IMG/VR virus record: IMGVR_UViG_3300037882_001770 | Location: 248,001-312,000 of that record | DNA length: 64,000 nucleotides | Reading direction: 5' to 3' (one strand) | In this document: piece after piece, positions 1 through 64,000 of the stretch | How the letters are laid out: each line of letters starts with the position of its first letter | Numbering within the stretch: position 1 is the stretch's first letter | Translations under genes and position numbers: made by a program | Notes under the pieces: model-generated | What the model saw: the letters and a program-made list of their open reading frames with translations, nothing else | What the model was told of the DNA's origin: nothing | Databases searched by the model: none

Positions 1-773
1 ACGGATCGTATGATCTGCCAAATTACGCCAATCAAAATCGCATGAAATTGTTGCCTATAGATATTGTGTCTGGTAAGGTAAGTCAAAAAGAAAAAGCAAA
101 TTTGCCTAAGATAAAATTGCTATTGGAGCAAGTTTACAACAGTCGAGAACATCTTGAAATTTTAACCATCACCGGCGGGGAGCCATTTCTAAACAATCTG
201 CTACCAGAGATATTAGAAAAATTTAAAACAGTTCCTAGAATTGATTTGTTTACTGGTCTTGGAGTTAACACCGAACGATTTAAAAAAATATTATCTGTGG
301 TATCACAATACAAAAATATCAACTTGTGCATCAGTGCCGAATCTACAGAAAAAAATTACGAGTTTAACCGCTACGGCATGACTTGGCAAAATTTTCAAGA
401 ACGATTAAAAATTATTCAAGATCTTGGAATCAAATTTGAATTCCACTGCACTATCTCTAATCTTACAGTGTTAGGGTTCAAGGACTTTTATAAACTCTAC
501 AAAGATGTCAAACTACATATAGACTTTGTGCATCACCCCGATTTTATGTCAGCCAGCAACTTAGATCCTGCATCCAAACAACAAGTCATAGATGATTTAT
601 TGCCATATCAAGACGATGTAAAAATCCAACAGATATTACAAACCGTAATCAGCGATCATGTAAATAACGATCATAGGGTAACTATGGCCACGTGGCTAGA
701 GCAGTTTGCTAGTCGTCGACAACTTGATTTAAATTTATACCCAAAAACTTTTTTAGATTGGCTAAAACAATGA
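1..773 (+). CDS. Radical SAM-family protein, 5' truncated
   Basis: Frame is open upstream of ATG 42 to the window edge; ITGGEPFL motif typical of radical SAM barrels; the CxxxCxxC motif is not in the window. Confidence 0.65.
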   Translation, partial: GSYDLPNYANQNRMKLLPIDIVSGKVSQKEKANLPKIKLLLEQVYNSREHLEILTITGGEPFLNNLLPEILEKFKTVPRIDLFTGLGVNTERFKKILSVVSQYKNINLCISAESTEKNYEFNRYGMTWQNFQERLKIIQDLGIKFEFHCTISNLTVLGFKDFYKLYKDVKLHIDFVHHPDFMSASNLDPASKQQVIDDLLPYQDDVKIQQILQTVISDHVNNDHRVTMATWLEQFASRRQLDLNLYPKTFLDWLKQ

Positions 774-1069
774 GATATCTATTACTAACTTATTATACCA
801 AACCCAATGGTCAAATCGATGAGGTTATGACAGTTGCTAACAAATTAAAAACCAGAGACTGGCAGACCTGTAACATTATTCTGGACTTCAAGGATCAAAA
901 AGTATTGTTGTCCAGTGTCAAAGGTATGACCTCCACTAAAGACTGGGACACTGTTGTTGCTTATTATTACAAGCATTATACTCGCACAATCGAACGCATG
1001 TTTGAAGAAAACGGGCACCCTTTAAGTATTTTAGTGGACCAACGCAAAACAACAGAGGTTGACCAATAA
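770..1069 (+). CDS. Hypothetical phage protein
   Basis: ORF MRYLLLTYY with ATGA overlap on the previous stop. Confidence 0.6.
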   Translation: MRYLLLTYYTKPNGQIDEVMTVANKLKTRDWQTCNIILDFKDQKVLLSSVKGMTSTKDWDTVVAYYYKHYTRTIERMFEENGHPLSILVDQRKTTEVDQ

Positions 1070-1087
1070 TCCGATTTCATGTATAAT
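1059..1087 (+). promoter_or_regulatory. Sigma70-like promoter
   Basis: TTGACC-N17-TATAAT upstream of the HAD gene. Confidence 0.7.
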
Positions 1088-1093
1088 AATACT

Positions 1094-1705
1094 ATGAAAT
1101 CGAAATTTAAGAACTTAGATCGTTTAATCCTAACTGATTGTGACGGTGTATGCCTTGACTGGGAGTGGGCCTTTAATGTTTGGATGCAGGAGCATGGATT
1201 TACCGAAGTTGATGGTAGCAAGTTCAGCTACGACATGAGTATCAGGTATAACATACCTAGGGAACAAGTAACCAAGCTGATACGCATTTTTAATGAAAGT
1301 GCCGCAATTGGTTTTCTACCAGCTATGCGTGATTCGGTGTATTACATCAAACGATTGCATGAAGAACACGGATTCCGTTTCCATGCTATCACTAGTCTGA
1401 GTTTAGATCCTAATGCTCAAAAACTACGTGAAATGAATATTCACAAGTTATTCGGTCCGACTGCATTTGAAAGAATTGTATGTTTGGATACCGGTGCACA
1501 CAAAGACGAAGCACTTGAGGAATATGAAGGCACTGGATGCTTCTGGGTAGAAGACAAAATTGAAAATGCCGAAGTTGGATACCGAGCAGGATTAAAAAGT
1601 TTGTTGCTCGAACATGGGCACAACATGAACCATGAGTGCCCATACCCGATTGTGAAGAACTGGAAACAGATCTATCACATTGTTACTGACTACTCCGAAG
1701 CGTAA
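1094..1705 (+). CDS. HAD-superfamily phosphatase (5'(3')-nucleotidase-like)
   Basis: LILTDCDGV (DxD motif I) and WVEDK (motif IV); start chosen downstream of the promoter -10. Confidence 0.75.
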   Translation: MKSKFKNLDRLILTDCDGVCLDWEWAFNVWMQEHGFTEVDGSKFSYDMSIRYNIPREQVTKLIRIFNESAAIGFLPAMRDSVYYIKRLHEEHGFRFHAITSLSLDPNAQKLREMNIHKLFGPTAFERIVCLDTGAHKDEALEEYEGTGCFWVEDKIENAEVGYRAGLKSLLLEHGHNMNHECPYPIVKNWKQIYHIVTDYSEA

Positions 1706-2436
1706 AGTTTTAGCACAGAATCAATAATTCTGTGTCGCTGTATGTCCTTGTTGTCCAAATGACAAACTGCGATTCCTTTTACACCCCCTTCCTCTAATCG
1801 TGAACAAAGGTCCATTAAACCATTGTTGCCGCGATTACGATCGGCCTGTTCTACGTCGCCCGTGATTACAATTTTTGAGCCTTCGCCGATACGGGTCATC
1901 AGCATTTTTACCTGATTAGGTGTTGCATTTTGCATTTCATCTGCAATAATAAAACTATTTTTGAATGTGCGGCCACGCATAAAAGCCAATGGTGCAATTT
2001 CAATTTTCTGCTCTTCTATCATTTCTGCTATATCTTGTGGACGATAGTATTCACGCAAAATATCAGTTAACGGACGAACCCAAGGATCCATTTTTTGATT
2101 CAAATCGCCTGGCAAAAAGCCATGCTTCTCATCCTCTACACCCACTGCTGGGCGTGTTAGTACAATACGGTCTACTTCACCTGCTCTAAATGCTTTTACT
2201 GCTGCAAGCATGGCCAAATAGGTCTTTCCTGTTCCGGCCGGTCCTGCGGTGACCACAATATGTTGATCAACACTCTGCAACGCCAATACCAAACGTTCTT
2301 GATTGCGTGAACGAGGCACGATCTCAATAGACTTTTGTTTTTGCGGCTTTGTTTGATCAAATCTTATGGTGTTTTCATGTGGTGTCATAATGATGTTGTT
2401 ACGACGTTGTGATTTTGCTGCTCTATTTCTACTCAA
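1690..2436 (-). CDS. phoH: PhoH-family ATPase
   Basis: GPAGTGKT Walker A, RGRTF, IIADEMQN, GDVEQAD; TTG start with GGAG RBS. Confidence 0.95.
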   Translation of the reverse strand: MSRNRAAKSQRRNNIIMTPHENTIRFDQTKPQKQKSIEIVPRSRNQERLVLALQSVDQHIVVTAGPAGTGKTYLAMLAAVKAFRAGEVDRIVLTRPAVGVEDEKHGFLPGDLNQKMDPWVRPLTDILREYYRPQDIAEMIEEQKIEIAPLAFMRGRTFKNSFIIADEMQNATPNQVKMLMTRIGEGSKIVITGDVEQADRNRGNNGLMDLCSRLEEGGVKGIAVCHLDNKDIQRHRIIDSVLKLYASE

Positions 2437-2487
2437 AGTAAACTCCGTTGTAGTTAAGGTAAATTGACAGCAGGTTGCTGTCTAAAG

Positions 2488-2493
2488 TATTTA
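2488..2493 (-). promoter_or_regulatory. Late-promoter-like TAAATA for phoH
   Basis: CTAAATAC on the minus strand ~50 nt upstream of phoH; GACAGCA/TGCTGTC hairpin at 2466-2482 in the leader. Confidence 0.45.
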
Positions 2494-2606
2494 GATGTTA
2501 TTTTGAAAAGTTTTATAGGTACTAATATCCGAAATCTCCAAGCTAAGTATTAAGCTAGGCTGTAAAATACTGCAAATTCAAAATAGTAACACTATTCAAC
2601 TTACCA

Positions 2607-2612
2607 TAAATA
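2607..2612 (+). promoter_or_regulatory. Late-promoter-like TAAATA
   Basis: TAAATA 5 nt before ATG 2618; motif recurs before many genes in the window. Confidence 0.6.
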
Positions 2613-2617
2613 CTCAT

Positions 2618-3193
2618 ATGGGCAATAACAAAACAATCGATCATGAAATTTTTAAAAATGGCGAGGACTATTGGCAAGTAGCTGAAAATATCCGCGATAT
2701 CTATCTGAGCGAAGGTAGTTTGCTTAGTCTATTAGATTTTGAACGTGTGTTGGATGAGCTAGATTTGTATGCTTTTAAAAATTGGTCTATCGGTGAGCTG
2801 GTGCAAGGCCCAACAGTTGGAAAATATCGTGTTACATGTATATTCATGTGGCCTGAGAAACTAATGCCAGATCCACGTGGTGCTCGCAGACTACTGCCAT
2901 TTGATTGCGATGTTAAATTTAAAAAAACCATGATGAAAGTACCGATAAAAATCAGCGATCCCAGTGACTATCGCGACGGCACAAAAAAAGCCAGAATAGT
3001 TGAAAAGAAAGTTTGGTTGGTAGAAATCACCATGCCCAAGAGTTTAATGAGCGATATTCGAACAGGTTCAATTGAATTAGAAGACCAGGATATTGATCTG
3101 GCAGATTTAGATAGTGCATATGAGCAGGATCTAGATCAAGAAGAATACAAAAACAACAACGAGCAAAATGCACAACAGCAACCAATTATTTGA
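2618..3193 (+). CDS. Hypothetical phage protein
   Basis: 191 aa ORF after TAAATA; acidic C-terminus. Confidence 0.7.
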   Translation: MGNNKTIDHEIFKNGEDYWQVAENIRDIYLSEGSLLSLLDFERVLDELDLYAFKNWSIGELVQGPTVGKYRVTCIFMWPEKLMPDPRGARRLLPFDCDVKFKKTMMKVPIKISDPSDYRDGTKKARIVEKKVWLVEITMPKSLMSDIRTGSIELEDQDIDLADLDSAYEQDLDQEEYKNNNEQNAQQQPII

Positions 3194-3716
3194 GAGTTTG
3201 GGATATAAAGAATTAGAAGGCTTAATGAAGCCTTCTATTCACGTGGACGAATTTAGTTCAAAAATGGGCGATGATGATGACATTATTGTGGTCAGTTTCT
3301 TTGTACGTGATTCTCAGGCTGCTAAAGATTTAATGAATTGGTTTGAAAAGGGTTACGATTTTGTAATTGATGCCGACAAGTCACCAGGTGAAATCAAACC
3401 CAATCGCTATTTGGTCTACGTAGAGATTCGCCGTCGTAGTACAGCTGGCGCACAGGTCGAAACCATAATTGACGATCTAGGAACGTTAACAGAATTTGAC
3501 TCTAACGACTGGATCATGCACTACAAAGGTAAAGAAGTTCCATTTAGCCGTGACACATTTGATTCCACTGTGCCATTGAGTCCACGTGCTTATCGTGAAC
3601 GCTATGACAAAGATCTTAATGAAGTTCGTACATCGGCCGGACTTCCAGTAAAAACAATTTACAAAAAAAACGATCCTGAATTACAATCTATCCAAAGTGC
3701 TGCTGGTATAATTTAA
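3168..3716 (+). CDS. Hypothetical phage protein
   Basis: 182 aa ORF overlapping the previous gene. Confidence 0.7.
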   Translation: MHNSNQLFESLGYKELEGLMKPSIHVDEFSSKMGDDDDIIVVSFFVRDSQAAKDLMNWFEKGYDFVIDADKSPGEIKPNRYLVYVEIRRRSTAGAQVETIIDDLGTLTEFDSNDWIMHYKGKEVPFSRDTFDSTVPLSPRAYRERYDKDLNEVRTSAGLPVKTIYKKNDPELQSIQSAAGII

Positions 3717-3804
3717 CCAGTTTGATATCAAGAAGATAGCACCCAGCAGGTAAATCTGTTGGTTCAATCCCCCAATCATTAAATAACACAAATTAAGGAA
3801 CACA

Positions 3805-4644
3805 ATGCCACAACGTATATTAATCATGGGGTTACCAGGATCAGGAAAAACAACCTTAGCTGGTACACTTAAACAATACCTAGAGGAGCACGGAGAAATT
3901 AGTTACGGACGTGCTCTTGGTGAACACATTGGCGATTTGAATGCCAAGGTAACTTGGTTTAATGCAGACGATATTCGTCGCAAGTACAACGACTGGGACT
4001 TCAGCAACGACGGACGTATTCGTCAAAGTCTGCGCATGTTCCAGTTTAGTATGGAGGCTAGTGGTGAATATGTTATTTGCGACTTTGTTGCACCACTGGT
4101 AGAAATGCGTAACAACTTCAAAGCTGACTGGACCGTTTGGGTAGATACTATACGTGAAGGTCGTTATGCCGATACAAATGCGGCGTTTGTTGAACCAGAC
4201 CAATACGACTTCCGTATCACAGAACAAAACGCAGAAAAGTGGGCTGAGTTTATTGGTAGTCATATTATTGAAAATCGTCGACGACCCACTTTTGATTGGC
4301 AGAAGGAAACAGTACAAATGTTGGGCCGATGGCAACCATGGCATGCCGGACACAGAGCCCTGTTTGAACGTGCTATTGCCAAGACCGGCCAAGTTGTAAT
4401 ACAAATACGTGATTGCCAAGGCTGGCAAGGTAGCAATCCATTTGAAGTAGAGAAGGTCAAAGCATTTATCAGGCGTGACTTGGATCCTATCTATCAAGGA
4501 CAGTATGAAATACAGGTAGTACCTAACATTGTAAACATTACCTACGGACGTGATGTAGGCTATAAAATTGAACAAGAATCATTTGATGAAAGCATCACCA
4601 ACATTAGTGCTACAAAGATTCGTGAAGAACTAGGACTAAAGTGA
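3805..4644 (+). CDS. Fusion of an APS-kinase-like P-loop kinase and an HxGH nucleotidyltransferase domain
   Basis: N-terminal GLPGSGKTT, NADDIR and DFVAP (CysC-like); C-terminal GRWQPWHAGH. Confidence 0.75.
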   Translation: MPQRILIMGLPGSGKTTLAGTLKQYLEEHGEISYGRALGEHIGDLNAKVTWFNADDIRRKYNDWDFSNDGRIRQSLRMFQFSMEASGEYVICDFVAPLVEMRNNFKADWTVWVDTIREGRYADTNAAFVEPDQYDFRITEQNAEKWAEFIGSHIIENRRRPTFDWQKETVQMLGRWQPWHAGHRALFERAIAKTGQVVIQIRDCQGWQGSNPFEVEKVKAFIRRDLDPIYQGQYEIQVVPNIVNITYGRDVGYKIEQESFDESITNISATKIREELGLK

Positions 4645-4844
4645 GCGACACAACTCGAAGAAGTTTAGTAAAAACCATTAGTTGGCGTATTACAGGTAGT
4701 GGCGCTACATTTTTGATTTCTTACGCAATTCTTGGTAATGTAACAGTATCTGGCACTATTGCTGCTATACAGTTAATTTTTAATACTGTTTTGTATTTTA
4801 TTCACGAACGAATTTGGAACAAAATCTCCTGGGGACAACGATAA
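4641..4844 (+). CDS. DUF2061-like small membrane protein
   Basis: RSLVKTISWR...YFIHERIW pattern; GTG start. Confidence 0.75.
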   Translation: MSDTTRRSLVKTISWRITGSGATFLISYAILGNVTVSGTIAAIQLIFNTVLYFIHERIWNKISWGQR

Positions 4845-4871
4845 ATATTGGTATCAGAAGGAGCCAATATC

Positions 4872-5489
4872 GTGGAAATCACACAACAACAACTAGCCCA
4901 AATAATCCCAAAAAATCCCTATATCCAGCAATGGTGCGATGCTTTAAACAAATTGTTGCCAGACTATGGCATCGACACTCCACAACGTGTGGCTGCCTTT
5001 TTAGCACAGTGCGCCCACGAGTCTGGCGGATTTGTGTTCTTAAAAGAAAACTTAAATTATCGTGCAGAGAGCTTGATGCGTACCTGGCCAAAACATTTTC
5101 CTACCATGGATGTTGCCGCGCAGTATGCACGTCAACCCGAGCGCATTGCCAACCGTGCCTACGCTAACAGGATGGGTAACAGCACAGAGGAATCAGGCGA
5201 CGGTGCAAGATATCTTGGGCGTGGACTTATTCAACTCACTGGTCGCAACAACTACGAAGCCTTTGCTGAAAGCATTGAAACACCAGTAGAAGAAATTCCT
5301 GCATATTTAGAAACTTTTGAAGGTGCTGTGCAAAGTGCCTGCTGGTTTTGGGAAACCAATAATCTAAATCAGTTTGCCGATACTGGTGATATTAAAACCA
5401 TGACTCGTCGTATCAATGGTGGCTTAATTGGCATAGAAGATCGTGAAAAACATTATGCACATGCTCTTCATGTGTTTGGTGATCACTGA
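4872..5489 (+). CDS. Glycoside hydrolase family 19 endolysin
   Basis: FLAQCAHESGGF, ENLNY, YLGRGLIQLTGRNNY, TRRINGG; GTG start after AAGGAG. Confidence 0.9.
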   Translation: MEITQQQLAQIIPKNPYIQQWCDALNKLLPDYGIDTPQRVAAFLAQCAHESGGFVFLKENLNYRAESLMRTWPKHFPTMDVAAQYARQPERIANRAYANRMGNSTEESGDGARYLGRGLIQLTGRNNYEAFAESIETPVEEIPAYLETFEGAVQSACWFWETNNLNQFADTGDIKTMTRRINGGLIGIEDREKHYAHALHVFGDH

Positions 5490-6100
5490 TGTGGCAAATA
5501 CAATGGCTCCTGCAACTGATACCTGATGGCATATTTGTTTGGTTGACTTATCTGCTGTTTGCGGTAGGTGTAATACTATATGTGGCCAGCAAATTGGTCA
5601 GCTGGATCCCACTCATGGGCCAATATCGTTTTCCTGCAGAATTAGCAGGTGTCGTGGCGCTTGTCATTGCCGCTTATTTCTACGGTGGCGCCAGTTACAG
5701 AGAACAGATAGCTGAAATAAAACAACAAGTTAAAATCGCAGAAGAAAAATCACAGCAAGTCAACACTGTGATTGAAACCAAAATAATTGAAAAAGTAAAG
5801 GTGGTCAAAGAAAATGTATACATTACAAGAGAAATTGTTAAAGAAGTGGCGGGGCGGCAATTGGATGCTCAGTGCAGTCTGCCTCAGTCTACTATCAGCC
5901 TGCACGACAGTGCCAGTCGTAATGAAGTTCCCCAGCGTGCCGCCGCAACTGATGGAACCCCCAGCGGCGTTGAAGCCAGTCGGCTCCTCGACCGAGTCAT
6001 TGAAAACTACGGTGCCTGTCACGAAAACACAGAAAAACTAAAGGCCTGGCAAGAATGGTATAACAGCCAACGCGAGATCTACGAAGGTATTGGAAAATGA
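5489..6100 (+). CDS. Rz-like inner-membrane spanin
   Basis: N-terminal TM helices, coiled-coil periplasmic part, directly after the endolysin, carries an embedded lipoprotein ORF. Confidence 0.7.
   Translation: MWQIQWLLQLIPDGIFVWLTYLLFAVGVILYVASKLVSWIPLMGQYRFPAELAGVVALVIAAYFYGGASYREQIAEIKQQVKIAEEKSQQVNTVIETKIIEKVKVVKENVYITREIVKEVAGRQLDAQCSLPQSTISLHDSASRNEVPQRAAATDGTPSGVEASRLLDRVIENYGACHENTEKLKAWQEWYNSQREIYEGIGK
5814..6041 (+). CDS. Rz1-like outer-membrane spanin lipoprotein embedded in Rz
   Basis: Alternative frame inside Rz; lipobox LLSAC then a Pro-rich mature part (FPSVPPQLMEPP); start could be 5865. Confidence 0.7.
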   Translation: MYTLQEKLLKKWRGGNWMLSAVCLSLLSACTTVPVVMKFPSVPPQLMEPPAALKPVGSSTESLKTTVPVTKTQKN

Positions 6101-6498
6101 AACGAATACTTGTAGCCTTTTTTGCACTTTCTCTGACCAGTTGTGCTCTTTGGGACGCCTACATGATGGCTCCCTATGATGCCAATGAATACCTGCAGAT
6201 CACTGAGATCCGGGCCACAGCTGGACAGTACAGGCGACAATGTGATAACCCTATCTTGGCCGTTGCTAACGCACAGGCCATGGCCAACCGCACAGATCTG
6301 TTTGAAAAATATGAGGAACTGATTCCTAGAAATGACAATGGCTTCCGTGCATCACAGGCACTCAACGAAATAGCCCAGGGACTCAACACTGCCTACGCAA
6401 AAGGCCCTGTGAGTCCAATGTTTTGCAAATTAAAATACAACAACATCGAGCACAATGCCGAGCTTATACAAAGGGTAACAGCGGGCAGACCGCGTTAA
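6097..6498 (+). CDS. Lipoprotein of unknown function
   Basis: MKRILVAFFALSLTSC signal and lipobox. Confidence 0.7.
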   Translation: MKRILVAFFALSLTSCALWDAYMMAPYDANEYLQITEIRATAGQYRRQCDNPILAVANAQAMANRTDLFEKYEELIPRNDNGFRASQALNEIAQGLNTAYAKGPVSPMFCKLKYNNIEHNAELIQRVTAGRPR

Positions 6499-6514
6499 TA
6501 ACAAGGAGAAAATA

Positions 6515-6775
6515 ATGAGTTGGTCGCAATGGGAAACCGAAGTATTACACATCTTAGACAATTCTGATGACGAAAACACTAGAATGGTGGCCACCGCTAC
6601 CAACGCTTATGGCGAAGAACTGCGTGCCGGCAATATCAGTCAATCCGAATACGCAGAACTGTTGCGAGATCTACAACGTCAGATCACCATCACCGAAAAC
6701 ATGTCACAATTTGAAACCAAACAAAGGTTAAATACAGCTATAACTGCCCTGATCAATGTGGCCTCAGCAGTATAA
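6515..6775 (+). CDS. Hypothetical protein
   Basis: AAGGAG RBS, 86 aa ORF. Confidence 0.65.
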   Translation: MSWSQWETEVLHILDNSDDENTRMVATATNAYGEELRAGNISQSEYAELLRDLQRQITITENMSQFETKQRLNTAITALINVASAV

Positions 6776-6814
6776 TAGTAGCACATTATAATAATAAAAA
6801 TAAAAGGAGCCGAT

Positions 6815-7270
6815 ATGCCAGCCGAAGAAGTCAAAAGCGAAAGTGCAAAGAAAAACGAAGATTGGATGAATTCAAAATGGCGTCCAGCCATGGGTTGGAT
6901 GTACATGTTGGTGTGTATATCTGATTTTGTATTGTTTCCAGTATTATGGAGCTTGATCCAAGTGGTCGGTGACGGTAAAGTAGAAACACAGTGGAGTCCG
7001 ATTACACTCCAGGGTGCAGGACTATTCCATATGGCTATGGGTGCTATATTAGGTATTGCGGCGTATGGTCGTACACAAGAAAAACTAGGCGACAAAGCAG
7101 GTGCAACCATGTCAGCGCCAACGTTGAGTGCTCCAGCACCGGCATTTGGCAATGTTCCACTGGGCGGTAATGCCATGAGTACTGCTCCTGCATTTGGATC
7201 TAAACCAGCAACAAACACACCAACACCAACATTTGGTGCGCCAGTACAACCGGCACACCCAGAAATTTAA
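6815..7270 (+). CDS. Holin-like membrane protein (GTA 3TM-holin-like)
   Basis: WRPAMGWMY...DFVLFP...ILGIAAYGRTQEK pattern in lysis context; Pro/Ala-rich tail. Confidence 0.7.
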   Translation: MPAEEVKSESAKKNEDWMNSKWRPAMGWMYMLVCISDFVLFPVLWSLIQVVGDGKVETQWSPITLQGAGLFHMAMGAILGIAAYGRTQEKLGDKAGATMSAPTLSAPAPAFGNVPLGGNAMSTAPAFGSKPATNTPTPTFGAPVQPAHPEI

Positions 7271-7282
7271 AGGAGACTTATT

Positions 7283-7402
7283 ATGTTAGATACATTATTT
7301 TGGATAGCGATAGGAGCATTTGTAGGTTGGAATTTTCCACAACCGTTTTGGGCTAGAATGATTCAGGAAAAAATCAAAGCAATGGTTAGTAAGGAAAAAT
7401 AA
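7283..7402 (+). CDS. Small membrane protein (39 aa, missing from ORF track)
   Basis: AAGGAG RBS; MLDTLFWIAIGAFVGWNFPQPFWARMIQEKIKAMVSKEK. Confidence 0.65.
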   Translation: MLDTLFWIAIGAFVGWNFPQPFWARMIQEKIKAMVSKEK

Positions 7403-7403
7403 A

Positions 7404-7655
7404 ATGAAACTACTTAATATTACAGCCTGTACAATTATTGCGGCATTGGTAGCTTTTACAGCAACGCCAGTCTGGGCAGCCGACGCACCAAAATCTGAAA
7501 AAGTTTGCAAAACAGATCCTAACACTAAAAAAGAAACATGTACCAAAAAGGTTTGCAAAGTTGACCCTAAAACCAAAAAAGAAACATGCAAAACAATTAA
7601 GATACACGAAAAGTTAGAAGGCACCAAGGTTCCAGAAAAACCAACCAAAAAGTAA
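7404..7655 (+). CDS. Small secreted Lys/Cys-rich protein with an internal tandem repeat
   Basis: Signal peptide ending VWA-A; two copies of KVCKxDPxTKKETC (48 nt period). Confidence 0.7.
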   Translation: MKLLNITACTIIAALVAFTATPVWAADAPKSEKVCKTDPNTKKETCTKKVCKVDPKTKKETCKTIKIHEKLEGTKVPEKPTKK

Positions 7656-7684
7656 TTGCCAGCACCTCGAGCAGACAGTATAAT
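7656..7684 (+). promoter_or_regulatory. Sigma70-like promoter
   Basis: TTGCCA-N17-TATAAT upstream of dnaJ. Confidence 0.6.
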
Positions 7685-7711
7685 TAATATGCTGTCTGCT
7701 TTTTCTTTTAT

Positions 7712-8500
7712 ATGACCAATCATTATCAAACTCTAGGCGTTGACCGCAGCGCTTCCCCAGATGAAATTAAACGAGCTTATCGAAAGTTGGCCAGCCAGCA
7801 TCACCCCGACAAAGGTGGTGACACTAAAAAATTTCAAGAAATACAAACAGCATATGATGTACTAAGTGACCCGCAGAAAAAGTCTGCCTATGATAATCCT
7901 GCAGCCCAGACTTTTTCTGGGTTCGGTAATCAACCATTTGATTTTGATACTATTTTTGACATATTCGGTGCTAGATTTAATCATCCACATCAACAACCAC
8001 GTGGGCGCACACAGGCACGCATGAGTCTATGGATTACTCTATTAGACGCGGTGCAGGGCGGGAGACGTACTATCAGTATCGGCACTCAGCAAGGAACCCA
8101 GGCAGTAGAAATAGAAATTCCAATTGGGATCAATGACAGTGACTCTGTACAATATTCTGGTATTGCGCCAGGTGGTGGCGACTTGATAATAACGTATCGC
8201 ATACATAACAATCCTAAATGGCAACGCCAGGGATCTAATCTCATAACCGAACAAATGATCACTATCTGGGATTGCATACTAGGTGGTCAGACCATGTTGC
8301 GAGATATCGAAGGCAATCAATTAAACTTAACAGTTCCAGCAAGAACTCAGCCCGGCACAATGCTACGACTTCGTGGTCGCGGAATTCCACAGAGGCAAGG
8401 ACCAACTGGAGATCTTTTGGTTAAAATTGTTGCACACATACCTGACCAAATTGACCCTGAATTGCTGACTATGATTGAGCAAACTGGCAATAAAAACTAA
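7712..8500 (+). CDS. dnaJ: DnaJ-class chaperone without zinc finger (CbpA-like)
   Basis: J domain with HPD, G/F-rich linker, C-terminal GDL domains. Confidence 0.9.
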   Translation: MTNHYQTLGVDRSASPDEIKRAYRKLASQHHPDKGGDTKKFQEIQTAYDVLSDPQKKSAYDNPAAQTFSGFGNQPFDFDTIFDIFGARFNHPHQQPRGRTQARMSLWITLLDAVQGGRRTISIGTQQGTQAVEIEIPIGINDSDSVQYSGIAPGGGDLIITYRIHNNPKWQRQGSNLITEQMITIWDCILGGQTMLRDIEGNQLNLTVPARTQPGTMLRLRGRGIPQRQGPTGDLLVKIVAHIPDQIDPELLTMIEQTGNKN

Positions 8501-8509
8501 CTATATTAC

Positions 8510-8538
8510 TTGCACTTAAAAGTGATATAATATATAAT
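8510..8538 (+). promoter_or_regulatory. Sigma70-like promoter
   Basis: TTGCAC-N17-TATAAT upstream of clpA. Confidence 0.65.
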
Positions 8539-8568
8539 GTAACGTAGCAATCACCATTCAAGGAACTC

Positions 8569-10848
8569 ATGCAAAATAATCCCGAAATTGAACAAATTAT
8601 CGAATCTGCGGTCCGCATTGCAAAAGATAAACAGCACGAATACGTACTGACTGAACATGTGTTGCTGGCCATGTTGAAGTATGCGCCGTTTCGCAAAGTC
8701 TTGGCCAAGTATGGAACCACTGTGGATTTGTTTGAACAGGAATTAGAAAGTTATCTTGACAGCCTAGTTAATCTTGTCAAGGCAAATGCCAACTTACAAC
8801 CTAAAAAAACAAATGCACTCGAGCGTTGTTTCAACCGAGCTCTTACTCAGGTACTGTTCACTGGACGTAGAACAATTACCACAGCAGATTTATATCTGGC
8901 CATGATGAGTGAAACAAACAGTCATGCACACTATTTCTTGTTGAAGTATGGCGTAAAGAAAAACGAGTTTGTTGAGTTTTGGCAAAAACACTACAATCAC
9001 AATGATATTAAAATTACCGACCAACAGGCTGATGAAATTTTAACTGAGCACTGTACTGATTTAACCAAGATGGCGCATGAAAATCAACTTGAGCCAATGA
9101 TTGGTCGCAGTAGTGAACTAGATGAAATGATCACAGTGCTGGCTCGCAAGTTCAAAGCCAACGTGCTTATGGTTGGAGATCCCGGAGTAGGCAAGACAGC
9201 TATTGTAGAAGGCCTAGCCCAGGAAATCAATGCAGGACGTGTTCCTGAGTTTCTTAAAGGCTACGAAGTGTGGGGGCTCGAAATTGGCAGCTTGCTTGCT
9301 GGTTCAAAATATCGCGGCGAGTTTGAAGAAAAATTCAAACAAGTTATTAGTGCGTTAGAAGCCAAGAAAAATTGCATCTTGTTTATTGATGAGGCGCACA
9401 CTATGAAAGGTGCTGGCAGTTCTAGCAACAGCACACTTGATTTTGCAAACATGTTAAAACCGGCCATCACCAAGGGCAATTTAAAGGTGGTAGCCAGTAC
9501 TACCTGGGAAGAATTTTACGAATCGTTTGAAAAAGATCGTGCATTGATGCGCCGTTTCCATCGCGTAAGCATCGACGAACCCAACGACGAAACTACAGAA
9601 CAGATTCTAATTGGACTTAGTCCACGTTTGGAATCATATCATAATGTGTTGATTGACACAGATGCTATGACAGCCGCTGTGGAATTAAGTCGACGTTATA
9701 TTCATGATCGTCAAAATCCAGACAAGAGTATCGACTTGTTAGACGGTGCCTGTGCTAAGGAACGTGTTAAAGATATGGGCACAGTGACTATTACCAAGGA
9801 CATGATCATGGCTCAGCTCAGTAGGATCACAAATGTTCCGTTGGATCGTTTACAAAACGAACGTTCGACTAAAATTGTTGATTTAGAAAGCAACATCAAA
9901 CAGAAATTATACGGACAAGATGCCGCAGTCGACGCAGTATTGGATCGTGTGTACATCAACTTCTCTGGTATCGGTAACCAAACACGCCCAATTGCTAGTT
10001 TCTTGTTTTTAGGACCAACAGGTACAGGTAAAACAGAGCTTGCCAAATTGTTAGCCGAAAACTTAGACATGCAGTTGTTGAAATACGATATGAGTGAATA
10101 TCAAGAACGGCATACAGTATCAAGTTTGATTGGTGCACCCCCGGGCTATGTAGGATTTGATGATGGCAATCTAGGTGGCGGCAAACTAATCGCCGACATT
10201 AGTAAAAACCCATTTAGTATTGTGTTGTTTGATGAAATTGAAAAGGCGCATCCGGATGTGATCAATATCATGTTGCAGATGCTGGACGAAGCCAGACTTA
10301 CCAGTAGTAATGGCAAAACTGTGAATCTCAAGAACTGCATTATCATTATGACCAGTAATTTAGGCGCCAAAGACAACGAAAGTAACAATATTGGATTTGC
10401 TCAAAGTTTAGAAAAATCAGGCGAAGAAAATCGTGCAATGAAAGAATTCTTCAAACCTGAGCTACGTAATCGTATTGATCAAATTTGCAAGTTTGTTAAA
10501 TTGGACACATTGGCCATCAAGAAGATTGTGGTCAAGTTTACAGACCAGTTGCAATCCAGTCTTGCTGACAAGAACATCCGTCTCACTCTAAGCGAACCAG
10601 TGATTGATCTGTTGGCTGACAAAGGCTACGATAATAAAATGGGTGCAAGACCACTTAATCGCAAAATTGACGAATTGATACGAGTACCGTTGTCTAAGAA
10701 AATTTTGTTTGATCAATTGACCAACTGCAATATCCATGCAGTGATCAATGGTGATGCAATTGATTTTCAAATTACACCCATGGACGCTCAGCCCATAGTT
10801 GACAGTGAAGGATACATAGTTCTTGATCAATTCAAGCCCACAATCTAA
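8569..10848 (+). CDS. clpA: ClpA-like AAA+ unfoldase
   Basis: Two AAA modules (GDPGVGKT, GPTGTGKT), LIGAPPGYVG, IGF ClpP-docking loop, no ClpB middle domain. Confidence 0.9.
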   Translation: MQNNPEIEQIIESAVRIAKDKQHEYVLTEHVLLAMLKYAPFRKVLAKYGTTVDLFEQELESYLDSLVNLVKANANLQPKKTNALERCFNRALTQVLFTGRRTITTADLYLAMMSETNSHAHYFLLKYGVKKNEFVEFWQKHYNHNDIKITDQQADEILTEHCTDLTKMAHENQLEPMIGRSSELDEMITVLARKFKANVLMVGDPGVGKTAIVEGLAQEINAGRVPEFLKGYEVWGLEIGSLLAGSKYRGEFEEKFKQVISALEAKKNCILFIDEAHTMKGAGSSSNSTLDFANMLKPAITKGNLKVVASTTWEEFYESFEKDRALMRRFHRVSIDEPNDETTEQILIGLSPRLESYHNVLIDTDAMTAAVELSRRYIHDRQNPDKSIDLLDGACAKERVKDMGTVTITKDMIMAQLSRITNVPLDRLQNERSTKIVDLESNIKQKLYGQDAAVDAVLDRVYINFSGIGNQTRPIASFLFLGPTGTGKTELAKLLAENLDMQLLKYDMSEYQERHTVSSLIGAPPGYVGFDDGNLGGGKLIADISKNPFSIVLFDEIEKAHPDVINIMLQMLDEARLTSSNGKTVNLKNCIIIMTSNLGAKDNESNNIGFAQSLEKSGEENRAMKEFFKPELRNRIDQICKFVKLDTLAIKKIVVKFTDQLQSSLADKNIRLTLSEPVIDLLADKGYDNKMGARPLNRKIDELIRVPLSKKILFDQLTNCNIHAVINGDAIDFQITPMDAQPIVDSEGYIVLDQFKPTI

Positions 10849-11518
10849 AAAAGTTATCAAGGATCGATTATTTTATAATCGATTTGTGCATTGTATAAGT
10901 TTTAGCTTGCCCGAGATCAGTTGTCTCAAAGAGCTGGATCATCAACATATTGACCGCATGGTGGCCAAACGCAAAAGTTGGAGAGAAATAAGTCAGCAAC
11001 ACAACAGATTTCTCTCCAACTTGACGCGGACCTGGCGAGAAATAACTGATGACGATCTAGCAAATCTTCACAATTTGTGCGATGTGTTGTTGCAGGAGGC
11101 CATATCAGAATTTAAACTAGTGACCAGTATGAATCGAGGCTGGGTATATACCAACAATACAGATTTTTTAAACAAGATTGCTGAATTTCCTGCAATTCAA
11201 ATTTTAGGAATGTCGGAAGCAGTTATCACTAGACCCAAAAATACCATCAGTTTAAAAACGTCAAAGTATCAATATAGAAGTTATTTTAAACTGATTAAAG
11301 TCAGCCAACAACAAAAAAATCAACTGTTGAATTTTTTAGTCAATCAACAAGATCACATACGTATTAGCCCGGCGTTGCAACTATGGATCAATCAACCGTT
11401 TAATCGAATTCAGGATTACTTTTTTATTGATCACGATTCAGAATCCTGGTTAACCATGCTGAGTTTAGTACACCCAGGATTAATAAGAAAAACAATGGAA
11501 ATAATCCCGGCTAAATAA
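10823..11518 (+). CDS. Hypothetical phage protein
   Basis: 231 aa ORF; exact start uncertain. Confidence 0.6.
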   Translation: MINSSPQSKKVIKDRLFYNRFVHCISFSLPEISCLKELDHQHIDRMVAKRKSWREISQQHNRFLSNLTRTWREITDDDLANLHNLCDVLLQEAISEFKLVTSMNRGWVYTNNTDFLNKIAEFPAIQILGMSEAVITRPKNTISLKTSKYQYRSYFKLIKVSQQQKNQLLNFLVNQQDHIRISPALQLWINQPFNRIQDYFFIDHDSESWLTMLSLVHPGLIRKTMEIIPAK

Positions 11519-11524
11519 TACACT

Positions 11525-11692
11525 ATGGCAAAATTAATTGAACAAACCCTTATTATTACCGTCAGCAGGATGGTTCCAAATTCCAATGAGAATCCTGTAT
11601 TACCATTGAGTCCAGATAACCTGTCAGAAATTGCCAGCGTTGTAGAAGCATTGGCTGGTGACAACACCTTGGTAGAAATTACTCAGGCATGA
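11525..11692 (+). CDS. Small hypothetical protein (55 aa, missing from ORF track)
   Basis: MAKLIEQTLIITVSRM..., preceded by TAAATA, ATGA overlap with the next gene. Confidence 0.6.
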   Translation: MAKLIEQTLIITVSRMVPNSNENPVLPLSPDNLSEIASVVEALAGDNTLVEITQA

Positions 11693-12054
11693 GTTTGACC
11701 ACGCTTACTTTGCTGGATACCACAGTTTATGGAACTGCTTCAGGAAACTATGATGGCAGCAGTGAAGGCTTTTTTGGAAATTCTGTTGTTGCAGCCAATT
11801 ACTATGCCGGTCAAGGCAGTATACAAACCATGACTATTCGAGTCACTGGATTCAATGGTCTGATAACTGCTCAAGCCACTCTCAACGATGATCCGGCTTC
11901 GGCTGAATGGTTTGACGTTTATACGTACGGTGGCGACAGTGTACCACGTACAGATACTCATCCGGCCACCATCACTGGAAATTTTAGCTATATGCGAGTT
12001 GAAATTTCAGAATTCTCAGACGGCACTATCAATTCTATTACATTGGCTTACTAA
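11689..12054 (+). CDS. Hypothetical beta-rich, possibly virion protein
   Basis: Thr/Gly/Ser-rich 121 aa ORF in a late unit. Confidence 0.55.
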   Translation: MSLTTLTLLDTTVYGTASGNYDGSSEGFFGNSVVAANYYAGQGSIQTMTIRVTGFNGLITAQATLNDDPASAEWFDVYTYGGDSVPRTDTHPATITGNFSYMRVEISEFSDGTINSITLAY

Positions 12055-12068
12055 GTTTTAAAACACAA

Positions 12069-12512
12069 ATGAATAACAATTTGATTATTACCTGTAGCAT
12101 CGGCACCACCAATAAAACAGTGCCATTGGGCATTGAAGTTTGGTTGGATAATCGGCTTTTACTCAACATGGACCATGTGACCAATGTGAATGATTGTGCA
12201 TGGGAAATCGGCGACGCCGAATGTGATCACGAGCTTAAATTTGTGATGAAGAACAAAAGTCCCGAGCATACAAAAATTAATGAGCAAGGACAAATTGTTC
12301 AAGATGCCACGTTAACTATAGGCAATCTGACATTTCAAGAAATTGAGATGGAAAAGATATTCTTGGAAAAAGCAGTTTACACACATAATTTCAATGGCAC
12401 ACAAAATACCATCGACACCAAGTTCTACGGCGAAATGGGCTGCAATGGTACATTGATTTTTAAATTTGCTACCCCTGTATACAGTTGGTTGCTTGAGAAT
12501 ATGAATCCCTAA
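12069..12512 (+). CDS. Hypothetical protein
   Basis: 147 aa ORF. Confidence 0.6.
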   Translation: MNNNLIITCSIGTTNKTVPLGIEVWLDNRLLLNMDHVTNVNDCAWEIGDAECDHELKFVMKNKSPEHTKINEQGQIVQDATLTIGNLTFQEIEMEKIFLEKAVYTHNFNGTQNTIDTKFYGEMGCNGTLIFKFATPVYSWLLENMNP

Positions 12513-12524
12513 CTAAATATTACA

Positions 12525-13274
12525 ATGCGCACTATTGTAATATATCCAGGAAGATTTCACCCATTTCACCGAGGCCACAAGGCCAGCTACGATTATCTTG
12601 TTCAGCAATTTGGTGCGGGCAATGTGTTTATTGCAACTAGCGATGTGCAGGCTCCTGTTACCAGTCCGTTCAGCTACAGCGACAAGGTAACTATGATGTC
12701 TAAGTTAGGCGTACCCTCGGGCAGAATAGCGCGAGTCAAAAGCCCGTACCAGGCCACAGAAATTACCGGGCAAATTGATGACAAAGAGCACACTGCCTTA
12801 ATATTTGCTGTCAGTGAAAAGGACATGCAAGGCGACACAGCTAGATTTAAATTTGGCACAAAAAAGAATGGCGAGCCCAGTTACATGCAACCCATGCCAG
12901 TGGCTGGTAAATTGCAACCAATGTCAAAACATGCGTATGTGATGATCACACCCACAGTCAATTTCAAAGTCAAAGGTGCCGACGCCAACAGTGCCAGTCA
13001 AATAAGAAAATTATATCTAGACGGAAACGACGCGGACCGCGATCAAATCATTGCAGATTTGTACGGAGAAGTTGAGCCACACATTCGAGATATATTTGAT
13101 CAGCGGTTGGCAGTGACACAAAATACACAAAATTTAGTTGCAGAAGCAAGAATTAAAAATCCTGGTCGTGCTGTAGCATTGTTAGAAGCCATATCAAGGT
13201 TGGAAAAAACAGCCAATTATATCGAATTTGAAGACCTTAGTTTAGACTACATCAACGAAAAACTCAGCCGCTAA
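12525..13274 (+). CDS. HxGH nucleotidyltransferase (cytidylyl/NMN adenylyltransferase-like)
   Basis: YPGRFHPFHRGH and C-terminal SASQIR; TAAATA 5 nt upstream. Confidence 0.75.
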   Translation: MRTIVIYPGRFHPFHRGHKASYDYLVQQFGAGNVFIATSDVQAPVTSPFSYSDKVTMMSKLGVPSGRIARVKSPYQATEITGQIDDKEHTALIFAVSEKDMQGDTARFKFGTKKNGEPSYMQPMPVAGKLQPMSKHAYVMITPTVNFKVKGADANSASQIRKLYLDGNDADRDQIIADLYGEVEPHIRDIFDQRLAVTQNTQNLVAEARIKNPGRAVALLEAISRLEKTANYIEFEDLSLDYINEKLSR

Positions 13275-13276
13275 GG

Positions 13277-13333
13277 TTGCAAAAAATAACCATCACTGCT
13301 ATACTCTATTAAATATCAGACACTTTAATAGAG
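13277..13333 (+). promoter_or_regulatory. Overlapping sigma70 promoter, TAAATA and RBS-sequestering inverted repeat
   Basis: TTGCAA-N17-TATACT; TAAATA 13310-13315; perfect 10 bp CTCTATTAAA/TTTAATAGAG whose 3' arm overlaps GAGG. Confidence 0.6.
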
Positions 13334-13339
13334 GAACCA

Positions 13340-14200
13340 ATGTCAGACCAAACAACTCCACAAACAGCACCAGCTGGACAACAACAAATTCAAGTAAATA
13401 TTGACTTTTTGCGCACCACTCGCGTACATATTTGTATGCCATGTTATGGTGGCATGCTGACAGAATCAACATTTATGAGTTATATCAAGTGGTCAAACAC
13501 TGCCCGCCAATTGGGCATTGATTGGACCATGGAAACCATGACCAATGAGTCATTGATTAGCCGCGCTAGAAATACTCTTACATCCAAGTTCCTGCACAAT
13601 AAAGAATCAACACACTTGATGTTTATCGATGCTGACATTGGCTGGGAGCCATGGCACCTGTTGGTCATGTTGAATCGTGACGTGGACGTTATCGGCGGTT
13701 TATATCCAATGAAGAGCCTGCCAGTTAAGTGGTGTGTTAATGGATTTGACGGCGCCGAAGAAGGTCCAGACGGACTACAAGAAGTCAGCAAAACTGGCAC
13801 AGGATTTATGTTGATCAAGCGTCATGTGTTTGAAAAATTAGACCAACATCCGGCCACAAAGCCTTTCATTAACGACATTGGTTTGCCAGCAGAATTAAAC
13901 CCTTACATGAAAACCTACTTTGATACCGCAGTTCGCGAAAATCGTTACTACAGCGAAGACTGGACATTCTGTGAAAACTTCCGCGATTTGGGTGGTAAGA
14001 TTTGGGTGGACAAGCGTGTGTTGCTCAAGCATACAGGTACCTATGTGTTTGACTTTGCTACCCAAGACCAACTGTACAAGGACCTACATAGCCTGGCATT
14101 GACTAACAACGTAGCACTGCCCAGCACTGCTGAACCTGCACCTGCATCACCAGCCAAAGTGTTGGCACAGAGTAACAAGAAGAAAGCCAAAAGCAAGTAA
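13340..14200 (+). CDS. GT-A-fold glycosyltransferase-like protein
   Basis: ICMPCYGG, ESLISRARN, FIDADI (DxD), GTGFMLIKR, SEDWTFC. Confidence 0.7.
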   Translation: MSDQTTPQTAPAGQQQIQVNIDFLRTTRVHICMPCYGGMLTESTFMSYIKWSNTARQLGIDWTMETMTNESLISRARNTLTSKFLHNKESTHLMFIDADIGWEPWHLLVMLNRDVDVIGGLYPMKSLPVKWCVNGFDGAEEGPDGLQEVSKTGTGFMLIKRHVFEKLDQHPATKPFINDIGLPAELNPYMKTYFDTAVRENRYYSEDWTFCENFRDLGGKIWVDKRVLLKHTGTYVFDFATQDQLYKDLHSLALTNNVALPSTAEPAPASPAKVLAQSNKKKAKSK

Positions 14201-14217
14201 CGGTAAATACAGTTCAT

Positions 14218-17200
14218 ATGAATATTAATGAACTGGATTCTTTTCGTCTTTCTGATGCTGTAAAGTTTAATGATACATTAAACCCACGTCTGTGGGACAA
14301 GCAAGAAAAATTAAAGCCCGAAATCCGAAATCGTCTGTTGGAAATAGCCGACGATTTTCGTGAGTTTTTAGGCGTTACTAATTTACAACTCAAAGACATT
14401 ACAATATCAGGCTCTAATGCAGCCTATACCTACACCCCACACAGCGACATTGACCTGCACTTAGTGGTGGACCTGCCCGAAGCAGATCAAAACGAAGTGT
14501 ACCGTGAATTGTTTGACGCTAAAAAATATCAATACAATGATATGCACAATATCAAACTTGGTGGGCACGATGTAGAATTGTATGTTGAAAATGCCAACAA
14601 AAAACCAGTTAGTCAAGGCATATACAGTGTCTTGAACAACGAGTGGGTTGATATTCCGCAACGTAAAAAAGCCAATGTTGACGACATTAGCACTCGCAAC
14701 AAATACAATGATTTGAGTCAGCGCATTGATTCTGCTATTCGCAGTGGCGATCAAGAACAGATAGAAACACTCAGCAGCAAAATCAAAGAAATGCGTCAGA
14801 CTGGACTAGATCAGCACGGTGAATTTGGTCCAGAGAATTTGGCATTTAAAATGTTGCGTACTCAAGGCAAAATCAAAGAGCTATACGATGCTCGCAATGC
14901 GGCCAAAGACGAATTGTTGAGCTTGGATGAACGCAAAAAGAAACGCAAAAAGAAAGTTCGTTACGGATACGGCGGTTACTGGTATCCAGGCACAGCCTAT
15001 GCCGGTCAAGATCATTCAGCCGGAACCGAAGGTGGTGGTGGAGACGGTGGTGGTGGTGGTGAAAGCATCAGAGAATCTGCGGAAACCACCGACGAAGAAA
15101 TTCTTAAAGACTTTGTTGACTTTTGTGTCAAAGAATTAAAAATAGAAAATTTACCAATTATTAAATTACGACGTGATCCGCAATGGCCGGTGGTGCACAA
15201 AACCTTTGGGCGTTATAACGATGACAAAGAAATGCTGGAAGTGGCATTCGGTCAACGACACATTATGGATGTGCTTCGCACAGTGGCGCATGAGCTTACC
15301 CATCGGCATCAACACGAGCGTGAAGACGTTCCGGGTGATGCCGGTGAAACCGGCAGTCCTTACGAAAACGAAGCCAATGCCAGGGCCGGAGTACTCATGC
15401 GTGACTATGCCGGACTGCACCCAGAATATTTCAAAGTAGGACAAGCAGAAGAATCACACTGTGACGAAGTTGATGAAGGGCTCAAAGGTAAATTAGGTGC
15501 CATGGCTGCTGCGGCGTGTATCGCTGGCACCCCTGGATGTTCAACTACTGCTGGTGCTCTTAAAACTGCACAAGATGTTGGGCGCACTGCTCAGACTGTT
15601 AAGAACATGAGCCGTGCTGGTGTTCAAGATGAGCTTGGCCAAGAACTGCGTAATTTTCTTCGGGCCCAGGGCGGCGAACCTGGCAGTCAAAATCAAAGTA
15701 GATTGTACCAATTACAAAAGCGAGCCACACAAAAAGAATCAGCTAGTGGCTATATTCCCACAAAGAAACAAGCCAAAGATCCACGTTTCAGCATGGCACT
15801 TACACAGGATATCAAGCCTGGCCAACTGGGTAAAGAGGCAAACAAATTAAAATTAAAGACCGATCGTCAAGGCCATCCGCAAGTAGCTAGCCCCAATGGC
15901 TTGTTTGAAAAATTAAGTTTAGAATTAAACAAATTTAAAAAAGGTGAAACAGACGAAGACTATAGTCCAGACAATCCGCCCGGACCCGAGTTTAAGCCCA
16001 CTATGCCAGCAGGAACTCTGCGTGTAGATGTAAGCGATGTATATGATTGGTACAAATTAGGCCAACATATCAGCAACATGCAAGGCCTAGGCAAACATGA
16101 TTTTGGTCAAGGTCCTCCTGGTGCTATTGTTAGTTTTGGTGACGAAGATACCGAACATAAATTTATCCAAGATCTTGAAGCCACTGGGTTGGATATCACA
16201 GACATTGATCCTGCAGATCCAAAACAACCTGCTGGGATGCGCACCATCAAAACAGATCCTACATACAAGGTAGATGAAGTAATACAAGCTCCTGTAAACA
16301 AATATAAAGATGATAAACAGTATTATAATTTCATTATGGCCAAACATAAACTAGGCCGCCCATTAACACGTCAAGAACAAGAATATGTAAGAAGCTACAA
16401 AATGTTTAATCAACAAGTTGCAGAATCTGTTGACCAACTAGACGAAGTGGCCATGAGCCCCAGTGCCTTGGCCAAGTGGGCTCAAAGTCCAGAAGCCGAA
16501 GGCATACGTGCTGGTTTTGAAGCCGAACTGATCTTTCGCGATACTACCAATGACGACGATGATGATACCGAAATGGAGCCCGACTATGATTATGACGAAC
16601 GGCCTCGCAGTATATCGGATGTCATAGACTTTTTTAATGGTGGCGACTACGGTGGCCTGAGTGATAGACAAGAAGGTCGATTACAAGACGGTCTAGATCA
16701 ACAGTACATGGAGTGGCAAGACGAACGCATGTATGACGCCTGGCGTGACGAACGTGAAGACTTGATCCGTGAAGCCTGGTTGCGTGAAAAGCCCATGGTT
16801 GAACGTGTTCACGACTATCTAGTAGAAGGCATGGACATGGACGATCGAGAAGCTGATCGCATTCAAGCAGCCGGCGACGCGGCCCCACGCTTTACCAAAT
16901 TGAGTGACCAAGAGGCTTACAAACAAGCCAACCCAGATTACGCAACTTATTTGGAAGCCGATGAAGGCGCCGAAGAAATCCTACAAGAAGAAGTTGAGCA
17001 GACCATTGAGAAAGAAGATGGCTTCTACGACGAAGTCCTGGATGAATTCCGCGAGAATTTTTATACTGACGATGACTCTAGCTTCTTTCAGGATGTTGGG
17101 CTGGGTTACATGAGTGACATAGCGTCAGAATACAGCTTAGACTGGCCTTATCTGACTGGATCCGGCGGTGGCAACAACGGTGGACGTCGTGAGTGGGATG

Positions 17201-18855
17201 ATGTTGGCAACAGTTTACAAGATGCTATAGACATGCCGGTTCGAGTCAGCCAGGGCTATCACAGCATGCCACGCAAGGAAGGTCAATGGATTGTGGAACC
17301 TGACTCCAGTTTGAGTCCGGACGACAGAGAAGACTTTGGCTTGGAAATAGTAAGCCCACCCTTGCCCCTATTGACTGCACTGGAAAAACTGCAAGAAGTC
17401 ACCGACTGGGCCAACAATCCCTCAGAAGGCAATGCCTATACCAACAGCAGTACAGGCCTACACATGGGTGTCAGCGTGCCTTATAAAGGTGGCGATGTGG
17501 ACTACTTAAAACTGATCCTGTTCCTAGGTGACGAATATGTGTTGCAGAGTTTTGGACGTGAAGCTAATACATATACCAAATCAGCTATGAAAGCCTTCCG
17601 TGAAAACATTAGGTCAGGACGTGCTGATCCTGCAGGTGCCATGGCCCTGATGCGGAGCAACCTAATAGAGTTTGCCTATAGGGAAATACAAAAAGGTGTG
17701 GGTGGCGGCAAGTACACCAGTGCGCACATACAGGACGGCTATATTGAATTCCGTAGTGCTGGTGGTGACTGGTTGGCCGAGGAGTCAGCAGATCCCCAAA
17801 AGTTATCCAGTACCATGTTGCGCTATGCTAGAGCCATGCAGATAGCGGCCGACCCTAGTGCCGAACGTAGAGAGTTTGCCAAAAAGTTATACAAGATGGT
17901 GTCTCCCGAAGGTGATAGTCAACTAGCCCTGTTCAGTCAGTTTTCTGCAGGTGAGCTCACAGCAGAACAACTCAAGAAAAAGTGGGCTGAAAAGACCATT
18001 GGCACAGAAAAGAAAGCAAATCAACGCTGGAAGCTGTATCAAATGGCCGACGGCGGATGGCAACCGGTGTCAGGTGCTGAATGGAACGGCTACACTGAAG
18101 AGCAGGTCAAGAATGCTGTATGGAGCAAGTACGGGCGTGAAGCACTAGATTCCGGTGAATACAAGTTGGTCAACATGGGCGAGCAGGAGTGGGAAGTATA
18201 CCGTGTTGACACAGGTGAAACTCTCGAAGTGGTCAAAGGCAAGAGTCGAGGCGAAGTGGCTGATTCAGTGTATGACAAGTACGCAACCCAAAAGATTGGA
18301 TTCAATGTGCGTCCATATCAAGATCCTGCCACCATGACTCCAAGAGCCAAGTTGGCCAAGCGTATTGCAACCAAGAAACCAGAACCAAAACAAGTAGCCA
18401 ACCAAGCAACCAACGAGCGTGGCGTTCCTTATTGGGAAGTATATGACATTAGCAACGACCAGATTGTGATCCATACATTCCTAAGTGATACCGCAGCCGA
18501 CGCCAAAGTAGATGGAGCAAATTGGCTGAAAAGTTTTGGTGCTACACACCCCGAGTTGTTTGCAGTAAGACCCAAGATAAAAACCGCACAGGTCAAAGAT
18601 GTAGAACCTAATGTGGCACAGAACTTTGACAGTGCTCGAGACAGTGCCACCCTGCAGACCAACTTGCAAGGCAGGTCATCGCCGGATGCAACTGAAGTCC
18701 CTCGCAACTGGGAATTCGTAAATCGTATAAACGGTCAAGTTATTCATAATATGACAAATGCCAGCTATAACCAGGCCAATGTAGTGCAAGATAATCTTGA
18801 ACTTAGATATCCAGATGCAGACATATATTTGCGTAGTGTAGAGAGATCAAATTAA
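14218..18855 (+). CDS. Large polyvalent protein: Pol-beta nucleotidyltransferase + zincin metallopeptidase + amidoligase + repeated C-terminal modules
   Basis: ISGSNA...SDIDLHL (GS/DxD); VAHELTHRHQ...ENEANA; GFEAEL, EPDSSL, EIVSPP, STGLHMGVS, IEFRS. Confidence 0.75.
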   Translation: MNINELDSFRLSDAVKFNDTLNPRLWDKQEKLKPEIRNRLLEIADDFREFLGVTNLQLKDITISGSNAAYTYTPHSDIDLHLVVDLPEADQNEVYRELFDAKKYQYNDMHNIKLGGHDVELYVENANKKPVSQGIYSVLNNEWVDIPQRKKANVDDISTRNKYNDLSQRIDSAIRSGDQEQIETLSSKIKEMRQTGLDQHGEFGPENLAFKMLRTQGKIKELYDARNAAKDELLSLDERKKKRKKKVRYGYGGYWYPGTAYAGQDHSAGTEGGGGDGGGGGESIRESAETTDEEILKDFVDFCVKELKIENLPIIKLRRDPQWPVVHKTFGRYNDDKEMLEVAFGQRHIMDVLRTVAHELTHRHQHEREDVPGDAGETGSPYENEANARAGVLMRDYAGLHPEYFKVGQAEESHCDEVDEGLKGKLGAMAAAACIAGTPGCSTTAGALKTAQDVGRTAQTVKNMSRAGVQDELGQELRNFLRAQGGEPGSQNQSRLYQLQKRATQKESASGYIPTKKQAKDPRFSMALTQDIKPGQLGKEANKLKLKTDRQGHPQVASPNGLFEKLSLELNKFKKGETDEDYSPDNPPGPEFKPTMPAGTLRVDVSDVYDWYKLGQHISNMQGLGKHDFGQGPPGAIVSFGDEDTEHKFIQDLEATGLDITDIDPADPKQPAGMRTIKTDPTYKVDEVIQAPVNKYKDDKQYYNFIMAKHKLGRPLTRQEQEYVRSYKMFNQQVAESVDQLDEVAMSPSALAKWAQSPEAEGIRAGFEAELIFRDTTNDDDDDTEMEPDYDYDERPRSISDVIDFFNGGDYGGLSDRQEGRLQDGLDQQYMEWQDERMYDAWRDEREDLIREAWLREKPMVERVHDYLVEGMDMDDREADRIQAAGDAAPRFTKLSDQEAYKQANPDYATYLEADEGAEEILQEEVEQTIEKEDGFYDEVLDEFRENFYTDDDSSFFQDVGLGYMSDIASEYSLDWPYLTGSGGGNNGGRREWDDVGNSLQDAIDMPVRVSQGYHSMPRKEGQWIVEPDSSLSPDDREDFGLEIVSPPLPLLTALEKLQEVTDWANNPSEGNAYTNSSTGLHMGVSVPYKGGDVDYLKLILFLGDEYVLQSFGREANTYTKSAMKAFRENIRSGRADPAGAMALMRSNLIEFAYREIQKGVGGGKYTSAHIQDGYIEFRSAGGDWLAEESADPQKLSSTMLRYARAMQIAADPSAERREFAKKLYKMVSPEGDSQLALFSQFSAGELTAEQLKKKWAEKTIGTEKKANQRWKLYQMADGGWQPVSGAEWNGYTEEQVKNAVWSKYGREALDSGEYKLVNMGEQEWEVYRVDTGETLEVVKGKSRGEVADSVYDKYATQKIGFNVRPYQDPATMTPRAKLAKRIATKKPEPKQVANQATNERGVPYWEVYDISNDQIVIHTFLSDTAADAKVDGANWLKSFGATHPELFAVRPKIKTAQVKDVEPNVAQNFDSARDSATLQTNLQGRSSPDATEVPRNWEFVNRINGQVIHNMTNASYNQANVVQDNLELRYPDADIYLRSVERSN

Positions 18856-19436
18856 TGAGAGCACAAGAATTCCTTGCTGAAAACAAGCAAGCCACTGCAA
18901 AACAAGTGTTGGCCTATATCAACCAAACACACCACGAGCCCATGACCGCAAAGTTGACCACGGCTGTGCGGGCACACCCACAGTGGGAACTGCGTCAGGT
19001 TTCATTACAGAATCTCAACATACCTGATCAGGACTACGAAGATCCAGAACAAGAGCCCGAGAGTGACCCTTACGGTCGTGTTATGGCAGTTGATCCAGAT
19101 CATGCCAACGAATACAGCACTCGGGTAGTAGATCGACACCCTATAGTGATTGATGATCAAGGCTATATTATAGATGGTAATCACCGAGCTTGGGCCGCCG
19201 CAGAACTGTTAAATCGTGATTCTATATCAGCATGGGTGCCGGTTAAACAAGATATGACGGAAAACTTTGCTGATGGCAAGGTCAAAGGCAAAAGTCGTCC
19301 AGGGCGTGTAAAACGTAGTGGAGCTAGTTGCAACGGAAGCGTAACAGATCTACGAGCTCGTGCTAAACGTGCAAGTGGCGAAAAGGCCAAAATGTATCAT
19401 TGGTGTGCCAACATGAAATCAGGAAAGAAAAAATGA
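18855..19436 (+). CDS. ParB/Srx-like domain plus basic Cys module; CTS-like N-terminus
   Basis: MRAQEFLAE; PIVID...IIDGNHRAWAA; C-terminal ENFADGK...HWCANMKSGKK. Confidence 0.7.
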   Translation: MRAQEFLAENKQATAKQVLAYINQTHHEPMTAKLTTAVRAHPQWELRQVSLQNLNIPDQDYEDPEQEPESDPYGRVMAVDPDHANEYSTRVVDRHPIVIDDQGYIIDGNHRAWAAAELLNRDSISAWVPVKQDMTENFADGKVKGKSRPGRVKRSGASCNGSVTDLRARAKRASGEKAKMYHWCANMKSGKKK

Positions 19437-20863
19437 GATCAGATGAATTTATTTCAGAAAATTTAAAGAAGTGGTTCAAAGAAAAATGGGTGCGATTTGG
19501 CCCCGACGGCAAGATCCGTGGTGACTGTGCTAGAGGAAGCAGCGGCGAAGGAAAACCTAAATGTTTGCCACAATCAAAAGCACAGGCCTTGGGTAAAAAG
19601 GGTCGTGCTTCGGCCGCGGCCAAGAAGCGTAGGGAAGATCCTAACCCAGAGCGTCGTGGGCCAGCCAAGAATGTGGCCACCAAGGTTCGTGAGGATGCAG
19701 ACCAATGGGAATTACGCATTGTGGATCAGTGGGAAGACGACGATCCTGAAAGCTATGGCAAAATGGATGAGTATGAATTTGATGTGTTACACAATGGTCA
19801 AAGCGTAGGACGTGCTCGTGCTAACAATTATTTCGCCAATTTGTATGTGGACCTAGACAACGGCAAACACATTGAACTTACTCATCAAAAACATGAAAAT
19901 CATCCATTGATGAAGGAATACGAGCGTCTTGTCTGGGGCCTAGACGAAGGGCAAGACCTGGATGAAGCCTGCTGGAAAGGTTATCACAAAGAAGGTATGA
20001 AAACCATGTTTGGCAAACGCTACCCTAACTGTGTTAAAAACAAAAATGAAAGTTTAGAAGTGTACGTCAATCGTGGAGAATGCCCAGGTTGTGGCGGAAG
20101 CATGGTTGCCGAAGATCAAATTACAGAAAAACAAGATGCTTGTTATCACAAAGTAAAATCAAGATACAAAGTATGGCCCAGTGCTTATGCATCTGGTGCA
20201 CTGGTTCAATGTCGTAAAAAAGGTGCTAGTAACTGGGGCAACAGTAGCAAAAACGAAAGTGATGAACAAGAGCTAGATGAAAAATGGAGTCAAAAATACA
20301 AGAGTAGCATTAACTGTGCTGACCCCAAAGGTTTCAGCCAGAAAGCTCATTGTGCAGGTAAAAACGAAAGTGTGGAGAATATGATGGATGAACTAGATAG
20401 AATTTTAGAATTAAGTACAGGAATAAGTGCCGGCGAACGAGCCGAATTAAATGAAGAGTTTGATTTGATTGAATCAATTATTGACACCCTGGCCGATCGC
20501 AATGGTGTAGATGCAGAAGCAATTTGGGAAGACCTAGAAAGTCTTGATGATGATGAACTGTATGTATTTGCAGTTACCCAGGACCCTATCATGGAAGATT
20601 GGCAAAAAGCCAACAAGAAAGACAAGACAGCCGGAATGAGTCGTAAAGCGGTCAAGGCTTATCGTCGTGAAAATCCAGGTAGCAAACTACAAACCGCTGT
20701 TACCACTAAACCTAGCAAGTTAAAAAAGGGCAGTAAGGCCAGCAAGCGTCGCAAAAGCTACTGTTCTCGATCAAAAGGTCAAATGAACATGCACAATATC
20801 AGCTGTGCCAAGACTCCAGACAAAGCTATCTGCAAGGCGCGCCGTCGCTGGAACTGTGAATGA
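19433..20863 (+). CDS. Modular protein of short basic Cys-containing units; CTS-like N-terminus
   Basis: Likely start MRSDEFISE at 19433; Lys/Arg/Cys-rich units separated by acidic xxE linkers. Confidence 0.7.
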   Translation: MRSDEFISENLKKWFKEKWVRFGPDGKIRGDCARGSSGEGKPKCLPQSKAQALGKKGRASAAAKKRREDPNPERRGPAKNVATKVREDADQWELRIVDQWEDDDPESYGKMDEYEFDVLHNGQSVGRARANNYFANLYVDLDNGKHIELTHQKHENHPLMKEYERLVWGLDEGQDLDEACWKGYHKEGMKTMFGKRYPNCVKNKNESLEVYVNRGECPGCGGSMVAEDQITEKQDACYHKVKSRYKVWPSAYASGALVQCRKKGASNWGNSSKNESDEQELDEKWSQKYKSSINCADPKGFSQKAHCAGKNESVENMMDELDRILELSTGISAGERAELNEEFDLIESIIDTLADRNGVDAEAIWEDLESLDDDELYVFAVTQDPIMEDWQKANKKDKTAGMSRKAVKAYRRENPGSKLQTAVTTKPSKLKKGSKASKRRKSYCSRSKGQMNMHNISCAKTPDKAICKARRRWNCE

Positions 20864-21207
20864 GATTTAGCGAATTTGTTGCTGAACAATATCAGTCTCG
20901 TCCGGCTACATTTGCGGACGGAACACTGAGAATGAGCAAACACTTACAAGATCGTAGTGTGCAACGAGATATTCCTATGGCAAGTATAATGAAAGTTTTG
21001 CAGAAACTTGAAGCAGTACGTGGCAAAGATCTAGCAGCATTGCCGCCAACATCATTTATTGTTAAAACTCCTGAAAATTTTGAATTAGCTATTATCAAAA
21101 CTCAAAGCCTAACTACTAACAAAGTAGAATATATAGTAGCTACAGTTCGTCAACAACTAAGACCCGGAGCCGGACAACGAATTATATACCTGGAACAGCA
21201 ACAATGA
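20860..21207 (+). CDS. Hypothetical protein with CTS-like N-terminus
   Basis: MRFSEFVAE; SKHLQDRSVQRDI segment. Confidence 0.65.
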   Translation: MRFSEFVAEQYQSRPATFADGTLRMSKHLQDRSVQRDIPMASIMKVLQKLEAVRGKDLAALPPTSFIVKTPENFELAIIKTQSLTTNKVEYIVATVRQQLRPGAGQRIIYLEQQQ

Positions 21208-22148
21208 GAGCTCAAGAATTTTTATTAGAATATAGAGAGCCTAAAAGTAAACGTGCTCATCGTGGTGGAATAGATCTAGAAGCCTGGCAGGATGGCCTGC
21301 ACTTTCAAATCAATGCCACCAGCCACGGTCGTGAGCTGGGTCGTGTGGCGTTTGATGTTCAATTCCAAGGCAAAGATACAATTCTAGTAGCACAAGATTT
21401 AATGATACACCCAGAATATCGTGGACAAGGTATTGCCGCCGTCATGTATGATTATGCCAAAGAACTGGGCCATGTGGTTGAACGTAGTCCTGAGCAAACG
21501 GATGCCGGCAAACAATTCTGGGACAAGAATCGCGGCGAGGAAGGTCGTGTATGGGAGTCTGAGTTAGATGAAATAGCCCGCATACCGCAAGGTGACTTTG
21601 GCACACCTGGCACCATAGTTCCTCCTGGACCCGAAGTTGAGCGTAAGGAATTGCCCGGCGGGTCTGGACTAACCTACGGCGTAAACAAAGAAAACGATCT
21701 AATAGAAATTATGGTGTTTGATGGTGAGGATCTTGCAGGCGAACTTGACATAGTGTACACTCGCGGTCCAATGAAGACCTGGGCGGTGGATTCGGTTGCT
21801 GTGGAACCCAAGTATCGCGGTCGTGGTATTGCCAAGGCCCTGTACGGCATTGCACTCAGCATACTTAAACTACCGATCGAAGCTGGTCAAATACAAACTA
21901 GCTACGGTCAAAAAATGTGGCTCATGTTAAATAGTATACCCGGAGTTGAAATAGTAGGCGTAGCACAAGATCCAACCAAAGACTATCAACCCAGACCAGG
22001 AGATAACATTGTGCGGCAAAATGCAACATATACAACCTATACATTTCCAGTATCAGCCGGTCAATCCAGCATGCGCAGCCGTAGACCTGGTACAGGCATG
22101 TATACCAGACCCGATACCACAATGGTAGCAAGGTGGACAGGATCATGA
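21204..22148 (+). CDS. Tandem GNAT acetyltransferase with CTS-like N-terminus
   Basis: MRAQEFLLE; IHPEYRGQGIA and VEPKYRGRGIA acetyl-CoA motifs. Confidence 0.8.
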   Translation: MRAQEFLLEYREPKSKRAHRGGIDLEAWQDGLHFQINATSHGRELGRVAFDVQFQGKDTILVAQDLMIHPEYRGQGIAAVMYDYAKELGHVVERSPEQTDAGKQFWDKNRGEEGRVWESELDEIARIPQGDFGTPGTIVPPGPEVERKELPGGSGLTYGVNKENDLIEIMVFDGEDLAGELDIVYTRGPMKTWAVDSVAVEPKYRGRGIAKALYGIALSILKLPIEAGQIQTSYGQKMWLMLNSIPGVEIVGVAQDPTKDYQPRPGDNIVRQNATYTTYTFPVSAGQSSMRSRRPGTGMYTRPDTTMVARWTGS

Positions 22149-22354
22149 AAGCAAAAGAAATCTACGCAACATCAAAAAAACAAGCTACACAGTACAAACT
22201 TTGGGGAGCCAGTGTGTCTATCAAGCAGCCCAATTATGTTGGACGAATTGATGTTACAGTAACAGCCCCCAATGCTCAACAGGCTCGAGTACTAATGAAA
22301 GCTCAGTACGGTGTACAGGACTGGCAAGTAGGCAGTGTTCGAGAGATAAAATAA
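22145..22354 (+). CDS. Hypothetical protein
   Basis: MKAKEIYA..., ATGA overlap. Confidence 0.6.
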   Translation: MKAKEIYATSKKQATQYKLWGASVSIKQPNYVGRIDVTVTAPNAQQARVLMKAQYGVQDWQVGSVREIK

Positions 22355-22419
22355 GGGCTAGTGAGTTAACCGCAACTCCTACCTACATTCCCATGAAATA
22401 ATACACAGCTAAATACAGC

Positions 22420-22716
22420 ATGAATCGTAAATTTGTGCGTGTGTTAGCAGATGTATATTGTGACTGGGAAGGCCTGGCGCCCAACTATCGCGTTTACGTC
22501 AACGATGAATTATTTGCTGAACGCACATGGGTATGGACCAACGAATATTTAGAGGAAATGTTGCAGATTGAAGCACCAGTCGGTGAGTACAATATACGTT
22601 ACGAACTAGTTCCTCCACATTTGGCACATATCGAGGTAAAAAAGATATTTGTTGATTTTGGTCCTGGAACCATGATTGATAACCATACATTAAAGGTACA
22701 TGATGAGAGCCAGTGA
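22420..22716 (+). CDS. Hypothetical protein
   Basis: 98 aa ORF, TAAATA 4 nt upstream. Confidence 0.65.
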   Translation: MNRKFVRVLADVYCDWEGLAPNYRVYVNDELFAERTWVWTNEYLEEMLQIEAPVGEYNIRYELVPPHLAHIEVKKIFVDFGPGTMIDNHTLKVHDESQ

Positions 22717-22906
22717 GTTTATAGCAGAAAATGCCAGCGCAGGCGGCACTAGTAGTGGTAGTATAGCCACAGTGGCTGCACCACTAGGCGGCACCATTAG
22801 TAGAAATGGCGGGAGTTTCTTTACAGGCGCTAAATACTCTAACGACGCCTGTCCTAATACCCCGGACTGGATGAAGAAACAAAAAGGAAAACGACGTGTT
22901 AAGTGA
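22703..22906 (+). CDS. Small protein with CTS-like N-terminus
   Basis: MRASEFIAE-NASAGGTSSGSIATV. Confidence 0.65.
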   Translation: MRASEFIAENASAGGTSSGSIATVAAPLGGTISRNGGSFFTGAKYSNDACPNTPDWMKKQKGKRRVK

Positions 22907-23336
22907 TTTACTAAAAACTTATTTGGCAAGCACATTTGCCTATTACTTAAAAGCCCATATGTTTCACTGGAACGTTGAAGGCCCAGATTTTGGCGAATTA
23001 CACAAGTTTTTATCTAAAATTTATGAAGATGCATTTGATGCCATTGATCCCATTGCTGAATATATCCGTACCACAGAAGAATACGCACCTGGAAGTTTTG
23101 AACGTTTCCAAGAACTAAGCCAAATATCAGGACAAACTAAAGTTCCCCGGGCCCGACTAATGCTAGAAGAATTACTCGCAGATACACAAACCATGATTGA
23201 CATGAGTCGACAAGTGTTTGAGGCCAGCGCAGCAGAAGGTCGCGAGGACATTGCAAATTTTGCAGCAGAACGACAAAGTCAGCATGGCAAATACATGTGG
23301 CAGATGAAGAGTTATTTGAAAGATGCTAGGGCATAA
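22896..23336 (+). CDS. dps: Dps-family ferritin-like protein
   Basis: KAHMFHWNVEGPDFGELHKFL, DPIAEYIR, HGKYMWQM. Confidence 0.9.
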   Translation: MLSDLLKTYLASTFAYYLKAHMFHWNVEGPDFGELHKFLSKIYEDAFDAIDPIAEYIRTTEEYAPGSFERFQELSQISGQTKVPRARLMLEELLADTQTMIDMSRQVFEASAAEGREDIANFAAERQSQHGKYMWQMKSYLKDARA

Positions 23337-23339
23337 GGT

Positions 23340-24032
23340 ATGAGCAATCACAACGATATCTACAGCATAGTTGAACGTCTTAGAATTCTTGAAGAAGGCC
23401 TTGATGCTGATCAAAAAAGTGTAAATCAGTTGAGCGCAACATTCAAACCCAAAACAGTAGCAGTGCTTACAGCCAAGACTGATCCTAAAAATCCACTTGG
23501 TGGTAAATTGGTTGGGTCAGAAGGGGTAGAAGATCACGAAGAAGTGGTCGAAGCTGTTGCCACCGAAGACATTTTAGACAAGGTAAAAAACAGTTTTCAT
23601 GACTATTTAAAAAGTATCGAAAATGAAATCAAAAGCGATCCAGATCTCAAAGACAAGATAACCGCAGACTCAGATCTCAAAGACAAAGAAAAAAACAACC
23701 GAGATCTAGTTGCCAAGAAATCTAAAAAAGAAATTGACGAAGATCCCACCGAAGAAGAGCCAGTTACTGCTGAGCCACCAGTGGTTACCTCTCAAGAACC
23801 TGTAAAGAATCCAACCTATGCTGAATCAGCGTGTGTTAAGAGTATTACCATGGAAGATGGCCGTATTTGCGAAATTCACGGAAACGAAAGTACAGGATTT
23901 GAGATCCGTCACGGCAATCGTATTATGCCAAGTCGGTTTAAACATATCGATGATGCTACTATGGCTTTAGAAATGTTTAAAAACCGTCGTCGTACACAGG
24001 ACGAATCACAAGATTACATAGACGAAGCTTAA
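23340..24032 (+). CDS. Hypothetical acidic late protein
   Basis: 230 aa ORF with xxE-rich linkers. Confidence 0.65.
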   Translation: MSNHNDIYSIVERLRILEEGLDADQKSVNQLSATFKPKTVAVLTAKTDPKNPLGGKLVGSEGVEDHEEVVEAVATEDILDKVKNSFHDYLKSIENEIKSDPDLKDKITADSDLKDKEKNNRDLVAKKSKKEIDEDPTEEEPVTAEPPVVTSQEPVKNPTYAESACVKSITMEDGRICEIHGNESTGFEIRHGNRIMPSRFKHIDDATMALEMFKNRRRTQDESQDYIDEA

Positions 24033-24047
24033 AGAGAGAAAATAAAA

Positions 24048-26435
24048 ATGTTTGCCTTAGACTTATTTAACACGGACCACGAACGTCGCTTAACTGAAGG
24101 TGCAGTAGATACTTTAGAACAACGTAGAATCGACGACCTAGCTATGAAAATGGACGACCTTGTAGCTCGTGCAAAAGAACCAGCATACAAAAAAAATCCT
24201 GCTGCATTGGCCGCATTAATGAAAGAATTTCAAAAGTGCAAAGATGAGCGTGACAGCTATTACAAGATACGCGAAGCCGTTTGCAGTGAATGTGGTATGA
24301 GCGAAGGACAATGTGGGCACACCAACGAAGCCGGAATTCCGGGCAATATTCCAGTAGAAAAGATTCCAGGCAAGGAAGATCTACTCAAAGGCAAAGGCCG
24401 TAGTTATTACGAAGGCGCCGAAGACTATGCTGAGATCTACAGTCCAGAAGCTATTGCACTAGGAAAAAAATTCTGCGAACACTACAATATCACCGACGAT
24501 ACTGATGTGCAATTGGCAGTAGAAATAATTGACAGCTATATTGACGAATTTAAAGCAACCAACACACCAATTGATTTAAAGAAGATACGCAGCGGAGTAG
24601 CTGATGCATTTCGTCAGGTATATCGTGGTATGGGGCCAGGCCCATCATTTCGTAAAAAGTTCCAAGAAGCTCAAAAAAAAAGTCCCGAAACTAACCCGTT
24701 AGACCAGAAACTACAACGACTCAAGACACAAGCACGTAGACAGTTTCCACGTGCTCACAGTGACGAAGAAGCATTGCTACTCAAACTTCTGGACAAAGAG
24801 ACACAAAACGATCTAGCTAATCGTCGTACAGATGCACGTCAGGATACTGACCTCAAACAAAACTTTGCGTTTGATCAAGAACAAGAAGATGAAATTCAGG
24901 ATCTCCAGGCACAGACCGGTATCAAAGAACACGGTGGCGGCATTGGTCCACGACAGCACTGGCAAGACCTCATGCAAGAGCGTAAATTGTCACCAGGCGA
25001 TCCTGTTGTAGTTACCGGTCCCAACAAGTTTGAAGGCAAGACTGGTGAAATTAGTGAATTCAGTCCAAGTGGTAAGTTTGTAGTAGTTAACTTGTACAAT
25101 CACGGTGAACACAGCATGCACCTAAGCGATGTTACTTATAATGAATATGCTGACCAAGATGAAGATGATTGGTACGACGAAGATCAAGTTGAAGAAGATC
25201 AGGGTGCAGGACAAGTGGCTGTAAAGGCCGCAGATGATGCTGTAGTCAATACCATGGGCGAAGGCTGGAGTGATGCTATGCTTGCTCGAAGAACAGGCCA
25301 ACCGCGTACACCTTATTCAGTTTATATCAAGGGCAAGAAGTGGAAAGACTTTGCTAACGATGATCATGCTCGAGCAGTCATGGATAAACTAAAAGCCAAA
25401 TTCAAAGCTGAAGGACGTGATCCAAGTGTCATTACTATTGCTCCTACCGATATGTCAGAAGAAGAACAAAAACCAGAATTTGGCCAGTTCCCTCCAAAGC
25501 AGGAAATTACAATTGTTCCTCCAAAGAAATTAAAGTCTGGTGAAACATATCAGGATCGAAACAAATATTGGCAGTCACAGGGTCAAGCACCTATCTACAA
25601 AACAAACGAAGACACCGATCAAGCTAAACGAGTATTCAAAGACAAAGCCGGACGACCTGTAGGTGAGATTGGTATCGACCCAGAATCAAGCCCGGGCAAT
25701 GGCGAGTGGTATGTACATCACTATGCCACAGGTTATAGCGTTGTCGGATTTGACTCGGCCGCTGAAGCCAAACGCGAACTAATGTATGTTCACAAGCATC
25801 CAGACTCAGTCGAAGGACATCCATCGACAACAGAGCAAGGTGTGGCGGAAGCTGGCACAGATTATTCTAAGCGTCGGCAACGTGAACGTGATGTTGATTC
25901 AGGCAAGCCTGTAGCTCGTCAGCGCCAACCTCGAATGACTGACTATCAACGGCGTCGTGCTCAAGACAAGAAGGACATGGAGTTAGGCGAGGCATCTGGC
26001 GGAAACTATGAACAAATGAATTATAGAAACAGCCCGACAGATCCTTATGTTGTTTACGACCGAACCATGAAGGCTGTTATCTTAACAACTGATTCACTAG
26101 AGCAGGCTAAACAAGAAGCTATCGAGTGGGCCGAATATGACGACATTGATGTGTCGGTGATCAGCCGTGCTACTAAAAAATCTATTTTCCGTGTAAACGG
26201 GTATGCCGGTGCAGAAAAATATCTCAACGAAGAGCAAGACACTTCGGGTGTAGAACGTGCTATTTTAAATCGTATCATGGTAGCGCACACAGACTTGTTG
26301 ATGAAGTTTGGTCCTGAAAAAGTCATGCAGGCCGCTGAAGAAGTTGCTTACAACGTAGGCGATGTTGACGAAATTGGCACTAGCGATGTCAGTGCTTATG
26401 TCAATCAAGTCAAACAAATTCTAGGAGTAGTGTAA
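24048..26435 (+). CDS. Large modular late protein (KOW-like and Cys-pair units)
   Basis: 795 aa; LSPGDPVVVTGPNKFEGKTG (KOW-like), CSECG, acidic xxE spacers. Confidence 0.6.
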   Translation: MFALDLFNTDHERRLTEGAVDTLEQRRIDDLAMKMDDLVARAKEPAYKKNPAALAALMKEFQKCKDERDSYYKIREAVCSECGMSEGQCGHTNEAGIPGNIPVEKIPGKEDLLKGKGRSYYEGAEDYAEIYSPEAIALGKKFCEHYNITDDTDVQLAVEIIDSYIDEFKATNTPIDLKKIRSGVADAFRQVYRGMGPGPSFRKKFQEAQKKSPETNPLDQKLQRLKTQARRQFPRAHSDEEALLLKLLDKETQNDLANRRTDARQDTDLKQNFAFDQEQEDEIQDLQAQTGIKEHGGGIGPRQHWQDLMQERKLSPGDPVVVTGPNKFEGKTGEISEFSPSGKFVVVNLYNHGEHSMHLSDVTYNEYADQDEDDWYDEDQVEEDQGAGQVAVKAADDAVVNTMGEGWSDAMLARRTGQPRTPYSVYIKGKKWKDFANDDHARAVMDKLKAKFKAEGRDPSVITIAPTDMSEEEQKPEFGQFPPKQEITIVPPKKLKSGETYQDRNKYWQSQGQAPIYKTNEDTDQAKRVFKDKAGRPVGEIGIDPESSPGNGEWYVHHYATGYSVVGFDSAAEAKRELMYVHKHPDSVEGHPSTTEQGVAEAGTDYSKRRQRERDVDSGKPVARQRQPRMTDYQRRRAQDKKDMELGEASGGNYEQMNYRNSPTDPYVVYDRTMKAVILTTDSLEQAKQEAIEWAEYDDIDVSVISRATKKSIFRVNGYAGAEKYLNEEQDTSGVERAILNRIMVAHTDLLMKFGPEKVMQAAEEVAYNVGDVDEIGTSDVSAYVNQVKQILGVV

Positions 26436-26436
26436 C

Positions 26437-26541
26437 ATGCCATTATATCGATTCAAACATCCTTCTGATAAGACCTGGATTGAAATTGTAGCCGAAACTT
26501 TTGCCGAGGCATTAACAAAGTTAAAAGAATTGGCTAGATGA
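26437..26541 (+). CDS. Small hypothetical protein (34 aa, missing from ORF track)
   Basis: AGGAG RBS; MPLYRFKHPSDKTWIEIVAETFAEALTKLKELAR; ATGA overlap. Confidence 0.55.
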   Translation: MPLYRFKHPSDKTWIEIVAETFAEALTKLKELAR

Positions 26542-27173
26542 AGATTAGTGATTTTCAAATTACTGACCACAACAAGTTAGACACCATTCTGGTACGTCTT
26601 TGCGAAATGGTTGTAGAAGGACAATACAAAAAGAAACTAAATCTTGGTGTGGTAGCAGCTGCGGTTTTGGATCCCAACAACAACTGTGTGGTGGGCATCA
26701 ACTATCCCACACAGGACGGACGTCGTGTGCATGGCGAACGTGCGGCTATTGACAGTTATGTAGCTCGGTTTGGAGAGATACCGCCAGGCAGCATTATCAT
26801 CACAACCTGTAGCCCTTGCACCCAATCCATGGACGAACGGTTTGGCATCAATTGTAGTGATCTAGTAGATCAAGTGGGTGTGCATAAAGTGTATGCCGGC
26901 TACAAAGATCCCACACAGGATTTTGATAATAAACGATATCACATTGAAATTACCCGTAATAAAAAGATACAGGCCTTATGTAAGGCATTTGCCGACACCT
27001 TTTTGGAAGAATCATTAAATGAATTGAGTTTTTTAGGCAGTCCTTGCACTAAAGACTGCTCAGGACATCGTGCTGGTTATGCTTGGAGCCAAAGCAAAGG
27101 CGGTGTAGCAGGAAACAGTCCATTTAGTCCCAGCTTCAATAATGGTGCCAACCTGTTTGTAGCTGGTAAGTAG
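26538..27173 (+). CDS. Zn-dependent deaminase-fold protein with a C-terminal Cys module
   Basis: VHGERAAI (HxE) and TCSPC...C; second unit after LNE (CTKDCSGHRAGY). Confidence 0.75.
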   Translation: MKISDFQITDHNKLDTILVRLCEMVVEGQYKKKLNLGVVAAAVLDPNNNCVVGINYPTQDGRRVHGERAAIDSYVARFGEIPPGSIIITTCSPCTQSMDERFGINCSDLVDQVGVHKVYAGYKDPTQDFDNKRYHIEITRNKKIQALCKAFADTFLEESLNELSFLGSPCTKDCSGHRAGYAWSQSKGGVAGNSPFSPSFNNGANLFVAGK

Positions 27174-27177
27174 TTGC

Positions 27178-27822
27178 ATGAGTTTCCTGATAGCCAATAT
27201 ACCACCTGTAAAATGTTTTGTTCGCAGAGAGTTTCTATACAATCACGAACGTGGACACGGTGAGCTTGAGCCCTGCTACTGGGTCACAGCTAAGGCCATC
27301 AAGGGCCAGGCTTTTAGAATAGAGTGCATGCTGACCGAATACGGTGCCTTGTACGATAAATTGCCTATCAGTGCCTATGTATGGAAACCAGTCGAGCCCG
27401 ACGCTGTACTGGATCTAGACCACTTGCAGATTTGGGACTGTCTAGGTTATGACATTGCTGTGTTGGAAAAATCAAATCTACGCGGACTCAAGGTCAAATA
27501 CTTTGGCAAGGATAAACTGTTTCATTTTGGACAGTATCTGTTTACTATAGATTTTGCTGCACCCGACCATAACAGACTAGACGTTTCATTTAGTGAAGGC
27601 GTACAAGAACACAAGAGTTATAATTTTATTCGCCTGGATAATGGACAATTTGCCTGCCAGCCCAATAATCGTTGCTTGTGGTATGATGTGAGCCTAGTTC
27701 CGGCTGTGTTAAAGACACCCGACTTTAAGATACCCACAGACGTGTACTGCGTGGAGAATCAAGCCAAATGGTCTGCTGGTGGCGACGACTCTTGGTTTTA
27801 CCGTGGAACCGAAACATCATGA
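27178..27822 (+). CDS. Hypothetical protein
   Basis: 214 aa ORF, TAAGTA 5 nt upstream. Confidence 0.7.
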   Translation: MSFLIANIPPVKCFVRREFLYNHERGHGELEPCYWVTAKAIKGQAFRIECMLTEYGALYDKLPISAYVWKPVEPDAVLDLDHLQIWDCLGYDIAVLEKSNLRGLKVKYFGKDKLFHFGQYLFTIDFAAPDHNRLDVSFSEGVQEHKSYNFIRLDNGQFACQPNNRCLWYDVSLVPAVLKTPDFKIPTDVYCVENQAKWSAGGDDSWFYRGTETS

Positions 27823-27893
27823 ACCAATACCCTGTGTACCCGGAACAACAAGGTGAGGAGGATCGCCCAATCCTTCCATACTCACCTGTTTAA
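27819..27893 (+). CDS. 24 aa Pro/Tyr-rich micro-ORF
   Basis: MNQYPVYPEQQGEEDRPILPYSPV; ATGA overlap with the upstream stop. Confidence 0.45.
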   Translation: MNQYPVYPEQQGEEDRPILPYSPV

Positions 27894-27897
27894 AGAA

Positions 27898-27983
27898 TCA
27901 CCTTAGGACCGGTACTAGTTACCGTAGGTGTGCCGGCTGCTGGCATGGTCAAAACGATTCGCTACCGTTTAGCCAAAAGTGAG
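27898..27983 (+). ncRNA. Candidate multi-stem structured RNA
   Basis: CACCT/AGGTG enclosing CGGTA/TACCG; TGCC/GGCA; AAACG/CGTTT; possible TCAC/GTGA closure. Confidence 0.35.
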
Positions 27984-27992
27984 CAATTTTGT

Positions 27993-28020
27993 TTGACTTT
28001 CTTATTTTATACTGTATAAT
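27993..28020 (+). promoter_or_regulatory. Sigma70-like promoter
   Basis: TTGACT-N16-TATAAT. Confidence 0.6.
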
Positions 28021-28045
28021 AGTAACACTTACTCAGGAGAAATAG

Positions 28046-28309
28046 ATGTCTAACAATCGCGTATTTTCAGCAGATCAAACAACCAAACTTACTCAAATCA
28101 TCAATGAAGGCATGCAGGTCATGCATGAAATCGAAACTCTCACTGGCGGACTTAACGACACTATCAAAGCCATTGCAGAAGAAATGGAAATCAAACCCAA
28201 TATTCTTAAAAAAGCAATCAAACTTGCACACAAAGCAGAATTTGGACGTGAGCAACAAGACCACGAATTGCTGGAACAAATTTTAGTCACGGTAGGCAAA
28301 ACATTATAA
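28046..28309 (+). CDS. Small dsDNA-binding protein (T4 DsbA/GapR-like)
   Basis: Helical 87 aa protein, IKAIAEEMEIKPNILKKAIKLAHK, upstream of the polymerase. Confidence 0.5.
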   Translation: MSNNRVFSADQTTKLTQIINEGMQVMHEIETLTGGLNDTIKAIAEEMEIKPNILKKAIKLAHKAEFGREQQDHELLEQILVTVGKTL

Positions 28310-28333
28310 GTACTGTTTTACAACAGTCGAGTC

Positions 28334-28383
28334 GTTCCCGTAAGGAACATGAATCAAGGTTAGTGGACCATAAGCCACAGGAG
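28334..28383 (+). promoter_or_regulatory. Two hairpins in the DNA polymerase leader (possible translational operator)
   Basis: GTTCC/GGAAC and GTGG/CCAC directly before the AGGAG RBS. Confidence 0.4.
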
Positions 28384-28387
28384 AACG

Positions 28388-31045
28388 ATGAGTTATATTG
28401 ACGCACTTTTTGATCGTGAACACGATCGCATACATGTAGTTGAACGGCGAGATGGCAAGAGATGCTATCAGGAATATCCGGCCAACTACATTTTTTATTA
28501 CGAAGATCCCCGTGGCAAATTTCAAAGCATTTTTGGAACATCAGTCAGCAGATTCAGCACACGCAACAACAAAGAGTTTCGTAAAGAAATTCGCATACAG
28601 TCGGGCAAGAAATTATTTGAATCCGACATTAATCCTGTATTCCGCTGTCTTGAGGACAACTACAAAGGACAAGACGGTCCCAAGTTAAATGTAGCGTTCT
28701 TTGACATTGAGGTCGACTTTGACCCCGAACGTGGCTTTAGTCCAACAACAGATCCATTCAATGCTATCACTGCTATTTCAGTTTATCTGCAGTGGCTAGA
28801 GCAGATGGTCACTCTTGTTGTACCTCCAAAGCATATGAGTCGAGCTACTGCGGATGAAATTGCTCGAGAGTTTGAAAACTGCATTGTGTTTGAGCGAGAA
28901 GAAGAAATGTTAAAAACTTTCTTGGATCTTATCGAAGACGCCGATGCACTTTCAGGCTGGAATAGTGAAGGGTATGATATACCCTACACAATTAATCGTG
29001 TTACCCGTGTTCTGAGCAAAGATGACACCCGTAGATTTTGTTTATGGAACCAATATCCTAAAAAACGCATGTTTGAACGCTTTGGCGCAGAGAATGAAAC
29101 CTATGACTTAATTGGCCGCGTGCATATGGACTATATGCAACTGTATCGCAAATACACCTACGAAGAGCGTCATAGTTATAGTTTGGATGCTATTGCTGAA
29201 TACGAACTCCAAGAAACCAAGACTGTGTTTGAAGGCACCCTGGATCAACTGTACAACCAAAACTTCAAAAAGTTTATTGAATACAACAGGCAAGATACAA
29301 TGATTCTGGCCAAGCTAGATAAGAAATTAAAATTCTTAGACCTAGCGAACACACTGGCGCATGAAAACACTGTATTGCTACAAACTACCATGGGTGCTGT
29401 GGCTGTAACTGAGCAGGCCATTATCAATGAGGCACACGAACGTGGTATGGTTGTGCCCAATCGCAAGGAACGCTACAGTGATGAGGACACCCAGGCCGCC
29501 GGAGCTTATGTTGCCTTTCCAAAGAAAGGCATCCACGAATATGTAGGCTCGATAGACATCAATTCATTGTATCCCAGTGCCATTCGTGCGCTTAACATGG
29601 GACCCGAGACTATTGTGGGACAACTAAGACCCATAATGACCGAACGTTACATCAGCGACAAGATGCGTGGTGGGGCCAGCTTTGCAGCGGCGTGGGAAGG
29701 CTTGTTTGGCAGTTTAGAATATGAAGCGGTCATGGCCGCCGAGCCCGGTACAGAGATCACCATAGACTGGCAAGATGGTGAGGAGTCGGTCCATAGTGCG
29801 GCCGAAGTATGGAAGATAATTTTTGATAGTAACCACCCCTGGATGATCACTGCCAATGGCACTATCTTTACCTATGAAAAAGAAGCAGTTATTCCTGGCT
29901 TGCTAAAACGTTGGTATGCCGAACGTAAAGAGATGCAGGCCAAACTTAAAGAGTGTAAAAATGCGGAAGATGAAGAATATTGGGACAAGCGTCAACTTGT
30001 TAAAAAGATTAACCTCAACAGTCTCTATGGTGCTATTCTTAATCCTGGTTGCCGTTTCTTTGATAAGCGTATTGGTCAGTCCACAACTCTTACTGGTCGT
30101 GCCATTGCCCGGCACATGGATGCTTATGTAAACGAGTGTATCACAGGCAAATATGATCATGTAGGTGAGTCAATCATCTATGGTGACACTGATTCCTGCT
30201 ATTTTACAGCCTATCCGATTTTACAAAAAGAGATAGAAGCCGGTAACATGACATGGAATCGAGAAATTGCCGTACAACTGTATAATAGCATTTCTGATCA
30301 AGTTAACGATAGCTTTCCGGGCTTTATGGAGCAGGCATTCCATGTTCCACGCGAGATGGGCAATGTGATCAAAGGCGGTCGAGAGATTGTGGCCAGCAAA
30401 GGCTTGTTCATTACCAAAAAACGTTACGCTGTCATGTATTATGACAAAGAAAACAAGCGTGTGGACACACACGGTAGCCCGGGCAAGGTCAAAGCCATGG
30501 GTCTTGATCTCAAACGCAGTGATACTCCTAAGGTCATTCAAGAATTTCTAAGCGAAATCTTAAACGAGGTACTAGTGGGTGCCACACGTGAAAGTATTAT
30601 TGAAAAGATTCGCGAGTTCAAATACAAGTTCAAAGAGCGTCCAGGTTGGGAAAAAGGCAGCCCCAAGCGTGTAAATAATTTAACCAAGTATGGCAAGGAA
30701 GAAGAACGTCTAGGCAAAGCCAACATGCCGGGCCATGTCCGTGCAGCACTCAACTGGAACAATCTACGTAGAATGAATAGCGACAAGTACAGCATGCAGA
30801 TTGTCGACGGCATGAAAACTATTGTGTGTAAGTTAAAAGCTAATCCACTAGGTTGGACCAGCATAGGTTACCCCACTGATGAACAACATTTACCTCAATG
30901 GTTCAAAGAACTGCCGTTTGATGACAGTGAAATGGAAGCCACAGTAGTGGATCAAAAGATCAATAATCTGTTGGGAGTGCTGGAGTGGGATCTAGCAAGT
31001 GCCACCAACACAGAAAACACATTCCAAACCTTGTTTGAGTGGTAA
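28388..31045 (+). CDS. polB: Family B DNA polymerase (T4 gp43-like)
   Basis: Exo FDIE, GWNSEGYD, YNRQD; polymerase DINSLYPS, KINLNSLYG, YGDTDS. Confidence 0.97.
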   Translation: MSYIDALFDREHDRIHVVERRDGKRCYQEYPANYIFYYEDPRGKFQSIFGTSVSRFSTRNNKEFRKEIRIQSGKKLFESDINPVFRCLEDNYKGQDGPKLNVAFFDIEVDFDPERGFSPTTDPFNAITAISVYLQWLEQMVTLVVPPKHMSRATADEIAREFENCIVFEREEEMLKTFLDLIEDADALSGWNSEGYDIPYTINRVTRVLSKDDTRRFCLWNQYPKKRMFERFGAENETYDLIGRVHMDYMQLYRKYTYEERHSYSLDAIAEYELQETKTVFEGTLDQLYNQNFKKFIEYNRQDTMILAKLDKKLKFLDLANTLAHENTVLLQTTMGAVAVTEQAIINEAHERGMVVPNRKERYSDEDTQAAGAYVAFPKKGIHEYVGSIDINSLYPSAIRALNMGPETIVGQLRPIMTERYISDKMRGGASFAAAWEGLFGSLEYEAVMAAEPGTEITIDWQDGEESVHSAAEVWKIIFDSNHPWMITANGTIFTYEKEAVIPGLLKRWYAERKEMQAKLKECKNAEDEEYWDKRQLVKKINLNSLYGAILNPGCRFFDKRIGQSTTLTGRAIARHMDAYVNECITGKYDHVGESIIYGDTDSCYFTAYPILQKEIEAGNMTWNREIAVQLYNSISDQVNDSFPGFMEQAFHVPREMGNVIKGGREIVASKGLFITKKRYAVMYYDKENKRVDTHGSPGKVKAMGLDLKRSDTPKVIQEFLSEILNEVLVGATRESIIEKIREFKYKFKERPGWEKGSPKRVNNLTKYGKEEERLGKANMPGHVRAALNWNNLRRMNSDKYSMQIVDGMKTIVCKLKANPLGWTSIGYPTDEQHLPQWFKELPFDDSEMEATVVDQKINNLLGVLEWDLASATNTENTFQTLFEW

Positions 31046-31046
31046 C

Positions 31047-32111
31047 ATGAAGCTTAGTGAACTTGTTGCTCTTAAAACTTCGTTAGACCAAATGTCGAGT
31101 CTTGCCTCTAAAACCGAGGCCGGCCTGGAACTTGGAAAAATTTTACACCTGGTGGAAAATCAAACATTTAGAGTCAGCACATCACTGGAGGATCTGCAAC
31201 GCAAACAAAGTCAGGTCATGCAGTCATTTGATCAGTTTGAACAATCGCTAAATCTACTAACAGTACAGGTTAAACAGCTGATTGAAATTGAGGAGAAAGA
31301 ATGGTTTCAAGAAAGTTATCGCTTGTATGAGGAGGAAATGCGCAACGAGCACCATGATTATATTCTTAACCGTCGGCCACAAATTAAACCTGAGACCACA
31401 CTTAGAACTAGATTAACAAACTATGCCGATTGGCGCTACCCAGCAATGGTAATCCGACCAGGTCTTGAGGACTTTATCACTGGAATGGTCGGATACGATC
31501 CATTGTACATTGTTGATTTAAATAGGCACTTGCTAGGCAAAGTTCCTTTTCGATTTCCGCCCGAGTTTCAAAATAGATTACGGCCATATGTAATTGACGA
31601 AAGTCTCGACCACGAGATTCTCAAACAGGTTCCCGACAATCAGTTTGGCATGTGCCTTGCTTATAACTTTTTTAACTTTAGACCATTGGAATACATTAAA
31701 AAGTATCTAACAGAGATATATGTTAAGCTACGACCCGGTGGCGTGTTGATCATGACCTATAACGATTGCGATCGTGTGCCAGGAGTTATCTTGGCCGAAC
31801 AACGATATGCTTGCTATACTCCTGGGACATTGGTTGCTCAATTGGCTGAAAACATTGGATACGATCGTGCGTTTACCTGGAACGACAGCGGACCAATGAC
31901 TTTTTTAGAGATACGCAAACCCGGTGAACTGTCATCAATGCGCGGAGGTCAAACTTTGGCCAAACCGTTGACACGACCGCCTATGACACCAGCCGAAGAG
32001 TTGGCTAATCTACGAAAACGAGCAATCGAGTTACAACTGGACACTCCAGACAAGATTAGGTATGGATATTCGTTGGAAAAATTAAGAGCATTAATCAAAC
32101 ATAAAAAATAA
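31047..32111 (+). CDS. Coiled coil plus class I SAM-methyltransferase-like domain
   Basis: Start MKLSELV; FGMCLAYNFFNF...EIYVKLRPGGVLIM matches MTase motifs IV-VI; no clear motif I. Confidence 0.5.
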   Translation: MKLSELVALKTSLDQMSSLASKTEAGLELGKILHLVENQTFRVSTSLEDLQRKQSQVMQSFDQFEQSLNLLTVQVKQLIEIEEKEWFQESYRLYEEEMRNEHHDYILNRRPQIKPETTLRTRLTNYADWRYPAMVIRPGLEDFITGMVGYDPLYIVDLNRHLLGKVPFRFPPEFQNRLRPYVIDESLDHEILKQVPDNQFGMCLAYNFFNFRPLEYIKKYLTEIYVKLRPGGVLIMTYNDCDRVPGVILAEQRYACYTPGTLVAQLAENIGYDRAFTWNDSGPMTFLEIRKPGELSSMRGGQTLAKPLTRPPMTPAEELANLRKRAIELQLDTPDKIRYGYSLEKLRALIKHKK

Positions 32112-32120
32112 CCAAAACAG

Positions 32121-32154
32121 TTGCAAAATCTAAATAAACCCAGTATAATCAAAC
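32121..32154 (+). promoter_or_regulatory. Sigma70-like promoter with nested TAAATA
   Basis: TTGCAA-N17-TATAAT; ATCTAAATA in the spacer. Confidence 0.6.
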
Positions 32155-32168
32155 ACAAGGAGAATTAC

Positions 32169-32891
32169 ATGAGAGATCATCTTTTAGACTTAGTAGAACA
32201 CACGTTAAAATTAGGCTGTATTGACCTGGTTAAAATTACAGGCGACGACAAGTCAACTGTTATTAGCGGACTTGCTGAAGACCGCAGCGTAGTAGTAGAA
32301 GGTCAATACGCTGGACCGGTAGCAGAGTTTATTGGCACGTTTGGTATGCCAAACTTGACCAAACTTAATATTTTATTAAACTTGCAAGAGTACAAGGATA
32401 ATGCCAAACTCACAGTTACACGCAAAGACACTGGTGCTCCGGACGGTATCAATTTTGAAAACGCATCCGGCGACTTCAAAAACAACTATCGTTTTATGGC
32501 GGCCGAAATTGTCAACGAAAAACTTAAAACAGTCAAGTTTAAAGGTGTAAACTGGAATATCGAATTTGAACCTAGTGTTGCAAGTATTCAGCGTTTAAAA
32601 ATGCAAGCACAAGCAAACATCGAAGAACTCAACTTTCAAGCCAAAACAGAAAATGGTGACTTGAAGTTTGTGTTTGGTGACCACAGTACCCACTCGGGTA
32701 ATTTTGTATTCCAGACCGGTGTACAAGGACAACTCAAACGTGCATGGTCATGGCCTATCAAGACTGTAATCAGTATTCTTGATTTAACTGGCGACAAAAC
32801 ATTTAAAATCAGTGATGACGGTGCCGCAATGATTACTGTTAACTCAGGTCTAGCAACTTATAACTATATTCTCCCAGCACAGTCTAAATAA
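32169..32891 (+). CDS. Probable DNA polymerase sliding clamp (gp45-like)
   Basis: 240 aa alternating alpha/beta protein beside the polymerase; weak recognition only. Confidence 0.5.
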   Translation: MRDHLLDLVEHTLKLGCIDLVKITGDDKSTVISGLAEDRSVVVEGQYAGPVAEFIGTFGMPNLTKLNILLNLQEYKDNAKLTVTRKDTGAPDGINFENASGDFKNNYRFMAAEIVNEKLKTVKFKGVNWNIEFEPSVASIQRLKMQAQANIEELNFQAKTENGDLKFVFGDHSTHSGNFVFQTGVQGQLKRAWSWPIKTVISILDLTGDKTFKISDDGAAMITVNSGLATYNYILPAQSK

Positions 32892-32895
32892 GTTA

Positions 32896-34521
32896 ATGAC
32901 ACAAGACAATTTAACAGCCAAACAACTTGATTACGCTGTATTCTTGCCGGCCATCAGTGGTTTTTATGCTACCTTTGTAGGCAAACAACGTGATCCTGTA
33001 AACGGCCCATACGTGGATCCGGCTCGCTTACCAGCCGGCATTCCAGACATGGAAATGATGAACTGGCTCAATGATCAAAAGGGTATGTTTCCATACAAGT
33101 GGAGTCTGTATTCGGGTGGGCATGCCAACTTAGATCTCAACAAGCAAGACTGGTCCGAGGACATGGTCCGTAACAGAGATCCAAACACCTTGTTGCTAGG
33201 CGATTCGGGTGGATTCCAGATTGCCAAAGGCCTATGGGAAGGCGACTGGAAAGCCAACTCGGGTTGTCCCAAAGCACAGAAGAAGCGTGAAGCTGTGCTC
33301 AAATGGTTAGACAACATCAGCGACTACTGCATGACCTTAGATATACCGACCTGGGTCATTCACGATAAAAAAGCGTCTGCGGCCTGCCAAATTACTAATT
33401 TACAACAGGCAGTAGACGCCACCAAGTACAACAATGAATACTTTATGAAACACCGACGGGGCAAGGCCAATGGCGGTACTAAGATACTAAATGTACTGCA
33501 AGGCGCCGGACACGATGATGCTGATCGTTGGTATGATTTAATGAAAGACTACTGTGATCCTATCAAATATCCCGACACACACTTTGATGGGTGGGCCATG
33601 GGTGGTCAAAACATGTGTGATGTACATCTAGTACTAAAACGTTTGGTAGCGCTGCGTCATGACAATCTGTTACAAGAAGGCATACACGATTGGATGCACT
33701 TCTTGGGCACAAGCAAATTAGAGTGGGCGGTGTTGTTAACTGACATTCAACGTGCCATTCGCAAGTATGTTAATCCAAGTTTCACCATTAGCTTTGACTG
33801 TGCCAGCCCGTTTTTGGCTACAGCCAATGGGCAGGTGTATCATCACATTGACCTTCCACACAACGATAAATGGTGCTACAGGATGAGTCCCATTGCTGAT
33901 GATAAAAAATATAGTACCGACACTCGTCCATACGGCCAGGCAGTTGTAGCAGATGGATTGGTCGATCACTTTGATGAAAGCCCAATCAGTCAACAGTTAC
34001 AAATGAAGGACATTTGTATCTATAAGCCCGGGGTTAGAAAAACTGAGGCCGAACTCAACGGCGAAACATTTGATCCCAACAACATGAGTCACTTTCATAT
34101 TGCACCGGACTTGAACAAGATTGGCAAGAATGGTAAAACAAGTTGGGACAGTTTCAGTTATGCCCTACTTATGGGTCATAATGTTTGGACACATATCGAG
34201 GCTGTGCAACGTGCCAATCGTGCGTATGATTCGGGTACATGGCCAGCTATGATGTGGAATCAAAACGGCGATCATGCCCGATTCAAGGATATTGTGGATG
34301 CCATATTTGCCACACCCGATCGGGCAGAGGCCGAAGCCATAATCGAACACTATGACCGTTATTGGATGGACATTGTGGGCACACGTGGATTCAAAGGCAA
34401 GAAAGCCAAAAATGCCCGTGCTCAATTCAATGTGTTGTTTGAAGTAGAAGAAACCAACGATGGTGTTGACGGAGACGAAATCGAGTTTGATGAATCTAAA
34501 TTGGAGAATTTAAGTGTATGA
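32896..34521 (+). CDS. dpdA: TGT-fold guanine transglycosylase (DpdA-like)
   Basis: DSGGFQ, TLDIP, NVLQG, WAMGG, HFLG, FDCASP, HN motifs; que-pathway context. Confidence 0.8.
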   Translation: MTQDNLTAKQLDYAVFLPAISGFYATFVGKQRDPVNGPYVDPARLPAGIPDMEMMNWLNDQKGMFPYKWSLYSGGHANLDLNKQDWSEDMVRNRDPNTLLLGDSGGFQIAKGLWEGDWKANSGCPKAQKKREAVLKWLDNISDYCMTLDIPTWVIHDKKASAACQITNLQQAVDATKYNNEYFMKHRRGKANGGTKILNVLQGAGHDDADRWYDLMKDYCDPIKYPDTHFDGWAMGGQNMCDVHLVLKRLVALRHDNLLQEGIHDWMHFLGTSKLEWAVLLTDIQRAIRKYVNPSFTISFDCASPFLATANGQVYHHIDLPHNDKWCYRMSPIADDKKYSTDTRPYGQAVVADGLVDHFDESPISQQLQMKDICIYKPGVRKTEAELNGETFDPNNMSHFHIAPDLNKIGKNGKTSWDSFSYALLMGHNVWTHIEAVQRANRAYDSGTWPAMMWNQNGDHARFKDIVDAIFATPDRAEAEAIIEHYDRYWMDIVGTRGFKGKKAKNARAQFNVLFEVEETNDGVDGDEIEFDESKLENLSV

Positions 34522-34876
34522 TCTAATTTTTATCATGTTAGGTCTGTTGTTTATCAAGCACTGGTATGTTGATTTTGTTAATCAAAGCCAAGAGGAAATC
34601 AATAGCAAGAGCAAGTATGGTAGTCTTGATGGCATATCACACAGTGCCAAACACGGACTAGGAACCATATTTGTATTCTTGTTAGTAGGATTAGATCCTG
34701 CCTTGTCGGTGGCACTCGGTACTATCGATATGATTGTTCATTACCATATTGACTGGATAAAAATGAAATTTGGCACCAATGACATCACTACTAAAGAATT
34801 TTGGAGTCAATTGGGATTCGATCAACTTGTACACGCATTTACTTACATTGGACTGGTTTGGATATTATATGTTTGA
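34514..34876 (+). CDS. DUF3307-like membrane protein
   Basis: KHWYVDFVNQ...HSAKH...HYHIDW...DQLVH pattern. Confidence 0.7.
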   Translation: MYDLIFIMLGLLFIKHWYVDFVNQSQEEINSKSKYGSLDGISHSAKHGLGTIFVFLLVGLDPALSVALGTIDMIVHYHIDWIKMKFGTNDITTKEFWSQLGFDQLVHAFTYIGLVWILYV

Positions 34877-35045
34877 AAATCGTTTGACACATTTAGAAGA
34901 ATTACACCAGCAACTTAACAAACGGATTGACGGTATGGAAAGCACTGGAGTGTTCGAGGATGCAACCTTAGAGGTTTTGAAGAAACAAAGGTTGCATTTA
35001 AAGGACGAAATTGCTAAAATCAAACATCAACATAATTTAAAATAA
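34869..35045 (+). CDS. DUF465-like small coiled-coil protein
   Basis: HQQLNKRI...LKKQRLHLKDEI. Confidence 0.65.
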   Translation: MFENRLTHLEELHQQLNKRIDGMESTGVFEDATLEVLKKQRLHLKDEIAKIKHQHNLK

Positions 35046-35053
35046 GGCAGCAC

Positions 35054-35593
35054 ATGGACCGAATTGGACATGAGGAAGTAAATTTCTTTGTAGGAACTGA
35101 AGTAGAGCACACTCCGGCATTTGAACAACTCACACTGTTTGTGGTAGGACTGCAATCTATGACGGATGTCAATCGTCAACTAGAGAATTTAACTTCTTAC
35201 GCTGATCAGAGTCGCAATATCACTCATGTGTATTTTGGTGCCAATCAAAGTTTTCCTAATCCAGCATTTGACGATGCCGCAACATGGAATGCTTGGGAAG
35301 CCATGATTAACAATGTGTTGGCTCAGGGATTCTTTGCCACACTAGATTTAGATGTTACAGCAGTAGAAGGATTACTCGAAAGCAGTTTGGTCGAGCAAAT
35401 GAAATTTATACCAATGATTAGTGTTAAATTACCTTATATCAAACAACTAGGATACAATGCTACTCTTAAAATTGACGACAAAGATTTTAACGCAACAAAC
35501 CCAGGGGTCTGGTGCCACTCGTTACACGACTTACAAAAGCGTGAGGTGTTTACTGACTGGTCTAAATACACAAAGGACGAAGTTATCAAATGA
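35054..35593 (+). CDS. Hypothetical protein in the deazaguanine cluster
   Basis: 179 aa ORF with GTEVEH, HVYFGAN, WCH. Confidence 0.7.
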   Translation: MDRIGHEEVNFFVGTEVEHTPAFEQLTLFVVGLQSMTDVNRQLENLTSYADQSRNITHVYFGANQSFPNPAFDDAATWNAWEAMINNVLAQGFFATLDLDVTAVEGLLESSLVEQMKFIPMISVKLPYIKQLGYNATLKIDDKDFNATNPGVWCHSLHDLQKREVFTDWSKYTKDEVIK

Positions 35594-35916
35594 AAAATTG
35601 GCTAAGACAACGATTAATTAACATATTAGTTGATACTGATGATGGCGTTAAACAACCAAGACCTAGCAGAATCAGTCGTGGAAATATTAGTGTTACATTA
35701 GATGACGGATTGTGTGATGATAGCCCTAGCGGCATTGATCTTCCGGACCCTATTACCTTTAAAGTGCAAGCAGTATCAGGTGGAACAGTAGTTGAATCTC
35801 GTTGGTATGACTATAAGAAAGATGAGCATCGTGTCAAACTGCACATTATCACCCAGGATGAAAACTTATCTGAATCTATTGGCAAAATTGTAACCATGGA
35901 ACTACTACAAAAATGA
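35590..35916 (+). CDS. Hypothetical protein
   Basis: 108 aa ORF, ATGA overlaps. Confidence 0.6.
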   Translation: MKNWLRQRLINILVDTDDGVKQPRPSRISRGNISVTLDDGLCDDSPSGIDLPDPITFKVQAVSGGTVVESRWYDYKKDEHRVKLHIITQDENLSESIGKIVTMELLQK

Positions 35917-36377
35917 TACAACAAGAACGCGAACAAATTGAACGAATTAAATCAAAGGCAGAACGTAAAATCTGGGTTACATTCCGTCGAGAAGGAATCC
36001 ACTGTTATCCAGCAGCAGCCACTGATCCGCAATTAAATACCAACGATGAATACAATGTTGCGTTTCTCGCTAGCCCTCATCGTCATATGTTTCACTTCCG
36101 GGTGTGGATCGATGTCTTCCACAATGACCGAGATATCGAATTCATCCAGTTCAAACGCTGGCTCGAAAATCTTTACAGTGGAACCGGTCCCTATAATGAA
36201 GGTCGAGTTTTAGAATTGAACCATAAATCTTGTGAGATGATCGCAGATGACCTATATATACAGATAGCAGGTCGATATCCAGACCGTGCTGTGTGGATTG
36301 AAGTAGCCGAAGATGGTGAGAACGGTTGCCTCATTAAGTATGAACTTACTCACCCTAACCTCAGTATTAAAATTTAA
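35913..36377 (+). CDS. QueD-like T-fold protein, DpdL-type (putative CDG decarboxylase)
   Basis: LASPHRHMF (LxxxHRHxF in place of QueD CxxxHGH), SCEMIA, EVAEDGENG. Confidence 0.65.
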   Translation: MIQQEREQIERIKSKAERKIWVTFRREGIHCYPAAATDPQLNTNDEYNVAFLASPHRHMFHFRVWIDVFHNDRDIEFIQFKRWLENLYSGTGPYNEGRVLELNHKSCEMIADDLYIQIAGRYPDRAVWIEVAEDGENGCLIKYELTHPNLSIKI

Positions 36378-36388
36378 AAGGAAACATC

Positions 36389-36619
36389 ATGGGCAAGCCT
36401 GTACATCGCCTTAATCCCCGAGCAGTTGCTATTATGGACGATTTGGATAGCTTTTTAGCATTCTGTGTCGACTATGGCTACAGATATAACGAAAGTGATC
36501 TGTACAACTTTAAGAGCTATGCTTGGCAACAATACAACAAATTTAATCAAGGTAAAAATGCCAAGAACATGTGGGATGAAGATACTCGCAGATTCTCAGG
36601 ATATCGTCGCCATGCGTAA
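36389..36619 (+). CDS. Hypothetical protein
   Basis: 76 aa ORF with AGGA RBS. Confidence 0.6.
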   Translation: MGKPVHRLNPRAVAIMDDLDSFLAFCVDYGYRYNESDLYNFKSYAWQQYNKFNQGKNAKNMWDEDTRRFSGYRRHA

Positions 36620-37814
36620 ACTATTCTACATGGGCTTAGAGTCGTACGAGGCTCGGTATACACTACAACTGACTGAATGGAATCGCCGTGTGTTTGAACG
36701 GCGCGGCCTGGATGTGGTTTATGTTCCTGGCACTACTATCGATGACTCCCAAGCTATCTGCGTGGGTCAAGTGCTGGATGCACATGGTCGCAGTTACTTT
36801 GGCATGAGTCAGATGATGAACCTGGTTCAACTAATGCGAAATGGAGAAGTCACTAGTGAAGATGTTATCTACTTTGAAGACATGTTTCAACCCGGTATCG
36901 AGAGCTTGCCTTATATTATGGATCAAGTGCCTGTTACTCACCGTCCTCGTGTTTATGTACGTTGCCTTGCTCAGGCCATTGATCCAGATGACTTTGTTCA
37001 TGTATGGGGTATGGCTAAATGGATGGACCTGTACGAAAAAATGGTTAACGAATTTGTCACAGGTGTATTAGCAACTAATGAAGAGATGGTGGCTCACATG
37101 CGTATTGCAGGGTGGACTGCTCCTATCTACAATATTTCAGGATTGGCGTTTGGCAAAGCAGAAGTTCTAGAGCGTATAGGTGGCTCGCAAAATATCAAAC
37201 CCTTTGCAGAACGTAAACGTCGTGTCGGTTTTGCGGCACGTTGGGATCAAGAGAAGCAACCGGGTTTCTTCATGGACTTGATTGACATGTACGGTGAGTT
37301 AACTACGGAGCCGTGCGAGTTTGCTATATTCCAAGGCGGACCATTACGCAGTAACAATCCTGAATATGTAGAACGTGCCCGACGCATGGAGCGTGAAGGT
37401 AAACTTAAAATTTACGATAACTTAACTAAGAACGAATACTATGCTCTTGTCAACGACACTCGCGTATTGTTTAATTGTGCTTTACAGGACTGGGTGTCAA
37501 ACACAGTCTCAGAAGCAGATACACTTGGAGCAAATGTTTTATATCCTGCTTATCGTAGCTTCCCTGAAACTTTTGCAGATGACCCAAACCGGCTTTATGT
37601 TCCTTGGTCAATAGATGATGCCTATCACAAAATGCAAAACTTGTTACGTGAACCACATCATAACATGGGCTTGATCAGTGATTGGACTGATGGAACTGTT
37701 GATCGCATTGTAGACATTTTAGAAGGCAAGGGCGAGCAATGGAATCGTGCAGGCAATCGCTATCGAGATCATGTAAGCCAGGCCAAATACCATGTAAGGA
37801 AGATCGAATCATGA
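36612..37814 (+). CDS. GT-B glycosyltransferase
   Basis: Start MRKLFYMGLE; GFAARWDQEKQPG, LFNCALQDWVSNTVSEA, LYPAYRSFPE (GT4-like donor-binding region). Confidence 0.7.
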   Translation: MRKLFYMGLESYEARYTLQLTEWNRRVFERRGLDVVYVPGTTIDDSQAICVGQVLDAHGRSYFGMSQMMNLVQLMRNGEVTSEDVIYFEDMFQPGIESLPYIMDQVPVTHRPRVYVRCLAQAIDPDDFVHVWGMAKWMDLYEKMVNEFVTGVLATNEEMVAHMRIAGWTAPIYNISGLAFGKAEVLERIGGSQNIKPFAERKRRVGFAARWDQEKQPGFFMDLIDMYGELTTEPCEFAIFQGGPLRSNNPEYVERARRMEREGKLKIYDNLTKNEYYALVNDTRVLFNCALQDWVSNTVSEADTLGANVLYPAYRSFPETFADDPNRLYVPWSIDDAYHKMQNLLREPHHNMGLISDWTDGTVDRIVDILEGKGEQWNRAGNRYRDHVSQAKYHVRKIES

Positions 37815-38761
37815 AAGTTGTAGTTACTGGTGCGGCCGGGTACATTGGCGGAGAAACACTAATCAAGTTAGTCGATGCCGGACATGATGTACTGGCTATA
37901 GATCGTGTGATGCCACCAGGTAGTTTAATTTCGGTTCCTTGCCAATGGCACACTGGTGATTTTGCCAGTGAACTAGGAATAGACGCTATCAAGTTGTTTT
38001 GCCCTGATGCTATTATTCATTGTGCCGGTACTAGTTTGGTCGGACCAAGCCTAGAGCATCCAGAAGAATACTACAATAATAACTTTATTAAAACTAAAAT
38101 TCTATTAGACTATTTGGTCAAGAATCATGACAAACAAGTTAGATTTATTTTTAGTTCAAGTGCCGCAACCTACGGTAATCCCATCATGACTCCGGTTCAA
38201 GAAATTGATCCAACTGAGCCAATTAGTCCATACGGCCAAAGTAAGTTAATGATTGACTGGATGTTACAAAGTTATCAGCAAGCCTACGGATTAGACTTTG
38301 TGTCATTTCGTTACTTTAATGCTTGCGGTGCTGATAGTCAAGCCCGACACGGTCAGCCACCAGGAGCTACTCATATCATTGCTCGTGTGTTAGAATCAGT
38401 TAAAAATAACACTGACTTTACTTTGTATGGCACCGATTATCCCACTGATGATGGTACTTGTATTCGCGACTATATCCACGTGGAAGATCTAGCAGAAGCA
38501 CACATTATTGCTATAGACCAAACCATCCCCAGCGGTGTTTATAATCTCGGTACTAATGCCGGTAACAGTAATCTTGCAGTTGTACAATTAGCTTCGCAGA
38601 TAGTCAGCCGAGATATTCCGGTACTACACGGACCTCAACGAAAAGGTGATCCTGCTATCCTTACTGCTGATGCTAGCAAGTTTATGAGCGTGAGCTCTTG
38701 GGCTCCAAGATTTACGTTACATGATATTATTACCCACGCATGGGCCTGGTATAATAAATGA
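37811..38761 (+). CDS. galE: UDP-glucose 4-epimerase
   Basis: TGAAGYIG, FSSSAATYG, YGQSK, FRYFNACGA, DGTCIRDYIHV. Confidence 0.9.
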   Translation: MKVVVTGAAGYIGGETLIKLVDAGHDVLAIDRVMPPGSLISVPCQWHTGDFASELGIDAIKLFCPDAIIHCAGTSLVGPSLEHPEEYYNNNFIKTKILLDYLVKNHDKQVRFIFSSSAATYGNPIMTPVQEIDPTEPISPYGQSKLMIDWMLQSYQQAYGLDFVSFRYFNACGADSQARHGQPPGATHIIARVLESVKNNTDFTLYGTDYPTDDGTCIRDYIHVEDLAEAHIIAIDQTIPSGVYNLGTNAGNSNLAVVQLASQIVSRDIPVLHGPQRKGDPAILTADASKFMSVSSWAPRFTLHDIITHAWAWYNK

Positions 38762-39348
38762 GTTTCCAAGCATTATTTGATTTTGAATCTGCGCTAGCTG
38801 AATATACCGGCGCACCTTACGTAGTACTAACTGACGGTTGTACTCATGCTCTAGAACTTTGTTTTCGTTACGACAAAATCAAAGAAACTGCATTTACACC
38901 ATATACCTACTTGAGTGTCCCTATGCTTATGCATCACTTGGGGATCAAGTATGAATATCATAACCAAGAGCATAGACAAAAGTGGACAGGTGAATACAAG
39001 TTCGAATGTACACGTATCTGGGACTCGGCTCGTAGACTAGAACGCAACATGTACCACCCAGGACAAATGCAGTGCCTGAGTTTTGGATGGACCAAACCTC
39101 TACAACTGGGCAAGGTAGGCGCCATCCTTCTTGACGACGCAGAAGCACATCGCGTCATGAGTCGGCAACGGTCAGATGGTAGAGATCTACATGTGCCATG
39201 GGAAACCGAAACCGAATTGATCTTGGGTTATCACTATTGCCCCACTTTGGAACTATGCGTAAAGGGATTAGAATTATTACCCGTTATAGAACCCCGGTCA
39301 CAACCTGGCATTTATCCAGACTGTAGAAATATTTTGTTTACTACTTGA
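38758..39348 (+). CDS. Short DegT/DnrJ-like PLP aminotransferase
   Basis: GCTHALEL, WDSAR, SFGWTKPL (PLP lysine), GAIL; only 196 aa. Confidence 0.7.
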   Translation: MSFQALFDFESALAEYTGAPYVVLTDGCTHALELCFRYDKIKETAFTPYTYLSVPMLMHHLGIKYEYHNQEHRQKWTGEYKFECTRIWDSARRLERNMYHPGQMQCLSFGWTKPLQLGKVGAILLDDAEAHRVMSRQRSDGRDLHVPWETETELILGYHYCPTLELCVKGLELLPVIEPRSQPGIYPDCRNILFTT

Positions 39349-39373
39349 TAAAGATCTAAATAACTGTTATAAT
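39345..39373 (+). promoter_or_regulatory. Sigma70-like promoter with nested TAAATA
   Basis: TTGATA-N17-TATAAT; ATCTAAATA in the spacer. Confidence 0.6.
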
Positions 39374-39425
39374 AGCAACAAGACTGGTCATCCTCGACCA
39401 CAACAAATAACTCGGAGAAAATGCA

Positions 39426-40256
39426 ATGCCTAAATATGTTTCACCTGAAGAACAAAAGATAGAAGATTTAAAATCACGAAAATATGCAGACGAAGCGCCG
39501 TATCATCCTGGCTACGAAGATGCGGCCTTGGGACCAATCGCATTCGACGAAGACAAAGACTACAAGGAAGCTAATCTAGCCGATGCCATTAGATTTAACA
39601 TGCGGCGCGATAAGAAACGTTTTTGGGCCGGTGATAACATTAGTGATTATCTGCACGAAGGCGATAAAGAACGCCTTATCAATGAAGCTACGGTGGCTTT
39701 TGAAAAAGTGTTAGATACCTTGTTGATTGATCGTGAAACAGACCCTAACAGCCGAGGCACAGCACGTAGACTGGCCAAGATGTATTTTAACGAAATTATG
39801 GAGGGTAGATATGCGCCAGCCCCAGATGCAACAGCTTTTCCGAATGATTCAGAAGACCGCTATGAAGGTATGTTGGTTGTTCGTAGTGAGTTACGAAGTA
39901 TATGCAGTCATCACCATCAGCCTGTCAGTGGTGTTGCTTATATTGGCATCATCGCCGCCAACAAACTTATCGGTCTTTCTAAGTATACTCGGATCGCTCA
40001 GTGGTGCGCTCGCCGTGGTACTCTACAAGAAGAATTATGTAACGACATTGCAAGAGAAATAATGCGAGCCACAGACTCAGAAAACGTGGGTGTGTATGTA
40101 CAGGCCACGCATGGGTGTTGTGAAAATCGTGGTATTATGGCACATTCCAGTCTAACACAGACTACCGTGCTTCGAGGTTCGTTCCAAACAGATCCCGGCA
40201 CTAAAAAAGAGTTCATGGACAATATCAAACTACAACAGGACTTTGCGCCAAGATGA
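39426..40256 (+). CDS. folE: GTP cyclohydrolase I
   Basis: SICSHHHQP, GLSKYTR, QEEL, HGCCENRG. Confidence 0.95.
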   Translation: MPKYVSPEEQKIEDLKSRKYADEAPYHPGYEDAALGPIAFDEDKDYKEANLADAIRFNMRRDKKRFWAGDNISDYLHEGDKERLINEATVAFEKVLDTLLIDRETDPNSRGTARRLAKMYFNEIMEGRYAPAPDATAFPNDSEDRYEGMLVVRSELRSICSHHHQPVSGVAYIGIIAANKLIGLSKYTRIAQWCARRGTLQEELCNDIAREIMRATDSENVGVYVQATHGCCENRGIMAHSSLTQTTVLRGSFQTDPGTKKEFMDNIKLQQDFAPR

Positions 40257-40477
40257 ATACAGCAAAACAACTAGCAGACCAACTTATCACACGTGCCAAA
40301 AACATGCAGGAGTTTACGGTACTACGTGACTTTGACGACATTGTGTTTGATGGTGGGGTGATTCCATTTACCATCAATCACTGCATGGGTGAACAGGCTC
40401 GTATTATTGTGCCGGCGGTTACCCAAAAAGAAGCCGAGCAACAGGTCGATCGTTGGTTACGAGAACAACGTGCATGA
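40253..40477 (+). CDS. Hypothetical protein
   Basis: 74 aa ORF, ATGA overlaps. Confidence 0.55.
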   Translation: MNTAKQLADQLITRAKNMQEFTVLRDFDDIVFDGGVIPFTINHCMGEQARIIVPAVTQKEAEQQVDRWLREQRA

Positions 40478-40830
40478 CTATCAACGCTTCATCACCGTTT
40501 TTGTTTGTAGGCCCTAGTAATAATTCATATGTTGGCACTAATGGTCCTGGGGCCGGAATGGTTAGATACAATACCAACACACAGTCGTTAGAAGCGTTTG
40601 ACGGCAGTGTATGGATTCGAATTGCCAATGATCAAAGCGTTGGGTTGGTTAGTGATGCGGTAGATGCTATTCATTGGGCCAGAGACAAAATCATCAAAGA
40701 ACAACAGCTAAAAGAATTGGCTAAACAACATCCTGGCGTTTCCGACGCCATGCAACAGCTTCAACGAGCAAGTGAACAGCTAGAAATAATGGTTCATCTG
40801 GTCAACCAAGACAAAAACTCTGTTGTATAA
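40474..40830 (+). CDS. Hypothetical protein
   Basis: GMVRYNTNTQSLEAFDGSVW and a C-terminal helix. Confidence 0.6.
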   Translation: MTINASSPFLFVGPSNNSYVGTNGPGAGMVRYNTNTQSLEAFDGSVWIRIANDQSVGLVSDAVDAIHWARDKIIKEQQLKELAKQHPGVSDAMQQLQRASEQLEIMVHLVNQDKNSVV

Positions 40831-40847
40831 AGGCAACATCTAGCAGT

Positions 40848-40876
40848 TTGACTTAAAATTCCGTTTCTCTTATAAT
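40848..40876 (+). promoter_or_regulatory. Sigma70-like promoter
   Basis: TTGACT-N17-TATAAT. Confidence 0.7.
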
Positions 40877-40907
40877 ACTAGTATCGTAATAAATTCTAGG
40901 GTATAGG

Positions 40908-43418
40908 ATGAAGCGGAAATTGCTTTATACACTAATGTTCGGCTCAGTTATTGTGCTCACTGCCTGTGGGGGTGGAGGAGGGGGTGGAAGAGAGAGTGGA
41001 GGAGGAGGTGCTCCTGGTTCTCCACCGATCTATAATACTCCTAATCCATATCTCAGAGCCGAAGTCCCGTATTCTACCCCAGTGTTACAAGCAGTAGTAG
41101 ATCCATTGGTCAACGTGGCAGGTAATGGCTATAAATGGGCAGTAGCCGACACATTCTCGGCAGACATTGTCGGCACCGGTGGTCAAGATTTAATTGTTGC
41201 TGGTCGTATGACCCAACCGACTCCTATCGCAGAATGGGGCGACAATCGCATCAGCATGCTGAGCTGGCAAAACAATCAGCTGGTAGATAAAACAACGCAA
41301 TGGTTTCCAAATGATACCAATATTATATTAGGTACTGAGCCTAGTGTTAAATTTGCTGACTTTTTTAAAACAGGTCGCAATGACATGTTTGTATCAACCG
41401 GTACTGATATGCAACACTACGGTCCAACATATTTTTATCGCAATACCGGCACACAGTTCGAACGTCAACTATTAACCACAGCAAATATTTGGTCGCATGA
41501 TTCTGCAATCGGCGACCTTGACGGGGACGGGTACAAAGATATTGCTATTATTGACTACGGCACTAATACTACACTGGCCTTTAACAACCGAGTAAATGGA
41601 TTTAATGTATATACTCAAGCTCAAAACATAGTTAACGGTTACACCAACGTAGCCATCCATACCGGCAGTAGTATTGCTATTGGTAATTTTTTAGGCAACA
41701 GCCAAGGACAACTGATAGTAACTGATACTCCCGGTGCCAACAACAGTAGTCCTACAAAAATGTATTCTTGGGCGATCAATGCTCAAAATCAACTTAACTT
41801 TACAGAATTATCTACACTACCAACTCCTAGATTTGAACTGCCTAAATGGGCCGGGTATGGGTTTGCACCCGGAAGCCATAACGTTAGAGCAGTAACGTAC
41901 GATTTCAATGATGACGCCAAGCCCGATGTATTGATTTTCAGTCGACCTGGGCTTGGTACTGTAGATAACAAATGGAGCGAAATACAGTTCTTAAAAAATA
42001 GCGGAACTGGTGCATTTACTGATGTAACCGATGATACTCTAGTAGGTTATAATCATAGAACCTACACTACATATAATCCTAAATTTCTTGACTTAAACGG
42101 TGACGGGCGCGAAGACATCTTAGTATCCGGTGCAGATTTTACAGGGACTAACAATAGCACACAATTTTTATTAAAAAGTTCAGACGGCAAGTATGTGGCA
42201 GCATATCAAAACATTCTAACTGACTTTGCGACTCAGGCCAATTCAGTGCAAGGTGCCGACAACATGGGCAATACTGTAAATGTACTCAAAGCGCCCAATG
42301 GCAAACTATTTTTAGTTTCGGCAGTTAGTTTTATGAACAACGGCGATCGCCAACTTGCGGTGTACATGAGCGAACTTGGTAGTCAAAGTACTACAACTGC
42401 TCAAACAGCAATTAACTTAATTTTACAAAAATGGCCGTACATGACTGTGCCGGAGGCCAACGAAGTGTTGGCGCGAACTAGTGCTACATATTTTGGCGGA
42501 CGTGTAATTGATATAGATACTATGATGAATCCTGTTGGGTCATTAAGTATTCCTAACGCTAGAGGTTTGGCACCGATCAACGGATTTATTGCAGGAGTTA
42601 ATTTAGATTCTGGACAAGCGGTTGTACTTGATGAGCTTAAACGATCATACAGTATGAATATTCAGCCCATGAACATCATGCGTTTAAATGCGTTTCAAAT
42701 GAATATGGGACATAACGATCAACATAATCTTACTAGTCATGCTGAGTATCTGGTAAACGGACCTGTAATGACTTATGGTAACATTAGAGTCGGTAGCGAA
42801 AATCGAAACAACTTCACACACGGCGGTGCAAGCGACGGTCCAATGCTGGTTAATCAACAACTTACAAATTACACTCTTGGCCTTCCAAACATCTGGAGCA
42901 AAGGTAATTTTTCAGTTGGTACACAATATACTGTTCTTAATCAAAATCCGTGGCTTGCAATAGGCGGTGCTTGGGGCCAAATTACCAATTCAAACGTGCT
43001 TGATAATGTAGTAACCTATCGTAATAAAGGATTTAGTACGCAGGCTAGTTTGATGCACGTGACCACAAATATCACTCCCGGACTAGTAACCAATGTGAGC
43101 AACATGACTGGGGGATGGGCCGAAACCGGATATAGATATACTGACTGGAAAGGGCTTGGCGACATTGGCGTATATGCTGGTGTCAAACCGGTTGTGTTTT
43201 CGGGCAATGTTACAGCAAGAATTCCAACCAGTATTGACAACGCAGGCAACATAGTGTACACTAATAAAAACATGGCCATACAAAATCAAACCACTACATA
43301 TATCCGTGCTATGTACAGCAACATGCTAGACAAAAATACACAGTATCGAGTTAGTGGCATGGTGTTGTCAAGTGGTCAATATCGACTCATGTATGAACTT
43401 AGATGGTGGTTAGACTAA
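40908..43418 (+). CDS. Lipoprotein with FG-GAP/VCBS repeats and a beta-rich C-terminal domain
   Basis: Lipobox VLTAC plus poly-Gly; GDLDGDGYKD, DFNDDAKPD, DLNGDGRED repeats; aromatic C-terminus YELRWWLD. Confidence 0.75.
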   Translation: MKRKLLYTLMFGSVIVLTACGGGGGGGRESGGGGAPGSPPIYNTPNPYLRAEVPYSTPVLQAVVDPLVNVAGNGYKWAVADTFSADIVGTGGQDLIVAGRMTQPTPIAEWGDNRISMLSWQNNQLVDKTTQWFPNDTNIILGTEPSVKFADFFKTGRNDMFVSTGTDMQHYGPTYFYRNTGTQFERQLLTTANIWSHDSAIGDLDGDGYKDIAIIDYGTNTTLAFNNRVNGFNVYTQAQNIVNGYTNVAIHTGSSIAIGNFLGNSQGQLIVTDTPGANNSSPTKMYSWAINAQNQLNFTELSTLPTPRFELPKWAGYGFAPGSHNVRAVTYDFNDDAKPDVLIFSRPGLGTVDNKWSEIQFLKNSGTGAFTDVTDDTLVGYNHRTYTTYNPKFLDLNGDGREDILVSGADFTGTNNSTQFLLKSSDGKYVAAYQNILTDFATQANSVQGADNMGNTVNVLKAPNGKLFLVSAVSFMNNGDRQLAVYMSELGSQSTTTAQTAINLILQKWPYMTVPEANEVLARTSATYFGGRVIDIDTMMNPVGSLSIPNARGLAPINGFIAGVNLDSGQAVVLDELKRSYSMNIQPMNIMRLNAFQMNMGHNDQHNLTSHAEYLVNGPVMTYGNIRVGSENRNNFTHGGASDGPMLVNQQLTNYTLGLPNIWSKGNFSVGTQYTVLNQNPWLAIGGAWGQITNSNVLDNVVTYRNKGFSTQASLMHVTTNITPGLVTNVSNMTGGWAETGYRYTDWKGLGDIGVYAGVKPVVFSGNVTARIPTSIDNAGNIVYTNKNMAIQNQTTTYIRAMYSNMLDKNTQYRVSGMVLSSGQYRLMYELRWWLD

Positions 43419-43789
43419 TGGACTTAGAAGAAGCTCAACGATACGGAATAGCACCTTGGGACAACATACTCAAAGAAGACTTTCACGTGGTAGTGTATCT
43501 AGATCGATATCCTTGTACTGAAGGACATAGACTATATGTTCCTAGATACGACTCGGATATGTTGATGAATCAGTGCCTCACTGACGCTCTAAGAGATGGC
43601 CAGGCTATGGTTGCCGCAGGTGAGTGTGACGGATTCAACATTGGTATGAATTGGGGTACAGCCGCGGGGCAAACTGTGATGTGGCCACACATTCATCTTA
43701 TACCAAGAAGAAATGGTGATGTTGAAGATCCAGTGGGCGGAGTTAGAAATACCATACCCGGTAAAGGTAATTATAAAAAATGGAAGTAG
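43418..43789 (+). CDS. HIT-family nucleotide hydrolase
   Basis: GFNIGMN...AGQTVMWPHIHLIPR. Confidence 0.9.
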   Translation: MDLEEAQRYGIAPWDNILKEDFHVVVYLDRYPCTEGHRLYVPRYDSDMLMNQCLTDALRDGQAMVAAGECDGFNIGMNWGTAAGQTVMWPHIHLIPRRNGDVEDPVGGVRNTIPGKGNYKKWK

Positions 43790-43983
43790 CACTTACCGCG
43801 TTAATGGTAGGATTGTTGGGATACCAAGTAACCATGCCGTCAAATGAAAATGCCAAATACATGTTTAGTGTGCATCAGGATACCATTATAAAAATGAACA
43901 CCCAAGACGGCAGTATGGTAAAATGCAAATCAGATTTGACTTGTGAAGAATTTAAAACTGTATCCACTGAAACAAATAAATAG
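43780..43983 (+). CDS. Small membrane/secreted hypothetical protein
   Basis: Hydrophobic N-terminus, 67 aa. Confidence 0.5.
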   Translation: MEVALTALMVGLLGYQVTMPSNENAKYMFSVHQDTIIKMNTQDGSMVKCKSDLTCEEFKTVSTETNK

Positions 43984-44013
43984 ATTTACAGCGGCCTTTT
44001 GGTGTCACCCCGC

Positions 44014-44052
44014 TTTACAAATTCTGCCACCTATGCTATAATCTAACATAGG
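44014..44052 (+). promoter_or_regulatory. Sigma70-like promoter within an RBS-sequestering inverted repeat
   Basis: TTTACA-N17-TATAAT; CCTATG/CATAGG flanks the -10 and overlaps AGGAG. Confidence 0.55.
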
Positions 44053-44061
44053 AGAAATACA

Positions 44062-44586
44062 ATGGCAAAATATCTTTCAACAAAAACTTATGGTAACGAT
44101 CGCGGCTTGTCCTGCTGTTTCAGACAATGGCGCAGTACACACAGCCATTGCAGTTTGCTACATGGTTACTCAATTGGTATTAAACTGATCTTTGAAAGTG
44201 AAACTCTAGATGATCGTAACTGGGTCATGGACTTTGGCGGACTCAAAGCGTTCAAAGAATGGGCTGATTGGCAATTTGATCATACCATGTGTGTGGGGTC
44301 TGATGATCCCCATTTAGAAAAATTCAAAGCCCTAGCCGCACTAGGCAAACAGGCCGAAGGCGGCATAGTAGATCTGCGTATTGTAGAAGCGGTGGGCTGT
44401 GAAAAATTTGCAGAACTTGCTTATCGCACAATGCAACAAATATTAGCGGCATATCAAGAAGGTAGCAAGTGGCATCATCCTGACGGACGTGTATTTGAAG
44501 CACGTTACCCAGTTGAGATCGGTGTTAGACTGCGCTCAGCAGAAGTATTCGAACATGCCGGTAATAGTGCTATCTATGAAGGCTAA
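44062..44586 (+). CDS. queD: 6-carboxytetrahydropterin synthase
   Basis: HCSLLHGY, WVMDFGGLK, FDH, GCEKFAE. Confidence 0.9.
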   Translation: MAKYLSTKTYGNDRGLSCCFRQWRSTHSHCSLLHGYSIGIKLIFESETLDDRNWVMDFGGLKAFKEWADWQFDHTMCVGSDDPHLEKFKALAALGKQAEGGIVDLRIVEAVGCEKFAELAYRTMQQILAAYQEGSKWHHPDGRVFEARYPVEIGVRLRSAEVFEHAGNSAIYEG

Positions 44587-44615
44587 AAATTAAGATTTAT
44601 TTGCTTAAGGACTAA

Positions 44616-45509
44616 ATGACAAGACCGTTTAAAATTGCAGTATTGTTACCCACTCGTGGAAGGACTGATGCCTTGGCTCGTAGTATCATTAGCCTGTTTA
44701 ATCGAGCTGTGGACAAAAGCAGCATTCAGTTGATGATGATTTTTGATCACGACGACGATATAGGGTATGGATACTTTGAAAGAAAAATTCGGCCTTGGCT
44801 GGACGATCACGAAATCGACTATACTGCACTCGGAGTCGACAGCATGGGGTATGAGGGTCTTAATCGTTATTACAACACTATGGCAGAATCATGTGATGCT
44901 GATTGGTTTTTTATCTGGAACGATGATGCTATCATGGAAACTACTGGCTGGGATCAAATAATTACCAAAAACACAGGCGAATTTAAGCTGTTGGCTGTAC
45001 GCACACACAACGATCATCCTTACAGTATTTTTCCTATTATTCCTCGTGAGTGGTACGATCTATTTGGCTTGTTGAGCCGTCATCAGATGATCGACGCAGA
45101 GTTTAGTCAGCTTGCATACATGCTCAATATATTTGAACGAGTAGATATTTTTGTTACCCACGACCGTGCAGACCTCACCGGCAACAATGCCGACGAAACT
45201 GACAAAAAACGTGTGAGATTCGAGGGCAATCCAGAAAATCCGCATGACTTTCATCACACTCTCTACTCTAAGCAACGTCTTGTTGACGCAGAAACCATAG
45301 CACAATATATGAAGTCAATTGGCATGGACGTAGAATTTTGGACCAATGTCAAGGCTGGCAAACAGTATCCATGGGAACAACTGATCAAAAATGACACTAA
45401 CAAACAGATGAGACAATTTGGCGTAACAGTAGATCCTGTCACAAACAAAGTGGTTGCTATCAAACCAGACGATCATGCAAACATAGTAAGGCAACAAAAT
45501 GAATCTTGA
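44616..45509 (+). CDS. GT-A glycosyltransferase (GT2-like)
   Basis: LLPTRGR, FDHDD, FFIWNDD. Confidence 0.8.
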   Translation: MTRPFKIAVLLPTRGRTDALARSIISLFNRAVDKSSIQLMMIFDHDDDIGYGYFERKIRPWLDDHEIDYTALGVDSMGYEGLNRYYNTMAESCDADWFFIWNDDAIMETTGWDQIITKNTGEFKLLAVRTHNDHPYSIFPIIPREWYDLFGLLSRHQMIDAEFSQLAYMLNIFERVDIFVTHDRADLTGNNADETDKKRVRFEGNPENPHDFHHTLYSKQRLVDAETIAQYMKSIGMDVEFWTNVKAGKQYPWEQLIKNDTNKQMRQFGVTVDPVTNKVVAIKPDDHANIVRQQNES

Positions 45510-46734
45510 TATCATTACCAGTAAAAAAATTGATCAGTGCTTGATTACCAGTTTGCCAGTTACTAAAGTTTTAGATTTTGGTCAGCATTCTTATGCTGAT
45601 ACTTTTATTAGCCAAGATCAATATCATCTCAGCGAGCCAGTGTTTCCTTTACAGGTCATGCTGTGTCCAGATTCAGGCATGATACAGTTAGGATATGTCA
45701 GCAACGCCGAAGCAAGATATAATTTATACAGCTACAGTTACACTTCCAGTAATAGCAAAACTGCAAGAGATCATTGGGATCGTTATGCCGCCACTATTAA
45801 AAATACCTACGGGGTCAACGGACTAGTTGTTGAGATTGGCAGCAATGACGGATATCTAATTGGACAGTTTAATGGCGAAGCTACCACAGCACTTGGAGTT
45901 GACAGTAGCAAAGAAATGTGTCGTCTTGCCAAGAACAAAGGAGTCGAAACAGTACACGGATTATTTGATTTCGGTACTGCCCAGTCTCTAAAAAACACAC
46001 ATGGCACAGCAAAAATTATTATGGCCAATAATGTGTTTAATCATGCCAACGACCCGCTGGCATTTGCCAAAGCAGTTGGCGAATTGTTAGACCCAGAGTC
46101 AGGTGTATTTGTATTCGAAGTGCCATACTGGCTCAGTATGGTCCAAAGTGGCCGCTTTACAGATATGGTCTATCACGAACATCCTAGCTATTTTACAGTA
46201 AAGAGTCTTTGGAATTTGCTTAAAATTGCAGGGCTAGAAATTACAGATTATCAAATAGTAGACTACCATGGCGGAAGTCTGAGAGTACATGCTCGTTGTG
46301 ATACTGGTGCAGACATGCCAGACTTGATTACCCATGCAATACTTCAAGAACACGTAGCTGGAATATTCCTGCCAGAGTTTTATCAAAATCTTCAAAGAAA
46401 ATTTGAATTGCAACGAGCTGAATGGTTGTATAATTTTAATCAGATTTACATGACCGATCCCGATGCTGTGTTTATTGGCATTGGTGCAGCCGCAAAAGCA
46501 AACACCTGGCTAACCTGGCACGGCCTCAATGCTACCCACTTGCATTGTATTACCGACGCTAGCGAATACAAGCAAGGCAAATACACCCCGCTGAGTAGAA
46601 TTCCTATTTTAGGCGACAACGAGTTTGCCAATCATCCGGCTCCGTATGCGTTGATTTTAAGTTGGAATATTAGCGAAGGCCTCAAGAAATCCATACTAAA
46701 TATCAACCCCAACACAAGGTTTATTTCACAATGA
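45499..46734 (+). CDS. NDP-sugar C-methyltransferase-like protein
   Basis: VEIGSNDG, ANNVFNH, YHEHPSYF, HGGSLR, GAAAKANT, LILSWN. Confidence 0.85.
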   Translation: MNLDIITSKKIDQCLITSLPVTKVLDFGQHSYADTFISQDQYHLSEPVFPLQVMLCPDSGMIQLGYVSNAEARYNLYSYSYTSSNSKTARDHWDRYAATIKNTYGVNGLVVEIGSNDGYLIGQFNGEATTALGVDSSKEMCRLAKNKGVETVHGLFDFGTAQSLKNTHGTAKIIMANNVFNHANDPLAFAKAVGELLDPESGVFVFEVPYWLSMVQSGRFTDMVYHEHPSYFTVKSLWNLLKIAGLEITDYQIVDYHGGSLRVHARCDTGADMPDLITHAILQEHVAGIFLPEFYQNLQRKFELQRAEWLYNFNQIYMTDPDAVFIGIGAAAKANTWLTWHGLNATHLHCITDASEYKQGKYTPLSRIPILGDNEFANHPAPYALILSWNISEGLKKSILNINPNTRFISQ

Positions 46735-47138
46735 AACACTACAATATTCACAGCAACCAAGAGCCTGGTCTAGGTGTACATCAAGACGATCGCGGTACCA
46801 TTGCAGATATTTTTTATAAATTAAATGTAAATCACGGTTGTTTAATCAGCAATGCTCCCGGAGCAGTGCGTGGCAATCATTATCACAAATTAACAACACA
46901 GTACACCTTTATTGTAGCCGGCAGTTTGGAATACTATAGCAAATCTGTCGACAGTGACAAGCCAGCTCAAGTGCTATCAGCAAAGGGCGGGGATTTTATT
47001 ATTAGCGAACCAAACGAGATCCATGCACTCCGCGCTGGCGCACAAGGGTGTGTGTTTATAGCATTTGCTGAAGGCCCTCGTGGTGGTGAAGACTACGAAA
47101 ATGACACATTTCGAGTAGACTCAATTATTCCACAATGA
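46731..47138 (+). CDS. Cupin (sugar epimerase/isomerase-like)
   Basis: DDRG, RGNHYH, PNEIH. Confidence 0.8.
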   Translation: MKHYNIHSNQEPGLGVHQDDRGTIADIFYKLNVNHGCLISNAPGAVRGNHYHKLTTQYTFIVAGSLEYYSKSVDSDKPAQVLSAKGGDFIISEPNEIHALRAGAQGCVFIAFAEGPRGGEDYENDTFRVDSIIPQ

Positions 47139-47728
47139 AAAAAACTGTAGCGATTTTTGGAGCAAGTGGCGGCATTGGACGAGCTGTTAGGCAAGCCTTC
47201 CTGGATGCCGAATACACAGTTATTCCGGTCAGTCGTACCTTGATTGATTTTGCCGGTACTGATGCTGAACGTCAAATACAAGAATTTTTAAGTTTATCCA
47301 CACCGGATGTAGTGGTCAACTGCGTTGGAAAGTTTAGCAACAATGACGAGCCAGCCGGCCCACTCATGAACATAAACTTCAACAGCAATTGGGCAATAGT
47401 TCAACACTATTTAAAAAATCCACAGCCGGTTAGGGTTATTATTGTTGGGTCAAGTGCATACAAATCTGGCAGAAAAGATTACATGGTGTACAGCGCCAGC
47501 AAGGCTGCCCTATACAACCTATGGCAAGGTGCAAGAGATACGTTTGCTGAAACCGAAGTACGAGTCGACTTAGTTAATCCTGTAAGAACTCGTACCAAAA
47601 TGGTTGAACCATTTAACACAGAACTAGATTATCTGGAGCCACAAGAAGTTGCAAAATGTATTTTACAATTGGATCAATGGAACGATCCCAGCAGATGCGT
47701 AGACATAACTTTTAAGGATGCAAAATGA
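47135..47728 (+). CDS. Short-chain dehydrogenase/reductase
   Basis: GASGGIG, VVVNCVG, YSASK. Confidence 0.9.
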   Translation: MKKTVAIFGASGGIGRAVRQAFLDAEYTVIPVSRTLIDFAGTDAERQIQEFLSLSTPDVVVNCVGKFSNNDEPAGPLMNINFNSNWAIVQHYLKNPQPVRVIIVGSSAYKSGRKDYMVYSASKAALYNLWQGARDTFAETEVRVDLVNPVRTRTKMVEPFNTELDYLEPQEVAKCILQLDQWNDPSRCVDITFKDAK

Positions 47729-48498
47729 AAATAGGATTATTAGGACGCGGTACTGTAGGCAAAGCTGTCTATGAAGGGCTGGAATATCTAGGCCACGAAA
47801 TGAGTTTCTTTGACCCAGCCTACGAAGGCTCACACATTGAGGACGTGCTGTCAACTGACTGTGTGTTTATTTGTGTACCGACTGATCAGGCAGCCAACGG
47901 CGACTGTGATACCAGTATTGTAGACCGTGTGGTCAAAGATCTTGCTGAACGCAATTATACTGGATTGGTATCTATTAAAAGCACAGTAGTTCCTGGGACC
48001 ACCGAGCGTCTACAAAAAACCTACCCTGAGTTAAGATTAAGCATGGTTCCAGAATTTTTACGTGCTAAAAGTGCATTGGCTGATTTTGTATACAATCATG
48101 ACCTATTAGTTGTGGGCTGTAACAACAAAGAGGATGCGGAACTTCTAGTAGAAATCCACGGAAGTTTTCCTGAAAACATTGCTCGTGTAAGTCCTACTGA
48201 AGCCGAAGTGATCAAATATTTTAACAACGTACATCATGCTATGAGTGTGACCTTTGCCAACATCACATATGATGTATGCGACAAGCTAGGCGCCAACTAT
48301 ATGAATGTGTACAAGGCCATTACCAAACGTGAATGCATCAATCCTCATTACCTAATGGCCAATCCGAACATGCGAGGATACGGCGGGCATTGTTTGCCAA
48401 AAGATACCAGCGCATGGAACAACTTGATTCAAAATTTAGGATTAGACTTTGGATTAATTCAAGCAGTAATCAACGACAACGAGAAATTTAACAAATGA
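47725..48498 (+). CDS. UDP-glucose/GDP-mannose 6-dehydrogenase family, lacking the C-terminal domain
   Basis: GRGTVG, FICVPT, IKSTVVPGT, PEFL, AEVIKY, GYGGHCLPKD. Confidence 0.85.
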   Translation: MKIGLLGRGTVGKAVYEGLEYLGHEMSFFDPAYEGSHIEDVLSTDCVFICVPTDQAANGDCDTSIVDRVVKDLAERNYTGLVSIKSTVVPGTTERLQKTYPELRLSMVPEFLRAKSALADFVYNHDLLVVGCNNKEDAELLVEIHGSFPENIARVSPTEAEVIKYFNNVHHAMSVTFANITYDVCDKLGANYMNVYKAITKRECINPHYLMANPNMRGYGGHCLPKDTSAWNNLIQNLGLDFGLIQAVINDNEKFNK

Positions 48499-49406
48499 AA
48501 ATACTAGTAACCGGTGCCAGCGGCTTGTTGGGCACAGAAATCTGCCGCCAACTCAAACAAAACAAAAAAAATGTAGTATGGGCCATGGACAATCATTCCA
48601 GAAGCGAAAGCATTCCGCCCTGTGATAAGTTTATCGAAGTAGACCTAACCGCTGGCGATGTCGCGTATGCAGAGTTACCTATAGACTTTGATTATATCTA
48701 TCACTATGGTGCAATCAACGGTACTAAAAACTTTTACGAACGCCCAAATCAAGTATTATGGAACAACATGATTGGCGACTTCAATGTTTTTGAGTTTGCA
48801 GGCATGAATAAAAAACTAAAGAAACTAGTGTATGCTTCTAGTAGTGAAGTAGTCAGCGATGATCCAAAAAGCCCTGTACCAGAAAATACAAATATCACAA
48901 TCAACAATATTCACAACGCTAGATGGAGTTATAGACTGCCAAAGATATGTGCCGAGAATTACCTGGCCAACAGCAATTTGCCATATGTCATGATTCGATA
49001 TTTTAATGTGTACGGTGACAACAGCAAAGCAGGGCATTTTTTAGCAGACCAAATTGAGAAAATTCAAAACGGTGTATTCGAAATTATCGGGCCCAAAGAA
49101 ACTCGTAGTTTTTGTCACGTGGAAGACGCAGTAAGGGCTACAATTTTCTGCGCAGAGAACGCAAATCGCGAACTGTTTAACATTGGCAATGATCGAGAAA
49201 TCACTATCAAAGATGCTGCCCAAATTATTGCAGCTGAACTTGGACATGCTTCGCCTAAATGGAAAACCACTCCAGGTAAAGCCGGTAGTACACCAAACCG
49301 CAGACCAAACATCAACAAGCTCAAAAAGCTCATGAAGGATTACAAGCCCATGACATTTGAACAAGGCATCAAACAAATCATTGCCAATCGCGTTGACAAA
49401 AAGTAA
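48495..49406 (+). CDS. NAD-dependent epimerase/dehydratase (UDP-glucuronate decarboxylase-like)
   Basis: TGASGLLG, ASSSEV, RWSYRLPK, RYFNVYG, TRSFCHV. Confidence 0.85.
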   Translation: MKILVTGASGLLGTEICRQLKQNKKNVVWAMDNHSRSESIPPCDKFIEVDLTAGDVAYAELPIDFDYIYHYGAINGTKNFYERPNQVLWNNMIGDFNVFEFAGMNKKLKKLVYASSSEVVSDDPKSPVPENTNITINNIHNARWSYRLPKICAENYLANSNLPYVMIRYFNVYGDNSKAGHFLADQIEKIQNGVFEIIGPKETRSFCHVEDAVRATIFCAENANRELFNIGNDREITIKDAAQIIAAELGHASPKWKTTPGKAGSTPNRRPNINKLKKLMKDYKPMTFEQGIKQIIANRVDKK

Positions 49407-49422
49407 GTGCGTAGTGTATAAT
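49393..49422 (+). promoter_or_regulatory. Sigma70-like promoter
   Basis: TTGACA-N18-TATAAT. Confidence 0.6.
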
Positions 49423-49427
49423 AGTAT

Positions 49428-49961
49428 ATGAAAAAAATATATTATACCTGGCAAGATGTTGAGAAACAAACCCAAGAAATTCTACGCCAACTTCAGCGCG
49501 ATGCATGGATGCCCGACTATGTAGTAGGACTCACTCGTGGTGGACTAGTACCAGCTAATTTGATTAGTCAATACCTCGAGGTTCCAATGGAAACACTTAA
49601 GGTTAGTTTGCGTGATGATAACTCGCAACCAGAAAGTAATTTATGGATGGCCGAAGATGCTTACGGGTATACCATCCATGATCCTATGTGTAACGGTGAT
49701 GGCCGTAAGAATATTCTTATTGTAGACGATATCAATGATTCGGGTGCTACACTTAACTGGATCAAACAAGACTGGATGAGCAGTTGCATGCCAGTTGACA
49801 GCCGTTGGGATCATGTATGGAGCAATAATGTTCGTGTAGCTGTGCTAGTGGATAACGAAGCAAGCACCAGTGAATTAAATGTTAGTTATTCAGCTGTCGA
49901 CCTAAATAAGGCTGAAGAAGATTCGTGGATTGTTTTTCCTTGGGAAGATTGGTGGAAATAA
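49428..49961 (+). CDS. Type I phosphoribosyltransferase (Gpt-like)
   Basis: VGLTRGGL, ILIVDDINDSGATL, WIVFPWE. Confidence 0.9.
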   Translation: MKKIYYTWQDVEKQTQEILRQLQRDAWMPDYVVGLTRGGLVPANLISQYLEVPMETLKVSLRDDNSQPESNLWMAEDAYGYTIHDPMCNGDGRKNILIVDDINDSGATLNWIKQDWMSSCMPVDSRWDHVWSNNVRVAVLVDNEASTSELNVSYSAVDLNKAEEDSWIVFPWEDWWK

Positions 49962-49965
49962 ATTT

Positions 49966-50550
49966 ATGTTTTGCATGACCAAAGGTCCGCTGGCCTGGAT
50001 CAAGATAGCTAAAAATGCTTGTAGCAGTTGGCAGTATGCCTTGACTCAAGACGGGTGGTCACTTGAAAATCTATCTGACTATCAAGGGCGATGGCATGAA
50101 AAAACATGGTTCGCATTTTTACGGGAGCCATATGCTAGACATACCATGGGACTGGCAGAATTTTTAGACAGGAACAATTTGTTTTCTATTCTAGATCATC
50201 CAGCGTATTCCAAGGTGGTCTGTTCTGTACTGTGTGACGAGCATACCTACAGTGTGCACCATATGGTTCCACATGAACTAATACAACAAACCAACTGGTT
50301 TGTAATTGATCATGCGCATTTTGATTACGAAGAGTTAACTCGTCGTTTTTGTAAGTCTTATAATATTCAGATTCCGCCAATCCCCACCCTTAATCAATCC
50401 AGAGACGAGATTAAACAAATACGTAGTAGAATTGATCTTATTAAACAACAAAACCCTTCTGTGTTTGGATCGGTTGCAAAAAATTATCTTGAAAGAGATG
50501 TTTTTCTGTATGCAAAAGCCGACGGCAGTCAGTCAAAATTTGACGTGTAG
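49966..50550 (+). CDS. Sulfotransferase-like protein
   Basis: IKIAKNACSS and FLREPYAR resemble the 5'- and 3'-PAPS-binding motifs. Confidence 0.45.
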   Translation: MFCMTKGPLAWIKIAKNACSSWQYALTQDGWSLENLSDYQGRWHEKTWFAFLREPYARHTMGLAEFLDRNNLFSILDHPAYSKVVCSVLCDEHTYSVHHMVPHELIQQTNWFVIDHAHFDYEELTRRFCKSYNIQIPPIPTLNQSRDEIKQIRSRIDLIKQQNPSVFGSVAKNYLERDVFLYAKADGSQSKFDV

Positions 50551-50597
50551 TACACAGTTATGTTATACTGTTATATCAACTTATACCTATTAATATT

Positions 50598-51455
50598 ATG
50601 AAAATTAAAGTCAGCGAAATATTTTACAGTCTACAAGGCGAAGGTCGTTTTGTAGGAGTGCCCAGCGTATTCTTACGCACTTATGGTTGTAACTTTACCT
50701 GTTCAGGGTTTGGTTGCAAACCAGGAGAAAAGAGTGCAGGTGCAGACGAAGTTGCTAAAACAGTAGAGCTGTACAAAACATTTAACGACTTGCCTTTGGT
50801 AGAAACAGGGTGTGACAGCTATGCATCATGGCATCCTGCCTACAAGCACCTAAGTCCTACACAGACCACAGAAGAATTGGTAGAACGCATGCTGGCCCTA
50901 ACCCCTAACAATGCATGGCAACAAAACAACGGCAATGACGTACACTTGGTCATCACCGGCGGCGAACCCTTGTTAGGGTGGCAACGTGCTTACAAAGAGT
51001 TGTTAGAGCATCCACGCATGGCAGACTTAAAAAACATCACGTTTGAAACCAACGGAACTCAGGAACTACATGAAGATTTTAAATTGTACTTGGATTACTG
51101 GGCCTGCGACGGTGGAAGAGAAGTTACGTTCAGTGTAAGTGCCAAGCTGAGTGCCAGTGGCGAGAAGTGGGAGGAAGCTATTCGTCCAGAAATTGTCAAC
51201 AGTTATGAAGCTTACGGACATACATATCTTAAGTTTGTAGTAGAAACCGATGATCATATTCGTGATGCTATTCGTGCCACTGATGAATTTCGTGCCGGTG
51301 GATTTCAAGGAGTAATTTACTTGATGCCGCAGGGCGGCGTGGTCGAACCATACGATCGGAACAAGTTGCGCATTGCCAATATCTGCTGTGAACAAGGGTG
51401 GAACTACAGCCCTAGATTACACGTGGATCTCTGGGGCAACGGCTGGGGAAAGTAA
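50598..51455 (+). CDS. queE: 7-carboxy-7-deazaguanine synthase (radical SAM)
   Basis: EIFYSLQGEG, FLRTYGCNFTC...GCDS, ITGGEP, FETNG, PRLH. Confidence 0.93.
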   Translation: MKIKVSEIFYSLQGEGRFVGVPSVFLRTYGCNFTCSGFGCKPGEKSAGADEVAKTVELYKTFNDLPLVETGCDSYASWHPAYKHLSPTQTTEELVERMLALTPNNAWQQNNGNDVHLVITGGEPLLGWQRAYKELLEHPRMADLKNITFETNGTQELHEDFKLYLDYWACDGGREVTFSVSAKLSASGEKWEEAIRPEIVNSYEAYGHTYLKFVVETDDHIRDAIRATDEFRAGGFQGVIYLMPQGGVVEPYDRNKLRIANICCEQGWNYSPRLHVDLWGNGWGK

Positions 51456-51712
51456 TGTGGCCAGGATGGATAATGCCAATACCAGATCTTAGTATGCCAG
51501 ATCATTATAGCGACGAAAGATTTCTTGGTCGGGCAAACGTCGGACTTGAATGGTCATTGTGGCCACGACGATGTCATGTTAGCGGTAAGTGGTTGTGGCT
51601 TACACAAGCATATTGTGCCACGTATGTTGTTACTGGCCCCGGGGATCCTTGTTTTTGGTTCCGCTGGTACAGCCGTAAAGAAATGTTAGTATTAAAATTA
51701 AAAGGATATTGA
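51455..51712 (+). CDS. Hypothetical protein
   Basis: Trp-rich 85 aa ORF. Confidence 0.55.
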   Translation: MWPGWIMPIPDLSMPDHYSDERFLGRANVGLEWSLWPRRCHVSGKWLWLTQAYCATYVVTGPGDPCFWFRWYSRKEMLVLKLKGY

Positions 51713-51713
51713 A

Positions 51714-52094
51714 ATGAAATTTTTAGACAAACTTTTTAAAAAAAAATCAGAACCAAAATCAGAACCAAAATCAAAAAAGAAGTCTGAGAAAGAGCTTGCT
51801 ACAGAACGTGGTGAAGCATATTTTGAAGTTGTTAACATGGAGATCGATCCAAAGAACATCAATGCTGGTGCATTTGAATTTGATTGGAACGACAAGATGA
51901 TTGCCGATCTTGTCAGACACGGCTATCAGATGAATCCCAAAGACACCGATGCCGATATTGTGGATCGCTGGTTTACCGCAGTGTGTAGGAATGTGGTGCT
52001 AGAAACCTACGAGCAAGAGCAAGCTATGAATCCCGAACGTGATCGCGTGGTTAAAACACGCAACATCGGCGACGGGCGTAGCGAAGTTTCATGA
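51714..52094 (+). CDS. Hypothetical phage protein
   Basis: 126 aa ORF; FEFDWND motif. Confidence 0.65.
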   Translation: MKFLDKLFKKKSEPKSEPKSKKKSEKELATERGEAYFEVVNMEIDPKNINAGAFEFDWNDKMIADLVRHGYQMNPKDTDADIVDRWFTAVCRNVVLETYEQEQAMNPERDRVVKTRNIGDGRSEVS

Positions 52095-52726
52095 TTTTTT
52101 CAGAAGACAGCATGATATTTGTGGGGTGTAGTTATACCAGCGGAGTGGGGCTGGAGAATCGTCGAGACTGCTATAGCACTGTCATGTGCGATCGATTAAA
52201 CAAAAAAGAATTTAATTTTGCATATGGTGGTGCCAACAACTACAGTAGTTTTGACAAAATTTCAAAATTAAACTTGGCGGAAAACACCTCATTGGTTTTA
52301 CAAATAACACAGTTGGGTAGAATAAAATATTATGATTACGATCATCAAGCTATAAAAGATAGAGTTTTTTCTAGCCAGCCAGATCGCACATTGATGAGTG
52401 TATACCCTGACGAGTTTTTGATTTATGAATTAAATCGTTACCTTGAACTGGTCACACGATACACAAGAGCTGCCAAAATAAAGTTAATTATTTGGAGCAT
52501 AGCTGATTCATTTGACAACCGGATACATCATATGGTTTCTGACTGTGTGTCTCAATTTCAAGAATACGTCTATTTAGAAAGCAAGTTAGATTCACCTGGT
52601 TGTTATCGGGTTGACAACGGTACTGACGGCGTTGGAAAATCAATTGGATCAGGGCATCCTGGTCCCAAATCACATCAGTTAATCGCAGACAAGTTGATCT
52701 CTCATTATAAGGATTTATATTCATGA
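52091..52726 (+). CDS. SGNH-hydrolase-like protein
   Basis: VGCSYT, GGANN, GHPGPKSH. Confidence 0.55.
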   Translation: MIFSEDSMIFVGCSYTSGVGLENRRDCYSTVMCDRLNKKEFNFAYGGANNYSSFDKISKLNLAENTSLVLQITQLGRIKYYDYDHQAIKDRVFSSQPDRTLMSVYPDEFLIYELNRYLELVTRYTRAAKIKLIIWSIADSFDNRIHHMVSDCVSQFQEYVYLESKLDSPGCYRVDNGTDGVGKSIGSGHPGPKSHQLIADKLISHYKDLYS

Positions 52727-53199
52727 TATTCAATCACATTAAAAAACTCAAACATGACGGTAAAAAAATTGGTATTACTTTCAGCACCTTTGACATGTTG
52801 CATGCCGGTCATATTGCCATGCTGAGCGAAGCAAAGAATCATTGCGATTACTTGATTTGTGGATTACAAACAGATCCAACACTAGATCGGCCTGATACCA
52901 AAAATCAGCCCGTGCAAAGCATTGTAGAACGACAGATACAACTGGCCGCATGTAGGTATGTGGACGAAGTAGTTGTTTATCAAACAGAACGAGATCTGCG
53001 TGACCTACTGCTGATCCTGCCCGTGGATGTGCGTATCTTAGGTGTGGAGTATGAAGACAAGGATTATAGCGGAAGACAAGAATGCTACTCACGCGATATA
53101 GAAATTATATTCAATAGTAGAGATCATTCATTCAGCTCCAGCAGTTTGCGGAAACGTGTTGCCGAATTAGAAACGATCAAGGCGCTTAAACAGCAATGA
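52723..53199 (+). CDS. Cytidylyltransferase (TagD/RfaE-like)
   Basis: STFDMLHAGH, ERQIQL, SSSSLRKR. Confidence 0.9.
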   Translation: MIFNHIKKLKHDGKKIGITFSTFDMLHAGHIAMLSEAKNHCDYLICGLQTDPTLDRPDTKNQPVQSIVERQIQLAACRYVDEVVVYQTERDLRDLLLILPVDVRILGVEYEDKDYSGRQECYSRDIEIIFNSRDHSFSSSSLRKRVAELETIKALKQQ

Positions 53200-53825
53200 A
53201 CCTGTATGTAAACGGCGATAGCCACAGCTATGGAATCAATCTTGAACACACAGACAAGTTTGCCACTCTAGTGGCCAAGCAGTTTGATTTATCCGTTGAA
53301 AATCATGCACACATAGGCGCCAGCAACACTAGAATAATAAGAACAACCAGAGAATATCTGGCACAAGGCAATACTCCGTCTCTAATCATAATTGGCTGGA
53401 CCACGTGGGAACGCGAGGAGTGGTTGCATAACGGCACCTACTATAATGTAAACAGTTCTGGGCATGACGCTTTACCCGATGCCCTAGCTGACCAATACAA
53501 AGAATGGGTAGTCGAACAAACACAAACTGTGCTGGAAACAAAAAGTCAGCATTGGCACAACGAAATTTATCAATTGCACAGCGAGCTGGTGCAACAACAT
53601 ATTCCGCATGTGTTTTTTAATTGTATGTACAACTTTTTTAACTGTGACTCACGCAAAGAGTGGAACAATAACTATGTTGGACCCTATGACAACGAGTTGA
53701 GTTTTTATTGGTATTTGCATCGCCAAGGGTTCAAGACCGATGCTTGGTATCACTATTCTGCAGATGGCAATCGCGCCTGGGCCGAGTTCTTGATTAATTT
53801 TATTAGAAAAAATCAACTATTATGA
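53196..53825 (+). CDS. SGNH-hydrolase-like protein
   Basis: NGDSHS, GASN, IGWTTWEREE, WYHY. Confidence 0.6.
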   Translation: MNLYVNGDSHSYGINLEHTDKFATLVAKQFDLSVENHAHIGASNTRIIRTTREYLAQGNTPSLIIIGWTTWEREEWLHNGTYYNVNSSGHDALPDALADQYKEWVVEQTQTVLETKSQHWHNEIYQLHSELVQQHIPHVFFNCMYNFFNCDSRKEWNNNYVGPYDNELSFYWYLHRQGFKTDAWYHYSADGNRAWAEFLINFIRKNQLL

Positions 53826-54523
53826 TATTATATGTTAACGGCGATAGTCACACAGCTGCGGCAGAAGCAGTTAACCAACATGCATTTGCCGAAGATGACG
53901 GACAGTTGTTTTATCTAGGCCGTGCTCCTCATCCTGCTAATATCGAAGTCAGTTGGGGCAAGTTATTGTCGTTAACTCTCAAAGCCAGTTTTCATTGTGC
54001 TGCCGAAAGTGCTAGTAGTAATGCTAGAATACTAAGAACCACTAGAGATTTTGTCAACAGTTCAAACGGGTATGATGACCTACTGATAATTATTCAGTGG
54101 AGCACTTGGGAACGTGAAGAGTGGCTGCACAATGGTACCTACTACCAAGTAGGATCCAGTGGTATAGATGATATTCCACAAGAACTACAAGAAAAATATC
54201 GAAACTTTGTAATTGGCACTGATTGGGAATTTAAAACCAAACAAGCACACAAGGATATTTGGGAGTTCCATAACGAGCTGGAGAGAAAAGGTATCCGTCA
54301 TATTTTCTTTAATGGCAATAACCATTTTGGTGCTATTGCTGATCGTAAGGATTGGGGGAACAGCTACATTGGCCCGTATGACGCTGATAAAACCTATAAT
54401 GCTATAATCCGAGCAAAAGGTATCGACACAGTAGCACCCAATTCATGGCATTTTGGTAAGGATGGCCATAGCTTTTTTCACCGTTTTATGTTACAATACA
54501 TTAACAACAACAAGTTTATCTAA
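53822..54523 (+). CDS. SGNH-hydrolase-like protein, paralog of the upstream gene
   Basis: NGDSHT, SASSN, WSTWEREEWLHNGTYY shared with 53196-53825, SWHF. Confidence 0.6.
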   Translation: MILYVNGDSHTAAAEAVNQHAFAEDDGQLFYLGRAPHPANIEVSWGKLLSLTLKASFHCAAESASSNARILRTTRDFVNSSNGYDDLLIIIQWSTWEREEWLHNGTYYQVGSSGIDDIPQELQEKYRNFVIGTDWEFKTKQAHKDIWEFHNELERKGIRHIFFNGNNHFGAIADRKDWGNSYIGPYDADKTYNAIIRAKGIDTVAPNSWHFGKDGHSFFHRFMLQYINNNKFI

Positions 54524-54532
54524 GGCGGTTCT

Positions 54533-55558
54533 ATGAAGTATGTTTTGATTGACACAGCAAATCTGTTCTTCCGTGCTAGACACGGAGCATTCCGTGCTAG
54601 CGATTCTTGGGAAAAGGTAGGATTTGCCCTGCATGTTACCTTAATGGCTGCCAACAAAATGGCCCGTAGATTTGAAGCAGATCATGTGGTATTTGCCTTA
54701 GAAGGACGTAGCTGGCGCAAAGATCATTACAAGCCCTACAAAGCCAATCGTGCTGTGGCCCGAGCTGCTCTGACAGAAGCCGAACAAGAAGAAGATAAAA
54801 TGTTCTGGGAATCATATGATAGTTTGACTAAATACTTGAGTGAGAGGACCAACTGTAGTGTTATACGTTGTCCAACCGCTGAAGGCGACGATATCATAGC
54901 TCGCTGGATTGCTTTACACCCCCAAGACGAACATGTAGTAATTTCAAGCGACACAGACTTTGTACAACTGCTTGCTGAAAATGTCAAACAATACAACGGC
55001 ATTACCGACGAATTGCACACCATAGAAGGAATCTTTGATGCTAAAGGAAAAGCAGTCATTGATAAGAAAACAAAAGAACCCAAACGTATTCCAGATCCAA
55101 AGTGGTTACTTTTTGAAAAGTGCATGCGCGGCGATAGTAGTGATAATGTATTTTCTGCGTTTCCTGGTGTCAGAACCAAGGGCACTAAGAATAAAGTTGG
55201 ACTCCAAGAAGCGTTTGAGGACAGAGAAAAACAAGGCTACAACTGGAACAATATGATGTTGCAACGCTGGACTGATCCAGACGGTGCTGAGCATCGTGTA
55301 CTAGATGATTACGAACGCAATCGCACTCTAATCGATTTAACAGCACAGCCAGAAGAAATTAAACAGATAGTTGATTCTTGTATTCGTGAGCAAGTCAGTC
55401 ACAAAGACATTGGACAGGTGGGTGTGAGATTTATGCAGTTCTGTGGCAAATATGAATTGAATAAATGTAGTGAAAGCGCAGATAGTTTTGGACGCTGGCT
55501 GAATGAAACATACAAGGGAGTATTAAATGACACTAGTAGCACTACCAGTAGTAGATAA
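54533..55558 (+). CDS. rnh: RNase H / 5'-3' flap exonuclease (T4 Rnh-like)
   Basis: LIDTAN, YKANR, EGDDII, SSDTDFVQL, GDSSDN. Confidence 0.9.
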   Translation: MKYVLIDTANLFFRARHGAFRASDSWEKVGFALHVTLMAANKMARRFEADHVVFALEGRSWRKDHYKPYKANRAVARAALTEAEQEEDKMFWESYDSLTKYLSERTNCSVIRCPTAEGDDIIARWIALHPQDEHVVISSDTDFVQLLAENVKQYNGITDELHTIEGIFDAKGKAVIDKKTKEPKRIPDPKWLLFEKCMRGDSSDNVFSAFPGVRTKGTKNKVGLQEAFEDREKQGYNWNNMMLQRWTDPDGAEHRVLDDYERNRTLIDLTAQPEEIKQIVDSCIREQVSHKDIGQVGVRFMQFCGKYELNKCSESADSFGRWLNETYKGVLNDTSSTTSSR

Positions 55559-55976
55559 GCAGTATTGGATTTTAAAAGAAAACGATCGCAAGGTCGGAAA
55601 CGTGGAGGCCTGCGATGGCGGGTATCAAGTCAGGATCAACAATCAAGTAGCGCAATTCAAAACTATACGCATGGCAGCTCAGCGTGTAAACATTGAATTT
55701 GCTCCTGTGGTTAAAACAACCAAGACTCGACAAACCACAAACCTGGTGCATGGCTATCCTGCAGCAGGACGTGTGTACAATCCCATTTGGGACGTGCAAC
55801 AAAAATTACCATTGTTTACCAAGACCAACAAATCCAAATCTTGGTATGCAGCCGGTTGGTATCAGGTCAAGAAAGGTCGCAACTGGGCCACAGTTCAAGA
55901 TCCCAAATTGATTGTACTACAACGATATCCATACCACGGCCCATTTCACTCACAAGAAGAATTCACCAACACATGA
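55527..55976 (+). CDS. Hypothetical phage protein
   Basis: 149 aa ORF. Confidence 0.65.
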   Translation: MTLVALPVVDKQYWILKENDRKVGNVEACDGGYQVRINNQVAQFKTIRMAAQRVNIEFAPVVKTTKTRQTTNLVHGYPAAGRVYNPIWDVQQKLPLFTKTNKSKSWYAAGWYQVKKGRNWATVQDPKLIVLQRYPYHGPFHSQEEFTNT

Positions 55977-56341
55977 GCAATCCATTTTTAGATCAAGCTC
56001 GATTTATGCAGGCCTGCGACCAGTCAGTAGGTACTCAGGATTTGTCACAGTACCAACTGTATTGCAACCTAATCAAAGAAGAATTTGACGAACTGTGTGC
56101 CAGCGATAACATTGTTGATGATCTTGACGCATTGATTGACATTCTGGTTGTCACCATTGGTGCCATACACAGTCTTGGTGCCAATGCCGAAGGTGCTTGG
56201 AACGAAGTCATGCGCACTAACTTTGCCAAAATTGACCCGGTGACCGGGCGTGTACGCAAGCGTGAAGATGGCAAGGTACTCAAACCCGACGGATGGACTC
56301 CACCGGATCTGGCCCCATTTACTAAAATGCCCAATGTATAA
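55973..56341 (+). CDS. MazG-like all-alpha NTP pyrophosphohydrolase
   Basis: LIKEEFDEL...DALIDILVV...EVMRTNFAK...DGKVLKP. Confidence 0.85.
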   Translation: MSNPFLDQARFMQACDQSVGTQDLSQYQLYCNLIKEEFDELCASDNIVDDLDALIDILVVTIGAIHSLGANAEGAWNEVMRTNFAKIDPVTGRVRKREDGKVLKPDGWTPPDLAPFTKMPNV

Positions 56342-56468
56342 AGTATATTACTACCTGAGTGCCGGAACACACTCTGTCAAAACATTTGGAACATTCAGCG
56401 AAGCCAGTCGTTTTACCTGTTTGCTGCCTACAGGCAGCGTAAGCGATTTCTTCTTGGTCATGTCATGA
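56334..56468 (+). CDS. Small hypothetical protein
   Basis: MYKVYYYLS..., overlaps both neighbours. Confidence 0.45.
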   Translation: MYKVYYYLSAGTHSVKTFGTFSEASRFTCLLPTGSVSDFFLVMS

Positions 56469-56680
56469 GCATACACCTACAACGATTTGTTGATCGAGTA
56501 CGAGGATTTGAAGCCAGAGGCGCCAAAGACTTTACCATGAGCCTCAACGACGCCAAGGATCTGCATGCCGATATCACCAGACTGTTGATTGATTTACAAG
56601 CACTTAGAGAAAAAACCGCAGAAAAAGCCGCAGAACCGCAGGTGGTCGAGGTGCGTATGAATGGTGGCACATTCAAATAA
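56465..56680 (+). CDS. Hypothetical protein
   Basis: 71 aa ORF. Confidence 0.6.
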   Translation: MSIHLQRFVDRVRGFEARGAKDFTMSLNDAKDLHADITRLLIDLQALREKTAEKAAEPQVVEVRMNGGTFK

Positions 56681-56709
56681 TATAGGTATATTTTGGCATA
56701 AATAATTGC

Positions 56710-56997
56710 ATGTCGAGACCCAAGCCAAACGTATTGGTTGAACTTACAAACAAGAGCACTTACAAAACTGAGCAGGTACTAGCGTCAGAAGGTGTATGGG
56801 CAGTGTTTTATGAGTCAAAACCAATCAACCTCAAAACATCCAATTTCCTGGTACAGTATCCTGGCCCGAAGTACAAAAAGGTCAGTTTCAGTAATCCTGG
56901 GCATGCTATCAATCTGGCTCGGAAACTCAACACACAGTTCAAGACTGACCGGTTCACTGTGGTGTTGTTAAAGTCCGGCGACCAGATATACCCTTGA
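56710..56997 (+). CDS. Hypothetical phage protein
   Basis: 95 aa ORF, TAAATA 5 nt upstream. Confidence 0.7.
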   Translation: MSRPKPNVLVELTNKSTYKTEQVLASEGVWAVFYESKPINLKTSNFLVQYPGPKYKKVSFSNPGHAINLARKLNTQFKTDRFTVVLLKSGDQIYP

Positions 56998-56998
56998 T

Positions 56999-57367
56999 GT
57001 GCGAGACAAAAAGAAATTAACTGCTGCTCTAGTTGAACAACTGGATCCGGAGTTGGGTCTTAACTGTGAGCATGCTTACAACACTTGGTGGCACAATCTT
57101 CGTAACAACGGCGGCATGCGCTTGACCGCTGCAGGATATCGGGCATTTCAAGATCTGTTAAAAATTGAATACTATGTGTTTAATTTAAAACCATTTGATA
57201 TCAATTCAAAATTGATAGTGTCTATGGATCGTAAATTACAACAACCCTACTACATTGTCACTAAAAAAATGATACCCGTACAGTTGATGTTTTTTGGCAG
57301 TCGCGAAGCAATGATGGTAAATTTATATGGCGATTTAAAAAAGTTCATTGACAATTACACTCCATAG
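56999..57367 (+). CDS. Hypothetical protein
   Basis: GTG start, 122 aa. Confidence 0.6.
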   Translation: MRDKKKLTAALVEQLDPELGLNCEHAYNTWWHNLRNNGGMRLTAAGYRAFQDLLKIEYYVFNLKPFDINSKLIVSMDRKLQQPYYIVTKKMIPVQLMFFGSREAMMVNLYGDLKKFIDNYTP

Positions 57368-57376
57368 TGTTACACT
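57348..57376 (+). promoter_or_regulatory. Sigma70-like promoter
   Basis: TTGACA-N17-TACACT. Confidence 0.55.
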
Positions 57377-57424
57377 ATCAACTGCGGTATTGTTATCATG
57401 CGCCGCCACCATTTTAGGAAAAAT

Positions 57425-58609
57425 ATGTACACCGTCGAACAAAATGACAAGCTGGGTTTTTATCAATTTGGAGATAAGAAATTCCACAACAAAGTAACTG
57501 CGTTAATTGAAGGAACCAAAGCCAACCAATTTCCAGAATGGAATTTCAACAAACAAGTATTTGATCAAACCAATTGGACTGTAGAACCCCCAGCAGGACT
57601 GCAAGAGTTGTATAGACTGCGGGCACTACAGTTGCGCGAACAGTACGACTATATTAGACTAGAGTGCAGTGGTGGCGGGGATTCGGCCACTGTGGCCTAC
57701 AGTTTTATCAACAACGGAATACACCTGGACGAAGTGATCTTTAGATATCCCAAAACTGGTGAAAAGAATGCCACTGATGATCCGTTCAATACCAAACCCG
57801 AAAATACCCTCAGTGAATTTCGCTTTGCAGCCAAGCCCCTGTTGCAGTGGATTGCAGACCATAGTCCTGCTACCAAAATTGTCATACACGACTACAGTGA
57901 GGACATGCTCAAAAGCCAACACGATGAATCCTGGGTGTTTAAAACTAGAGATTATTTTCAGCCCGGGCACCCATTCAAACACACAGTAGATGCCTTGGAT
58001 GATCACAAGCGTACCTTGGATCAAGGGCGCAGGGTCTGCATGCTGTGGGGTGTTGACAAGCCCAAGATCTGCATCAAAGACAAAAAATGGTATGTGTATT
58101 TTATGGACGTGCAGGCCAATGCAGCCAATCCCGACACGGCGGGCTACAGCAACATCACCAATGAATATTTCTTCTGGACTCCGGATCTGCCCGAGCTGTT
58201 GGTCAAACAAGCACACATGATCAAGAACTGGTTTGACCTCGAAAGCAACAAGCATCTACAACACTTGGTACGCTGGCCCAACTACAGCTTTACACAACGC
58301 ACAGCCTTTGAACACATTATCAAACCGTTGATTTATCCTGACTATGATCAGACCACATTTCAAACTGCCAAACCCACCAACAGCTTTTACAACGAAATGG
58401 ATCATTGGTTTTATACCAATTTTCAAGAAACACATGCGTACCGCACATGGAAAGCTGGACTCAATTTCTTGACCAGCAATATAGATCCCAAGTATTTCAA
58501 CAATGAAATGGGACGTCCTGTGGGCTTTGTGGGCTTTATCAGTCCGTTTTATTATCTGGGTGATGCACATTTTGAAGATCCCGGTACCAATTTACACTTT
58601 AAATTTTAA
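57425..58609 (+). CDS. PP-loop adenine nucleotide alpha-hydrolase-fold protein
   Basis: IRLECSGGGDSATV (SGGxDS), WGVDKP; start after AGGA RBS. Confidence 0.7.
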   Translation: MYTVEQNDKLGFYQFGDKKFHNKVTALIEGTKANQFPEWNFNKQVFDQTNWTVEPPAGLQELYRLRALQLREQYDYIRLECSGGGDSATVAYSFINNGIHLDEVIFRYPKTGEKNATDDPFNTKPENTLSEFRFAAKPLLQWIADHSPATKIVIHDYSEDMLKSQHDESWVFKTRDYFQPGHPFKHTVDALDDHKRTLDQGRRVCMLWGVDKPKICIKDKKWYVYFMDVQANAANPDTAGYSNITNEYFFWTPDLPELLVKQAHMIKNWFDLESNKHLQHLVRWPNYSFTQRTAFEHIIKPLIYPDYDQTTFQTAKPTNSFYNEMDHWFYTNFQETHAYRTWKAGLNFLTSNIDPKYFNNEMGRPVGFVGFISPFYYLGDAHFEDPGTNLHFKF

Positions 58610-58611
58610 CA

Positions 58612-59910
58612 ATGGAGTTGTTGATCTTATTAACAGCTGGGTTAGTGACCGGCATACTGATTGGTTTGTTCCCGGTATTTCCTGTGTACGCTGGTGCATT
58701 TATTCTTTACTTGACCAGCGGCCTGTGGACTCCAGAACAGATGCTGTTGTTTTGGATTGTGGCCAGCATCGGCAGCCAATTTTTTGCCAGTGTTAGTGCT
58801 ATTACACTGGGCATACCAGGCGATGCCAGCAGTTTGGTCTATATAAAAGATGTTAAAAAATTATCACTGTTGGAACGCAATCAACTGCTGTGGTTGACCA
58901 GTCGTGGTAGTTTAATCAGCGGCATAATAAGTTTGGTCTTGGTCTGGGTGTTGTACTATGTGTACACCGCAACCGGTCAAACATTTTTGTTTTCCATTGA
59001 AGCCAAATTGCTATTACTGTATTCAGTTATATTTTTCTTTATTGTCACTAGCCAGCAAAAAATACTCACACTACTGTTAAGTATATTTGGTGTGTTGATT
59101 TCTCCGCAAAACAATTACAGTTTGCCCAGCGAATGGTTTCATTTTTCAACCTTGTTTCAAAATACCACATTCTTTATGCTGATATTGGCATTAATGATGA
59201 TTCCCGACATGCTGAATTATCGCACACTACAAATAGATAATAAAAATCAATATTCTACAATTCCGTCGCAGATGCCCTGGTGGTTGATATTAAAAAATTC
59301 CATACTGGGCTGTTTGGTAGGCTTGATCCCAGGCCCGGCTGCAGAGGTGGCTGCATCAGCTGCTTATTCGTCTACTAGAACAAAAAATACCAGTTTAAAA
59401 ATTGTAGCTGCCGAAACTGCCAATAATCCCGGGGTGGTCATGATGATCTTGCCGTTGTTGTTGTTGGGTCTGCCTTTTACTTCCAGCAGTTTGATAGTGA
59501 GCAATATCATGGACAGCAAAATGGTCGCGTTGCCCGAGCTGGCCAGATCAGCCAGCACAATTGTCACAGGATTTACTGTGTTTGATGTCATGATCATTAT
59601 GGCTGTCATGACCACAGTCATTTATTATGCACTGAGTATACAGTTTATTAATGTTTATACCCGACTGGTCAGTTCTGCATATGACAAATTTAAATGGGCA
59701 ATGATTGTGCTGGTGTTGGGTATGGTCGGCGCCGACATATACATACAAGAAATATCCTGGCTGGCCTATGCAACTCTGCTAATTTTTTATATTGCTGTAG
59801 GTCAGGTACTAAGGCACTTTCGCGTCAGCCCAGTGCCCATGATATTTGTGTATTTGTTAGGAGATCAGTTGATCTGGGCCACCGGCCAATTTTTAGCCAT
59901 ACACTTTTGA
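58612..59910 (+). CDS. TctA-like tripartite tricarboxylate transporter membrane subunit
   Basis: Multiple TM helices; ITLGIPGD, GLIPGPAA, AAETANN motifs. Confidence 0.75.
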   Translation: MELLILLTAGLVTGILIGLFPVFPVYAGAFILYLTSGLWTPEQMLLFWIVASIGSQFFASVSAITLGIPGDASSLVYIKDVKKLSLLERNQLLWLTSRGSLISGIISLVLVWVLYYVYTATGQTFLFSIEAKLLLLYSVIFFFIVTSQQKILTLLLSIFGVLISPQNNYSLPSEWFHFSTLFQNTTFFMLILALMMIPDMLNYRTLQIDNKNQYSTIPSQMPWWLILKNSILGCLVGLIPGPAAEVAASAAYSSTRTKNTSLKIVAAETANNPGVVMMILPLLLLGLPFTSSSLIVSNIMDSKMVALPELARSASTIVTGFTVFDVMIIMAVMTTVIYYALSIQFINVYTRLVSSAYDKFKWAMIVLVLGMVGADIYIQEISWLAYATLLIFYIAVGQVLRHFRVSPVPMIFVYLLGDQLIWATGQFLAIHF

Positions 59911-59913
59911 CCG

Positions 59914-59921
59914 TATAAATA
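59914..59921 (+). promoter_or_regulatory. T4-type late promoter TATAAATA
   Basis: Perfect TATAAATA 5 nt upstream of the structured element. Confidence 0.65.
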
Positions 59922-59926
59922 TTCCT

Positions 59927-60038
59927 GCAACGCCGGGTTCTTCCGACGTGGGATTTCAACAAGACGCTTGACATACGGATGTCTTTACTGTATTATTAAT
60001 ACAGAACGCCTGCCCTGAGTAGAGCTCTTCTACTAGCA
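59927..60038 (+). ncRNA. Structured leader element, copy 1 (riboswitch/cis-RNA candidate)
   Basis: Shares GCAACGCCGGG, CCGACGT, GACGCTT, TTTACT, AGAACGCC with copy 2; three stems covary. Confidence 0.7.
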
Positions 60039-60067
60039 TTAAAATTCATTAACTTAAAGGAAATTAA

Positions 60068-60898
60068 ATGAAACTTCGATTCATCGTGGCCTCTATATTG
60101 GCCGTAGCTGTATCCACCGCATCCGCTGATGTGATTGTCAACAACAGCAACAAAGCCAGTCCTGGCACAGTGGTAGCAAAAACATTTGAAACAGCAGTGG
60201 GCACCAACAAGATTGACTTCTTTCAAGCCAATACGTGTGAAGAGGCACAAGCAAAATTTCAGTCTAGTAAAAATGCAGTAATGATTTACAATGCCGACGT
60301 TGGAATTGCAGCCCTGGGCAAAGGATTAAAATGCCCACTGACAGCCAAACCAGAACAAACTGTGTTCATTGGAAAAAGCTATTTAAAAGTGTGTACCAGT
60401 GCCAAAGCGCCCAAAACACTAGAACAGGCCAAAACCATTGGCGCTGCCAGCGTTATTCTGAGCAAAGGACTTGTTGAGGACTACAACAGCAATGGATTAA
60501 ATCTCAAAGGTGTTCCCTACGGTGGCAGCGTAGGTGTATTGGGCGGACTGATCGCCGGTGACATCGATGTGGGCTTTGTGGCCAGCAGCATTGCCGATCC
60601 TGCAATCGAATCCGGACAAATCACTTGTGCATTGAGTACCGATCCGCGTCGTGCAGATTATGTGGCCAACAAGTACAAGTTAAAAGTACCGTCCATGCCC
60701 ATTGTCAAGGTATTCTACACCAACACCGACAATCCTGCATTTATTTCTGAGTTGCAAGCTGCCGTAAAGAAAGAAGAGTTTCAGGCATTTTTAGCAAAAG
60801 CCAAATACGATGATGTCAAAACTGGTAAAATTACACAAAAAGACCTTGATGCAGTGCAAAACTACATTACAGATTCGTATAACTACTACTGGAAATGA
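60068..60898 (+). CDS. Periplasmic substrate-binding protein (TctC/Bug-like)
   Basis: Signal peptide ending ASA-D; GVPYGGS...LIAGDIDVGF; follows the TctA-like gene. Confidence 0.6.
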   Translation: MKLRFIVASILAVAVSTASADVIVNNSNKASPGTVVAKTFETAVGTNKIDFFQANTCEEAQAKFQSSKNAVMIYNADVGIAALGKGLKCPLTAKPEQTVFIGKSYLKVCTSAKAPKTLEQAKTIGAASVILSKGLVEDYNSNGLNLKGVPYGGSVGVLGGLIAGDIDVGFVASSIADPAIESGQITCALSTDPRRADYVANKYKLKVPSMPIVKVFYTNTDNPAFISELQAAVKKEEFQAFLAKAKYDDVKTGKITQKDLDAVQNYITDSYNYYWK

Positions 60899-60919
60899 TC
60901 TAGGAGATAAATAAAACTA

Positions 60920-61025
60920 GCAACGCCGGGTCCCGACGTCGGAATTAACTGACGCTTACAGTAGATACTGTTTTACTAGTGTGATACACTAGAACGCCAG
61001 CCGTAGCAGAATTGTTCTGCAAGCA
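60920..61025 (+). ncRNA. Structured leader element, copy 2
   Basis: Same conserved motifs and stem positions as 59927-60038; TAAATA at 60908-60913. Confidence 0.7.
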
Positions 61026-61054
61026 ACAAATTAAATTAAACAGGAGTTCATTAA

Positions 61055-62011
61055 ATGAGCAAAACTACTAAAATCCGTTGGGTAATCGCACACGAGCCAT
61101 TGAGCCTTTTTGTACGTGCGGCGCATGATTTTGAAAAAGAAATCAACGCTCAACAAACAGCAGAAAAAATTGAAATTGAAGTAATGACACTGAGCGAATA
61201 CAGTGCCAAATATAACAACGGTGTTATGGTCACCAAACACGATTTGTTAGATTTGATGGAACAGGGCAAAATTGAAATGAGCCAAATGTACACCACTTGG
61301 TTGGCTGAACATTATGAAAATGATTTCTTGGCTTTTGAAATGCCTTACATTTTCAGCGATCACGAGCATGCTAGCCGTGTGTTGGAAGGCGAAGTTGGTG
61401 AAACACTATTGGCCAAACTCACAGACAACAGCAATGTACGTGGACTTGCTTACACATACTCAGGCGGTTTCCGTTGTTTGGGTGTAAACAAGCCAGTGAG
61501 CACCCTAGCTGATTTAACTGGTGAAAAACTACGTTCAAACCGTAACCCGGTGGGCCGTGCAGTGATCCGCACTATGAGTGGTGTTGAGCCATTTATTTGC
61601 GAAACTGAAGAAGCACGGGAACACGTTGCTCGTGGTGATTGCAACGGCAATGACACAGTTTACAGCCGTATCTATCCATTGAGCCAAAATGACGTAATTC
61701 AGTCAGTGGTAGACAGCAAGCACAGCTTGTTCCTGACCACAATGATCATTGGTGATCGCTTCTGGGACAGCCTCAGCTCAGAAGTACGTGCTGTGATCAA
61801 GACGGCTGCTATCCAAGCTGGTCGCAACGAAAGAACCACTACCATTGAAGATGGTCAGCAAGCTCGCGCTCGTTTATTAAGCGAAGGCAAGACAGTGTAT
61901 GAGCCTACCGCAGAAGAAACAGCGGCAATGAAAGCTCGCATGCAGGTAGTATATGATGAATTTGAAAATTCATTTAGCGACAATCTAATCAATCGTATTA
62001 AAACAGCCTAA
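61055..62011 (+). CDS. TRAP DctP-like substrate-binding protein without a signal peptide
   Basis: GKIEMS, FEMPYIF, GGFR, DLTGEKLRS, LFLTTMII; charged, non-hydrophobic N-terminus. Confidence 0.8.
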   Translation: MSKTTKIRWVIAHEPLSLFVRAAHDFEKEINAQQTAEKIEIEVMTLSEYSAKYNNGVMVTKHDLLDLMEQGKIEMSQMYTTWLAEHYENDFLAFEMPYIFSDHEHASRVLEGEVGETLLAKLTDNSNVRGLAYTYSGGFRCLGVNKPVSTLADLTGEKLRSNRNPVGRAVIRTMSGVEPFICETEEAREHVARGDCNGNDTVYSRIYPLSQNDVIQSVVDSKHSLFLTTMIIGDRFWDSLSSEVRAVIKTAAIQAGRNERTTTIEDGQQARARLLSEGKTVYEPTAEETAAMKARMQVVYDEFENSFSDNLINRIKTA

Positions 62012-62029
62012 TTGGCATGAAGTATCAAT

Positions 62030-62063
62030 AAAACAAGCACTGCTGGTCAGTGCTTGTTTTTTG
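62030..62063 (+). terminator. Rho-independent terminator
   Basis: AAAACAAGCACT/AGTGCTTGTTTT inverted repeat with T-run. Confidence 0.8.
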
Positions 62064-62128
62064 TCATAAATTATGGCACTGCTGGTTGCGCCATTAAATA
62101 GTAATATCATCTTTATTCTTTTTCCATT

Positions 62129-63412
62129 ATGAATTCATCTAAATCTTCTACTACACGTACAGTAGCGGCCAGCACCGTCGGCACCATTTTTGAATGGTAC
62201 GACTTTGTTATTTTTGGCTTGGCCACTGTGTTGGTTTTTAATAAACTATTTTTTCCCAATATAGATCCAGCATTGGCCTTGGTAGTTTCAATGTTGGCCT
62301 ATGCTGTGGGCATTGTGGCCAGACCCTTGGGTGGCCTAATTTACGGTGCCATCGGCGATCGCTACGGGCGCCGACGCATGTTGGTGGCCACCATGCTGAT
62401 CATGGGTGCCAGTACCTTTGCTATAGGTCTGTTGCCTACCTATAGCACCATTGGCGTATGGGCTCCTATCATGCTAATTGTGCTGCGTATTGTACAGGGC
62501 ATTGGCATCGGCGGTGAATGGGGCGGAGCCAGTGTGATGATTCAAGAATCTGCACCAGATCATCAGCGTGGCTTTTATGCCAGTTTTATACAGACCGGAC
62601 TACCTGCGGGCATGCTGATGGCATCGGGTGTGTTTGCTGCGTTGACCACTGTGTTGACCGAAGCTGAATTCCTAAGCTGGGGATGGCGTATTCCATTCTT
62701 ATTGAGTGCAGTGTTGGTGCTGATAGGCACAGCAATTCGTTATCAAATTCCAGAAACTCCGGTCTTTTTAGCCATGAAAAATGTTTCTAAGTCGCCCATA
62801 CGCGATCTTTTTGTCAAGCATCCCAAGACCTTGTTAAAAGGCATCGGTCTTAAAATAACAGAAAGTGTGTGGTTCTTTATAGTCACAGGATTTATAGTAG
62901 GCTATGCTGTTACCAATTTTGCTATACCTCGTGGAGATCTTTTAAAGATAATCATGGTCAGCAATGCCATCAGTATAGTGTGGGCCCTGGCCATGGGCTA
63001 TCTGTCAGACCAGATAGGTCGCAGAGCCATTTTCTTTTTTGGTGCGGCATTTACTGTCGTAATGCCATTTCCTATCTTTTACTTGGTCAGCACCGGAGAT
63101 TTTTATCTAATTGCAGTGGCCATGATTGCGGGGCAATGCATTGGCAGTACCACTATGTTTGCTGTGTTGAGCTCGTATCTACCTGAAATATTCCCAGCTG
63201 AAGTTCGTAGCACAGGAGCCAGCTTGAGTTTTCAAATAGGAGCAGCCATAACCGGAGGCCTGGTACCGGTATTAGCGGCCTGGGCGGTGGGTGTTTGGGG
63301 CACCAATTATGCAGTGTCCTTATTGATGATGCTGTTTGGCTTGATCACATTTGTCACTGTGCTCAATACCAAAGAAACTTATCAAACATCAATGACGCAA
63401 TTAAATGATTAA
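62129..63412 (+). CDS. MFS transporter, metabolite:H+ symporter family
   Basis: GTIFEWYDF, RPLGG...GDRYGRR, GGEWGGA, SDQIGRR, PEIFP..VRSTG. Confidence 0.92.
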   Translation: MNSSKSSTTRTVAASTVGTIFEWYDFVIFGLATVLVFNKLFFPNIDPALALVVSMLAYAVGIVARPLGGLIYGAIGDRYGRRRMLVATMLIMGASTFAIGLLPTYSTIGVWAPIMLIVLRIVQGIGIGGEWGGASVMIQESAPDHQRGFYASFIQTGLPAGMLMASGVFAALTTVLTEAEFLSWGWRIPFLLSAVLVLIGTAIRYQIPETPVFLAMKNVSKSPIRDLFVKHPKTLLKGIGLKITESVWFFIVTGFIVGYAVTNFAIPRGDLLKIIMVSNAISIVWALAMGYLSDQIGRRAIFFFGAAFTVVMPFPIFYLVSTGDFYLIAVAMIAGQCIGSTTMFAVLSSYLPEIFPAEVRSTGASLSFQIGAAITGGLVPVLAAWAVGVWGTNYAVSLLMMLFGLITFVTVLNTKETYQTSMTQLND

Positions 63413-64000
63413 TACCTTTGCAGATAAACCTGAATTCATTGGTACAGATCCTAGACAGCGTAGACCTGCCCATTGGCAATACACTGTGACCGCTGAATTA
63501 ATGACTCAGCGTCATGATGTGTTTTTTAAAAAGGCCCAGTTGGCAGGCGCCAGAGTATTGGACCTGGGATCGTGTTGTGCAGCCACTGGCGCATGGGTGT
63601 TAGATCGTGGTGCAGATCACTATACCGGAGTTGAATTACAAGAAAAATTCGTTGCCAGTGCTAGAAACAATTTACAACAGTATTATCCAGCCGATCGCTG
63701 GAGCATAGTACAAAGTGATCTAGAACAGTACATAGACCGTTGTGAACAGGAGTTTGACGTAGTGTTACTGGCCGGTGTGTTACACTGTTTGTTTGATTAT
63801 CATAAAATACTGCGCAAATTGACCAGTATTTCACAACAGATCATCATTGAATGTTTCCACCCGTATAATGGTCTTCGAGATCTTTATCCAGAACTTGACA
63901 ATGATCAGCGTTATGCATTGTGTCAGCAGTTGAGTCTGGCCCAGATAGCGGCTGAAACCGGCACCGCAGGTGAAAATGGTGGCAGTTGGGTATTTGACGG
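63405..64000 (+). CDS. Class I SAM-dependent methyltransferase, 3' truncated (missing from ORF track)
   Basis: My translation from ATG 63405: VLDLGSCCAATG, TGVE, FDVVLLAGVLH; open to the window end. Confidence 0.8.
   Translation, partial: MINTFADKPEFIGTDPRQRRPAHWQYTVTAELMTQRHDVFFKKAQLAGARVLDLGSCCAATGAWVLDRGADHYTGVELQEKFVASARNNLQQYYPADRWSIVQSDLEQYIDRCEQEFDVVLLAGVLHCLFDYHKILRKLTSISQQIIIECFHPYNGLRDLYPELDNDQRYALCQQLSLAQIAAETGTAGENGGSWVFD

What the first reader, a model, noticed from the sequence alone, without database searches (positions are those of the whole stretch)
35913..39348. GT-B glycosyltransferase, GalE and aminotransferase wedged between DpdL-like and folE genes: possible glycosylated deazaguanine
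The DpdL-like gene, a short ORF, the GT-B enzyme, galE and a DegT-like aminotransferase are separated by no more than ~11 nt or overlap, and folE follows. T-even phages use GT-B enzymes to glucosylate hmC in DNA (established), but no hydroxymethylase gene appears in this window. Inference: the sugar or amino-sugar acceptor could be a 7-substituted deazaguanine such as the CDG carboxylate, which would be a purine hypermodification I know of no characterised example of.
Basis: inference. Interest (0 to 1): 0.75.

Follow-up and report, generated by a model that had tools for sequence, protein, structure and literature searches.

The report
Glycosyltransferase built into deazaguanine DNA-modification cluster
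A jumbo phage carries a sugar-transferring enzyme that, across very different phages, always sits inside the gene set that swaps guanine in DNA for 7-deazaguanine, which suggests (but does not prove) a sugar-decorated deazaguanine, a DNA base modification not yet described.

Summary
On the + strand lie DpdL (35913-36377), a 76-aa ORF, a 400-aa protein, GalE, a 196-aa DegT-like protein and FolE, with an 11-nt gap, 8/4/4-nt overlaps and a 77-nt gap before folE.

The 400-aa protein has no direct Pfam, PHROG or NCBIfam hit. Its AlphaFold model (pLDDT 95.7) is a GT-B fold of the GT4 type, and the donor-binding motifs R-x4-K and D-x7-E are conserved.

The main result is comparative. In 91 of 94 IMG/VR loci with enough flank (GT identity 30-90%), DpdL lies within 3 kb of this GT, beside FolE, QueD and QueE. 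The same holds in cultured phages ACP17, PA5oct, BUDD/X1, BCSR5, Phosso and BUCT-ZZ01. QueC is absent from this genome.

DpdL phages without the GT exist, including phiST, whose DNA carries plain 7-deazaguanine. So the GT is an add-on to the DpdL system. GalE joins only in the jumbo-phage clade, and the half-size DegT only in the closest relatives.

Best reading: a UDP-hexose is transferred to a deazaguanine-derived acceptor, as free base or in DNA. The acceptor atom, the sugar and the presence of sugar in virion DNA are all inferred. PA5oct has a modified G of unknown chemistry and is the obvious test case.

The parts
32896..34521 (+). DpdA-type DNA guanine transglycosylase (541 aa), same subfamily as PA5oct gp EST35_0316
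   Evidence: It carries the TGT-like motifs DSGGFQ (residue 103) and FDCASP (residue 300). BLASTP against the ACP17 protein upstream of its GT gives 4e-6. A profile of this family hits the PA5oct 544-aa ORF at 7e-150. There is no Pfam or PDB sequence hit, so the identity rests on motifs and context.
35054..35593 (+). g35054 family (179 aa), conserved unknown partner of DpdL
   Evidence: It is present in 71 of 80 close loci. It is homologous to the 'c9' ORF next to the GT in distant phages (hhalign 96.4%, E 1e-9). It is fused to DpdL in L098 and L112 and present in ACP17. The AF2 model has pLDDT 93 but no clear structural match.
35913..36377 (+). DpdL (QueD-like T-fold; proposed CDG decarboxylase)
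   Evidence: It has the LASPHRHMF motif, matching LxxxHRHxF (PMC10516641). It matches phrog_17812. tblastn finds the DpdL of ACP17, phiST, PA5oct and others.
36389..36619 (+). 76-aa basic ORF, conserved between DpdL and GT within the jumbo-phage clade
   Evidence: It is found in 79 of 80 close loci at 68% mean identity. It is absent from distant lineages. It has no family hit. pI is 9.1.
36612..37814 (+). GT-B / GT4-like glycosyltransferase (400 aa), the core of the finding
   Evidence: - AF2 model: pLDDT 95.7, pTM 0.93.
- Foldseek finds BshA, MshA, glycogen synthase, SenB and PimA at E 1e-12 to 1e-9.
- 84 of 112 family members hit PF00534.
- R210-x4-K215 and D293-x7-E301 align with the GRLxxxK and EX7E motifs of PglH and GlgM.
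37811..38761 (+). UDP-glucose 4-epimerase GalE (316 aa)
   Evidence: TIGR01179 scores 293 bits, above the cut-off. Pfam Epimerase gives 3.6e-51. The GAAGYIG and YGQSK motifs are present. It is linked to the GT only where GT identity is 60% or more.
38758..39348 (+). Half-size DegT/DnrJ/EryC1-like PLP-fold protein (196 aa)
   Evidence: Pfam PF01041 gives 2.5e-9. The SFGxxK lysine aligns with the PseC Schiff-base lysine. The D of IWDSAR and the K are at least 95% conserved in 92 ORFs of 192-203 aa. The Atlas shows a viral family matching the large domain of full-length DegT at TM 0.87.
39426..40256 (+). GTP cyclohydrolase I FolE
   Evidence: Pfam PF01227 gives 1e-38. phrog_2197 also matches.
44062..44586 (+). 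QueD (PTPS family, catalytic Cys retained)
   Evidence: Pfam PF01242 gives 1.6e-12, above the cut-off. The sequence shows CSLLHGY.
49428..49961 (+). Xanthine/guanine phosphoribosyltransferase-like protein travelling with the cluster
   Evidence: Pfam PF00156 gives 3.5e-17. NCBIfam XPRT gives 9e-14. It recurs in related loci and in BUCT-ZZ01.
50598..51455 (+). QueE (7-carboxy-7-deazaguanine synthase), divergent
   Evidence: NCBIfam QueE models score 3e-12 to 3e-10 on the N-terminus, below their cut-offs. Radical_SAM and Fer4_12 hits are weak.

Best explanation
The 400-aa protein is an active GT4-type (GT-B) glycosyltransferase that forms an integral, conserved part of the QueC-less, DpdL-type 7-deazaguanine DNA-modification module.

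Proposed pathway:
1. FolE, QueD and QueE make 7-carboxy-7-deazaguanine (CDG).
2. DpdL, probably working with the g35054-family protein, processes CDG.
3. The GT transfers a hexose from a nucleotide sugar to the deazaguanine-derived acceptor.
4. DpdA places the base in DNA. Glycosylation may happen either before or after this insertion.

The expected result is a sugar-bearing deazaguanine at a subset of G positions, which would protect the phage genome from nucleases.

In this jumbo-phage clade the phage GalE would secure the donor pool (UDP-Gal or UDP-Glc), and the half-size DegT may tailor the sugar further.

Shown: the fold, the motifs, the gene linkage, and the absence of QueC and of thymidylate-synthase-type hydroxymethylases.
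Inferred: the acceptor, the attachment atom, the donor, the order of steps, and the presence of sugar in virion DNA.
For: Fold and motifs:
- The model is a confident GT-B fold with GT4 neighbours.
- 84 of 112 family members match PF00534.
- The R-x4-K and D-x7-E motifs are invariant or nearly so. They align with the diphosphate- and ribose-binding motifs of the solved GT4 enzymes PglH and GlgM.

Linkage:
- DpdL lies within 3 kb of the GT in 91 of 94 loci with at least 3 kb of flank, over GT identities of 30-90%.
- Distant PolA-UDG phages carry the order QueD-QueE-FolE-DpdL-c9-GT.
- Cultured phages show the same linkage:
  - ACP17: FolE-c9-DpdA-GT-DpdL-QueE.
  - PA5oct: DpdA-GT-DpdL with QueE nearby.
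  - BUDD/X1, BCSR5, Phosso and BUCT-ZZ01.

Constraint: the GT is the most conserved protein of the module, at 84% mean identity against 71-72% for DpdA and DpdL.

The GT is an add-on: profile searches of whole genomes find no GT in phiST, RHph_I1_18, Bakedbeans, D479, Ahp1 or MA9V-3. phiST DNA holds plain dDG (PMC10516641).

Genome content: no QueC and no ThyA-type hydroxymethylase.

From the literature:
- PA5oct DNA has a modified G of undetermined chemistry and is sensed by hypermodification-dependent END nucleases (PMC12191111).
- A GT glycosylates a free 7-deazapurine base in huimycin biosynthesis.
- Galactosyl- and mannosyl-queuosine exist in tRNA (PMC12518689).
Against: - There is no chemical evidence for a sugar on any deazaguanine in DNA.
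- If DpdL decarboxylates CDG to 7-deazaguanine, no obvious hydroxyl is left at C7. Attachment would then need N2, O6, an ester formed before decarboxylation, or a C-glycoside.
- The GT is acidic (pI 5.3; family median 5.8). Its nearest solved neighbours act mostly on small molecules. This argues against DNA as the direct acceptor but not against a free base.
- GalE and the DegT-like gene are clade-specific, so they say nothing about the family's ancestral donor.
- Complex prediction for DpdA with the GT gave no answer.
Confidence: 0.5

Rival explanations
1. The GT works in the deazaguanine pathway but the sugar is not in the final DNA. There are two versions. In one, it forms a transient glycosyl intermediate, for example an acyl-glycoside that activates the CDG carboxylate in place of the missing QueC adenylation, or a carrier form of the base. 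In the other, it acts mainly as a non-catalytic partner of DpdA or DpdL.
For: - QueC is absent, so another way of activating the carboxylate would fit.
- The GT is often translationally coupled to the neighbouring candidate transglycosylase or to DpdA.
- DpdL plus DpdA alone were inactive in E. coli.
- The protein is acidic.
Against: - phiST makes dDG without any GT, so the GT is not needed for the basic DpdL chemistry.
- The donor-binding motifs are strictly conserved, which argues against a purely structural role.
- GalE recruitment in one clade suggests that the identity of the sugar matters. That fits a sugar kept in the product better than one that is discarded.
Confidence: 0.2
2. The GT glycosylates something unrelated to deazaguanine, such as another DNA base, a virion protein or a host envelope glycan. 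On this reading it sits in the cluster only because the region is a general replication and modification island.
For: - GT4 enzymes have very broad acceptor ranges.
- The genome carries further sugar-pathway genes at 45499-49406 and a second GT4.
- The record is only about 89% complete, so a pyrimidine hydroxylation route could have been missed.
Against: - Linkage to DpdL persists down to about 30% GT identity, in phages with different polymerases (PolB, PolA-UDG) and different genome sizes. The GT usually abuts DpdL, c9 or DpdA directly.
- The look-alike GT4s that lie outside deazaguanine clusters are partial hits in a BshA-like context, as in PhiXhv-12.
- There is no PF00303 match in the genome.
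Confidence: 0.1
3. The GT makes a pterin glycoside, as cyanobacterial BGluT does, from FolE- and PTPS-type products. This would be an auxiliary metabolic function rather than a DNA modification.
For: - BGluT (5ze7) is among the structural neighbours (rank 35).
- FolE and two PTPS-fold proteins (QueD, DpdL) are adjacent.
- One member occurs in a cyanophage.
Against: - The GT always travels with QueE and a DpdA-type transglycosylase, which commit the pathway to deazaguanine in DNA.
- BGluT is not a closer match than dozens of other GT4 enzymes.
- Most hosts of the cultured members (Pseudomonas, Acidovorax, Xanthomonas) are, from my own knowledge, not known for pterin glycosides.
Confidence: 0.07

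Closest known systems
DpdL-type 7-deazaguanine DNA modification of Cellulophaga phage phiST (FolE-QueD-QueE-DpdL-DpdA3, giving dDG; Cui et al. 2023, PMC10516641)
   Same: It has FolE, QueD, QueE and DpdL with the LxxxHRHxF motif, lacks QueC, and has a DpdA-type transglycosylase. The cluster lies next to the replication genes.
   Different: phiST has no GT and no g35054-family gene near the cluster. Instead it carries a MazG-like pyrophosphatase and a kinase-like ATPase. The window's DpdA is the large PA5oct type, not the roughly 260-aa phiST protein.
Pseudomonas jumbo phage PA5oct and Acidovorax phage ACP17 clusters
   Same: They share the same GT family, the same DpdL, and in PA5oct the same DpdA subfamily (7e-150). 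ACP17 also has the g35054 family. PA5oct has a restriction-resistant modified G (PMC12191111).
   Different: Their GTs are shorter (342-361 aa), with a deletion around profile positions 232-262. Neither has a GalE or DegT-like gene beside the GT. The chemistry of their modification has not been determined.
tRNA queuosine glycosylation (mannosyl- and galactosyl-queuosine). That QTMAN/GTDC1 is a GT4-type enzyme is from my own knowledge (Zhao et al. 2023). The structures of manQ and galQ are in PMC12518689.
   Same: A glycosyltransferase decorates a 7-deazaguanine base that a TGT-family enzyme placed in a nucleic acid. An Atlas feature search lists a bacterial QTMAN cluster among the neighbours (rank 49, score 0.97).
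   Different: There the acceptor is the cyclopentenediol of queuosine in tRNA, which this phage cannot make. The QTMAN_N signature domain PF12038 is not detectable here.
HuiG of huimycin biosynthesis, which glycosylates a free 7-deazapurine base with UDP-GlcNAc (bioRxiv 10.64898/2026.04.15.718813)
   Same: A glycosyltransferase works together with the FolE, QueD and QueE genes and uses a free 7-deazapurine base as acceptor. This shows that base-level glycosylation is chemically feasible. The huimycin family of gene clusters is reported there to encode GT4-type glycosyltransferases (PF13439).
   Different: That is an actinomycete secondary-metabolite pathway with QueC and preQ0 and without DpdA.
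T-even phage DNA glucosyltransferases (T4 AGT and BGT)
   Same: They are GT-B fold enzymes that use UDP-glucose to decorate a modified base in phage DNA as an anti-restriction measure.
   Different: Their acceptor is 5-hydroxymethylcytosine, and no hmC pathway is encoded here. They are not among the 50 best solved-structure matches listed. A cyanophage 'DNA alpha-GT' appears only at rank 42 of the viral library, at a generic GT-B level.

Membership tests
GT-B fold, GT4-type glycosyltransferases (Pfam Glycos_transf_1, PF00534) | Two Rossmann-like domains (GT-B architecture) | tested here: met
   The AF2 model has pLDDT 95.7. Foldseek E values of 1e-12 to 1e-9 and TM of about 0.6-0.67 to BshA, MshA, PimA and glycogen synthase extend over residues 1 to about 380.
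GT-B fold, GT4-type glycosyltransferases (Pfam Glycos_transf_1, PF00534) | Sequence match to the family model above the curated cut-off | tested here: inconclusive
   The window protein itself has no PF00534 hit; its best match is PF13524 at E 0.035. 84 of 112 homologues match PF00534 at E of 1 or less, with a best value of 2e-10. Of the ten members scanned singly, two pass the cut-off: P0172 and P0252.
GT-B fold, GT4-type glycosyltransferases (Pfam Glycos_transf_1, PF00534) | Donor-binding motifs: R/K pair (GRLxxxK) and EX7E | tested here: met
   R210 and K215 are invariant. D293 and E301 are at least 90% conserved. They align with the RLDxxK motif of PglH and with the RxxxxK and EPLGIVNLE motifs of GlgM. 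The first E is replaced by D.
GT-B fold, GT4-type glycosyltransferases (Pfam Glycos_transf_1, PF00534) | Glycosyl transfer from a nucleotide sugar | not testable with these tools
   This needs an enzyme assay.
DpdL-type phage 7-deazaguanine DNA-modification system (Cui et al. 2023) | DpdL with the LxxxHRHxF motif (Cys of QueD replaced by Leu) | tested here: met
   LASPHRHMF is at residue 52. tblastn and profile searches find the DpdL of phiST and ACP17.
DpdL-type phage 7-deazaguanine DNA-modification system (Cui et al. 2023) | FolE, QueD and QueE present, QueC absent | tested here: met
   FolE, QueD and QueE are found. PF06508 has no match in the 317-kb record. QueE scores only weakly.
DpdL-type phage 7-deazaguanine DNA-modification system (Cui et al. 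2023) | DpdA (TGT-family) transglycosylase | tested here: inconclusive
   The DSGGFQ and FDCASP motifs are present. BLASTP gives a weak 4e-6 to the ACP17 neighbour, and the profile gives 7e-150 to the PA5oct ORF. There is no Pfam TGT or PDB sequence match, and no structure was modelled.
DpdL-type phage 7-deazaguanine DNA-modification system (Cui et al. 2023) | 7-deazaguanine derivative present in virion DNA | not testable with these tools
   This needs LC-MS of the DNA. The window comes from an uncultured IMG/VR record.
tRNA-queuosine mannosyltransferase (QTMAN / GTDC1) | N-terminal QTMAN_N domain (PF12038) | tested here: not met
   PF12038 has no match in the genome at E of 10 or less. It is not among the 25 families listed for the 112 members. 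The only support is an Atlas feature lead at rank 49.
T4-type DNA glucosyltransferases (AGT / BGT) | Specific structural or sequence similarity beyond the GT-B fold, and a 5-hmC pathway in the genome | tested here: not met
   They are not among the 50 solved-structure matches listed. There is no PF00303 hydroxymethylase.
DegT/DnrJ/EryC1 sugar aminotransferases (PF01041) | Full two-domain fold-type-I architecture of about 360-390 aa | tested here: not met
   The protein is 196 aa and the family spans 192-203 aa. The Pfam match covers only profile positions 28-86 of 360. Atlas models align with only the large domain of full-length DegT.
DegT/DnrJ/EryC1 sugar aminotransferases (PF01041) | PLP Schiff-base Lys and pyridine-binding Asp | tested here: met
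   The K of SFGxxK aligns with the SFHAIK of PseC. The K and the D of IWDSAR are at least 95% conserved in 78 unique sequences. That this D is the pyridine-binding Asp is inferred from motif likeness.
UDP-glucose 4-epimerase GalE (TIGR01179) | Score above the equivalog cut-off, with the GxxGxxG and YxxxK motifs | tested here: met
   The score is 293.4 bits against a cut-off of 262.3. GAAGYIG and YGQSK are present.

The most novel reading that the evidence does not exclude
Phages with the DpdL + g35054 + GT module carry a glycosylated 7-deazaguanine in their DNA, which would be a sugar-bearing purine analogue. One route is that a hexosyl-deazaguanine base is made first and DpdA then inserts it. 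The boldest version is a decarboxylation-linked C-glycoside at C7. In this jumbo-phage clade, GalE and the mini-DegT would tailor the sugar to galactose or an amino-sugar. This would also explain why DpdL plus DpdA alone could not be reconstituted, and what the unidentified modified G of PA5oct is.
Probability: 0.4. Interest if true: 0.85.

Novelty: new variant of a known kind. Interest (0 to 1): 0.72.

Why it matters
All sugar-decorated DNA bases known so far are pyrimidines (glucosyl-hmC, base J, arabinosyl-hmC, glycosylated 5-hydroxycytosine). The eight known deazaguanine DNA modifications carry only small groups.

A conserved glycosyltransferase inside the deazaguanine module would join these two chemistries. 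The family is very common: more than 8000 clusters at 90% identity in metagenomes, and it occurs in phage-therapy-relevant Pseudomonas jumbo phages of the PA5oct group.

If true, it would:
- give a candidate identity for the undetermined modified G of PA5oct;
- supply the 'other unknown enzymes' missing from the failed DpdL reconstitution;
- matter for restriction, CRISPR and glycosylase-based defences that sense modified G;
- affect sequencing of such DNA.

It is directly testable with cultured phages.

Tried and rejected
- Sequence-library annotation of the GT (Pfam, PHROGs, NCBIfam, PDB phmmer) gave nothing.
- A near-identical phage genome search found none.
- QTMAN membership was rejected.
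- Complex prediction for DpdA with the GT gave no answer, so it counts neither for nor against.
- The g35054 fold search (Foldseek on PDB and AFDB clusters, VIA wide) found no convincing match. The best Z was 6.9 to a STAS domain and 6.1 to the partial barrel of QueE. The Atlas lead to GH18 and TIM barrels was below its reliability marks.
- Identifying the roughly 300-aa ORF next to the GT in distant phages as DpdA3 failed. hhalign to the large DpdA gave 0.4% probability, and there was no hit to phiST ORFs or to Pfam. Only the DSGA and VDSASW motifs point that way.
- Phosso's annotated 'glycosylase' is not a g35054 homologue.
- The ORF upstream of the GT in BUDD is not DpdL. The real DpdL lies downstream of DpdA.
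The converse statistic, the share of all DpdL loci that hold a GT, therefore exists only for cultured phages.
- The GT4 hits in PhiXhv and Ep032 phages were dismissed as a different, BshA-like context.
- The supplementary tables of Cui et al. and the 2024 MMBR review are not held.

Full report
**Setting.** The window is bases 248001-312000 of a single 317,493-bp IMG/VR virus record, about 89% complete. This is a jumbo phage, and its genes lie almost all on the + strand. No near-identical cultured phage exists in the phage collection.

- The ORFs lie at 35913-36377, 36389-36619, 36612-37814, 37811-38761 and 38758-39348, and folE follows at 39426-40256.
- The junctions are an 11-nt gap with an AAGGAAA ribosome-binding site, an 8-nt overlap, two ATGA overlaps, and 77 nt before folE.
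- The first ORF carries the published DpdL signature LxxxHRHxF as LASPHRHMF (motif from PMC10516641).
- GalE passes the NCBIfam GalE equivalog cut-off.
- FolE is a clear match.
- The 'aminotransferase' is only 196 aa and matches just the N-terminal part of the DegT profile.

**The 400-aa protein is a glycosyltransferase.**
- It has no hit in Pfam, PHROGs, NCBIfam or PDB sequences.
- The family is very large: at least 8000 clusters at 90% identity and 769 representatives at 50% identity.
- An AlphaFold model built on 112 homologues is highly confident, with pLDDT 95.7 and pTM 0.93.
- Foldseek places the model among GT-B enzymes of the GT4 type: BshA, MshA, glycogen synthase, SenB, PimA, LmbT and BGluT, at E 1e-12 to 1e-9.
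- 84 of 112 family members touch Pfam Glycos_transf_1, and some pass its cut-off.
- R210 and K215 are invariant, and D293 and E301 are nearly so. A profile search of PDB aligns them with the GRLxxxK and EX7E donor-binding motifs of PglH and GlgM.
- I therefore take it to be a catalytically competent, nucleotide-sugar-dependent transferase.
- There is no specific likeness to T4 AGT or BGT.
- The QTMAN_N signature of the tRNA queuosine mannosyltransferase is absent. An Atlas feature search does list a QTMAN cluster among distant neighbours.

**Gene linkage is the central result.**
- Close relatives. In 80 IMG/VR loci with GT identity of 80-90%, the gene order is kept, although variable genes are inserted between the conserved ones. 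The order is PolB, g30999, g32121, DpdA, g35054, DpdL, the 76-aa ORF, GT, GalE, mini-DegT, FolE, (HIT), QueD, g44616, then PRTase and QueE further on.
- Broader sample. A second scan, seeded with the distant Xanthomonas phage BUDD protein, brought loci down to about 30% GT identity. Counting unique loci with at least 3 kb on both sides, DpdL lies within 3 kb of the GT in 11/12, 3/3, 22/24 and 55/55 loci. These are the identity bins below 40%, 40-60%, 60-75% and 75% or more.
- Most distant lineage. These are smaller phages with a PolA-UDG replication module. Their block is QueD-QueE-FolE-DpdL-c9-GT, followed by a roughly 300-aa ORF.
- The c9 ORF. It is homologous to the window's g35054 (hhalign 96.4%, E 1e-9). 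In two loci it is fused to DpdL, so the two very likely act together.
- Cultured phages with the same GT family:
  - Acidovorax phage ACP17: FolE, g35054-like, DpdA, GT, DpdL, QueE.
  - The Pseudomonas PA5oct group: a 540-aa DpdA, then GT and DpdL, with QueE nearby.
  - Xanthomonas phages BUDD and X1.
  - Burkholderia phage BCSR5.
  - Sinorhizobium phage Phosso.
  - The T4-like cyanophage BUCT-ZZ01.
- The DpdA. The window's 541-aa protein has the TGT-type motifs DSGGFQ and FDCASP. It belongs to the PA5oct subfamily, with a profile E of 7e-150.

**The GT is an add-on, not a universal part.**
- Profile searches of whole genomes find no GT in six DpdL-bearing phages: Cellulophaga phiST, Rhizobium RHph_I1_18, Vibrio Bakedbeans, Vibrio D479, Aeromonas Ahp1 and Chryseobacterium MA9V-3.
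- phiST is the phage in which complete replacement of dG by plain 2'-deoxy-7-deazaguanine was measured.
- So DpdL chemistry does not need the GT, and GT-bearing systems probably go one step further or take another route.
- Two literature points fit this. DpdL plus DpdA of ACP17 gave no dDG in E. coli, and the authors suspected missing enzymes. PA5oct DNA resists several restriction enzymes in a way that points to a modified G in GA or GG contexts. That DNA is sensed by nucleases which recognise hypermodified DNA, but its chemistry is undetermined (PMC12191111).
- I found no paper in the held library describing a glycosylated deazaguanine in DNA.

**The accessory sugar genes.**
- GalE lies within 8 kb of the GT in 0/15 loci below 60% GT identity, 23/24 at 60-75% and 55/55 at 75% or more.
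- The mini-DegT is within 6 kb in only 3/24 loci at 60-75% identity, but in 53/55 at 75% or more.
- They are therefore clade-specific tailoring or supply genes, not part of the ancestral module.
- The mini-DegT is not a broken gene. 92 ORFs of 192-203 aa keep the Schiff-base lysine (SFGxxK, aligned with the PseC lysine) and an aspartate in IWDSAR.
- An Atlas relative of the mini-DegT superposes on the large domain of full-length DegT at TM 0.87. An 866-aa viral fusion of this domain with a methyltransferase and a GT4 also exists.

**Genome content.**
- The genome lacks QueC and any thymidylate-synthase-type hydroxymethylase.
- It holds QueD with its catalytic cysteine, a divergent QueE, an XGPRT-like phosphoribosyltransferase and a HIT protein.

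**Mechanism.**
- Shown: an apparently active GT4-type enzyme, and its tight, deep and repeated linkage to DpdL, g35054, DpdA and the CDG-synthesis genes.
- Inferred: that it glycosylates a deazaguanine-derived acceptor.
- Base or DNA is open. The protein is acidic (pI 5.3) and its structural neighbours are mostly small-molecule enzymes. TGT-family enzymes tolerate bulky 7-substituents; the example of queuine is from my own knowledge. A GT glycosylates a free 7-deazapurine in huimycin biosynthesis. I therefore lean slightly towards glycosylation of the free base before DpdA inserts it.
- The attachment atom is open. Alternatives are N2 or O6 attachment, or a C-glycoside at the electron-rich C7.

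**Rivals.** In order of weight they are: a pathway role in which the sugar is not retained; an unrelated acceptor; and a pterin glycoside.

**Limits.**
- There is no chemistry, and the source is an uncultured phage.
- The DpdA identity rests on motifs and context.
- The complex prediction was uninformative.
- The converse census, how many DpdL loci carry the GT, was possible only for cultured phages.

Noticed in passing
window 35054-35593; L098:9072-9992; L112:4836-5615: The g35054 family is a conserved neighbour of DpdL and the GT across lineages and is fused to DpdL in two loci. Its confident model (pLDDT 93) has no clear match among solved structures. The best results are Z 6.9 to a STAS domain and Z 6.1 to the partial barrel of QueE.
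   Followed up: partly
window 45499-49406 and 52723-53199: This is a block of nucleotide-sugar tailoring genes: a sugar C-methyltransferase, a cupin, a short SDR, a 257-aa UDP-glucose dehydrogenase fragment, an epimerase/dehydratase, and further on a cytidylyltransferase-like gene. It is interleaved with QueD, the PRTase and QueE. Only about 7 of 80 close relatives have it.
   Followed up: partly
genome C1:18288-30316 (outside the window) and elsewhere: The 317-kb record has thirteen radical-SAM-domain ORFs. Six of them, of about 400-480 aa, are clustered on the minus strand.
   Followed up: no
window 49428-49961 and 43403-43789: An XGPRT-like phosphoribosyltransferase and a small HIT protein recur in the deazaguanine cluster of related phages. 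BUCT-ZZ01 also has an XGPRT gene beside QueE. This hints at a nucleotide-level branch of the pathway.
   Followed up: no
window 40908-43418: An 836-aa predicted lipoprotein with FG-GAP repeats sits in the middle of the cluster. It has an LTAC lipobox followed by a glycine run. Only 7 of 80 close relatives have it.
   Followed up: no
window 34514-34876: A DUF3307 membrane protein overlaps the end of dpdA. It is absent from all 80 close relatives and seen only in two more distant loci (L125, L130).
   Followed up: no
L194, L196 (Haliscomenobacter MAG), L195 (Chitinophagales MAG): Close relatives of the GT (76-85% identity) lie on contigs binned into Bacteroidota MAGs. This is a possible host hint, or simply a binning artefact.
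   Followed up: no
L001:6010-7353 (Synechococcus phage BUCT-ZZ01): A second GT-B gene (PF13692, 3e-5) lies in the same deazaguanine cluster, two genes upstream of the family GT. It could add a second sugar.
   Followed up: no
L180:7212-8363 (Vibrio phage Bakedbeans), L190:6392-7273 (Chryseobacterium phage MA9V-3): In these GT-less phages DpdL is the C-terminal domain of a longer protein (383 and 293 aa). The N-terminal part is unidentified.
   Followed up: no
genome C1:228990-229328 (outside the window): A second, canonical GT4 glycosyltransferase (PF00534, 6e-21) lies about 19 kb upstream of the window.
   Followed up: no

What the first reader, a model, noticed from the sequence alone, without database searches (positions are those of the whole stretch)
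44616..49406. Six-gene branched-sugar pathway inserted between queD and the PRTase/queE genes
An overlapping operon encodes a GT-A, an NDP-sugar C-methyltransferase, a cupin, an SDR, a UDP-sugar 6-dehydrogenase and a decarboxylase-like epimerase. By known chemistry, 6-oxidation, decarboxylation to a 4-keto-pentose, C-methylation and reduction would give a C-methyl-branched pentose for the GT to transfer. Such sugars are typical of antibiotics and O-antigens, not phages. The target is unknown: DNA base, virion protein or host surface.
Basis: partly seen in the sequence, partly recalled or inferred. Interest (0 to 1): 0.65.

Follow-up and report, generated by a model that had tools for sequence, protein, structure and literature searches.

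The report
Swappable rare-sugar cassette in jumbo phage
A freshwater jumbo phage carries a glycosyltransferase plus a five-enzyme pathway that probably makes a C-methyl-branched sugar; in related phages the same position holds at least ten different sugar pathways, and what the sugar is attached to is still unknown.

Summary
They are a GT-A glycosyltransferase (shown by fold), a TylC3/MtmC-type sugar C-methyltransferase, a metal-type cupin, a short classical SDR, a UDP-sugar 6-dehydrogenase and a UXS-like extended SDR.

- **Truncated dehydrogenase.** It is 257 aa, keeps its catalytic residues and lacks the UDP-binding C-terminal domain. It is 257-258 aa in all 63 relatives.
- **Host genome.** The window is part of a 317-kb uncultured jumbo phage whose DNA polymerase resembles that of Atu_ph07/Rak2-like phages.
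- **Not a recent insertion.** The cassette recurs in more than 60 related viral contigs at 60-70% identity and has the composition of the genome.
- **Variable slot.** In relatives, the position behind the conserved GT-A, between queD and PRTase/queE, holds at least ten different sugar cassettes. A sister clade has none.
- **Independent of que genes.** One subclade keeps GT-A and the cassette without que genes. A 96%-complete phage carries the five biosynthetic genes without QueE or GT-A.
- **Bacterial counterparts.** Bacteria have CMT-cupin-SDR and UGDH-UXS-like-CMT-cupin operons (best 57%), which supports the proposed chemistry.
- **Surrounding island.** It has FolE, QueD, QueE and a DpdL homologue, but no QueC and no recognisable DpdA.

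The acceptor is unresolved.

The parts
44014..44042 (+). sigma-70-like promoter match (11 of 12, with TG) just upstream of queD; possible start of a queD + six-gene transcription unit
   Evidence: This is a consensus match only. The region as a whole is not enriched in promoter-like sites (55 found, 48 +/- 7 in shuffles). The four best + strand sites all lie in intergenic gaps before FolE, the FG-GAP gene, QueD and PRTase.
44062..44586 (+). QueD-like 6-carboxytetrahydropterin synthase; ends 29 nt before the glycosyltransferase gene
   Evidence: Pfam PTPS 1.6e-12. PHROG 2389 6.5e-32. phmmer to phiST QueD 6.5e-29.
44616..45509 (+). soluble GT-A fold glycosyltransferase; head of the variable slot
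   Evidence: No Pfam or NCBIfam hit. PHROG 14945 3.5e-7. Model pLDDT 89.8. Foldseek top hits TarP, RmlT, SpsA, TarS. Invariant D103-D104. Family pI 4.8-5.9 and no hydrophobic segment.
45499..46734 (+). SAM-dependent NDP-4-keto-sugar C-methyltransferase (TylC3/MtmC/TcaB9 type)
   Evidence: Pfam PF08421, PF13489 and PF08484. PDB 4rv9 4.1e-56 over residues 20-395, and TcaB9 8e-34.
46731..47138 (+). small cupin, probably a keto-sugar epimerase or isomerase; always follows the CMT gene
   Evidence: Weak Cupin_2 hit. Profile search hits metal cupins, the Cap5F cupin domain at 7e-4 and FdtA/QdtA at 0.04-0.07. H50, H52, Q57 and H98 are invariant. Paired with CMT in about 55 cellular loci.
47135..47728 (+). 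short classical SDR (197 aa), probably the ketoreductase
   Evidence: adh_short 1.7e-17. Glycine-rich motif and invariant Y119xxxK123. A 188-197 aa homologue follows CMT-cupin in Polynucleobacter, Sediminibacterium and an acI actinobacterium.
47725..48498 (+). truncated NDP-sugar 6-dehydrogenase (257 aa) with no UDP-binding C-terminal domain
   Evidence: Pfam PF03721 (positions 74-187) and PF00984 only. TIGR03026 scores 155 bits, below the 189.8 cut-off. Catalytic E-F-L-R, K..N and G-G-H-C-L-P-K-D motifs are invariant. It is 257-258 aa in 63 loci. 758 homologues; the best 120 are 242-268 aa. It ends at about residue 316 of a 427-aa bacterial counterpart. No C-terminal domain is found elsewhere in the genome.
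48495..49406 (+). UXS/ArnA-like extended SDR, the probable source of the 4-keto sugar
   Evidence: Epimerase family 5.6e-38. Family profile against PDB: 8vr2 5e-42, human UXS1 4e-41. S115-S116-S117-E118, Y146, K150 and R269 are invariant, also in the bacterial homologues.
49393..49422 (+). perfect sigma-70 consensus match (12 of 12) before the PRTase gene; likely start of the next unit
49428..49961 (+). xanthine/guanine-type phosphoribosyltransferase
   Evidence: Pfam Pribosyltran 3.5e-17. NCBIfam PRK09177 8.7e-14, below its cut-off. Present in 36 of the 66 loci found with CMT and in most loci found with QueE. Retained with the cassette in the subclade that lacks que genes.
50598..51455 (+). 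QueE-like radical SAM enzyme (7-carboxy-7-deazaguanine synthase)
   Evidence: PHROG 2076 1.8e-53. 47% identical to the QueE of Synechococcus phage BUCT-ZZ01.
35913..36377 (+). homologue of phiST DpdL, the proposed CDG decarboxylase
   Evidence: phmmer 5.2e-13 to phiST CGPG_00067. Both fall in PHROG 17812 (2.1e-34 for this ORF; 3.9e-69 for phiST).
36465..37814 (+). GT-B (GT4-like) glycosyltransferase; the real start is probably near 36576-36612
   Evidence: ESM Atlas neighbours carry Glycos_transf_1. The model is poor overall (pLDDT 59), yet Foldseek's top hits are BshA, LmbT, PimA and MshA. 80-87% identical in relatives.
37739..38761 (+). UDP-glucose 4-epimerase GalE
   Evidence: TIGR01179 scores 293 bits, above the 262.3 cut-off.
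38758..39348 (+). shortened DegT-like protein (196 aa)
   Evidence: Pfam DegT 2.5e-9 in two short stretches. It is 176-224 aa in more than 30 loci.
39426..40256 (+). GTP cyclohydrolase I (FolE)
   Evidence: Pfam 1.1e-38. 35% identical to phiST FolE.
43403..43789 (+). HIT-family nucleotide hydrolase or transferase
   Evidence: Pfam HIT 3.4e-8. Conserved before QueD in most loci.
52723..53199 (+). cytidylyl/adenylyl-transferase-like protein (RfaE domain II-like)
   Evidence: Pfam CTP_transf_like 6e-13. PHROG 7878 1.8e-32. TIGR02199 1.9e-21, below its cut-off.

Best explanation
The six genes are a glycosyltransferase plus a self-contained five-enzyme nucleotide-sugar pathway. Together they form one old allele of a swappable sugar-cassette slot in a lineage of freshwater jumbo phages.

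**Proposed route (inferred from homology and gene order)**
1. A UDP-hexose from the host, interconverted by the phage GalE, is oxidised at C6 by the truncated dehydrogenase.
2. The UXS/ArnA-like SDR oxidises C4 and decarboxylates it to a UDP-4-keto-pentose.
3. The TylC3/MtmC-type enzyme adds a methyl group on a carbon next to the keto group.
4. The cupin epimerises or isomerises the keto-sugar.
5. The short SDR reduces the keto group.
6. The soluble GT-A transfers the finished C-methyl-branched sugar.

**Shown:** the genes, the families, the fold, the conserved catalytic residues, the conservation of the cassette and the variability of the slot.

**Inferred:** substrates, order of steps, product and acceptor.

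GT-A plus the cassette, and the cassette alone, both persist in relatives without que genes. The acceptor is therefore probably not the deazaguanine product itself. It is more likely a macromolecule that every member of the lineage makes. My first choice is a phage (virion) protein glycan that diversifies between clades, as in giant viruses and mycobacteriophages. Phage DNA and the host envelope are close rivals.
For: **Gene reality and families:**

**GT-A:** fold and DD motif.

**UXS-like signature:** profile rank and invariant residues.

**Dehydrogenase:** catalytic residues intact and truncation conserved.

**Same enzyme sets in bacteria:**
- Full-length UGDH, SDRe-like, CMT and cupin in four verrucomicrobial loci.
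- CMT, cupin, short SDR and an extended SDR in Polynucleobacter, Sediminibacterium and an acI actinobacterium.

**Parallel with mycarose genes (established knowledge):** TylC3 (methylation), TylK (epimerisation) and TylC2 (4-ketoreduction).

**Slot variability:**
- 79 loci have GT-A and a downstream QueE.
- Alternative cassettes include a dehydratase, DegT, a split ThDP enzyme and methyltransferases (L120); UDP-galactopyranose mutase (L102); and sets of methyltransferases and SDRs (L108).
- Closely related GT-A genes carry different cassettes, while all window-type cassettes sit in one GT-A clade with 99% support.

**Independence from que genes:**

**No route to hydroxymethyl-pyrimidines:** no ThyA-family gene in this genome or in two nearly complete relatives.

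**No recognisable DpdA:**

**GT-A properties:** acidic and without membrane segments.
Against: - No substrate, product or acceptor was measured.
- The dehydrogenase lacks the domain that normally holds UDP. It may not act on a UDP-sugar at all, for example it could act on a sugar that is already attached.
- UXS-type enzymes normally reduce their own 4-keto intermediate. Release of a 4-keto-pentose is assumed, not shown.
- The SDR also scores close to 4-epimerases.
- The site of methylation (C3 or C5) cannot be read from sequence.
- The cassette appears to be co-transcribed with queD.
- Sugar genes are interleaved with deazaguanine genes at two places. This argues for a functional link that my preferred acceptor ignores.
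- No structural gene or glycosylation motif links the cassette to the virion.
- The phage genes that flank the island on both sides are a DNA polymerase and an exonuclease.
Confidence: 0.4

Rival explanations
1. The sugar ends up on the 7-deazaguanine product. The island (DpdL, GT-B, GalE, FolE, HIT, QueD, GT-A + cassette, PRTase, QueE) would be one system. It would make a glycosylated 7-deazapurine, either as a hypermodified DNA base or at the nucleotide level before replication.
For: - QueD lies 29 nt upstream of GT-A, behind a shared promoter-like site.
- GT-A follows QueD in nearly all que-positive loci, whatever cassette comes next.
- GT-B, GalE and the short DegT sit between DpdL and FolE, also in the sister clade that lacks GT-A.
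- FolE, QueD, QueE and DpdL match the phiST set, which gives dDG in DNA (PMC10516641).
- PRTase and, in relatives, a small MazG-like gene next to QueE suggest chemistry at the nucleotide level.
- Natural products such as huimycin show that glycosyltransferases can glycosylate a 7-deazaguanine base (PMC7439116; bioRxiv 10.64898/2026.04.15.718813).
Against: - GT-A, the cassette and PRTase persist where DpdL, GT-B, GalE, FolE, HIT, QueD and QueE are gone from the region (L028, L030, L033, L034, L043).
- G002 (96% complete) has the cassette but no QueE and no GT-A.
- No DpdA of any described subfamily was found.
- If DpdL decarboxylates CDG, the base has no obvious group to carry a sugar.
- No glycosylated deazaguanine in DNA has been reported in the papers read.
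Confidence: 0.22
2. The cassette remodels the host envelope during infection. It would add the rare sugar to lipopolysaccharide, capsule or another wall polymer, for example to block superinfection or to keep progeny from sticking to debris.
For: - The nearest cellular relatives sit in bacterial and archaeal glycan-type gene neighbourhoods. The best is a Polynucleobacter isolate (57% CMT, 49% cupin, 36% SDR).
- The best structural matches of GT-A are wall-teichoic-acid glycosyltransferases, including TarP. That TarP is prophage-encoded is my own recollection.
- Cassette diversity resembles the diversity of O-antigen loci.
Against: - No flippase, polymerase, lipid-carrier transferase or membrane segment lies in the island.
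- The phage looks lytic and T4-like.
- The structural matches are at fold level only (TM about 0.46-0.55).
- The host is unknown.
Confidence: 0.2
3. The pathway makes an ordinary sugar, such as UDP-xylose, UDP-arabinose or UDP-galacturonate. Alternatively, methylation at C5 of the 4-keto-pentose simply rebuilds a 6-deoxyhexose. The 'branched pentose' would then be an over-reading.
For: - The SDR scores almost equally with UXS, 4-epimerases and 3,5-epimerases.
- UXS enzymes normally finish to UDP-xylose.
- C5-methylating members of the TylC3 family exist (NovU/CloU type; my own recollection).
Against: - A full-length, three-domain C-methyltransferase with the family's conserved architecture is kept in every copy.
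- It is always followed by the cupin.
- Keeping five enzymes to make a sugar the host already supplies is unlikely.
Confidence: 0.12
4. The sugars decorate a small molecule that is not a nucleic-acid base, such as a pterin glycoside made from the FolE/QueD-type products. This is what cyanobacteria do with biopterin.
For: - FolE, two PTPS-fold proteins (QueD, DpdL), GalE, a uronate-forming dehydrogenase, a methyltransferase and two glycosyltransferases lie together.
- A UDP-glucose:tetrahydrobiopterin glucosyltransferase is among the GT-B structural matches, at rank 42.
Against: - QueE commits the pathway to deazapurines.
- The structural match is generic for GT4.
- The same independence of cassette and que genes applies.
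- No known benefit to a phage.
Confidence: 0.06

Closest known systems
Branched deoxysugar pathways of antibiotics (TylC3-TylK-TylC2 of mycarose; MtmC, PDB 4rv9; TcaB9, PDB 3ndi)
   Same: A three-domain SAM-dependent C-methyltransferase aligns end to end with the solved enzymes. It is followed by an epimerase-type cupin and a ketoreductase-type SDR. The logic is the same: methylate next to a 4-keto group, epimerise, reduce.
   Different: - The cupin here is not an RmlC/TylK-family member (no Pfam dTDP_sugar_isom or FdtA hit).
- The keto-sugar appears to come from a uronate decarboxylase rather than a 4,6-dehydratase.
- The nucleotide carrier is probably UDP, not dTDP.
- The host is a phage.
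Ugd + ArnA/UXS (UDP-glucuronate to UDP-4-keto-pentose or UDP-xylose)
   Same: A dehydrogenase with the catalytic cysteine motif sits directly upstream of an extended SDR with the Ser-Glu / YxxxK / Arg signature. The SDR's profile ranks human UXS1 second.
   Different: - The dehydrogenase has lost the UDP-binding domain and part of the N-terminal domain.
- Neither protein reaches any NCBIfam equivalog cut-off.
- Downstream use by a C-methyltransferase has no characterised precedent that I could find.
Bacterial UGDH-SDR-CMT-cupin and CMT-cupin-SDR operons (uncharacterised; Verrucomicrobia, Polynucleobacter and others)
   Same: Same gene families in the same order, at 25-57% identity.
   Different: - The bacterial dehydrogenase is full length (394-427 aa).
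- No GT-A of this family lies beside the bacterial operons.
- Their products are also unknown.
Clade-specific glycosylation gene clusters of giant viruses and virion glycosylation in mycobacteriophages (from my own knowledge, not tested here)
   Same: Virus-encoded soluble glycosyltransferases plus complete rare-sugar pathways, with the content differing between related clades.
   Different: - No link to virion proteins has been shown here.
- The cluster lies among replication genes and deazaguanine genes.
7-Deazaguanine DNA modification of Cellulophaga phage phiST (FolE, QueD, QueE, DpdL, DpdA3; PMC10516641)
   Same: FolE, QueD, QueE and DpdL homologues are present and QueC is absent.
   Different: - No DpdA3 or any other DpdA was detected.
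- This island also has a PRTase, HIT, two glycosyltransferases and sugar pathways interleaved with the que genes.
Sugar modification of hydroxymethyl-pyrimidines in T-even phage DNA
   Same: A T4-like replication background. Phage glycosyltransferases use host UDP-sugars, and the sugar differs between relatives.
   Different: No ThyA-family hydroxymethylase is present to create the acceptor hydroxyl. The GT-A family is unrelated by sequence to anything in cultured phages except a weak hit in pelagiphage HTVC008M.

Membership tests
Sugar C-methyltransferases (TylC3/TcaB9/MtmC) | N-terminal zinc-binding domain (PF08421) | tested here: met
   3.5e-11 over residues 21-74.
Sugar C-methyltransferases (TylC3/TcaB9/MtmC) | Central SAM-binding Rossmann domain and C-terminal domain PF08484, aligned end to end with solved members | tested here: met
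   PF13489 6.2e-14 and PF08484 2.3e-23. 4rv9 aligns over residues 20-395 at 4.1e-56.
Sugar C-methyltransferases (TylC3/TcaB9/MtmC) | C-methylation of an NDP-4-keto-sugar | not testable with these tools
   Needs an enzyme assay.
UDP-glucose/GDP-mannose dehydrogenase family | Central domain with catalytic Cys plus Lys/Asn/Glu residues | tested here: met
   PF00984 5.4e-21. Motifs are invariant in 47 sequences.
UDP-glucose/GDP-mannose dehydrogenase family | C-terminal UDP-sugar-binding domain (PF03720) | tested here: not met
   Absent from the protein. It ends at about residue 316 of a 427-aa homologue. None is found elsewhere in the genome except a 17-bit match in an unrelated 420-aa ORF.
UDP-glucose/GDP-mannose dehydrogenase family | Curated NCBIfam score (TIGR03026) | tested here: not met
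   155.3 bits against a cut-off of 189.8.
UDP-glucuronate decarboxylases (UXS/ArnA type extended SDR) | Glycine-rich NAD motif, Ser/Thr-Glu pair and YxxxK | tested here: met
   T-G-A-S-G-L-L-G, S117-E118 and Y146/K150 are invariant.
UDP-glucuronate decarboxylases (UXS/ArnA type extended SDR) | Closer to decarboxylases than to epimerases or dehydratases | tested here: inconclusive
   Family profile: unnamed 8vr2 at 5e-42, UXS1 at 4e-41, epimerases at 1e-38 to 1e-33. The single sequence ranks epimerases first. NCBIfam PRK11908 scores 44 bits against a cut-off of 294.
GT-A fold glycosyltransferases (GT2-like) | GT-A Rossmann-like fold | tested here: met
   Model pLDDT 89.8. Foldseek probability 1.00 to TarP, RmlT, SpsA and TarS.
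GT-A fold glycosyltransferases (GT2-like) | Metal-binding DxD-type motif | tested here: met
   D103-D104 are invariant in 36 sequences. That this pair corresponds to the family's DxD motif is inferred, not checked by superposition.
GT-A fold glycosyltransferases (GT2-like) | Match to a curated sequence family (Pfam Glycos_transf_2 or similar) | tested here: not met
   No Pfam or NCBIfam hit. Only PHROG 14945 at 3.5e-7.
Phage 7-deazaguanine DNA modification systems (as defined in PMC10516641) | FolE, QueD and QueE | tested here: met
Phage 7-deazaguanine DNA modification systems (as defined in PMC10516641) | A DpdA transglycosylase (DpdA1-4 or bacterial DpdA) | tested here: not met
   - PF01702 is absent from this record and from a 100%-complete relative.
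- The phiST DpdA3 PHROGs are absent.
- DUF6610 is absent.
- hhalign of neighbouring families against phiST DpdA3 gives probabilities under 1%.
- A very divergent DpdA cannot be excluded.
Recently captured host O-antigen-type locus | Deviant base composition or near-identical cellular homologues | tested here: not met
   GC is 0.42-0.43 against a window range of 0.38-0.47. The best cellular CMT is 57-58% identical. The 68% hit, L159, is a phage contig binned into a MAG.
FdtA/QdtA 3,4-ketoisomerases | Sequence membership | tested here: inconclusive
   No Pfam FdtA hit. Profile E-values are 0.04-0.07 to FdtA/QdtA and 7e-4 to the Cap5F cupin domain.

The most novel reading that the evidence does not exclude
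The whole island would be a DpdA-independent way of putting a 7-deazaguanine into phage DNA. It would work at the nucleotide level: base, then PRTase, then nucleotide, with MazG-like and HIT enzymes clearing competing nucleotides. The glycosyltransferases would then decorate the base with clade-specific rare sugars. This would be the first glycosylated purine in DNA, and its sugar would diversify as the hydroxymethylcytosine sugars of T-even phages do.
Probability: 0.1. Interest if true: 0.9.

Novelty: new variant of a known kind. Interest (0 to 1): 0.62.

Why it matters
- **A variable sugar locus in a phage.** A stable position where one conserved glycosyltransferase is followed by at least ten alternative rare-sugar pathways would be a viral counterpart of O-antigen-type diversity. 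Such a pattern usually marks a molecule under attack by the other side, through host defences or receptor recognition.
- **A minimal dehydrogenase.** The 257-aa form is conserved in hundreds of environmental sequences. It asks how a uronate-forming enzyme holds its substrate without the UDP-binding domain.
- **Deazaguanine without DpdA.** The island has FolE, QueD, QueE and DpdL but no detectable DpdA, in a 100%-complete relative too, and has a PRTase instead. This bears on whether all phage 7-deazaguanine DNA is made after replication.
- **Possible new sugars.** The predicted C-methyl-pentose, and the ThDP-dependent branched sugars of sister cassettes, may be new, and their enzymes are compact.

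Tried and rejected
- **Recent capture from a host.** Rejected. GC matches the genome. Divergence within the lineage is 60-70%. The best cellular identity is 57%. All window-type cassettes sit in one deep GT-A clade.
- **Close cultured relatives.** None. DNA search of 50,697 phage records matched only a short queD piece. CMT matched 9 records at 24-29%. GT-A matched only pelagiphage HTVC008M.
- **DpdA hunt.** Nothing from PF01702, the DpdA3 PHROGs, DUF6610, phmmer with phiST DpdA3, or hhalign of 11 neighbouring families.
- **Missing dehydrogenase domain encoded elsewhere.** Not found.
- **Hydroxymethyl-pyrimidine route for DNA glycosylation.** No ThyA-family gene; ThyX only.
- **tRNA-queuosine idea.** The genome has no tRNA genes, no TGT and no QueC. 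Dropped.
- **Unknown slot family f5 and the two L063 ORFs upstream of CMT.**
  - No PDB sequence match.
  - No relation to GT-A.
  - For one L063 ORF, only an ESM Atlas lead to giant-virus hypothetical proteins.
- **GT-B model.** Low confidence (pLDDT 59), so its matches are supportive only.
- **Sequencing runs.** One freshwater metagenome holds 5% of the sampled words. I did not lay reads because nothing could be learned from them.
- **Not used.** The large representative-protein search and complex prediction; no claim here depends on them. No other genetic code was needed.

Full report
**What is there.** The window is bases 248001-312000 of a 317,493-bp IMG/VR virus record estimated 89% complete. 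All larger ORFs run on the + strand. There are no tRNA genes in the window or the genome. The family B DNA polymerase at 28388-31045 is 42-50% identical to those of Atu_ph07, Phosso and Rak2-like jumbo myoviruses. This is therefore an uncultured jumbo phage with a T4-like replication core. The only sequencing run found to hold any of the stretch is labelled a freshwater metagenome, and it holds just 5% of the sampled words.

**The observation.** Six ORFs lie at exactly the stated coordinates and overlap by 11, 4, 4, 4 and 4 nt.
- **ORF 2** has the three domains of sugar C-methyltransferases. It aligns over nearly its whole length with MtmC (4rv9, 4e-56), TcaB9 and a further solved sugar 3-C-methyltransferase (5t64).
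- **ORF 3** is a small cupin.
- **ORF 4** is a short classical SDR with a glycine-rich motif and YxxxK.
- **ORF 5** belongs to the UDP-glucose/GDP-mannose dehydrogenases.
- **ORF 6** is an extended SDR.
- **ORF 1** has no Pfam or NCBIfam match. An alignment of 36 homologues shows an invariant DD pair. The AlphaFold model (pLDDT 89.8) matches the GT-A enzymes TarP, RmlT, SpsA and TarS.

- *The dehydrogenase is a conserved minimal form.*
  - It is 257 aa, with its own glycine-rich start, a shortened NAD domain and the central domain. The catalytic cysteine loop and the Glu/Lys/Asn residues are intact.
  - The C-terminal UDP-binding domain is absent.
  - It is 257-258 aa in all 63 related loci.
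  - It has 758 homologues at E <= 1e-10, of which the best 120 are 242-268 aa.
  - Its motifs are invariant.
  - No separate C-terminal domain is encoded elsewhere in the genome.
- *ORF 6 carries the signature of enzymes that work through a 4-keto intermediate.*
  - It has the Ser-Glu pair, YxxxK and a conserved Arg. These are also invariant in bacterial homologues only 31-32% identical to it.
  - A family profile places human UDP-glucuronate decarboxylase second (4e-41), behind an unnamed entry.
  - With the single sequence, epimerases rank first. The decarboxylase assignment is likely but not proven.

**Conservation.**
- A scan of viral contigs with the methyltransferase gave 66 loci at 44-71% identity. 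In most of them the order is FolE, HIT, QueD, [GT-A, CMT, cupin, SDR, dehydrogenase, SDR], (PRTase), QueE, g126, (nucleotidyltransferase), g233, exonuclease.
- The cassette has the base composition of the rest of the window.
- The best + strand promoter-like sites lie just before FolE, the FG-GAP gene, QueD and PRTase. QueD and the six genes therefore look like one transcription unit. This rests on consensus matches only.

**The slot is variable.** A second scan with QueE brought 80 further loci. Together the two sets show four situations.
- **(a) No cassette.** A sister clade has PRTase, QueD and QueE adjacent, with no GT-A and no cassette. It still has DpdL, GT-B, GalE, the short DegT and FolE upstream.
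- **(b) The window's arrangement.**
- **(c) Other cassettes.** QueD and GT-A are followed by other gene sets of 2.5-8 kb.
  - L120 has a dehydratase-type SDR, two methyltransferases, a DegT aminotransferase, a class I/II aminotransferase, a split ThDP enzyme, an FkbM methyltransferase and another SDR.
  - L102 has UDP-galactopyranose mutase.
  - L108 has methyltransferases and SDRs.
- **(d) No que genes.** A subclade (L028, L030, L033, L034, L043) keeps GT-A, the cassette and PRTase. It has lost DpdL, GT-B, GalE, FolE, HIT, QueD and QueE from the region.

I clustered the slot ORFs of the 79 loci that have both GT-A and a downstream QueE. This gives the window type plus at least ten other architectures.

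On a GT-A tree, all window-type cassettes fall in one clade of 41 rows with 99% support. Elsewhere, closely related GT-A genes carry different cassettes (L143/L145, L135/L102, L127/L137). The tree needs 14 changes of cassette type, against 23.5 for shuffled labels.

G002, a 161-kb phage estimated 96% complete, carries the five biosynthetic genes at 48-65% identity. It has no QueE and no member of the GT-A family. Two paralogous unknown ORFs precede its cassette.

**Cellular counterparts.** A scan of one genome per prokaryotic species found 71 loci. One of them (L159, labelled a Haliscomenobacter MAG) is simply a contig of this phage lineage.
- In the others, CMT and the cupin are almost always adjacent.
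- A short SDR and an extended SDR follow in a Polynucleobacter isolate (57/49/36% identity), in Sediminibacterium and in an acI actinobacterium.
- Four verrucomicrobial loci have a full-length dehydrogenase (394-427 aa where ORFs were listed, L201 and L210), an ORF 6-like SDR, CMT and the cupin in that order.

This is the best available support for the chemistry. It also shows that the phage cassette is a relative of cellular glycan modules, though not a recent copy.

**The surrounding island.**
- Upstream lie a homologue of phiST DpdL, a GT-B glycosyltransferase, GalE above its curated cut-off, a 196-aa DegT-like protein, FolE and a HIT protein.
- Downstream lie an XGPRT-like PRTase, QueE and a nucleotidyltransferase.
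- QueC is absent.
- No DpdA was found by any route, including in a 100%-complete relative.
- In phiST the same FolE/QueD/QueE/DpdL set goes with complete replacement of dG by 7-deazaguanine and with DpdA3 (PMC10516641).
- Many relatives have a small MazG-like gene before QueE or after QueD.
- No ThyA-family hydroxymethylase exists in this genome or in two nearly complete relatives.

**Most likely mechanism.**
- *Donor side, confidence about 0.6.* A UDP-hexose is oxidised to the uronate, then oxidatively decarboxylated to a 4-keto-pentose. It is C-methylated next to the keto group, epimerised or isomerised by the cupin, and reduced by the short SDR. This parallels TylC3, TylK and TylC2 of mycarose biosynthesis.
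- *GT-A.* It co-diverges with the cassette type, which fits its being the transferase for the product.
- *Variable slot, confidence about 0.85.*
- *Acceptor, inferred only.* The cassette works without que genes in some phages, and no base with a hydroxyl handle can be made. I therefore put a phage protein glycan first (about 0.35-0.4). Next come a deazaguanine-linked or DNA target (about 0.2-0.25), the host envelope (about 0.2) and a small-molecule glycoside (under 0.1).
- *Evidence against my first choice.* The apparent co-transcription with queD and the double interleaving of sugar genes with deazaguanine genes are real evidence against it.

**Comparison with known systems.** The enzymes belong to known superfamilies, and the logic is that of branched-sugar pathways of antibiotics and surface glycans. 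Four things are new:
- the phage setting;
- the minimal dehydrogenase;
- the possible use of a uronate-derived keto-pentose as methyl acceptor;
- the cassette slot behind a conserved GT-A inside a deazaguanine island that lacks DpdA.

I class this as a new variant of a known kind.

**Limits.**
- All function is inferred from sequence, fold and gene order.
- All relatives are metagenomic contigs, many of them fragments. Absences are firm only for the two records estimated at least 96% complete.
- The promoter calls are consensus matches.
- The GT-B model is poor.
- The large representative-protein search, complex prediction and read laying were not used.

Noticed in passing
window 35913-36377, 39426-40256, 44062-44586, 49428-49961, 50598-51455: The phage has FolE, QueD, QueE and a homologue of the proposed CDG decarboxylase DpdL. 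It has no QueC and no detectable DpdA of any subfamily. The same holds for a 100%-complete relative (G004). An XGPRT-like PRTase sits beside QueE. This raises the possibility of a nucleotide-level route to 7-deazaguanine DNA.
   Followed up: partly
window 47725-48498: A 257-aa dehydrogenase without the UDP-binding domain forms a large environmental family. There are 758 homologues, and the best 120 are 242-268 aa, on contigs up to 347 kb. How it binds its substrate is unexplained.
   Followed up: partly
window 38758-39348: A DegT-like protein of only 196 aa matches the family in two short stretches. It is conserved at 176-224 aa in more than 30 relatives. It is probably not a normal aminotransferase.
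   Followed up: no
window 36465-38761: A GT-B glycosyltransferase (80-87% identical in relatives, much more conserved than GT-A) and GalE sit between DpdL and FolE. This is also true in the sister clade that lacks GT-A and the cassette.
   Followed up: partly
L120:408-9247; L102:6923-9449; L108:1343-6058: Alternative cassettes in the same slot include a split ThDP-dependent enzyme with two aminotransferases and three methyltransferases, UDP-galactopyranose mutase, and sets of methyltransferases and SDRs. A recurrent unknown family of about 240 aa (f5) has no match anywhere.
   Followed up: partly
L050:8821-9105 (G004:188509-188658) and homologues in L085, L097, L100, L128, L158 and others: A small MazG-like ORF (90-110 aa) lies just before QueE, or between QueD and GT-A, in many relatives. 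It is absent from the window, where an unrelated 206-aa ORF (49930-50550) takes that place.
   Followed up: partly
G000:9413-12441 (outside the window; L078:3414-6442): ThyX is followed by a second extended SDR (323 aa) and a full-length DegT aminotransferase (376 aa). Together they look like a separate amino-sugar pair. A radical SAM/SPASM protein lies at G000:17895-19067 on the - strand.
   Followed up: no
L159 (NZ_JBBAKG010000058.1): A 39-kb contig filed in a Haliscomenobacter MAG has the full phage synteny, from GT-B to the exonuclease. It is either a mis-binned phage contig or a hint at the host.
   Followed up: no
L160 (Polynucleobacter sp. 73C-SIWE, 1.2-Mb contig) 7592-11144: This is the closest cellular relative of the CMT-cupin-SDR module (57/49/36% identity). 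It lies in the chromosome of a freshwater isolate, which could be the donor lineage or a host.
   Followed up: no
window 40908-43418: An 836-aa FG-GAP repeat protein lies inside the island between FolE and HIT. A homologue is detected in only 5 of the first 66 loci and about a dozen of the 80 later ones, at 23-63% identity.
   Followed up: no
related loci, gaps of about 1.2-2.5 kb between otherwise adjacent genes (e.g. L003 QueE-g126, L018 cupin-SDR, L040 GT-CMT): Frequent extra insertions occur between conserved genes of the island. They may be homing endonucleases or other selfish genes. I did not examine them.
   Followed up: no
window 49393-49422: A perfect TTGACA-18-TATAAT match overlaps the last bases of the SDR gene, six bases before the PRTase start codon.
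   Followed up: no
L063:8083-10001: In the que-less phage G002, two paralogous unknown ORFs (338 and 292 aa) precede the cassette. Their ESM Atlas neighbours are giant-virus hypothetical proteins (DUF7796). They may be a different transferase.
   Followed up: partly

Follow-up and report, generated by a model that had tools for sequence, protein, structure and literature searches.

A phage-borne set of predicted solute-uptake genes with a new structured RNA leader

Main findings

An uncultured freshwater jumbo phage (IMG/VR record IMGVR_UViG_3300037882_001770, 317,493 bp) carries a conserved, phage-specific set of solute-uptake genes, which encode a TctA-type membrane carrier, a secreted TctC-type binding protein, and an unusual, predicted cytoplasmic DctP-type binding protein. 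The two binding-protein genes are each preceded by a previously undescribed structured RNA leader that is found over 100 times in viral metagenomes. The window analyzed here is a stretch of 64,000 nucleotides, positions 248,001 to 312,000 of that record. An earlier note, made from the sequence alone, had described in it an island of four genes at 58612–63412 (TctA-like, TctC-like, DctP-like, and MFS), three of them with an upstream TAAATA motif, without TctB or DctQ/DctM partners in the window and with a dedicated RNA leader. This observation is confirmed: the four open reading frames are intact and lie on the + strand, their family assignments are right, the boxes and the leader are real, and the partners are absent. 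The accompanying interpretation, a single late-expressed uptake island for carboxylate-type solutes, is only partly supported, since the island consists of two units.

Organization of the region

The elements of the region, in order, are as follows.

57348–57376, +: sigma-70-like promoter (TTGACA, 17 nt, TACACT, with TG), 22 nt before the PP-loop gene
57398–58609, +: PP-loop (SGGxDS) ATP-pyrophosphatase-fold enzyme, 403 aa
58612–59910, +: TctA-like inner-membrane carrier, 432 aa
59914–59921, +: TATAAATA, late-promoter-like box (TAAATA at 59916), 5 nt before leader 1
59927–60038, +: structured RNA leader, copy 1, from GCAACGCC to AGCA
60068–60898, +: divergent TctC/Bug-type periplasmic solute-binding protein, 276 aa, with an N-terminal signal peptide (MKLRFIVASILAVAVSTASA)
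60908–60913, +: TAAATA late-promoter-like box (within GATAAATA), 6 nt before leader 2
60920–61025, +: structured RNA leader, copy 2
61055–62011, +: DctP-family binding protein without a signal peptide, 318 aa
62034–62063, +: intrinsic terminator (9-bp stem, 5-nt loop, T6)
62095–62100, +: TAAATA box 29 nt before the MFS gene, with no structured leader
62129–63412, +: MFS protein resembling MHS-family metabolite:H+ symporters, 427 aa

The first unit starts with the PP-loop gene, which was not included in the island as first described, but which ends 2 nt before the start codon of the TctA-like gene and belongs with it. The unit is closed by the terminator at 62034–62063 (fold energy –17.5 kcal/mol, z –4.8), which separates it from the MFS gene. 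The sigma-70-like element upstream of the PP-loop gene (10 of 12 matches) is a consensus match only; it is a possible early or middle promoter for the PP-loop–TctA pair, with no TAAATA box present there.

The TAAATA boxes are more frequent than expected by chance. On the + strand, the motif occurs at 2.88 per kb in intergenic DNA against 0.25 per kb in coding DNA, a 12-fold enrichment, and at 0.78 per kb on the other strand. The box is also invariant in 24 aligned homologous leaders, although only one of the three boxes in the island is the full TATAAATA. These properties agree with a T4-type late promoter; a gp55-type late sigma factor was not searched for, and late timing is inferred, as only two freshwater DNA runs hold parts of the region and no RNA run does.

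Proteins of the first unit

The TctA-like protein matches Pfam PF01970 (E 4e-29, 101.9 bits against a cut-off of 28.9) over profile positions 1–422 of 423, as for the large 12-TM-type subunit of tripartite tricarboxylate transporters (TTT). It represents a phage-type short form, whereas the canonical TctA proteins in the candidate host genus comprise 500–510 aa. The metagenome-only clade to which it belongs is 38–91% identical, on contigs up to 340 kb, while named cellular TctA are at most 28% identical. The phage-type TctA of 428–441 aa was absent from 30 other genomes of the candidate host genus.

The 276-aa protein gave no hit in searches of Pfam, NCBIfam, or PHROGs, and the Pfam TctC model itself scores only 12.7 bits (E 0.008), below its threshold of 27 bits. 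It is nevertheless TctC-like, as the earlier note had guessed unaided. Its AF2 model (pLDDT 90.7) has TctC/Bug proteins as its top ~16 Foldseek PDB hits, such as MatC (6hke) at E 9e-13, and a profile of the family hits a TctC chain at E 0.0098. The signal peptide is visible in the sequence.

The DctP-like protein matches Pfam PF03480 (E 5e-41, 141.3 bits) and NF037995 (110 bits against a cut-off of 50). It aligns over about 250 residues with solved DctP proteins, among them 4p47, and the conserved Arg of the K-L/I-R strand aligns with theirs. However, it is not a periplasmic TRAP receptor, as it lacks a signal peptide here and in all relatives examined. The open reading frame begins with MSKTTKIRWVIAHEP, which aligns with the mature N terminus of DctP proteins and is shared by relatives (ten show the same), and no start further upstream is possible. 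In two lineages the protein is split into two ORFs at the same residue, once in permuted gene order.

The PP-loop enzyme belongs to a virus-only family (its Atlas clusters are 100% viral), with the SGG.D motif invariant in 18 homologs; a paralog lies at genome positions 312842–313939, outside the window. Its AF2 model has a pLDDT of 81.5, but the Foldseek matches (carbapenam and beta-lactam synthetase, AsnB, MnmA, GMP synthase, NadE, and N-acetyl-sugar amidotransferase) are weak (E 6e-4 to 1e-2, TM about 0.3).

Profile searches of the whole record gave no match to TctB (PF07331, at E <= 1), DctQ, or DctM (PF04290 and PF06808). The small ORFs next to the module in relatives have no hydrophobic segments on reading their sequences, although TctB is poorly conserved and a very divergent one cannot be excluded.

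Conservation and phage restriction

The TctA-like, TctC-like, and DctP-like genes are adjacent on many independent contigs of 8 to 338 kb, next to genes of DNA ligase, PhoH, MazG, and clamp loader, and closer relatives keep the PP-loop gene directly abutting TctA. The set is rare among phages, as none of 50,697 GenBank phage records encodes a relative of the TctA-like, TctC-like, or PP-loop proteins, and it has no close cellular relatives. Two of the conditions named in advance as fatal to the interpretation, decay of the genes in relatives and a host–phage chimera, could be examined, and neither applies: dN/dS is 0.05–0.11 (0.05 for the TctC-like gene, 0.07–0.11 for the DctP-like gene, and 0.10 for the MFS gene), and the same gene set sits among phage genes on independent contigs. 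A third, the absence of expression during infection, could not be examined for want of RNA data.

The phage is a T4-polymerase-type virus, distantly related to Atu_ph07, Phosso, and the 121Q group. Its host may be a freshwater betaproteobacterium such as Polynucleobacter. Genomes of the genus of the one MAG that holds a leader copy carry 3 to more than 56 TctC genes, but only 1–2 canonical TctA, which is the orphan Bug-receptor arrangement that a phage TctC could exploit.

A structured RNA leader

The two leaders (~110 nt) lie in two homologous ~155-nt intergenic regions, share 79% column identity (mean over alignment columns), and are the only ones in the 317-kb genome. Their hairpin sequences differ, but pairing is kept. 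The helices are P0, P1, a long-range CGG/CCG helix, P2, P3, and P4, and the MFE fold of copy 1 reproduces all of them except P2. Covariation supports the structure: 25 pairs in five helices are 93% paired, against 33–54% when the pairing partners are slid, 18 of the 25 pairs show double-sided changes, and the covariation score is 0.518 against 0.08–0.13, with 0 of 500 shuffles reaching it. The presence of G-U pairs on the sense strand argues for RNA rather than DNA structure. In half of the leaders, however, the 5' arm of P2 reads TTGACA, and leader 1 gives an 11 of 12 sigma-70 promoter match, so part of the conservation could be at the DNA level.

A covariance model scores the two copies at 140 and 130 bits, finds no third copy in this region, and gives 83 further hits of 72–149 bits on viral contigs. 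We counted 90 unique copies in viral contigs. There was one true copy among 185,579 prokaryote species genomes. None of the 4227 Rfam families matches the leaders at E <= 1, either in the window region or in 7 further loci. Each copy examined starts just after a TAAATA box. By first downstream gene, the 90 unique leaders precede canonical TctC (29), PP-loop (11), DctP-like (10), TauD/TfdA (7), TctA (5), porin (5), and DUF2061 (3) genes, with hexapeptide acyltransferase, desaturase-like, and halogenase-like genes also encountered. While the conserved structure is as expected of a riboswitch aptamer, no expression platform is recognized: P4 has no U-tract, no terminator follows it, and a test for pairing between the 5' end and the ribosome-binding region was negative. 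With ligand binding not assayed, these observations do not decide whether the leader is a riboswitch.

The second unit

The MFS gene is the first gene of a separate conserved operon with two SAM-methyltransferase genes, the first of which starts at 63405 and overlaps it by 8 nt. Relatives at 74–96% identity always show the order MFS–methyltransferase–methyltransferase, and the nearest named cellular homologs, at about 48–50% identity, are from Burkholderiales. The protein matches TIGR00883 (metabolite:H+ symporter) at E 8e-116, but its 387 bits fall short of the curated cut-off of 443, whereas Pfam Sugar_tr and MFS_1 are above theirs, so that the scores do not settle its membership in the MHS family.

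Interpretation

We consider it somewhat more likely than not that the first unit is a phage-specific derivative of the tripartite tricarboxylate transporter, forming a late-expressed, RNA-controlled module for uptake and processing of an organic acid. The 2-nt spacing of the PP-loop and TctA-like genes suggests coupled translation, and the two genes that follow are separately promoted. In this view, late in infection the phage would make its own periplasmic receptor and carrier to pull an organic acid into the cell, and the receptor may also feed the TctAB of the host. The cytoplasmic DctP-like protein would capture the solute, the PP-loop enzyme would activate its carboxylate with ATP for amidation or ligation, and the leader would act in cis on the mRNA to tune this expression, as a riboswitch-like sensor or a protein operator. 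The second unit would be an independent import-and-modify operon with its own promoter. The analysis itself establishes the gene identities, folds (from predicted models), conservation, purifying selection, phage restriction, RNA structure, promoter-box enrichment, and the terminator, whereas the direction of transport, the substrate, the timing of expression, the effector of the leader, and the protein contacts are inferences. A working carrier without TctB has to be assumed, binding-protein-dependent uptake was not measured, and a complex prediction for the TctA-like and TctC-like proteins gave no verdict. A cytoplasmic DctP-family protein has no known characterized precedent, and the role assigned to it is a guess.

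It is possible, though we hold it less likely, that the leader is not a metabolite sensor but the binding site of a phage or host protein (a translational operator like those of T4 RegA, gp32, or gp43), or a 5' stabilizer or processing element of a subset of late accessory mRNAs, the transporter genes then being simply late genes. The functionally mixed downstream genes fit a general late-mRNA element as well as a metabolite sensor, no terminator or anti-SD platform was found, the leader would always sit at the very 5' end of a late transcript, and four repeats of an ACGYC-like word (AACGCC, GACGUC, GACGCU, AACGCC) are located next to helices, as protein-binding repeats might be. On the other hand, the many invariant unpaired nucleotides in the junctions of a multi-helix fold resemble aptamer cores, most downstream genes share an uptake theme (porin, periplasmic receptor, carrier, cytoplasmic binder, enzyme), and only 2 of about 48 intergenic TAAATA boxes in this genome carry the leader, which is therefore not a general late-mRNA feature.

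An outward-directed unit, or one that is not a transporter at all, appears doubtful. In such an arrangement, the DctP-like protein would bind a product of the neighboring biosynthetic genes and pass it to TctA for export to the periplasmic TctC-like protein, or the binding proteins would act as sensors or sequestering proteins. The missing signal peptide in every homolog examined, the split into two ORFs, which is odd for a classical receptor, the absence of TctB, and a neighborhood rich in tailoring enzymes (PP-loop, methyltransferases, radical SAM, and in relatives ketoacyl synthase and halogenase) speak for it. However, all characterized TTT and TRAP systems are binding-protein-dependent importers, and the leader regulon includes outer-membrane porins and many canonical secreted TctC receptors, which fits uptake better. 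Most leader-bearing phages carry a TctC receptor but no TctA, which makes sense only if the receptor feeds a host importer. Very unlikely is a recent capture of host genes or an assembly chimera without phage function, even though the region lies 5–10 kb from the end of a linear, 89%-complete contig, the MFS has Burkholderiales homologs, and one related contig was binned into a Polynucleobacter MAG. GC content is uniform across the window (0.42–0.45), phage-family genes lie on both sides, including the PP-loop paralog downstream, the leader was not found in 120 other genomes of that genus, and the recurrence of the module on viral contigs, the divergence from cellular TctA, and the strongly purifying selection contradict this reading.

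Comparison with known systems

In common with the tripartite tricarboxylate transporters (TctABC of Salmonella, Bug-family receptors of Bordetella and other Burkholderiales), the unit has a full-length TctA domain protein and a secreted receptor with best structural matches to TctC/Bug proteins that keeps the VPY-G-S...L.A...G.iD motif region, the genes being adjacent and on the same strand; the likely host group is known for many orphan TctC receptors. It differs in the lack of TctB, in a TctA about 70 residues shorter than that of the host, in a receptor below the Pfam TctC threshold, in being phage-borne, in its coupling to a PP-loop enzyme and a cytoplasmic DctP-like protein, and in the late promoter and structured leader of the receptor gene. 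The TRAP receptors of the DctP/SiaP family share with the DctP-like protein a clear family sequence and the Arg-bearing strand, but the phage protein has neither the signal peptide nor the DctQ and DctM partners, and is split in some relatives.

Among phage auxiliary uptake genes, which the earlier note described as usually phosphate or ammonium related, the cyanophage PstS phosphate receptor similarly is a periplasmic receptor supplied by a virus that can work with host uptake machinery during infection; here, a carrier is supplied as well. A tctA domain hit on viral contigs, with its role unknown, was noted before in SUP05 viruses (PMC4164917). In the present case the inferred substrate class is organic acid rather than phosphate, and a whole multi-gene module with its own RNA control element is conserved across a large clade of jumbo phages rather than seen as a single domain hit. 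The leader resembles riboswitches and other structured 5' leaders of transporter genes in being a 5'-terminal, multi-helix RNA of about 110 nt with invariant junction nucleotides and covarying stems, placed before receptor, transporter, and enzyme genes, but it matches no Rfam family, is almost exclusively viral, is fused to a T4-type late promoter box, and has no recognized expression platform or known ligand. Finally, compared with the MHS family of MFS transporters (ShiA shikimate, KgtP, ProP), the MFS protein shows a full-length match to TIGR00883, below the curated cut-off, and its best equivalog-level resemblance to the shikimate transporter (322 bits against a cut-off of 538), so the substrate is not assignable from these scores, and it is phage-borne, with its stop overlapping the start of the first of the two methyltransferase genes here and also in the relatives L134–L136.

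Genomic Setting

The window belongs to a linear IMG/VR virus record of 317,493 bp, estimated to be 89% complete, in which it covers bases 248001-312000. Almost all of its genes are on the + strand, and the GC content is even, at 0.38-0.47. The DNA polymerase (28388-31045) is of the T4 family (phrog_262) and is 46-50% identical to those of Sinorhizobium phage Phosso and Agrobacterium phage Atu_ph07, and about 42% identical to those of the 121Q group; the record therefore represents an uncultured jumbo phage. Parts of the region were found only in freshwater or unlabelled metagenome DNA runs, whereas no RNA run was found, and reads of the two weakly matching DNA runs were not pursued, since contigs built from them cannot show expression. 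Other genes of the window include a 759-aa ATP-dependent protease homolog (8569-10848; phrog_4871, E 3e-237), a 1545-aa protein (14218-18855) whose only match is a 230-residue N-terminal PHROG of unknown function, and a 72-aa DUF2061 gene (4665-4820, 73 bits). A single call by ARAGORN in the genome, a permuted tmRNA at 314202-314640 with an implausible tag, was taken to be a false positive and was not used.

Genes of the Proposed Uptake Region

The observation made in the earlier note, that four transporter-related genes lie side by side, three of them behind TAAATA motifs, and without TctB or DctQ/DctM partners in the window, was confirmed. The following genes are present:

58612-59910, full-length TctA-domain protein (PF01970, E 4e-29)
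60068-60898, 276-aa TctC-like protein, with no hit in Pfam, NCBIfam or PHROGs
61055-62011, DctP-family protein (PF03480, E 5e-41)
62129-63412, MFS of the metabolite:H+ symporter family (TIGR00883, E 8e-116, below its curated cut-off)

The note had called the product of 60068-60898 TctC-like from the sequence alone, and this assignment was tested. An alignment of 28 homologs yielded an AlphaFold model with pLDDT 90.7, whose best ~16 PDB matches are all TctC/Bug receptors, namely MatC, Bug27, BugD, TphC, and the terephthalate-binding protein. The family profile hits a TctC chain at E 0.0098, over the shared VPY-G-S motif region, although the Pfam TctC model gives only a sub-threshold score of 12.7 bits inside this ORF. 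The protein has a typical signal peptide. An exhaustive protein search was not run, as the family scans and the word search had settled the identities.

TAAATA boxes stand at 59916, 60908, and 62095. TctB, DctQ, and DctM are missing from the whole record, and not only from the window, as the note had stated. The 141-152-aa ORFs found next to the module in distant relatives were considered as TctB candidates, but were rejected, since they have no hydrophobic segments on reading their sequences. A complex prediction for the TctA-like protein with the mature TctC-like protein returned a score of 0.00 and no verdict, which is evidence neither for nor against binding.

Division of the Region into Two Units

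The interpretation offered in the note, a single late-expressed island of organic-solute uptake genes, is only partly supported, as the region consists of two units. A perfect 9-bp hairpin followed by T6 lies at 62034-62063, directly after the DctP-like gene (-17.5 kcal/mol, z -4.8). The closest relatives of the MFS (74-96% identity) sit on phage-like contigs, where the MFS is always followed by the same two SAM-methyltransferase genes, with no TctA nearby. This three-gene operon (window 62129-64000 and genome 311405-312855, the latter being 8406-9855 of locus L002, which covers this end of the record) is conserved in the related phage contigs L134, L135, and L136, and in L134 it is preceded by a gene of the PP-loop family. 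In the window, the first methyltransferase gene overlaps the MFS stop by 8 nt. The next-best MFS homologs, at about 48-50% identity, are Burkholderiales proteins.

On the other side, a gene encoding a 403-aa protein (57398-58609) ends 2 nt before TctA and keeps that position in relatives. In the distant group, however, the genes before TctA are not PP-loop genes, but one or two copies of a 308-321-aa protein with no Pfam hit on record (8934-9860 in contig locus L003 and 8097-9997 in L004).

Beyond the window (genome 312824-317493; L002:9825-14494) lie a PP-loop paralog of 381 aa, downstream of the methyltransferases, and an HPDD-motif protein that looks like a PIG-L deacetylase by eye. Of the genes in this segment, only the PP-loop paralog was tested. 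Several unassigned ORFs follow, and a Cys-rich ORF at the contig end on the - strand may be radical-SAM/SPASM-like.

Conservation and Phage Restriction of Unit 1

A search for related loci with the TctA-like protein alone found nothing in viral contigs, and relatives were reached instead through a word search and inspection of individual contigs. The word search revealed a metagenome-only clade of 430-446-aa TctA-like proteins, 38-91% identical, on contigs up to 340 kb, whereas named cellular TctA proteins are at most 28% identical. The 276-aa protein has a matching clade on the same contigs. In these contigs, the TctA-like, TctC-like, and DctP-like genes are found side by side among genes for DNA ligase, PhoH, MazG, clamp loader, peroxiredoxin, and lysozyme, although in the more distant group the DctP-like gene is on the opposite strand. 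None of 50,697 GenBank phage records encodes a relative of the TctA-like, TctC-like, or 403-aa proteins, and a search of GenBank phages with the leader DNA also found nothing; the hits obtained there with the DctP-like and MFS proteins were mislabelled bacterial contigs or prophage flanks.

Pairwise dN/dS against relatives is 0.05 for the TctC-like gene, 0.07-0.11 for the DctP-like gene, and 0.10 for the MFS, while for TctA and the 403-aa gene synonymous sites are saturated at dN 0.10-0.20. The genes are therefore functional, and two of the three conditions that the note had set out in advance as counting against its reading, pseudogenisation and a host-phage chimera, do not apply, as the genes are neither in decay nor a chimera.

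The DctP-like protein is not a periplasmic receptor. Its ORF cannot begin further upstream, and its first residues, MSKTTKIRWVIAHEP, correspond to the mature start of DctP proteins; all ten relatives that were aligned begin in the same way. The Arg-bearing K-L-R strand aligns with that of solved DctP proteins. In two lineages, the gene is split into two ORFs at the same residue (about 157), with the C-terminal half starting with MKIRT. In contig L007 (5924-6881) the halves overlap, whereas in contigs L010-L012 (2658-4042 in L011) they are in permuted order, the C-terminal half coming first, followed by a DUF2061 gene and a leader copy, and then by the N-terminal half. This looks like a tolerated split rather than decay.

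The 403-aa protein carries an invariant SGG.D PP-loop motif. Its profile found no meaningful match among PDB sequences, and only a fold search placed it: the model (pLDDT 81.5) weakly matches carbapenam and beta-lactam synthetases, asparagine synthetase B, MnmA, GMP synthase, NAD synthetase, and an N-acetyl-sugar amidotransferase. Most of these enzymes adenylate a substrate carboxyl or carbonyl group before amide (or lactam) formation, whereas MnmA thiolates tRNA. Atlas look-alikes of the 403-aa protein are all viral.

The RNA Leader

The 157-nt gaps before the TctC-like and DctP-like genes, which contain the leader copies at 59927-60038 and 60920-61025, are homologous to each other. Column identity averages 79%, and the hairpins differ in sequence but keep their pairing. 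These are the only two copies in the genome.

The distribution of the leader was examined by pattern scans of IMG/VR, filtered with nhmmer and a covariance model. The first pattern was too loose, as only about 20 of its 118 hits were real after filtering with nhmmer, whereas a tighter pattern gave almost only true copies. In total, 90 unique copies were obtained, many of them on contigs of 320-350 kb. The same pattern found 29 places in 185,579 prokaryote species genomes, only one of which is a true copy; it lies on a 7-kb contig binned into an uncultured Polynucleobacter MAG, directly before a phage-type TctA gene. The leader is lacking in 120 other genomes of that genus, and no Rfam family matches it.

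The alignment shows an invariant TAAATA box 6-9 nt upstream of the leader. Helix P1 is ACGcCGG...CCGaCGU, with its outer A/G covarying with U/C, a long-range CGG/CCG helix encloses hairpins P2 and P3, and P4 follows. The joining sequences, GACGUCGG, GACGCUU, UUUAC, GAACGCC..CCGU, and AGCA, are invariant. In the alignment, 93% of cells are paired, against 33-54% when the partners are slid, 18 of 25 pairs show compensatory changes, and no shuffle out of 500 reaches the covariation score. The single-sequence folding z-scores of the leaders are unremarkable (-0.6 and -1.6), and the case for structure rests on covariation. A short closing helix (5' GC with 3' GC) appears in the MFE fold and covaries in two sequences. 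Pairing of the 5' end of the leader with the ribosome-binding region, tested as a possible expression platform, was rejected, as the observed mean duplex energy was -1.53 kcal/mol against -1.59 kcal/mol for permuted partners, and no expression platform was found. The presence of G-U pairs on the sense strand argues for RNA.

The genes that follow the leader are listed below.

Table. First downstream gene of the 90 unique leaders, with number of leaders
Canonical Pfam-positive TctC receptor: 29
PP-loop family: 11
DctP-like: 10
TauD/TfdA dioxygenase: 7
TctA-like: 5
Gram-negative porin: 5
Hexapeptide acyltransferase: 4
DUF2061: 3
Divergent TctC-like: 2
Desaturase-, halogenase-, and hydroxylase-like: singles or pairs

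The commonest layout is leader, then TctC, then PP-loop. Most of these phages therefore bring only a receptor and an enzyme, whereas the phage described here also brings a carrier. In other phages (contig loci L174:8801-10000, L184:8528-9700, L172:414-1454, and L175:384-2021), the same leader directly precedes Gram-negative porins, TauD/TfdA dioxygenases, and a tryptophan-halogenase-like gene, and the RNA therefore marks a regulon wider than the transporter genes.

Candidate Host

Sampled genomes of the candidate host genus hold 3 to more than 56 TctC genes, but only 1-2 canonical 500-aa TctA, which is the arrangement in which an extra receptor can plug into the host carrier. One MAG, labelled uncultured Polynucleobacter (G001), holds three short contigs (C45, C91, and C94; L145/L249) with phage-type 428-441-aa TctA genes, besides its canonical TctA; these are probably binned phage fragments, and they are the only host hint from binning. 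Partial matches to betaproteobacterial tmRNA (RF01850, E 7.5e-12 and 8.6e-4), cut by the contig ends, are found next to leader-bearing genes in two contigs (L207:1412-1534 and L249:2597-2722). Together with the Burkholderiales affinity of the MFS they point the same way for the host, although this assignment remains tentative. In addition, tRNA arrays lie beside leaders in contigs L169, L172, and L119.

Promoters

TAAATA is 12 times denser in + strand intergenic DNA than in coding DNA and is strand-biased. It is fixed in position before every aligned leader, which fits a T4-style late promoter whose transcript starts at the first helix of the leader. One caveat is that the 5' arm of P2 reads TTGACA in half of the leaders, and that leader 1 scores 11 of 12 as a sigma-70 promoter (59968-59996; TTGACA, 17 nt, TATTAT), with the match lying across P2 and P3; in contigs L007 and L116 the same region reads, by eye, TTGACA, 18 nt, TATAAT. 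The PP-loop-TctA pair has no TAAATA box, and has instead a sigma-70-like match at 57348-57376.

Interpretation and Comparison with Known Systems

We take unit 1 to be a late-expressed, RNA-controlled uptake-and-capture system for an organic acid, whereas unit 2 would be a separate import-and-methylate operon. The gene content, conservation, and leader structure reported here underlie this reading, while expression, the substrate, the direction of transport, the working of TctA without TctB, the role of the cytoplasmic DctP-like protein, and what the leader senses were not shown and enter it by inference. We can also speculate, although we consider this doubtful, that the leader is a new, essentially phage-only riboswitch class that senses the imported metabolite or a host-state signal. 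It would then coordinate a virus-encoded uptake route spanning the whole envelope, from a porin through a periplasmic TctC receptor and a TctB-less TctA carrier to a cytoplasmic DctP-type acceptor, which would be a new role for that fold, and finally to a PP-loop ligase that traps the solute.

Three features of the set are of wider interest: a TctA carrier that appears to work without TctB, a DctP-family protein that is predicted to have moved to the cytoplasm and can even be split into two genes, and a new structured RNA family, abundant in viral metagenomes, that marks a regulon of porins, receptors, carriers, and tailoring enzymes. The RNA gives a direct handle for finding what these phages import or sense during infection, and adds a candidate to the short list of virus-specific cis-regulatory RNAs, while the module offers a natural test of whether TctB is dispensable for TTT transport.

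We found no paper that mentions both the tripartite tricarboxylate transporter and jumbo phages, and none that describes this leader. A viral tctA domain hit, with unknown role, was noted once before, in SUP05 viruses (PMC4164917). Phage-borne uptake genes are known mainly for phosphate, and for single components, whereas here a large clade of uncultured freshwater jumbo phages carries a self-contained and strongly conserved set of genes for the inferred uptake of an organic acid.
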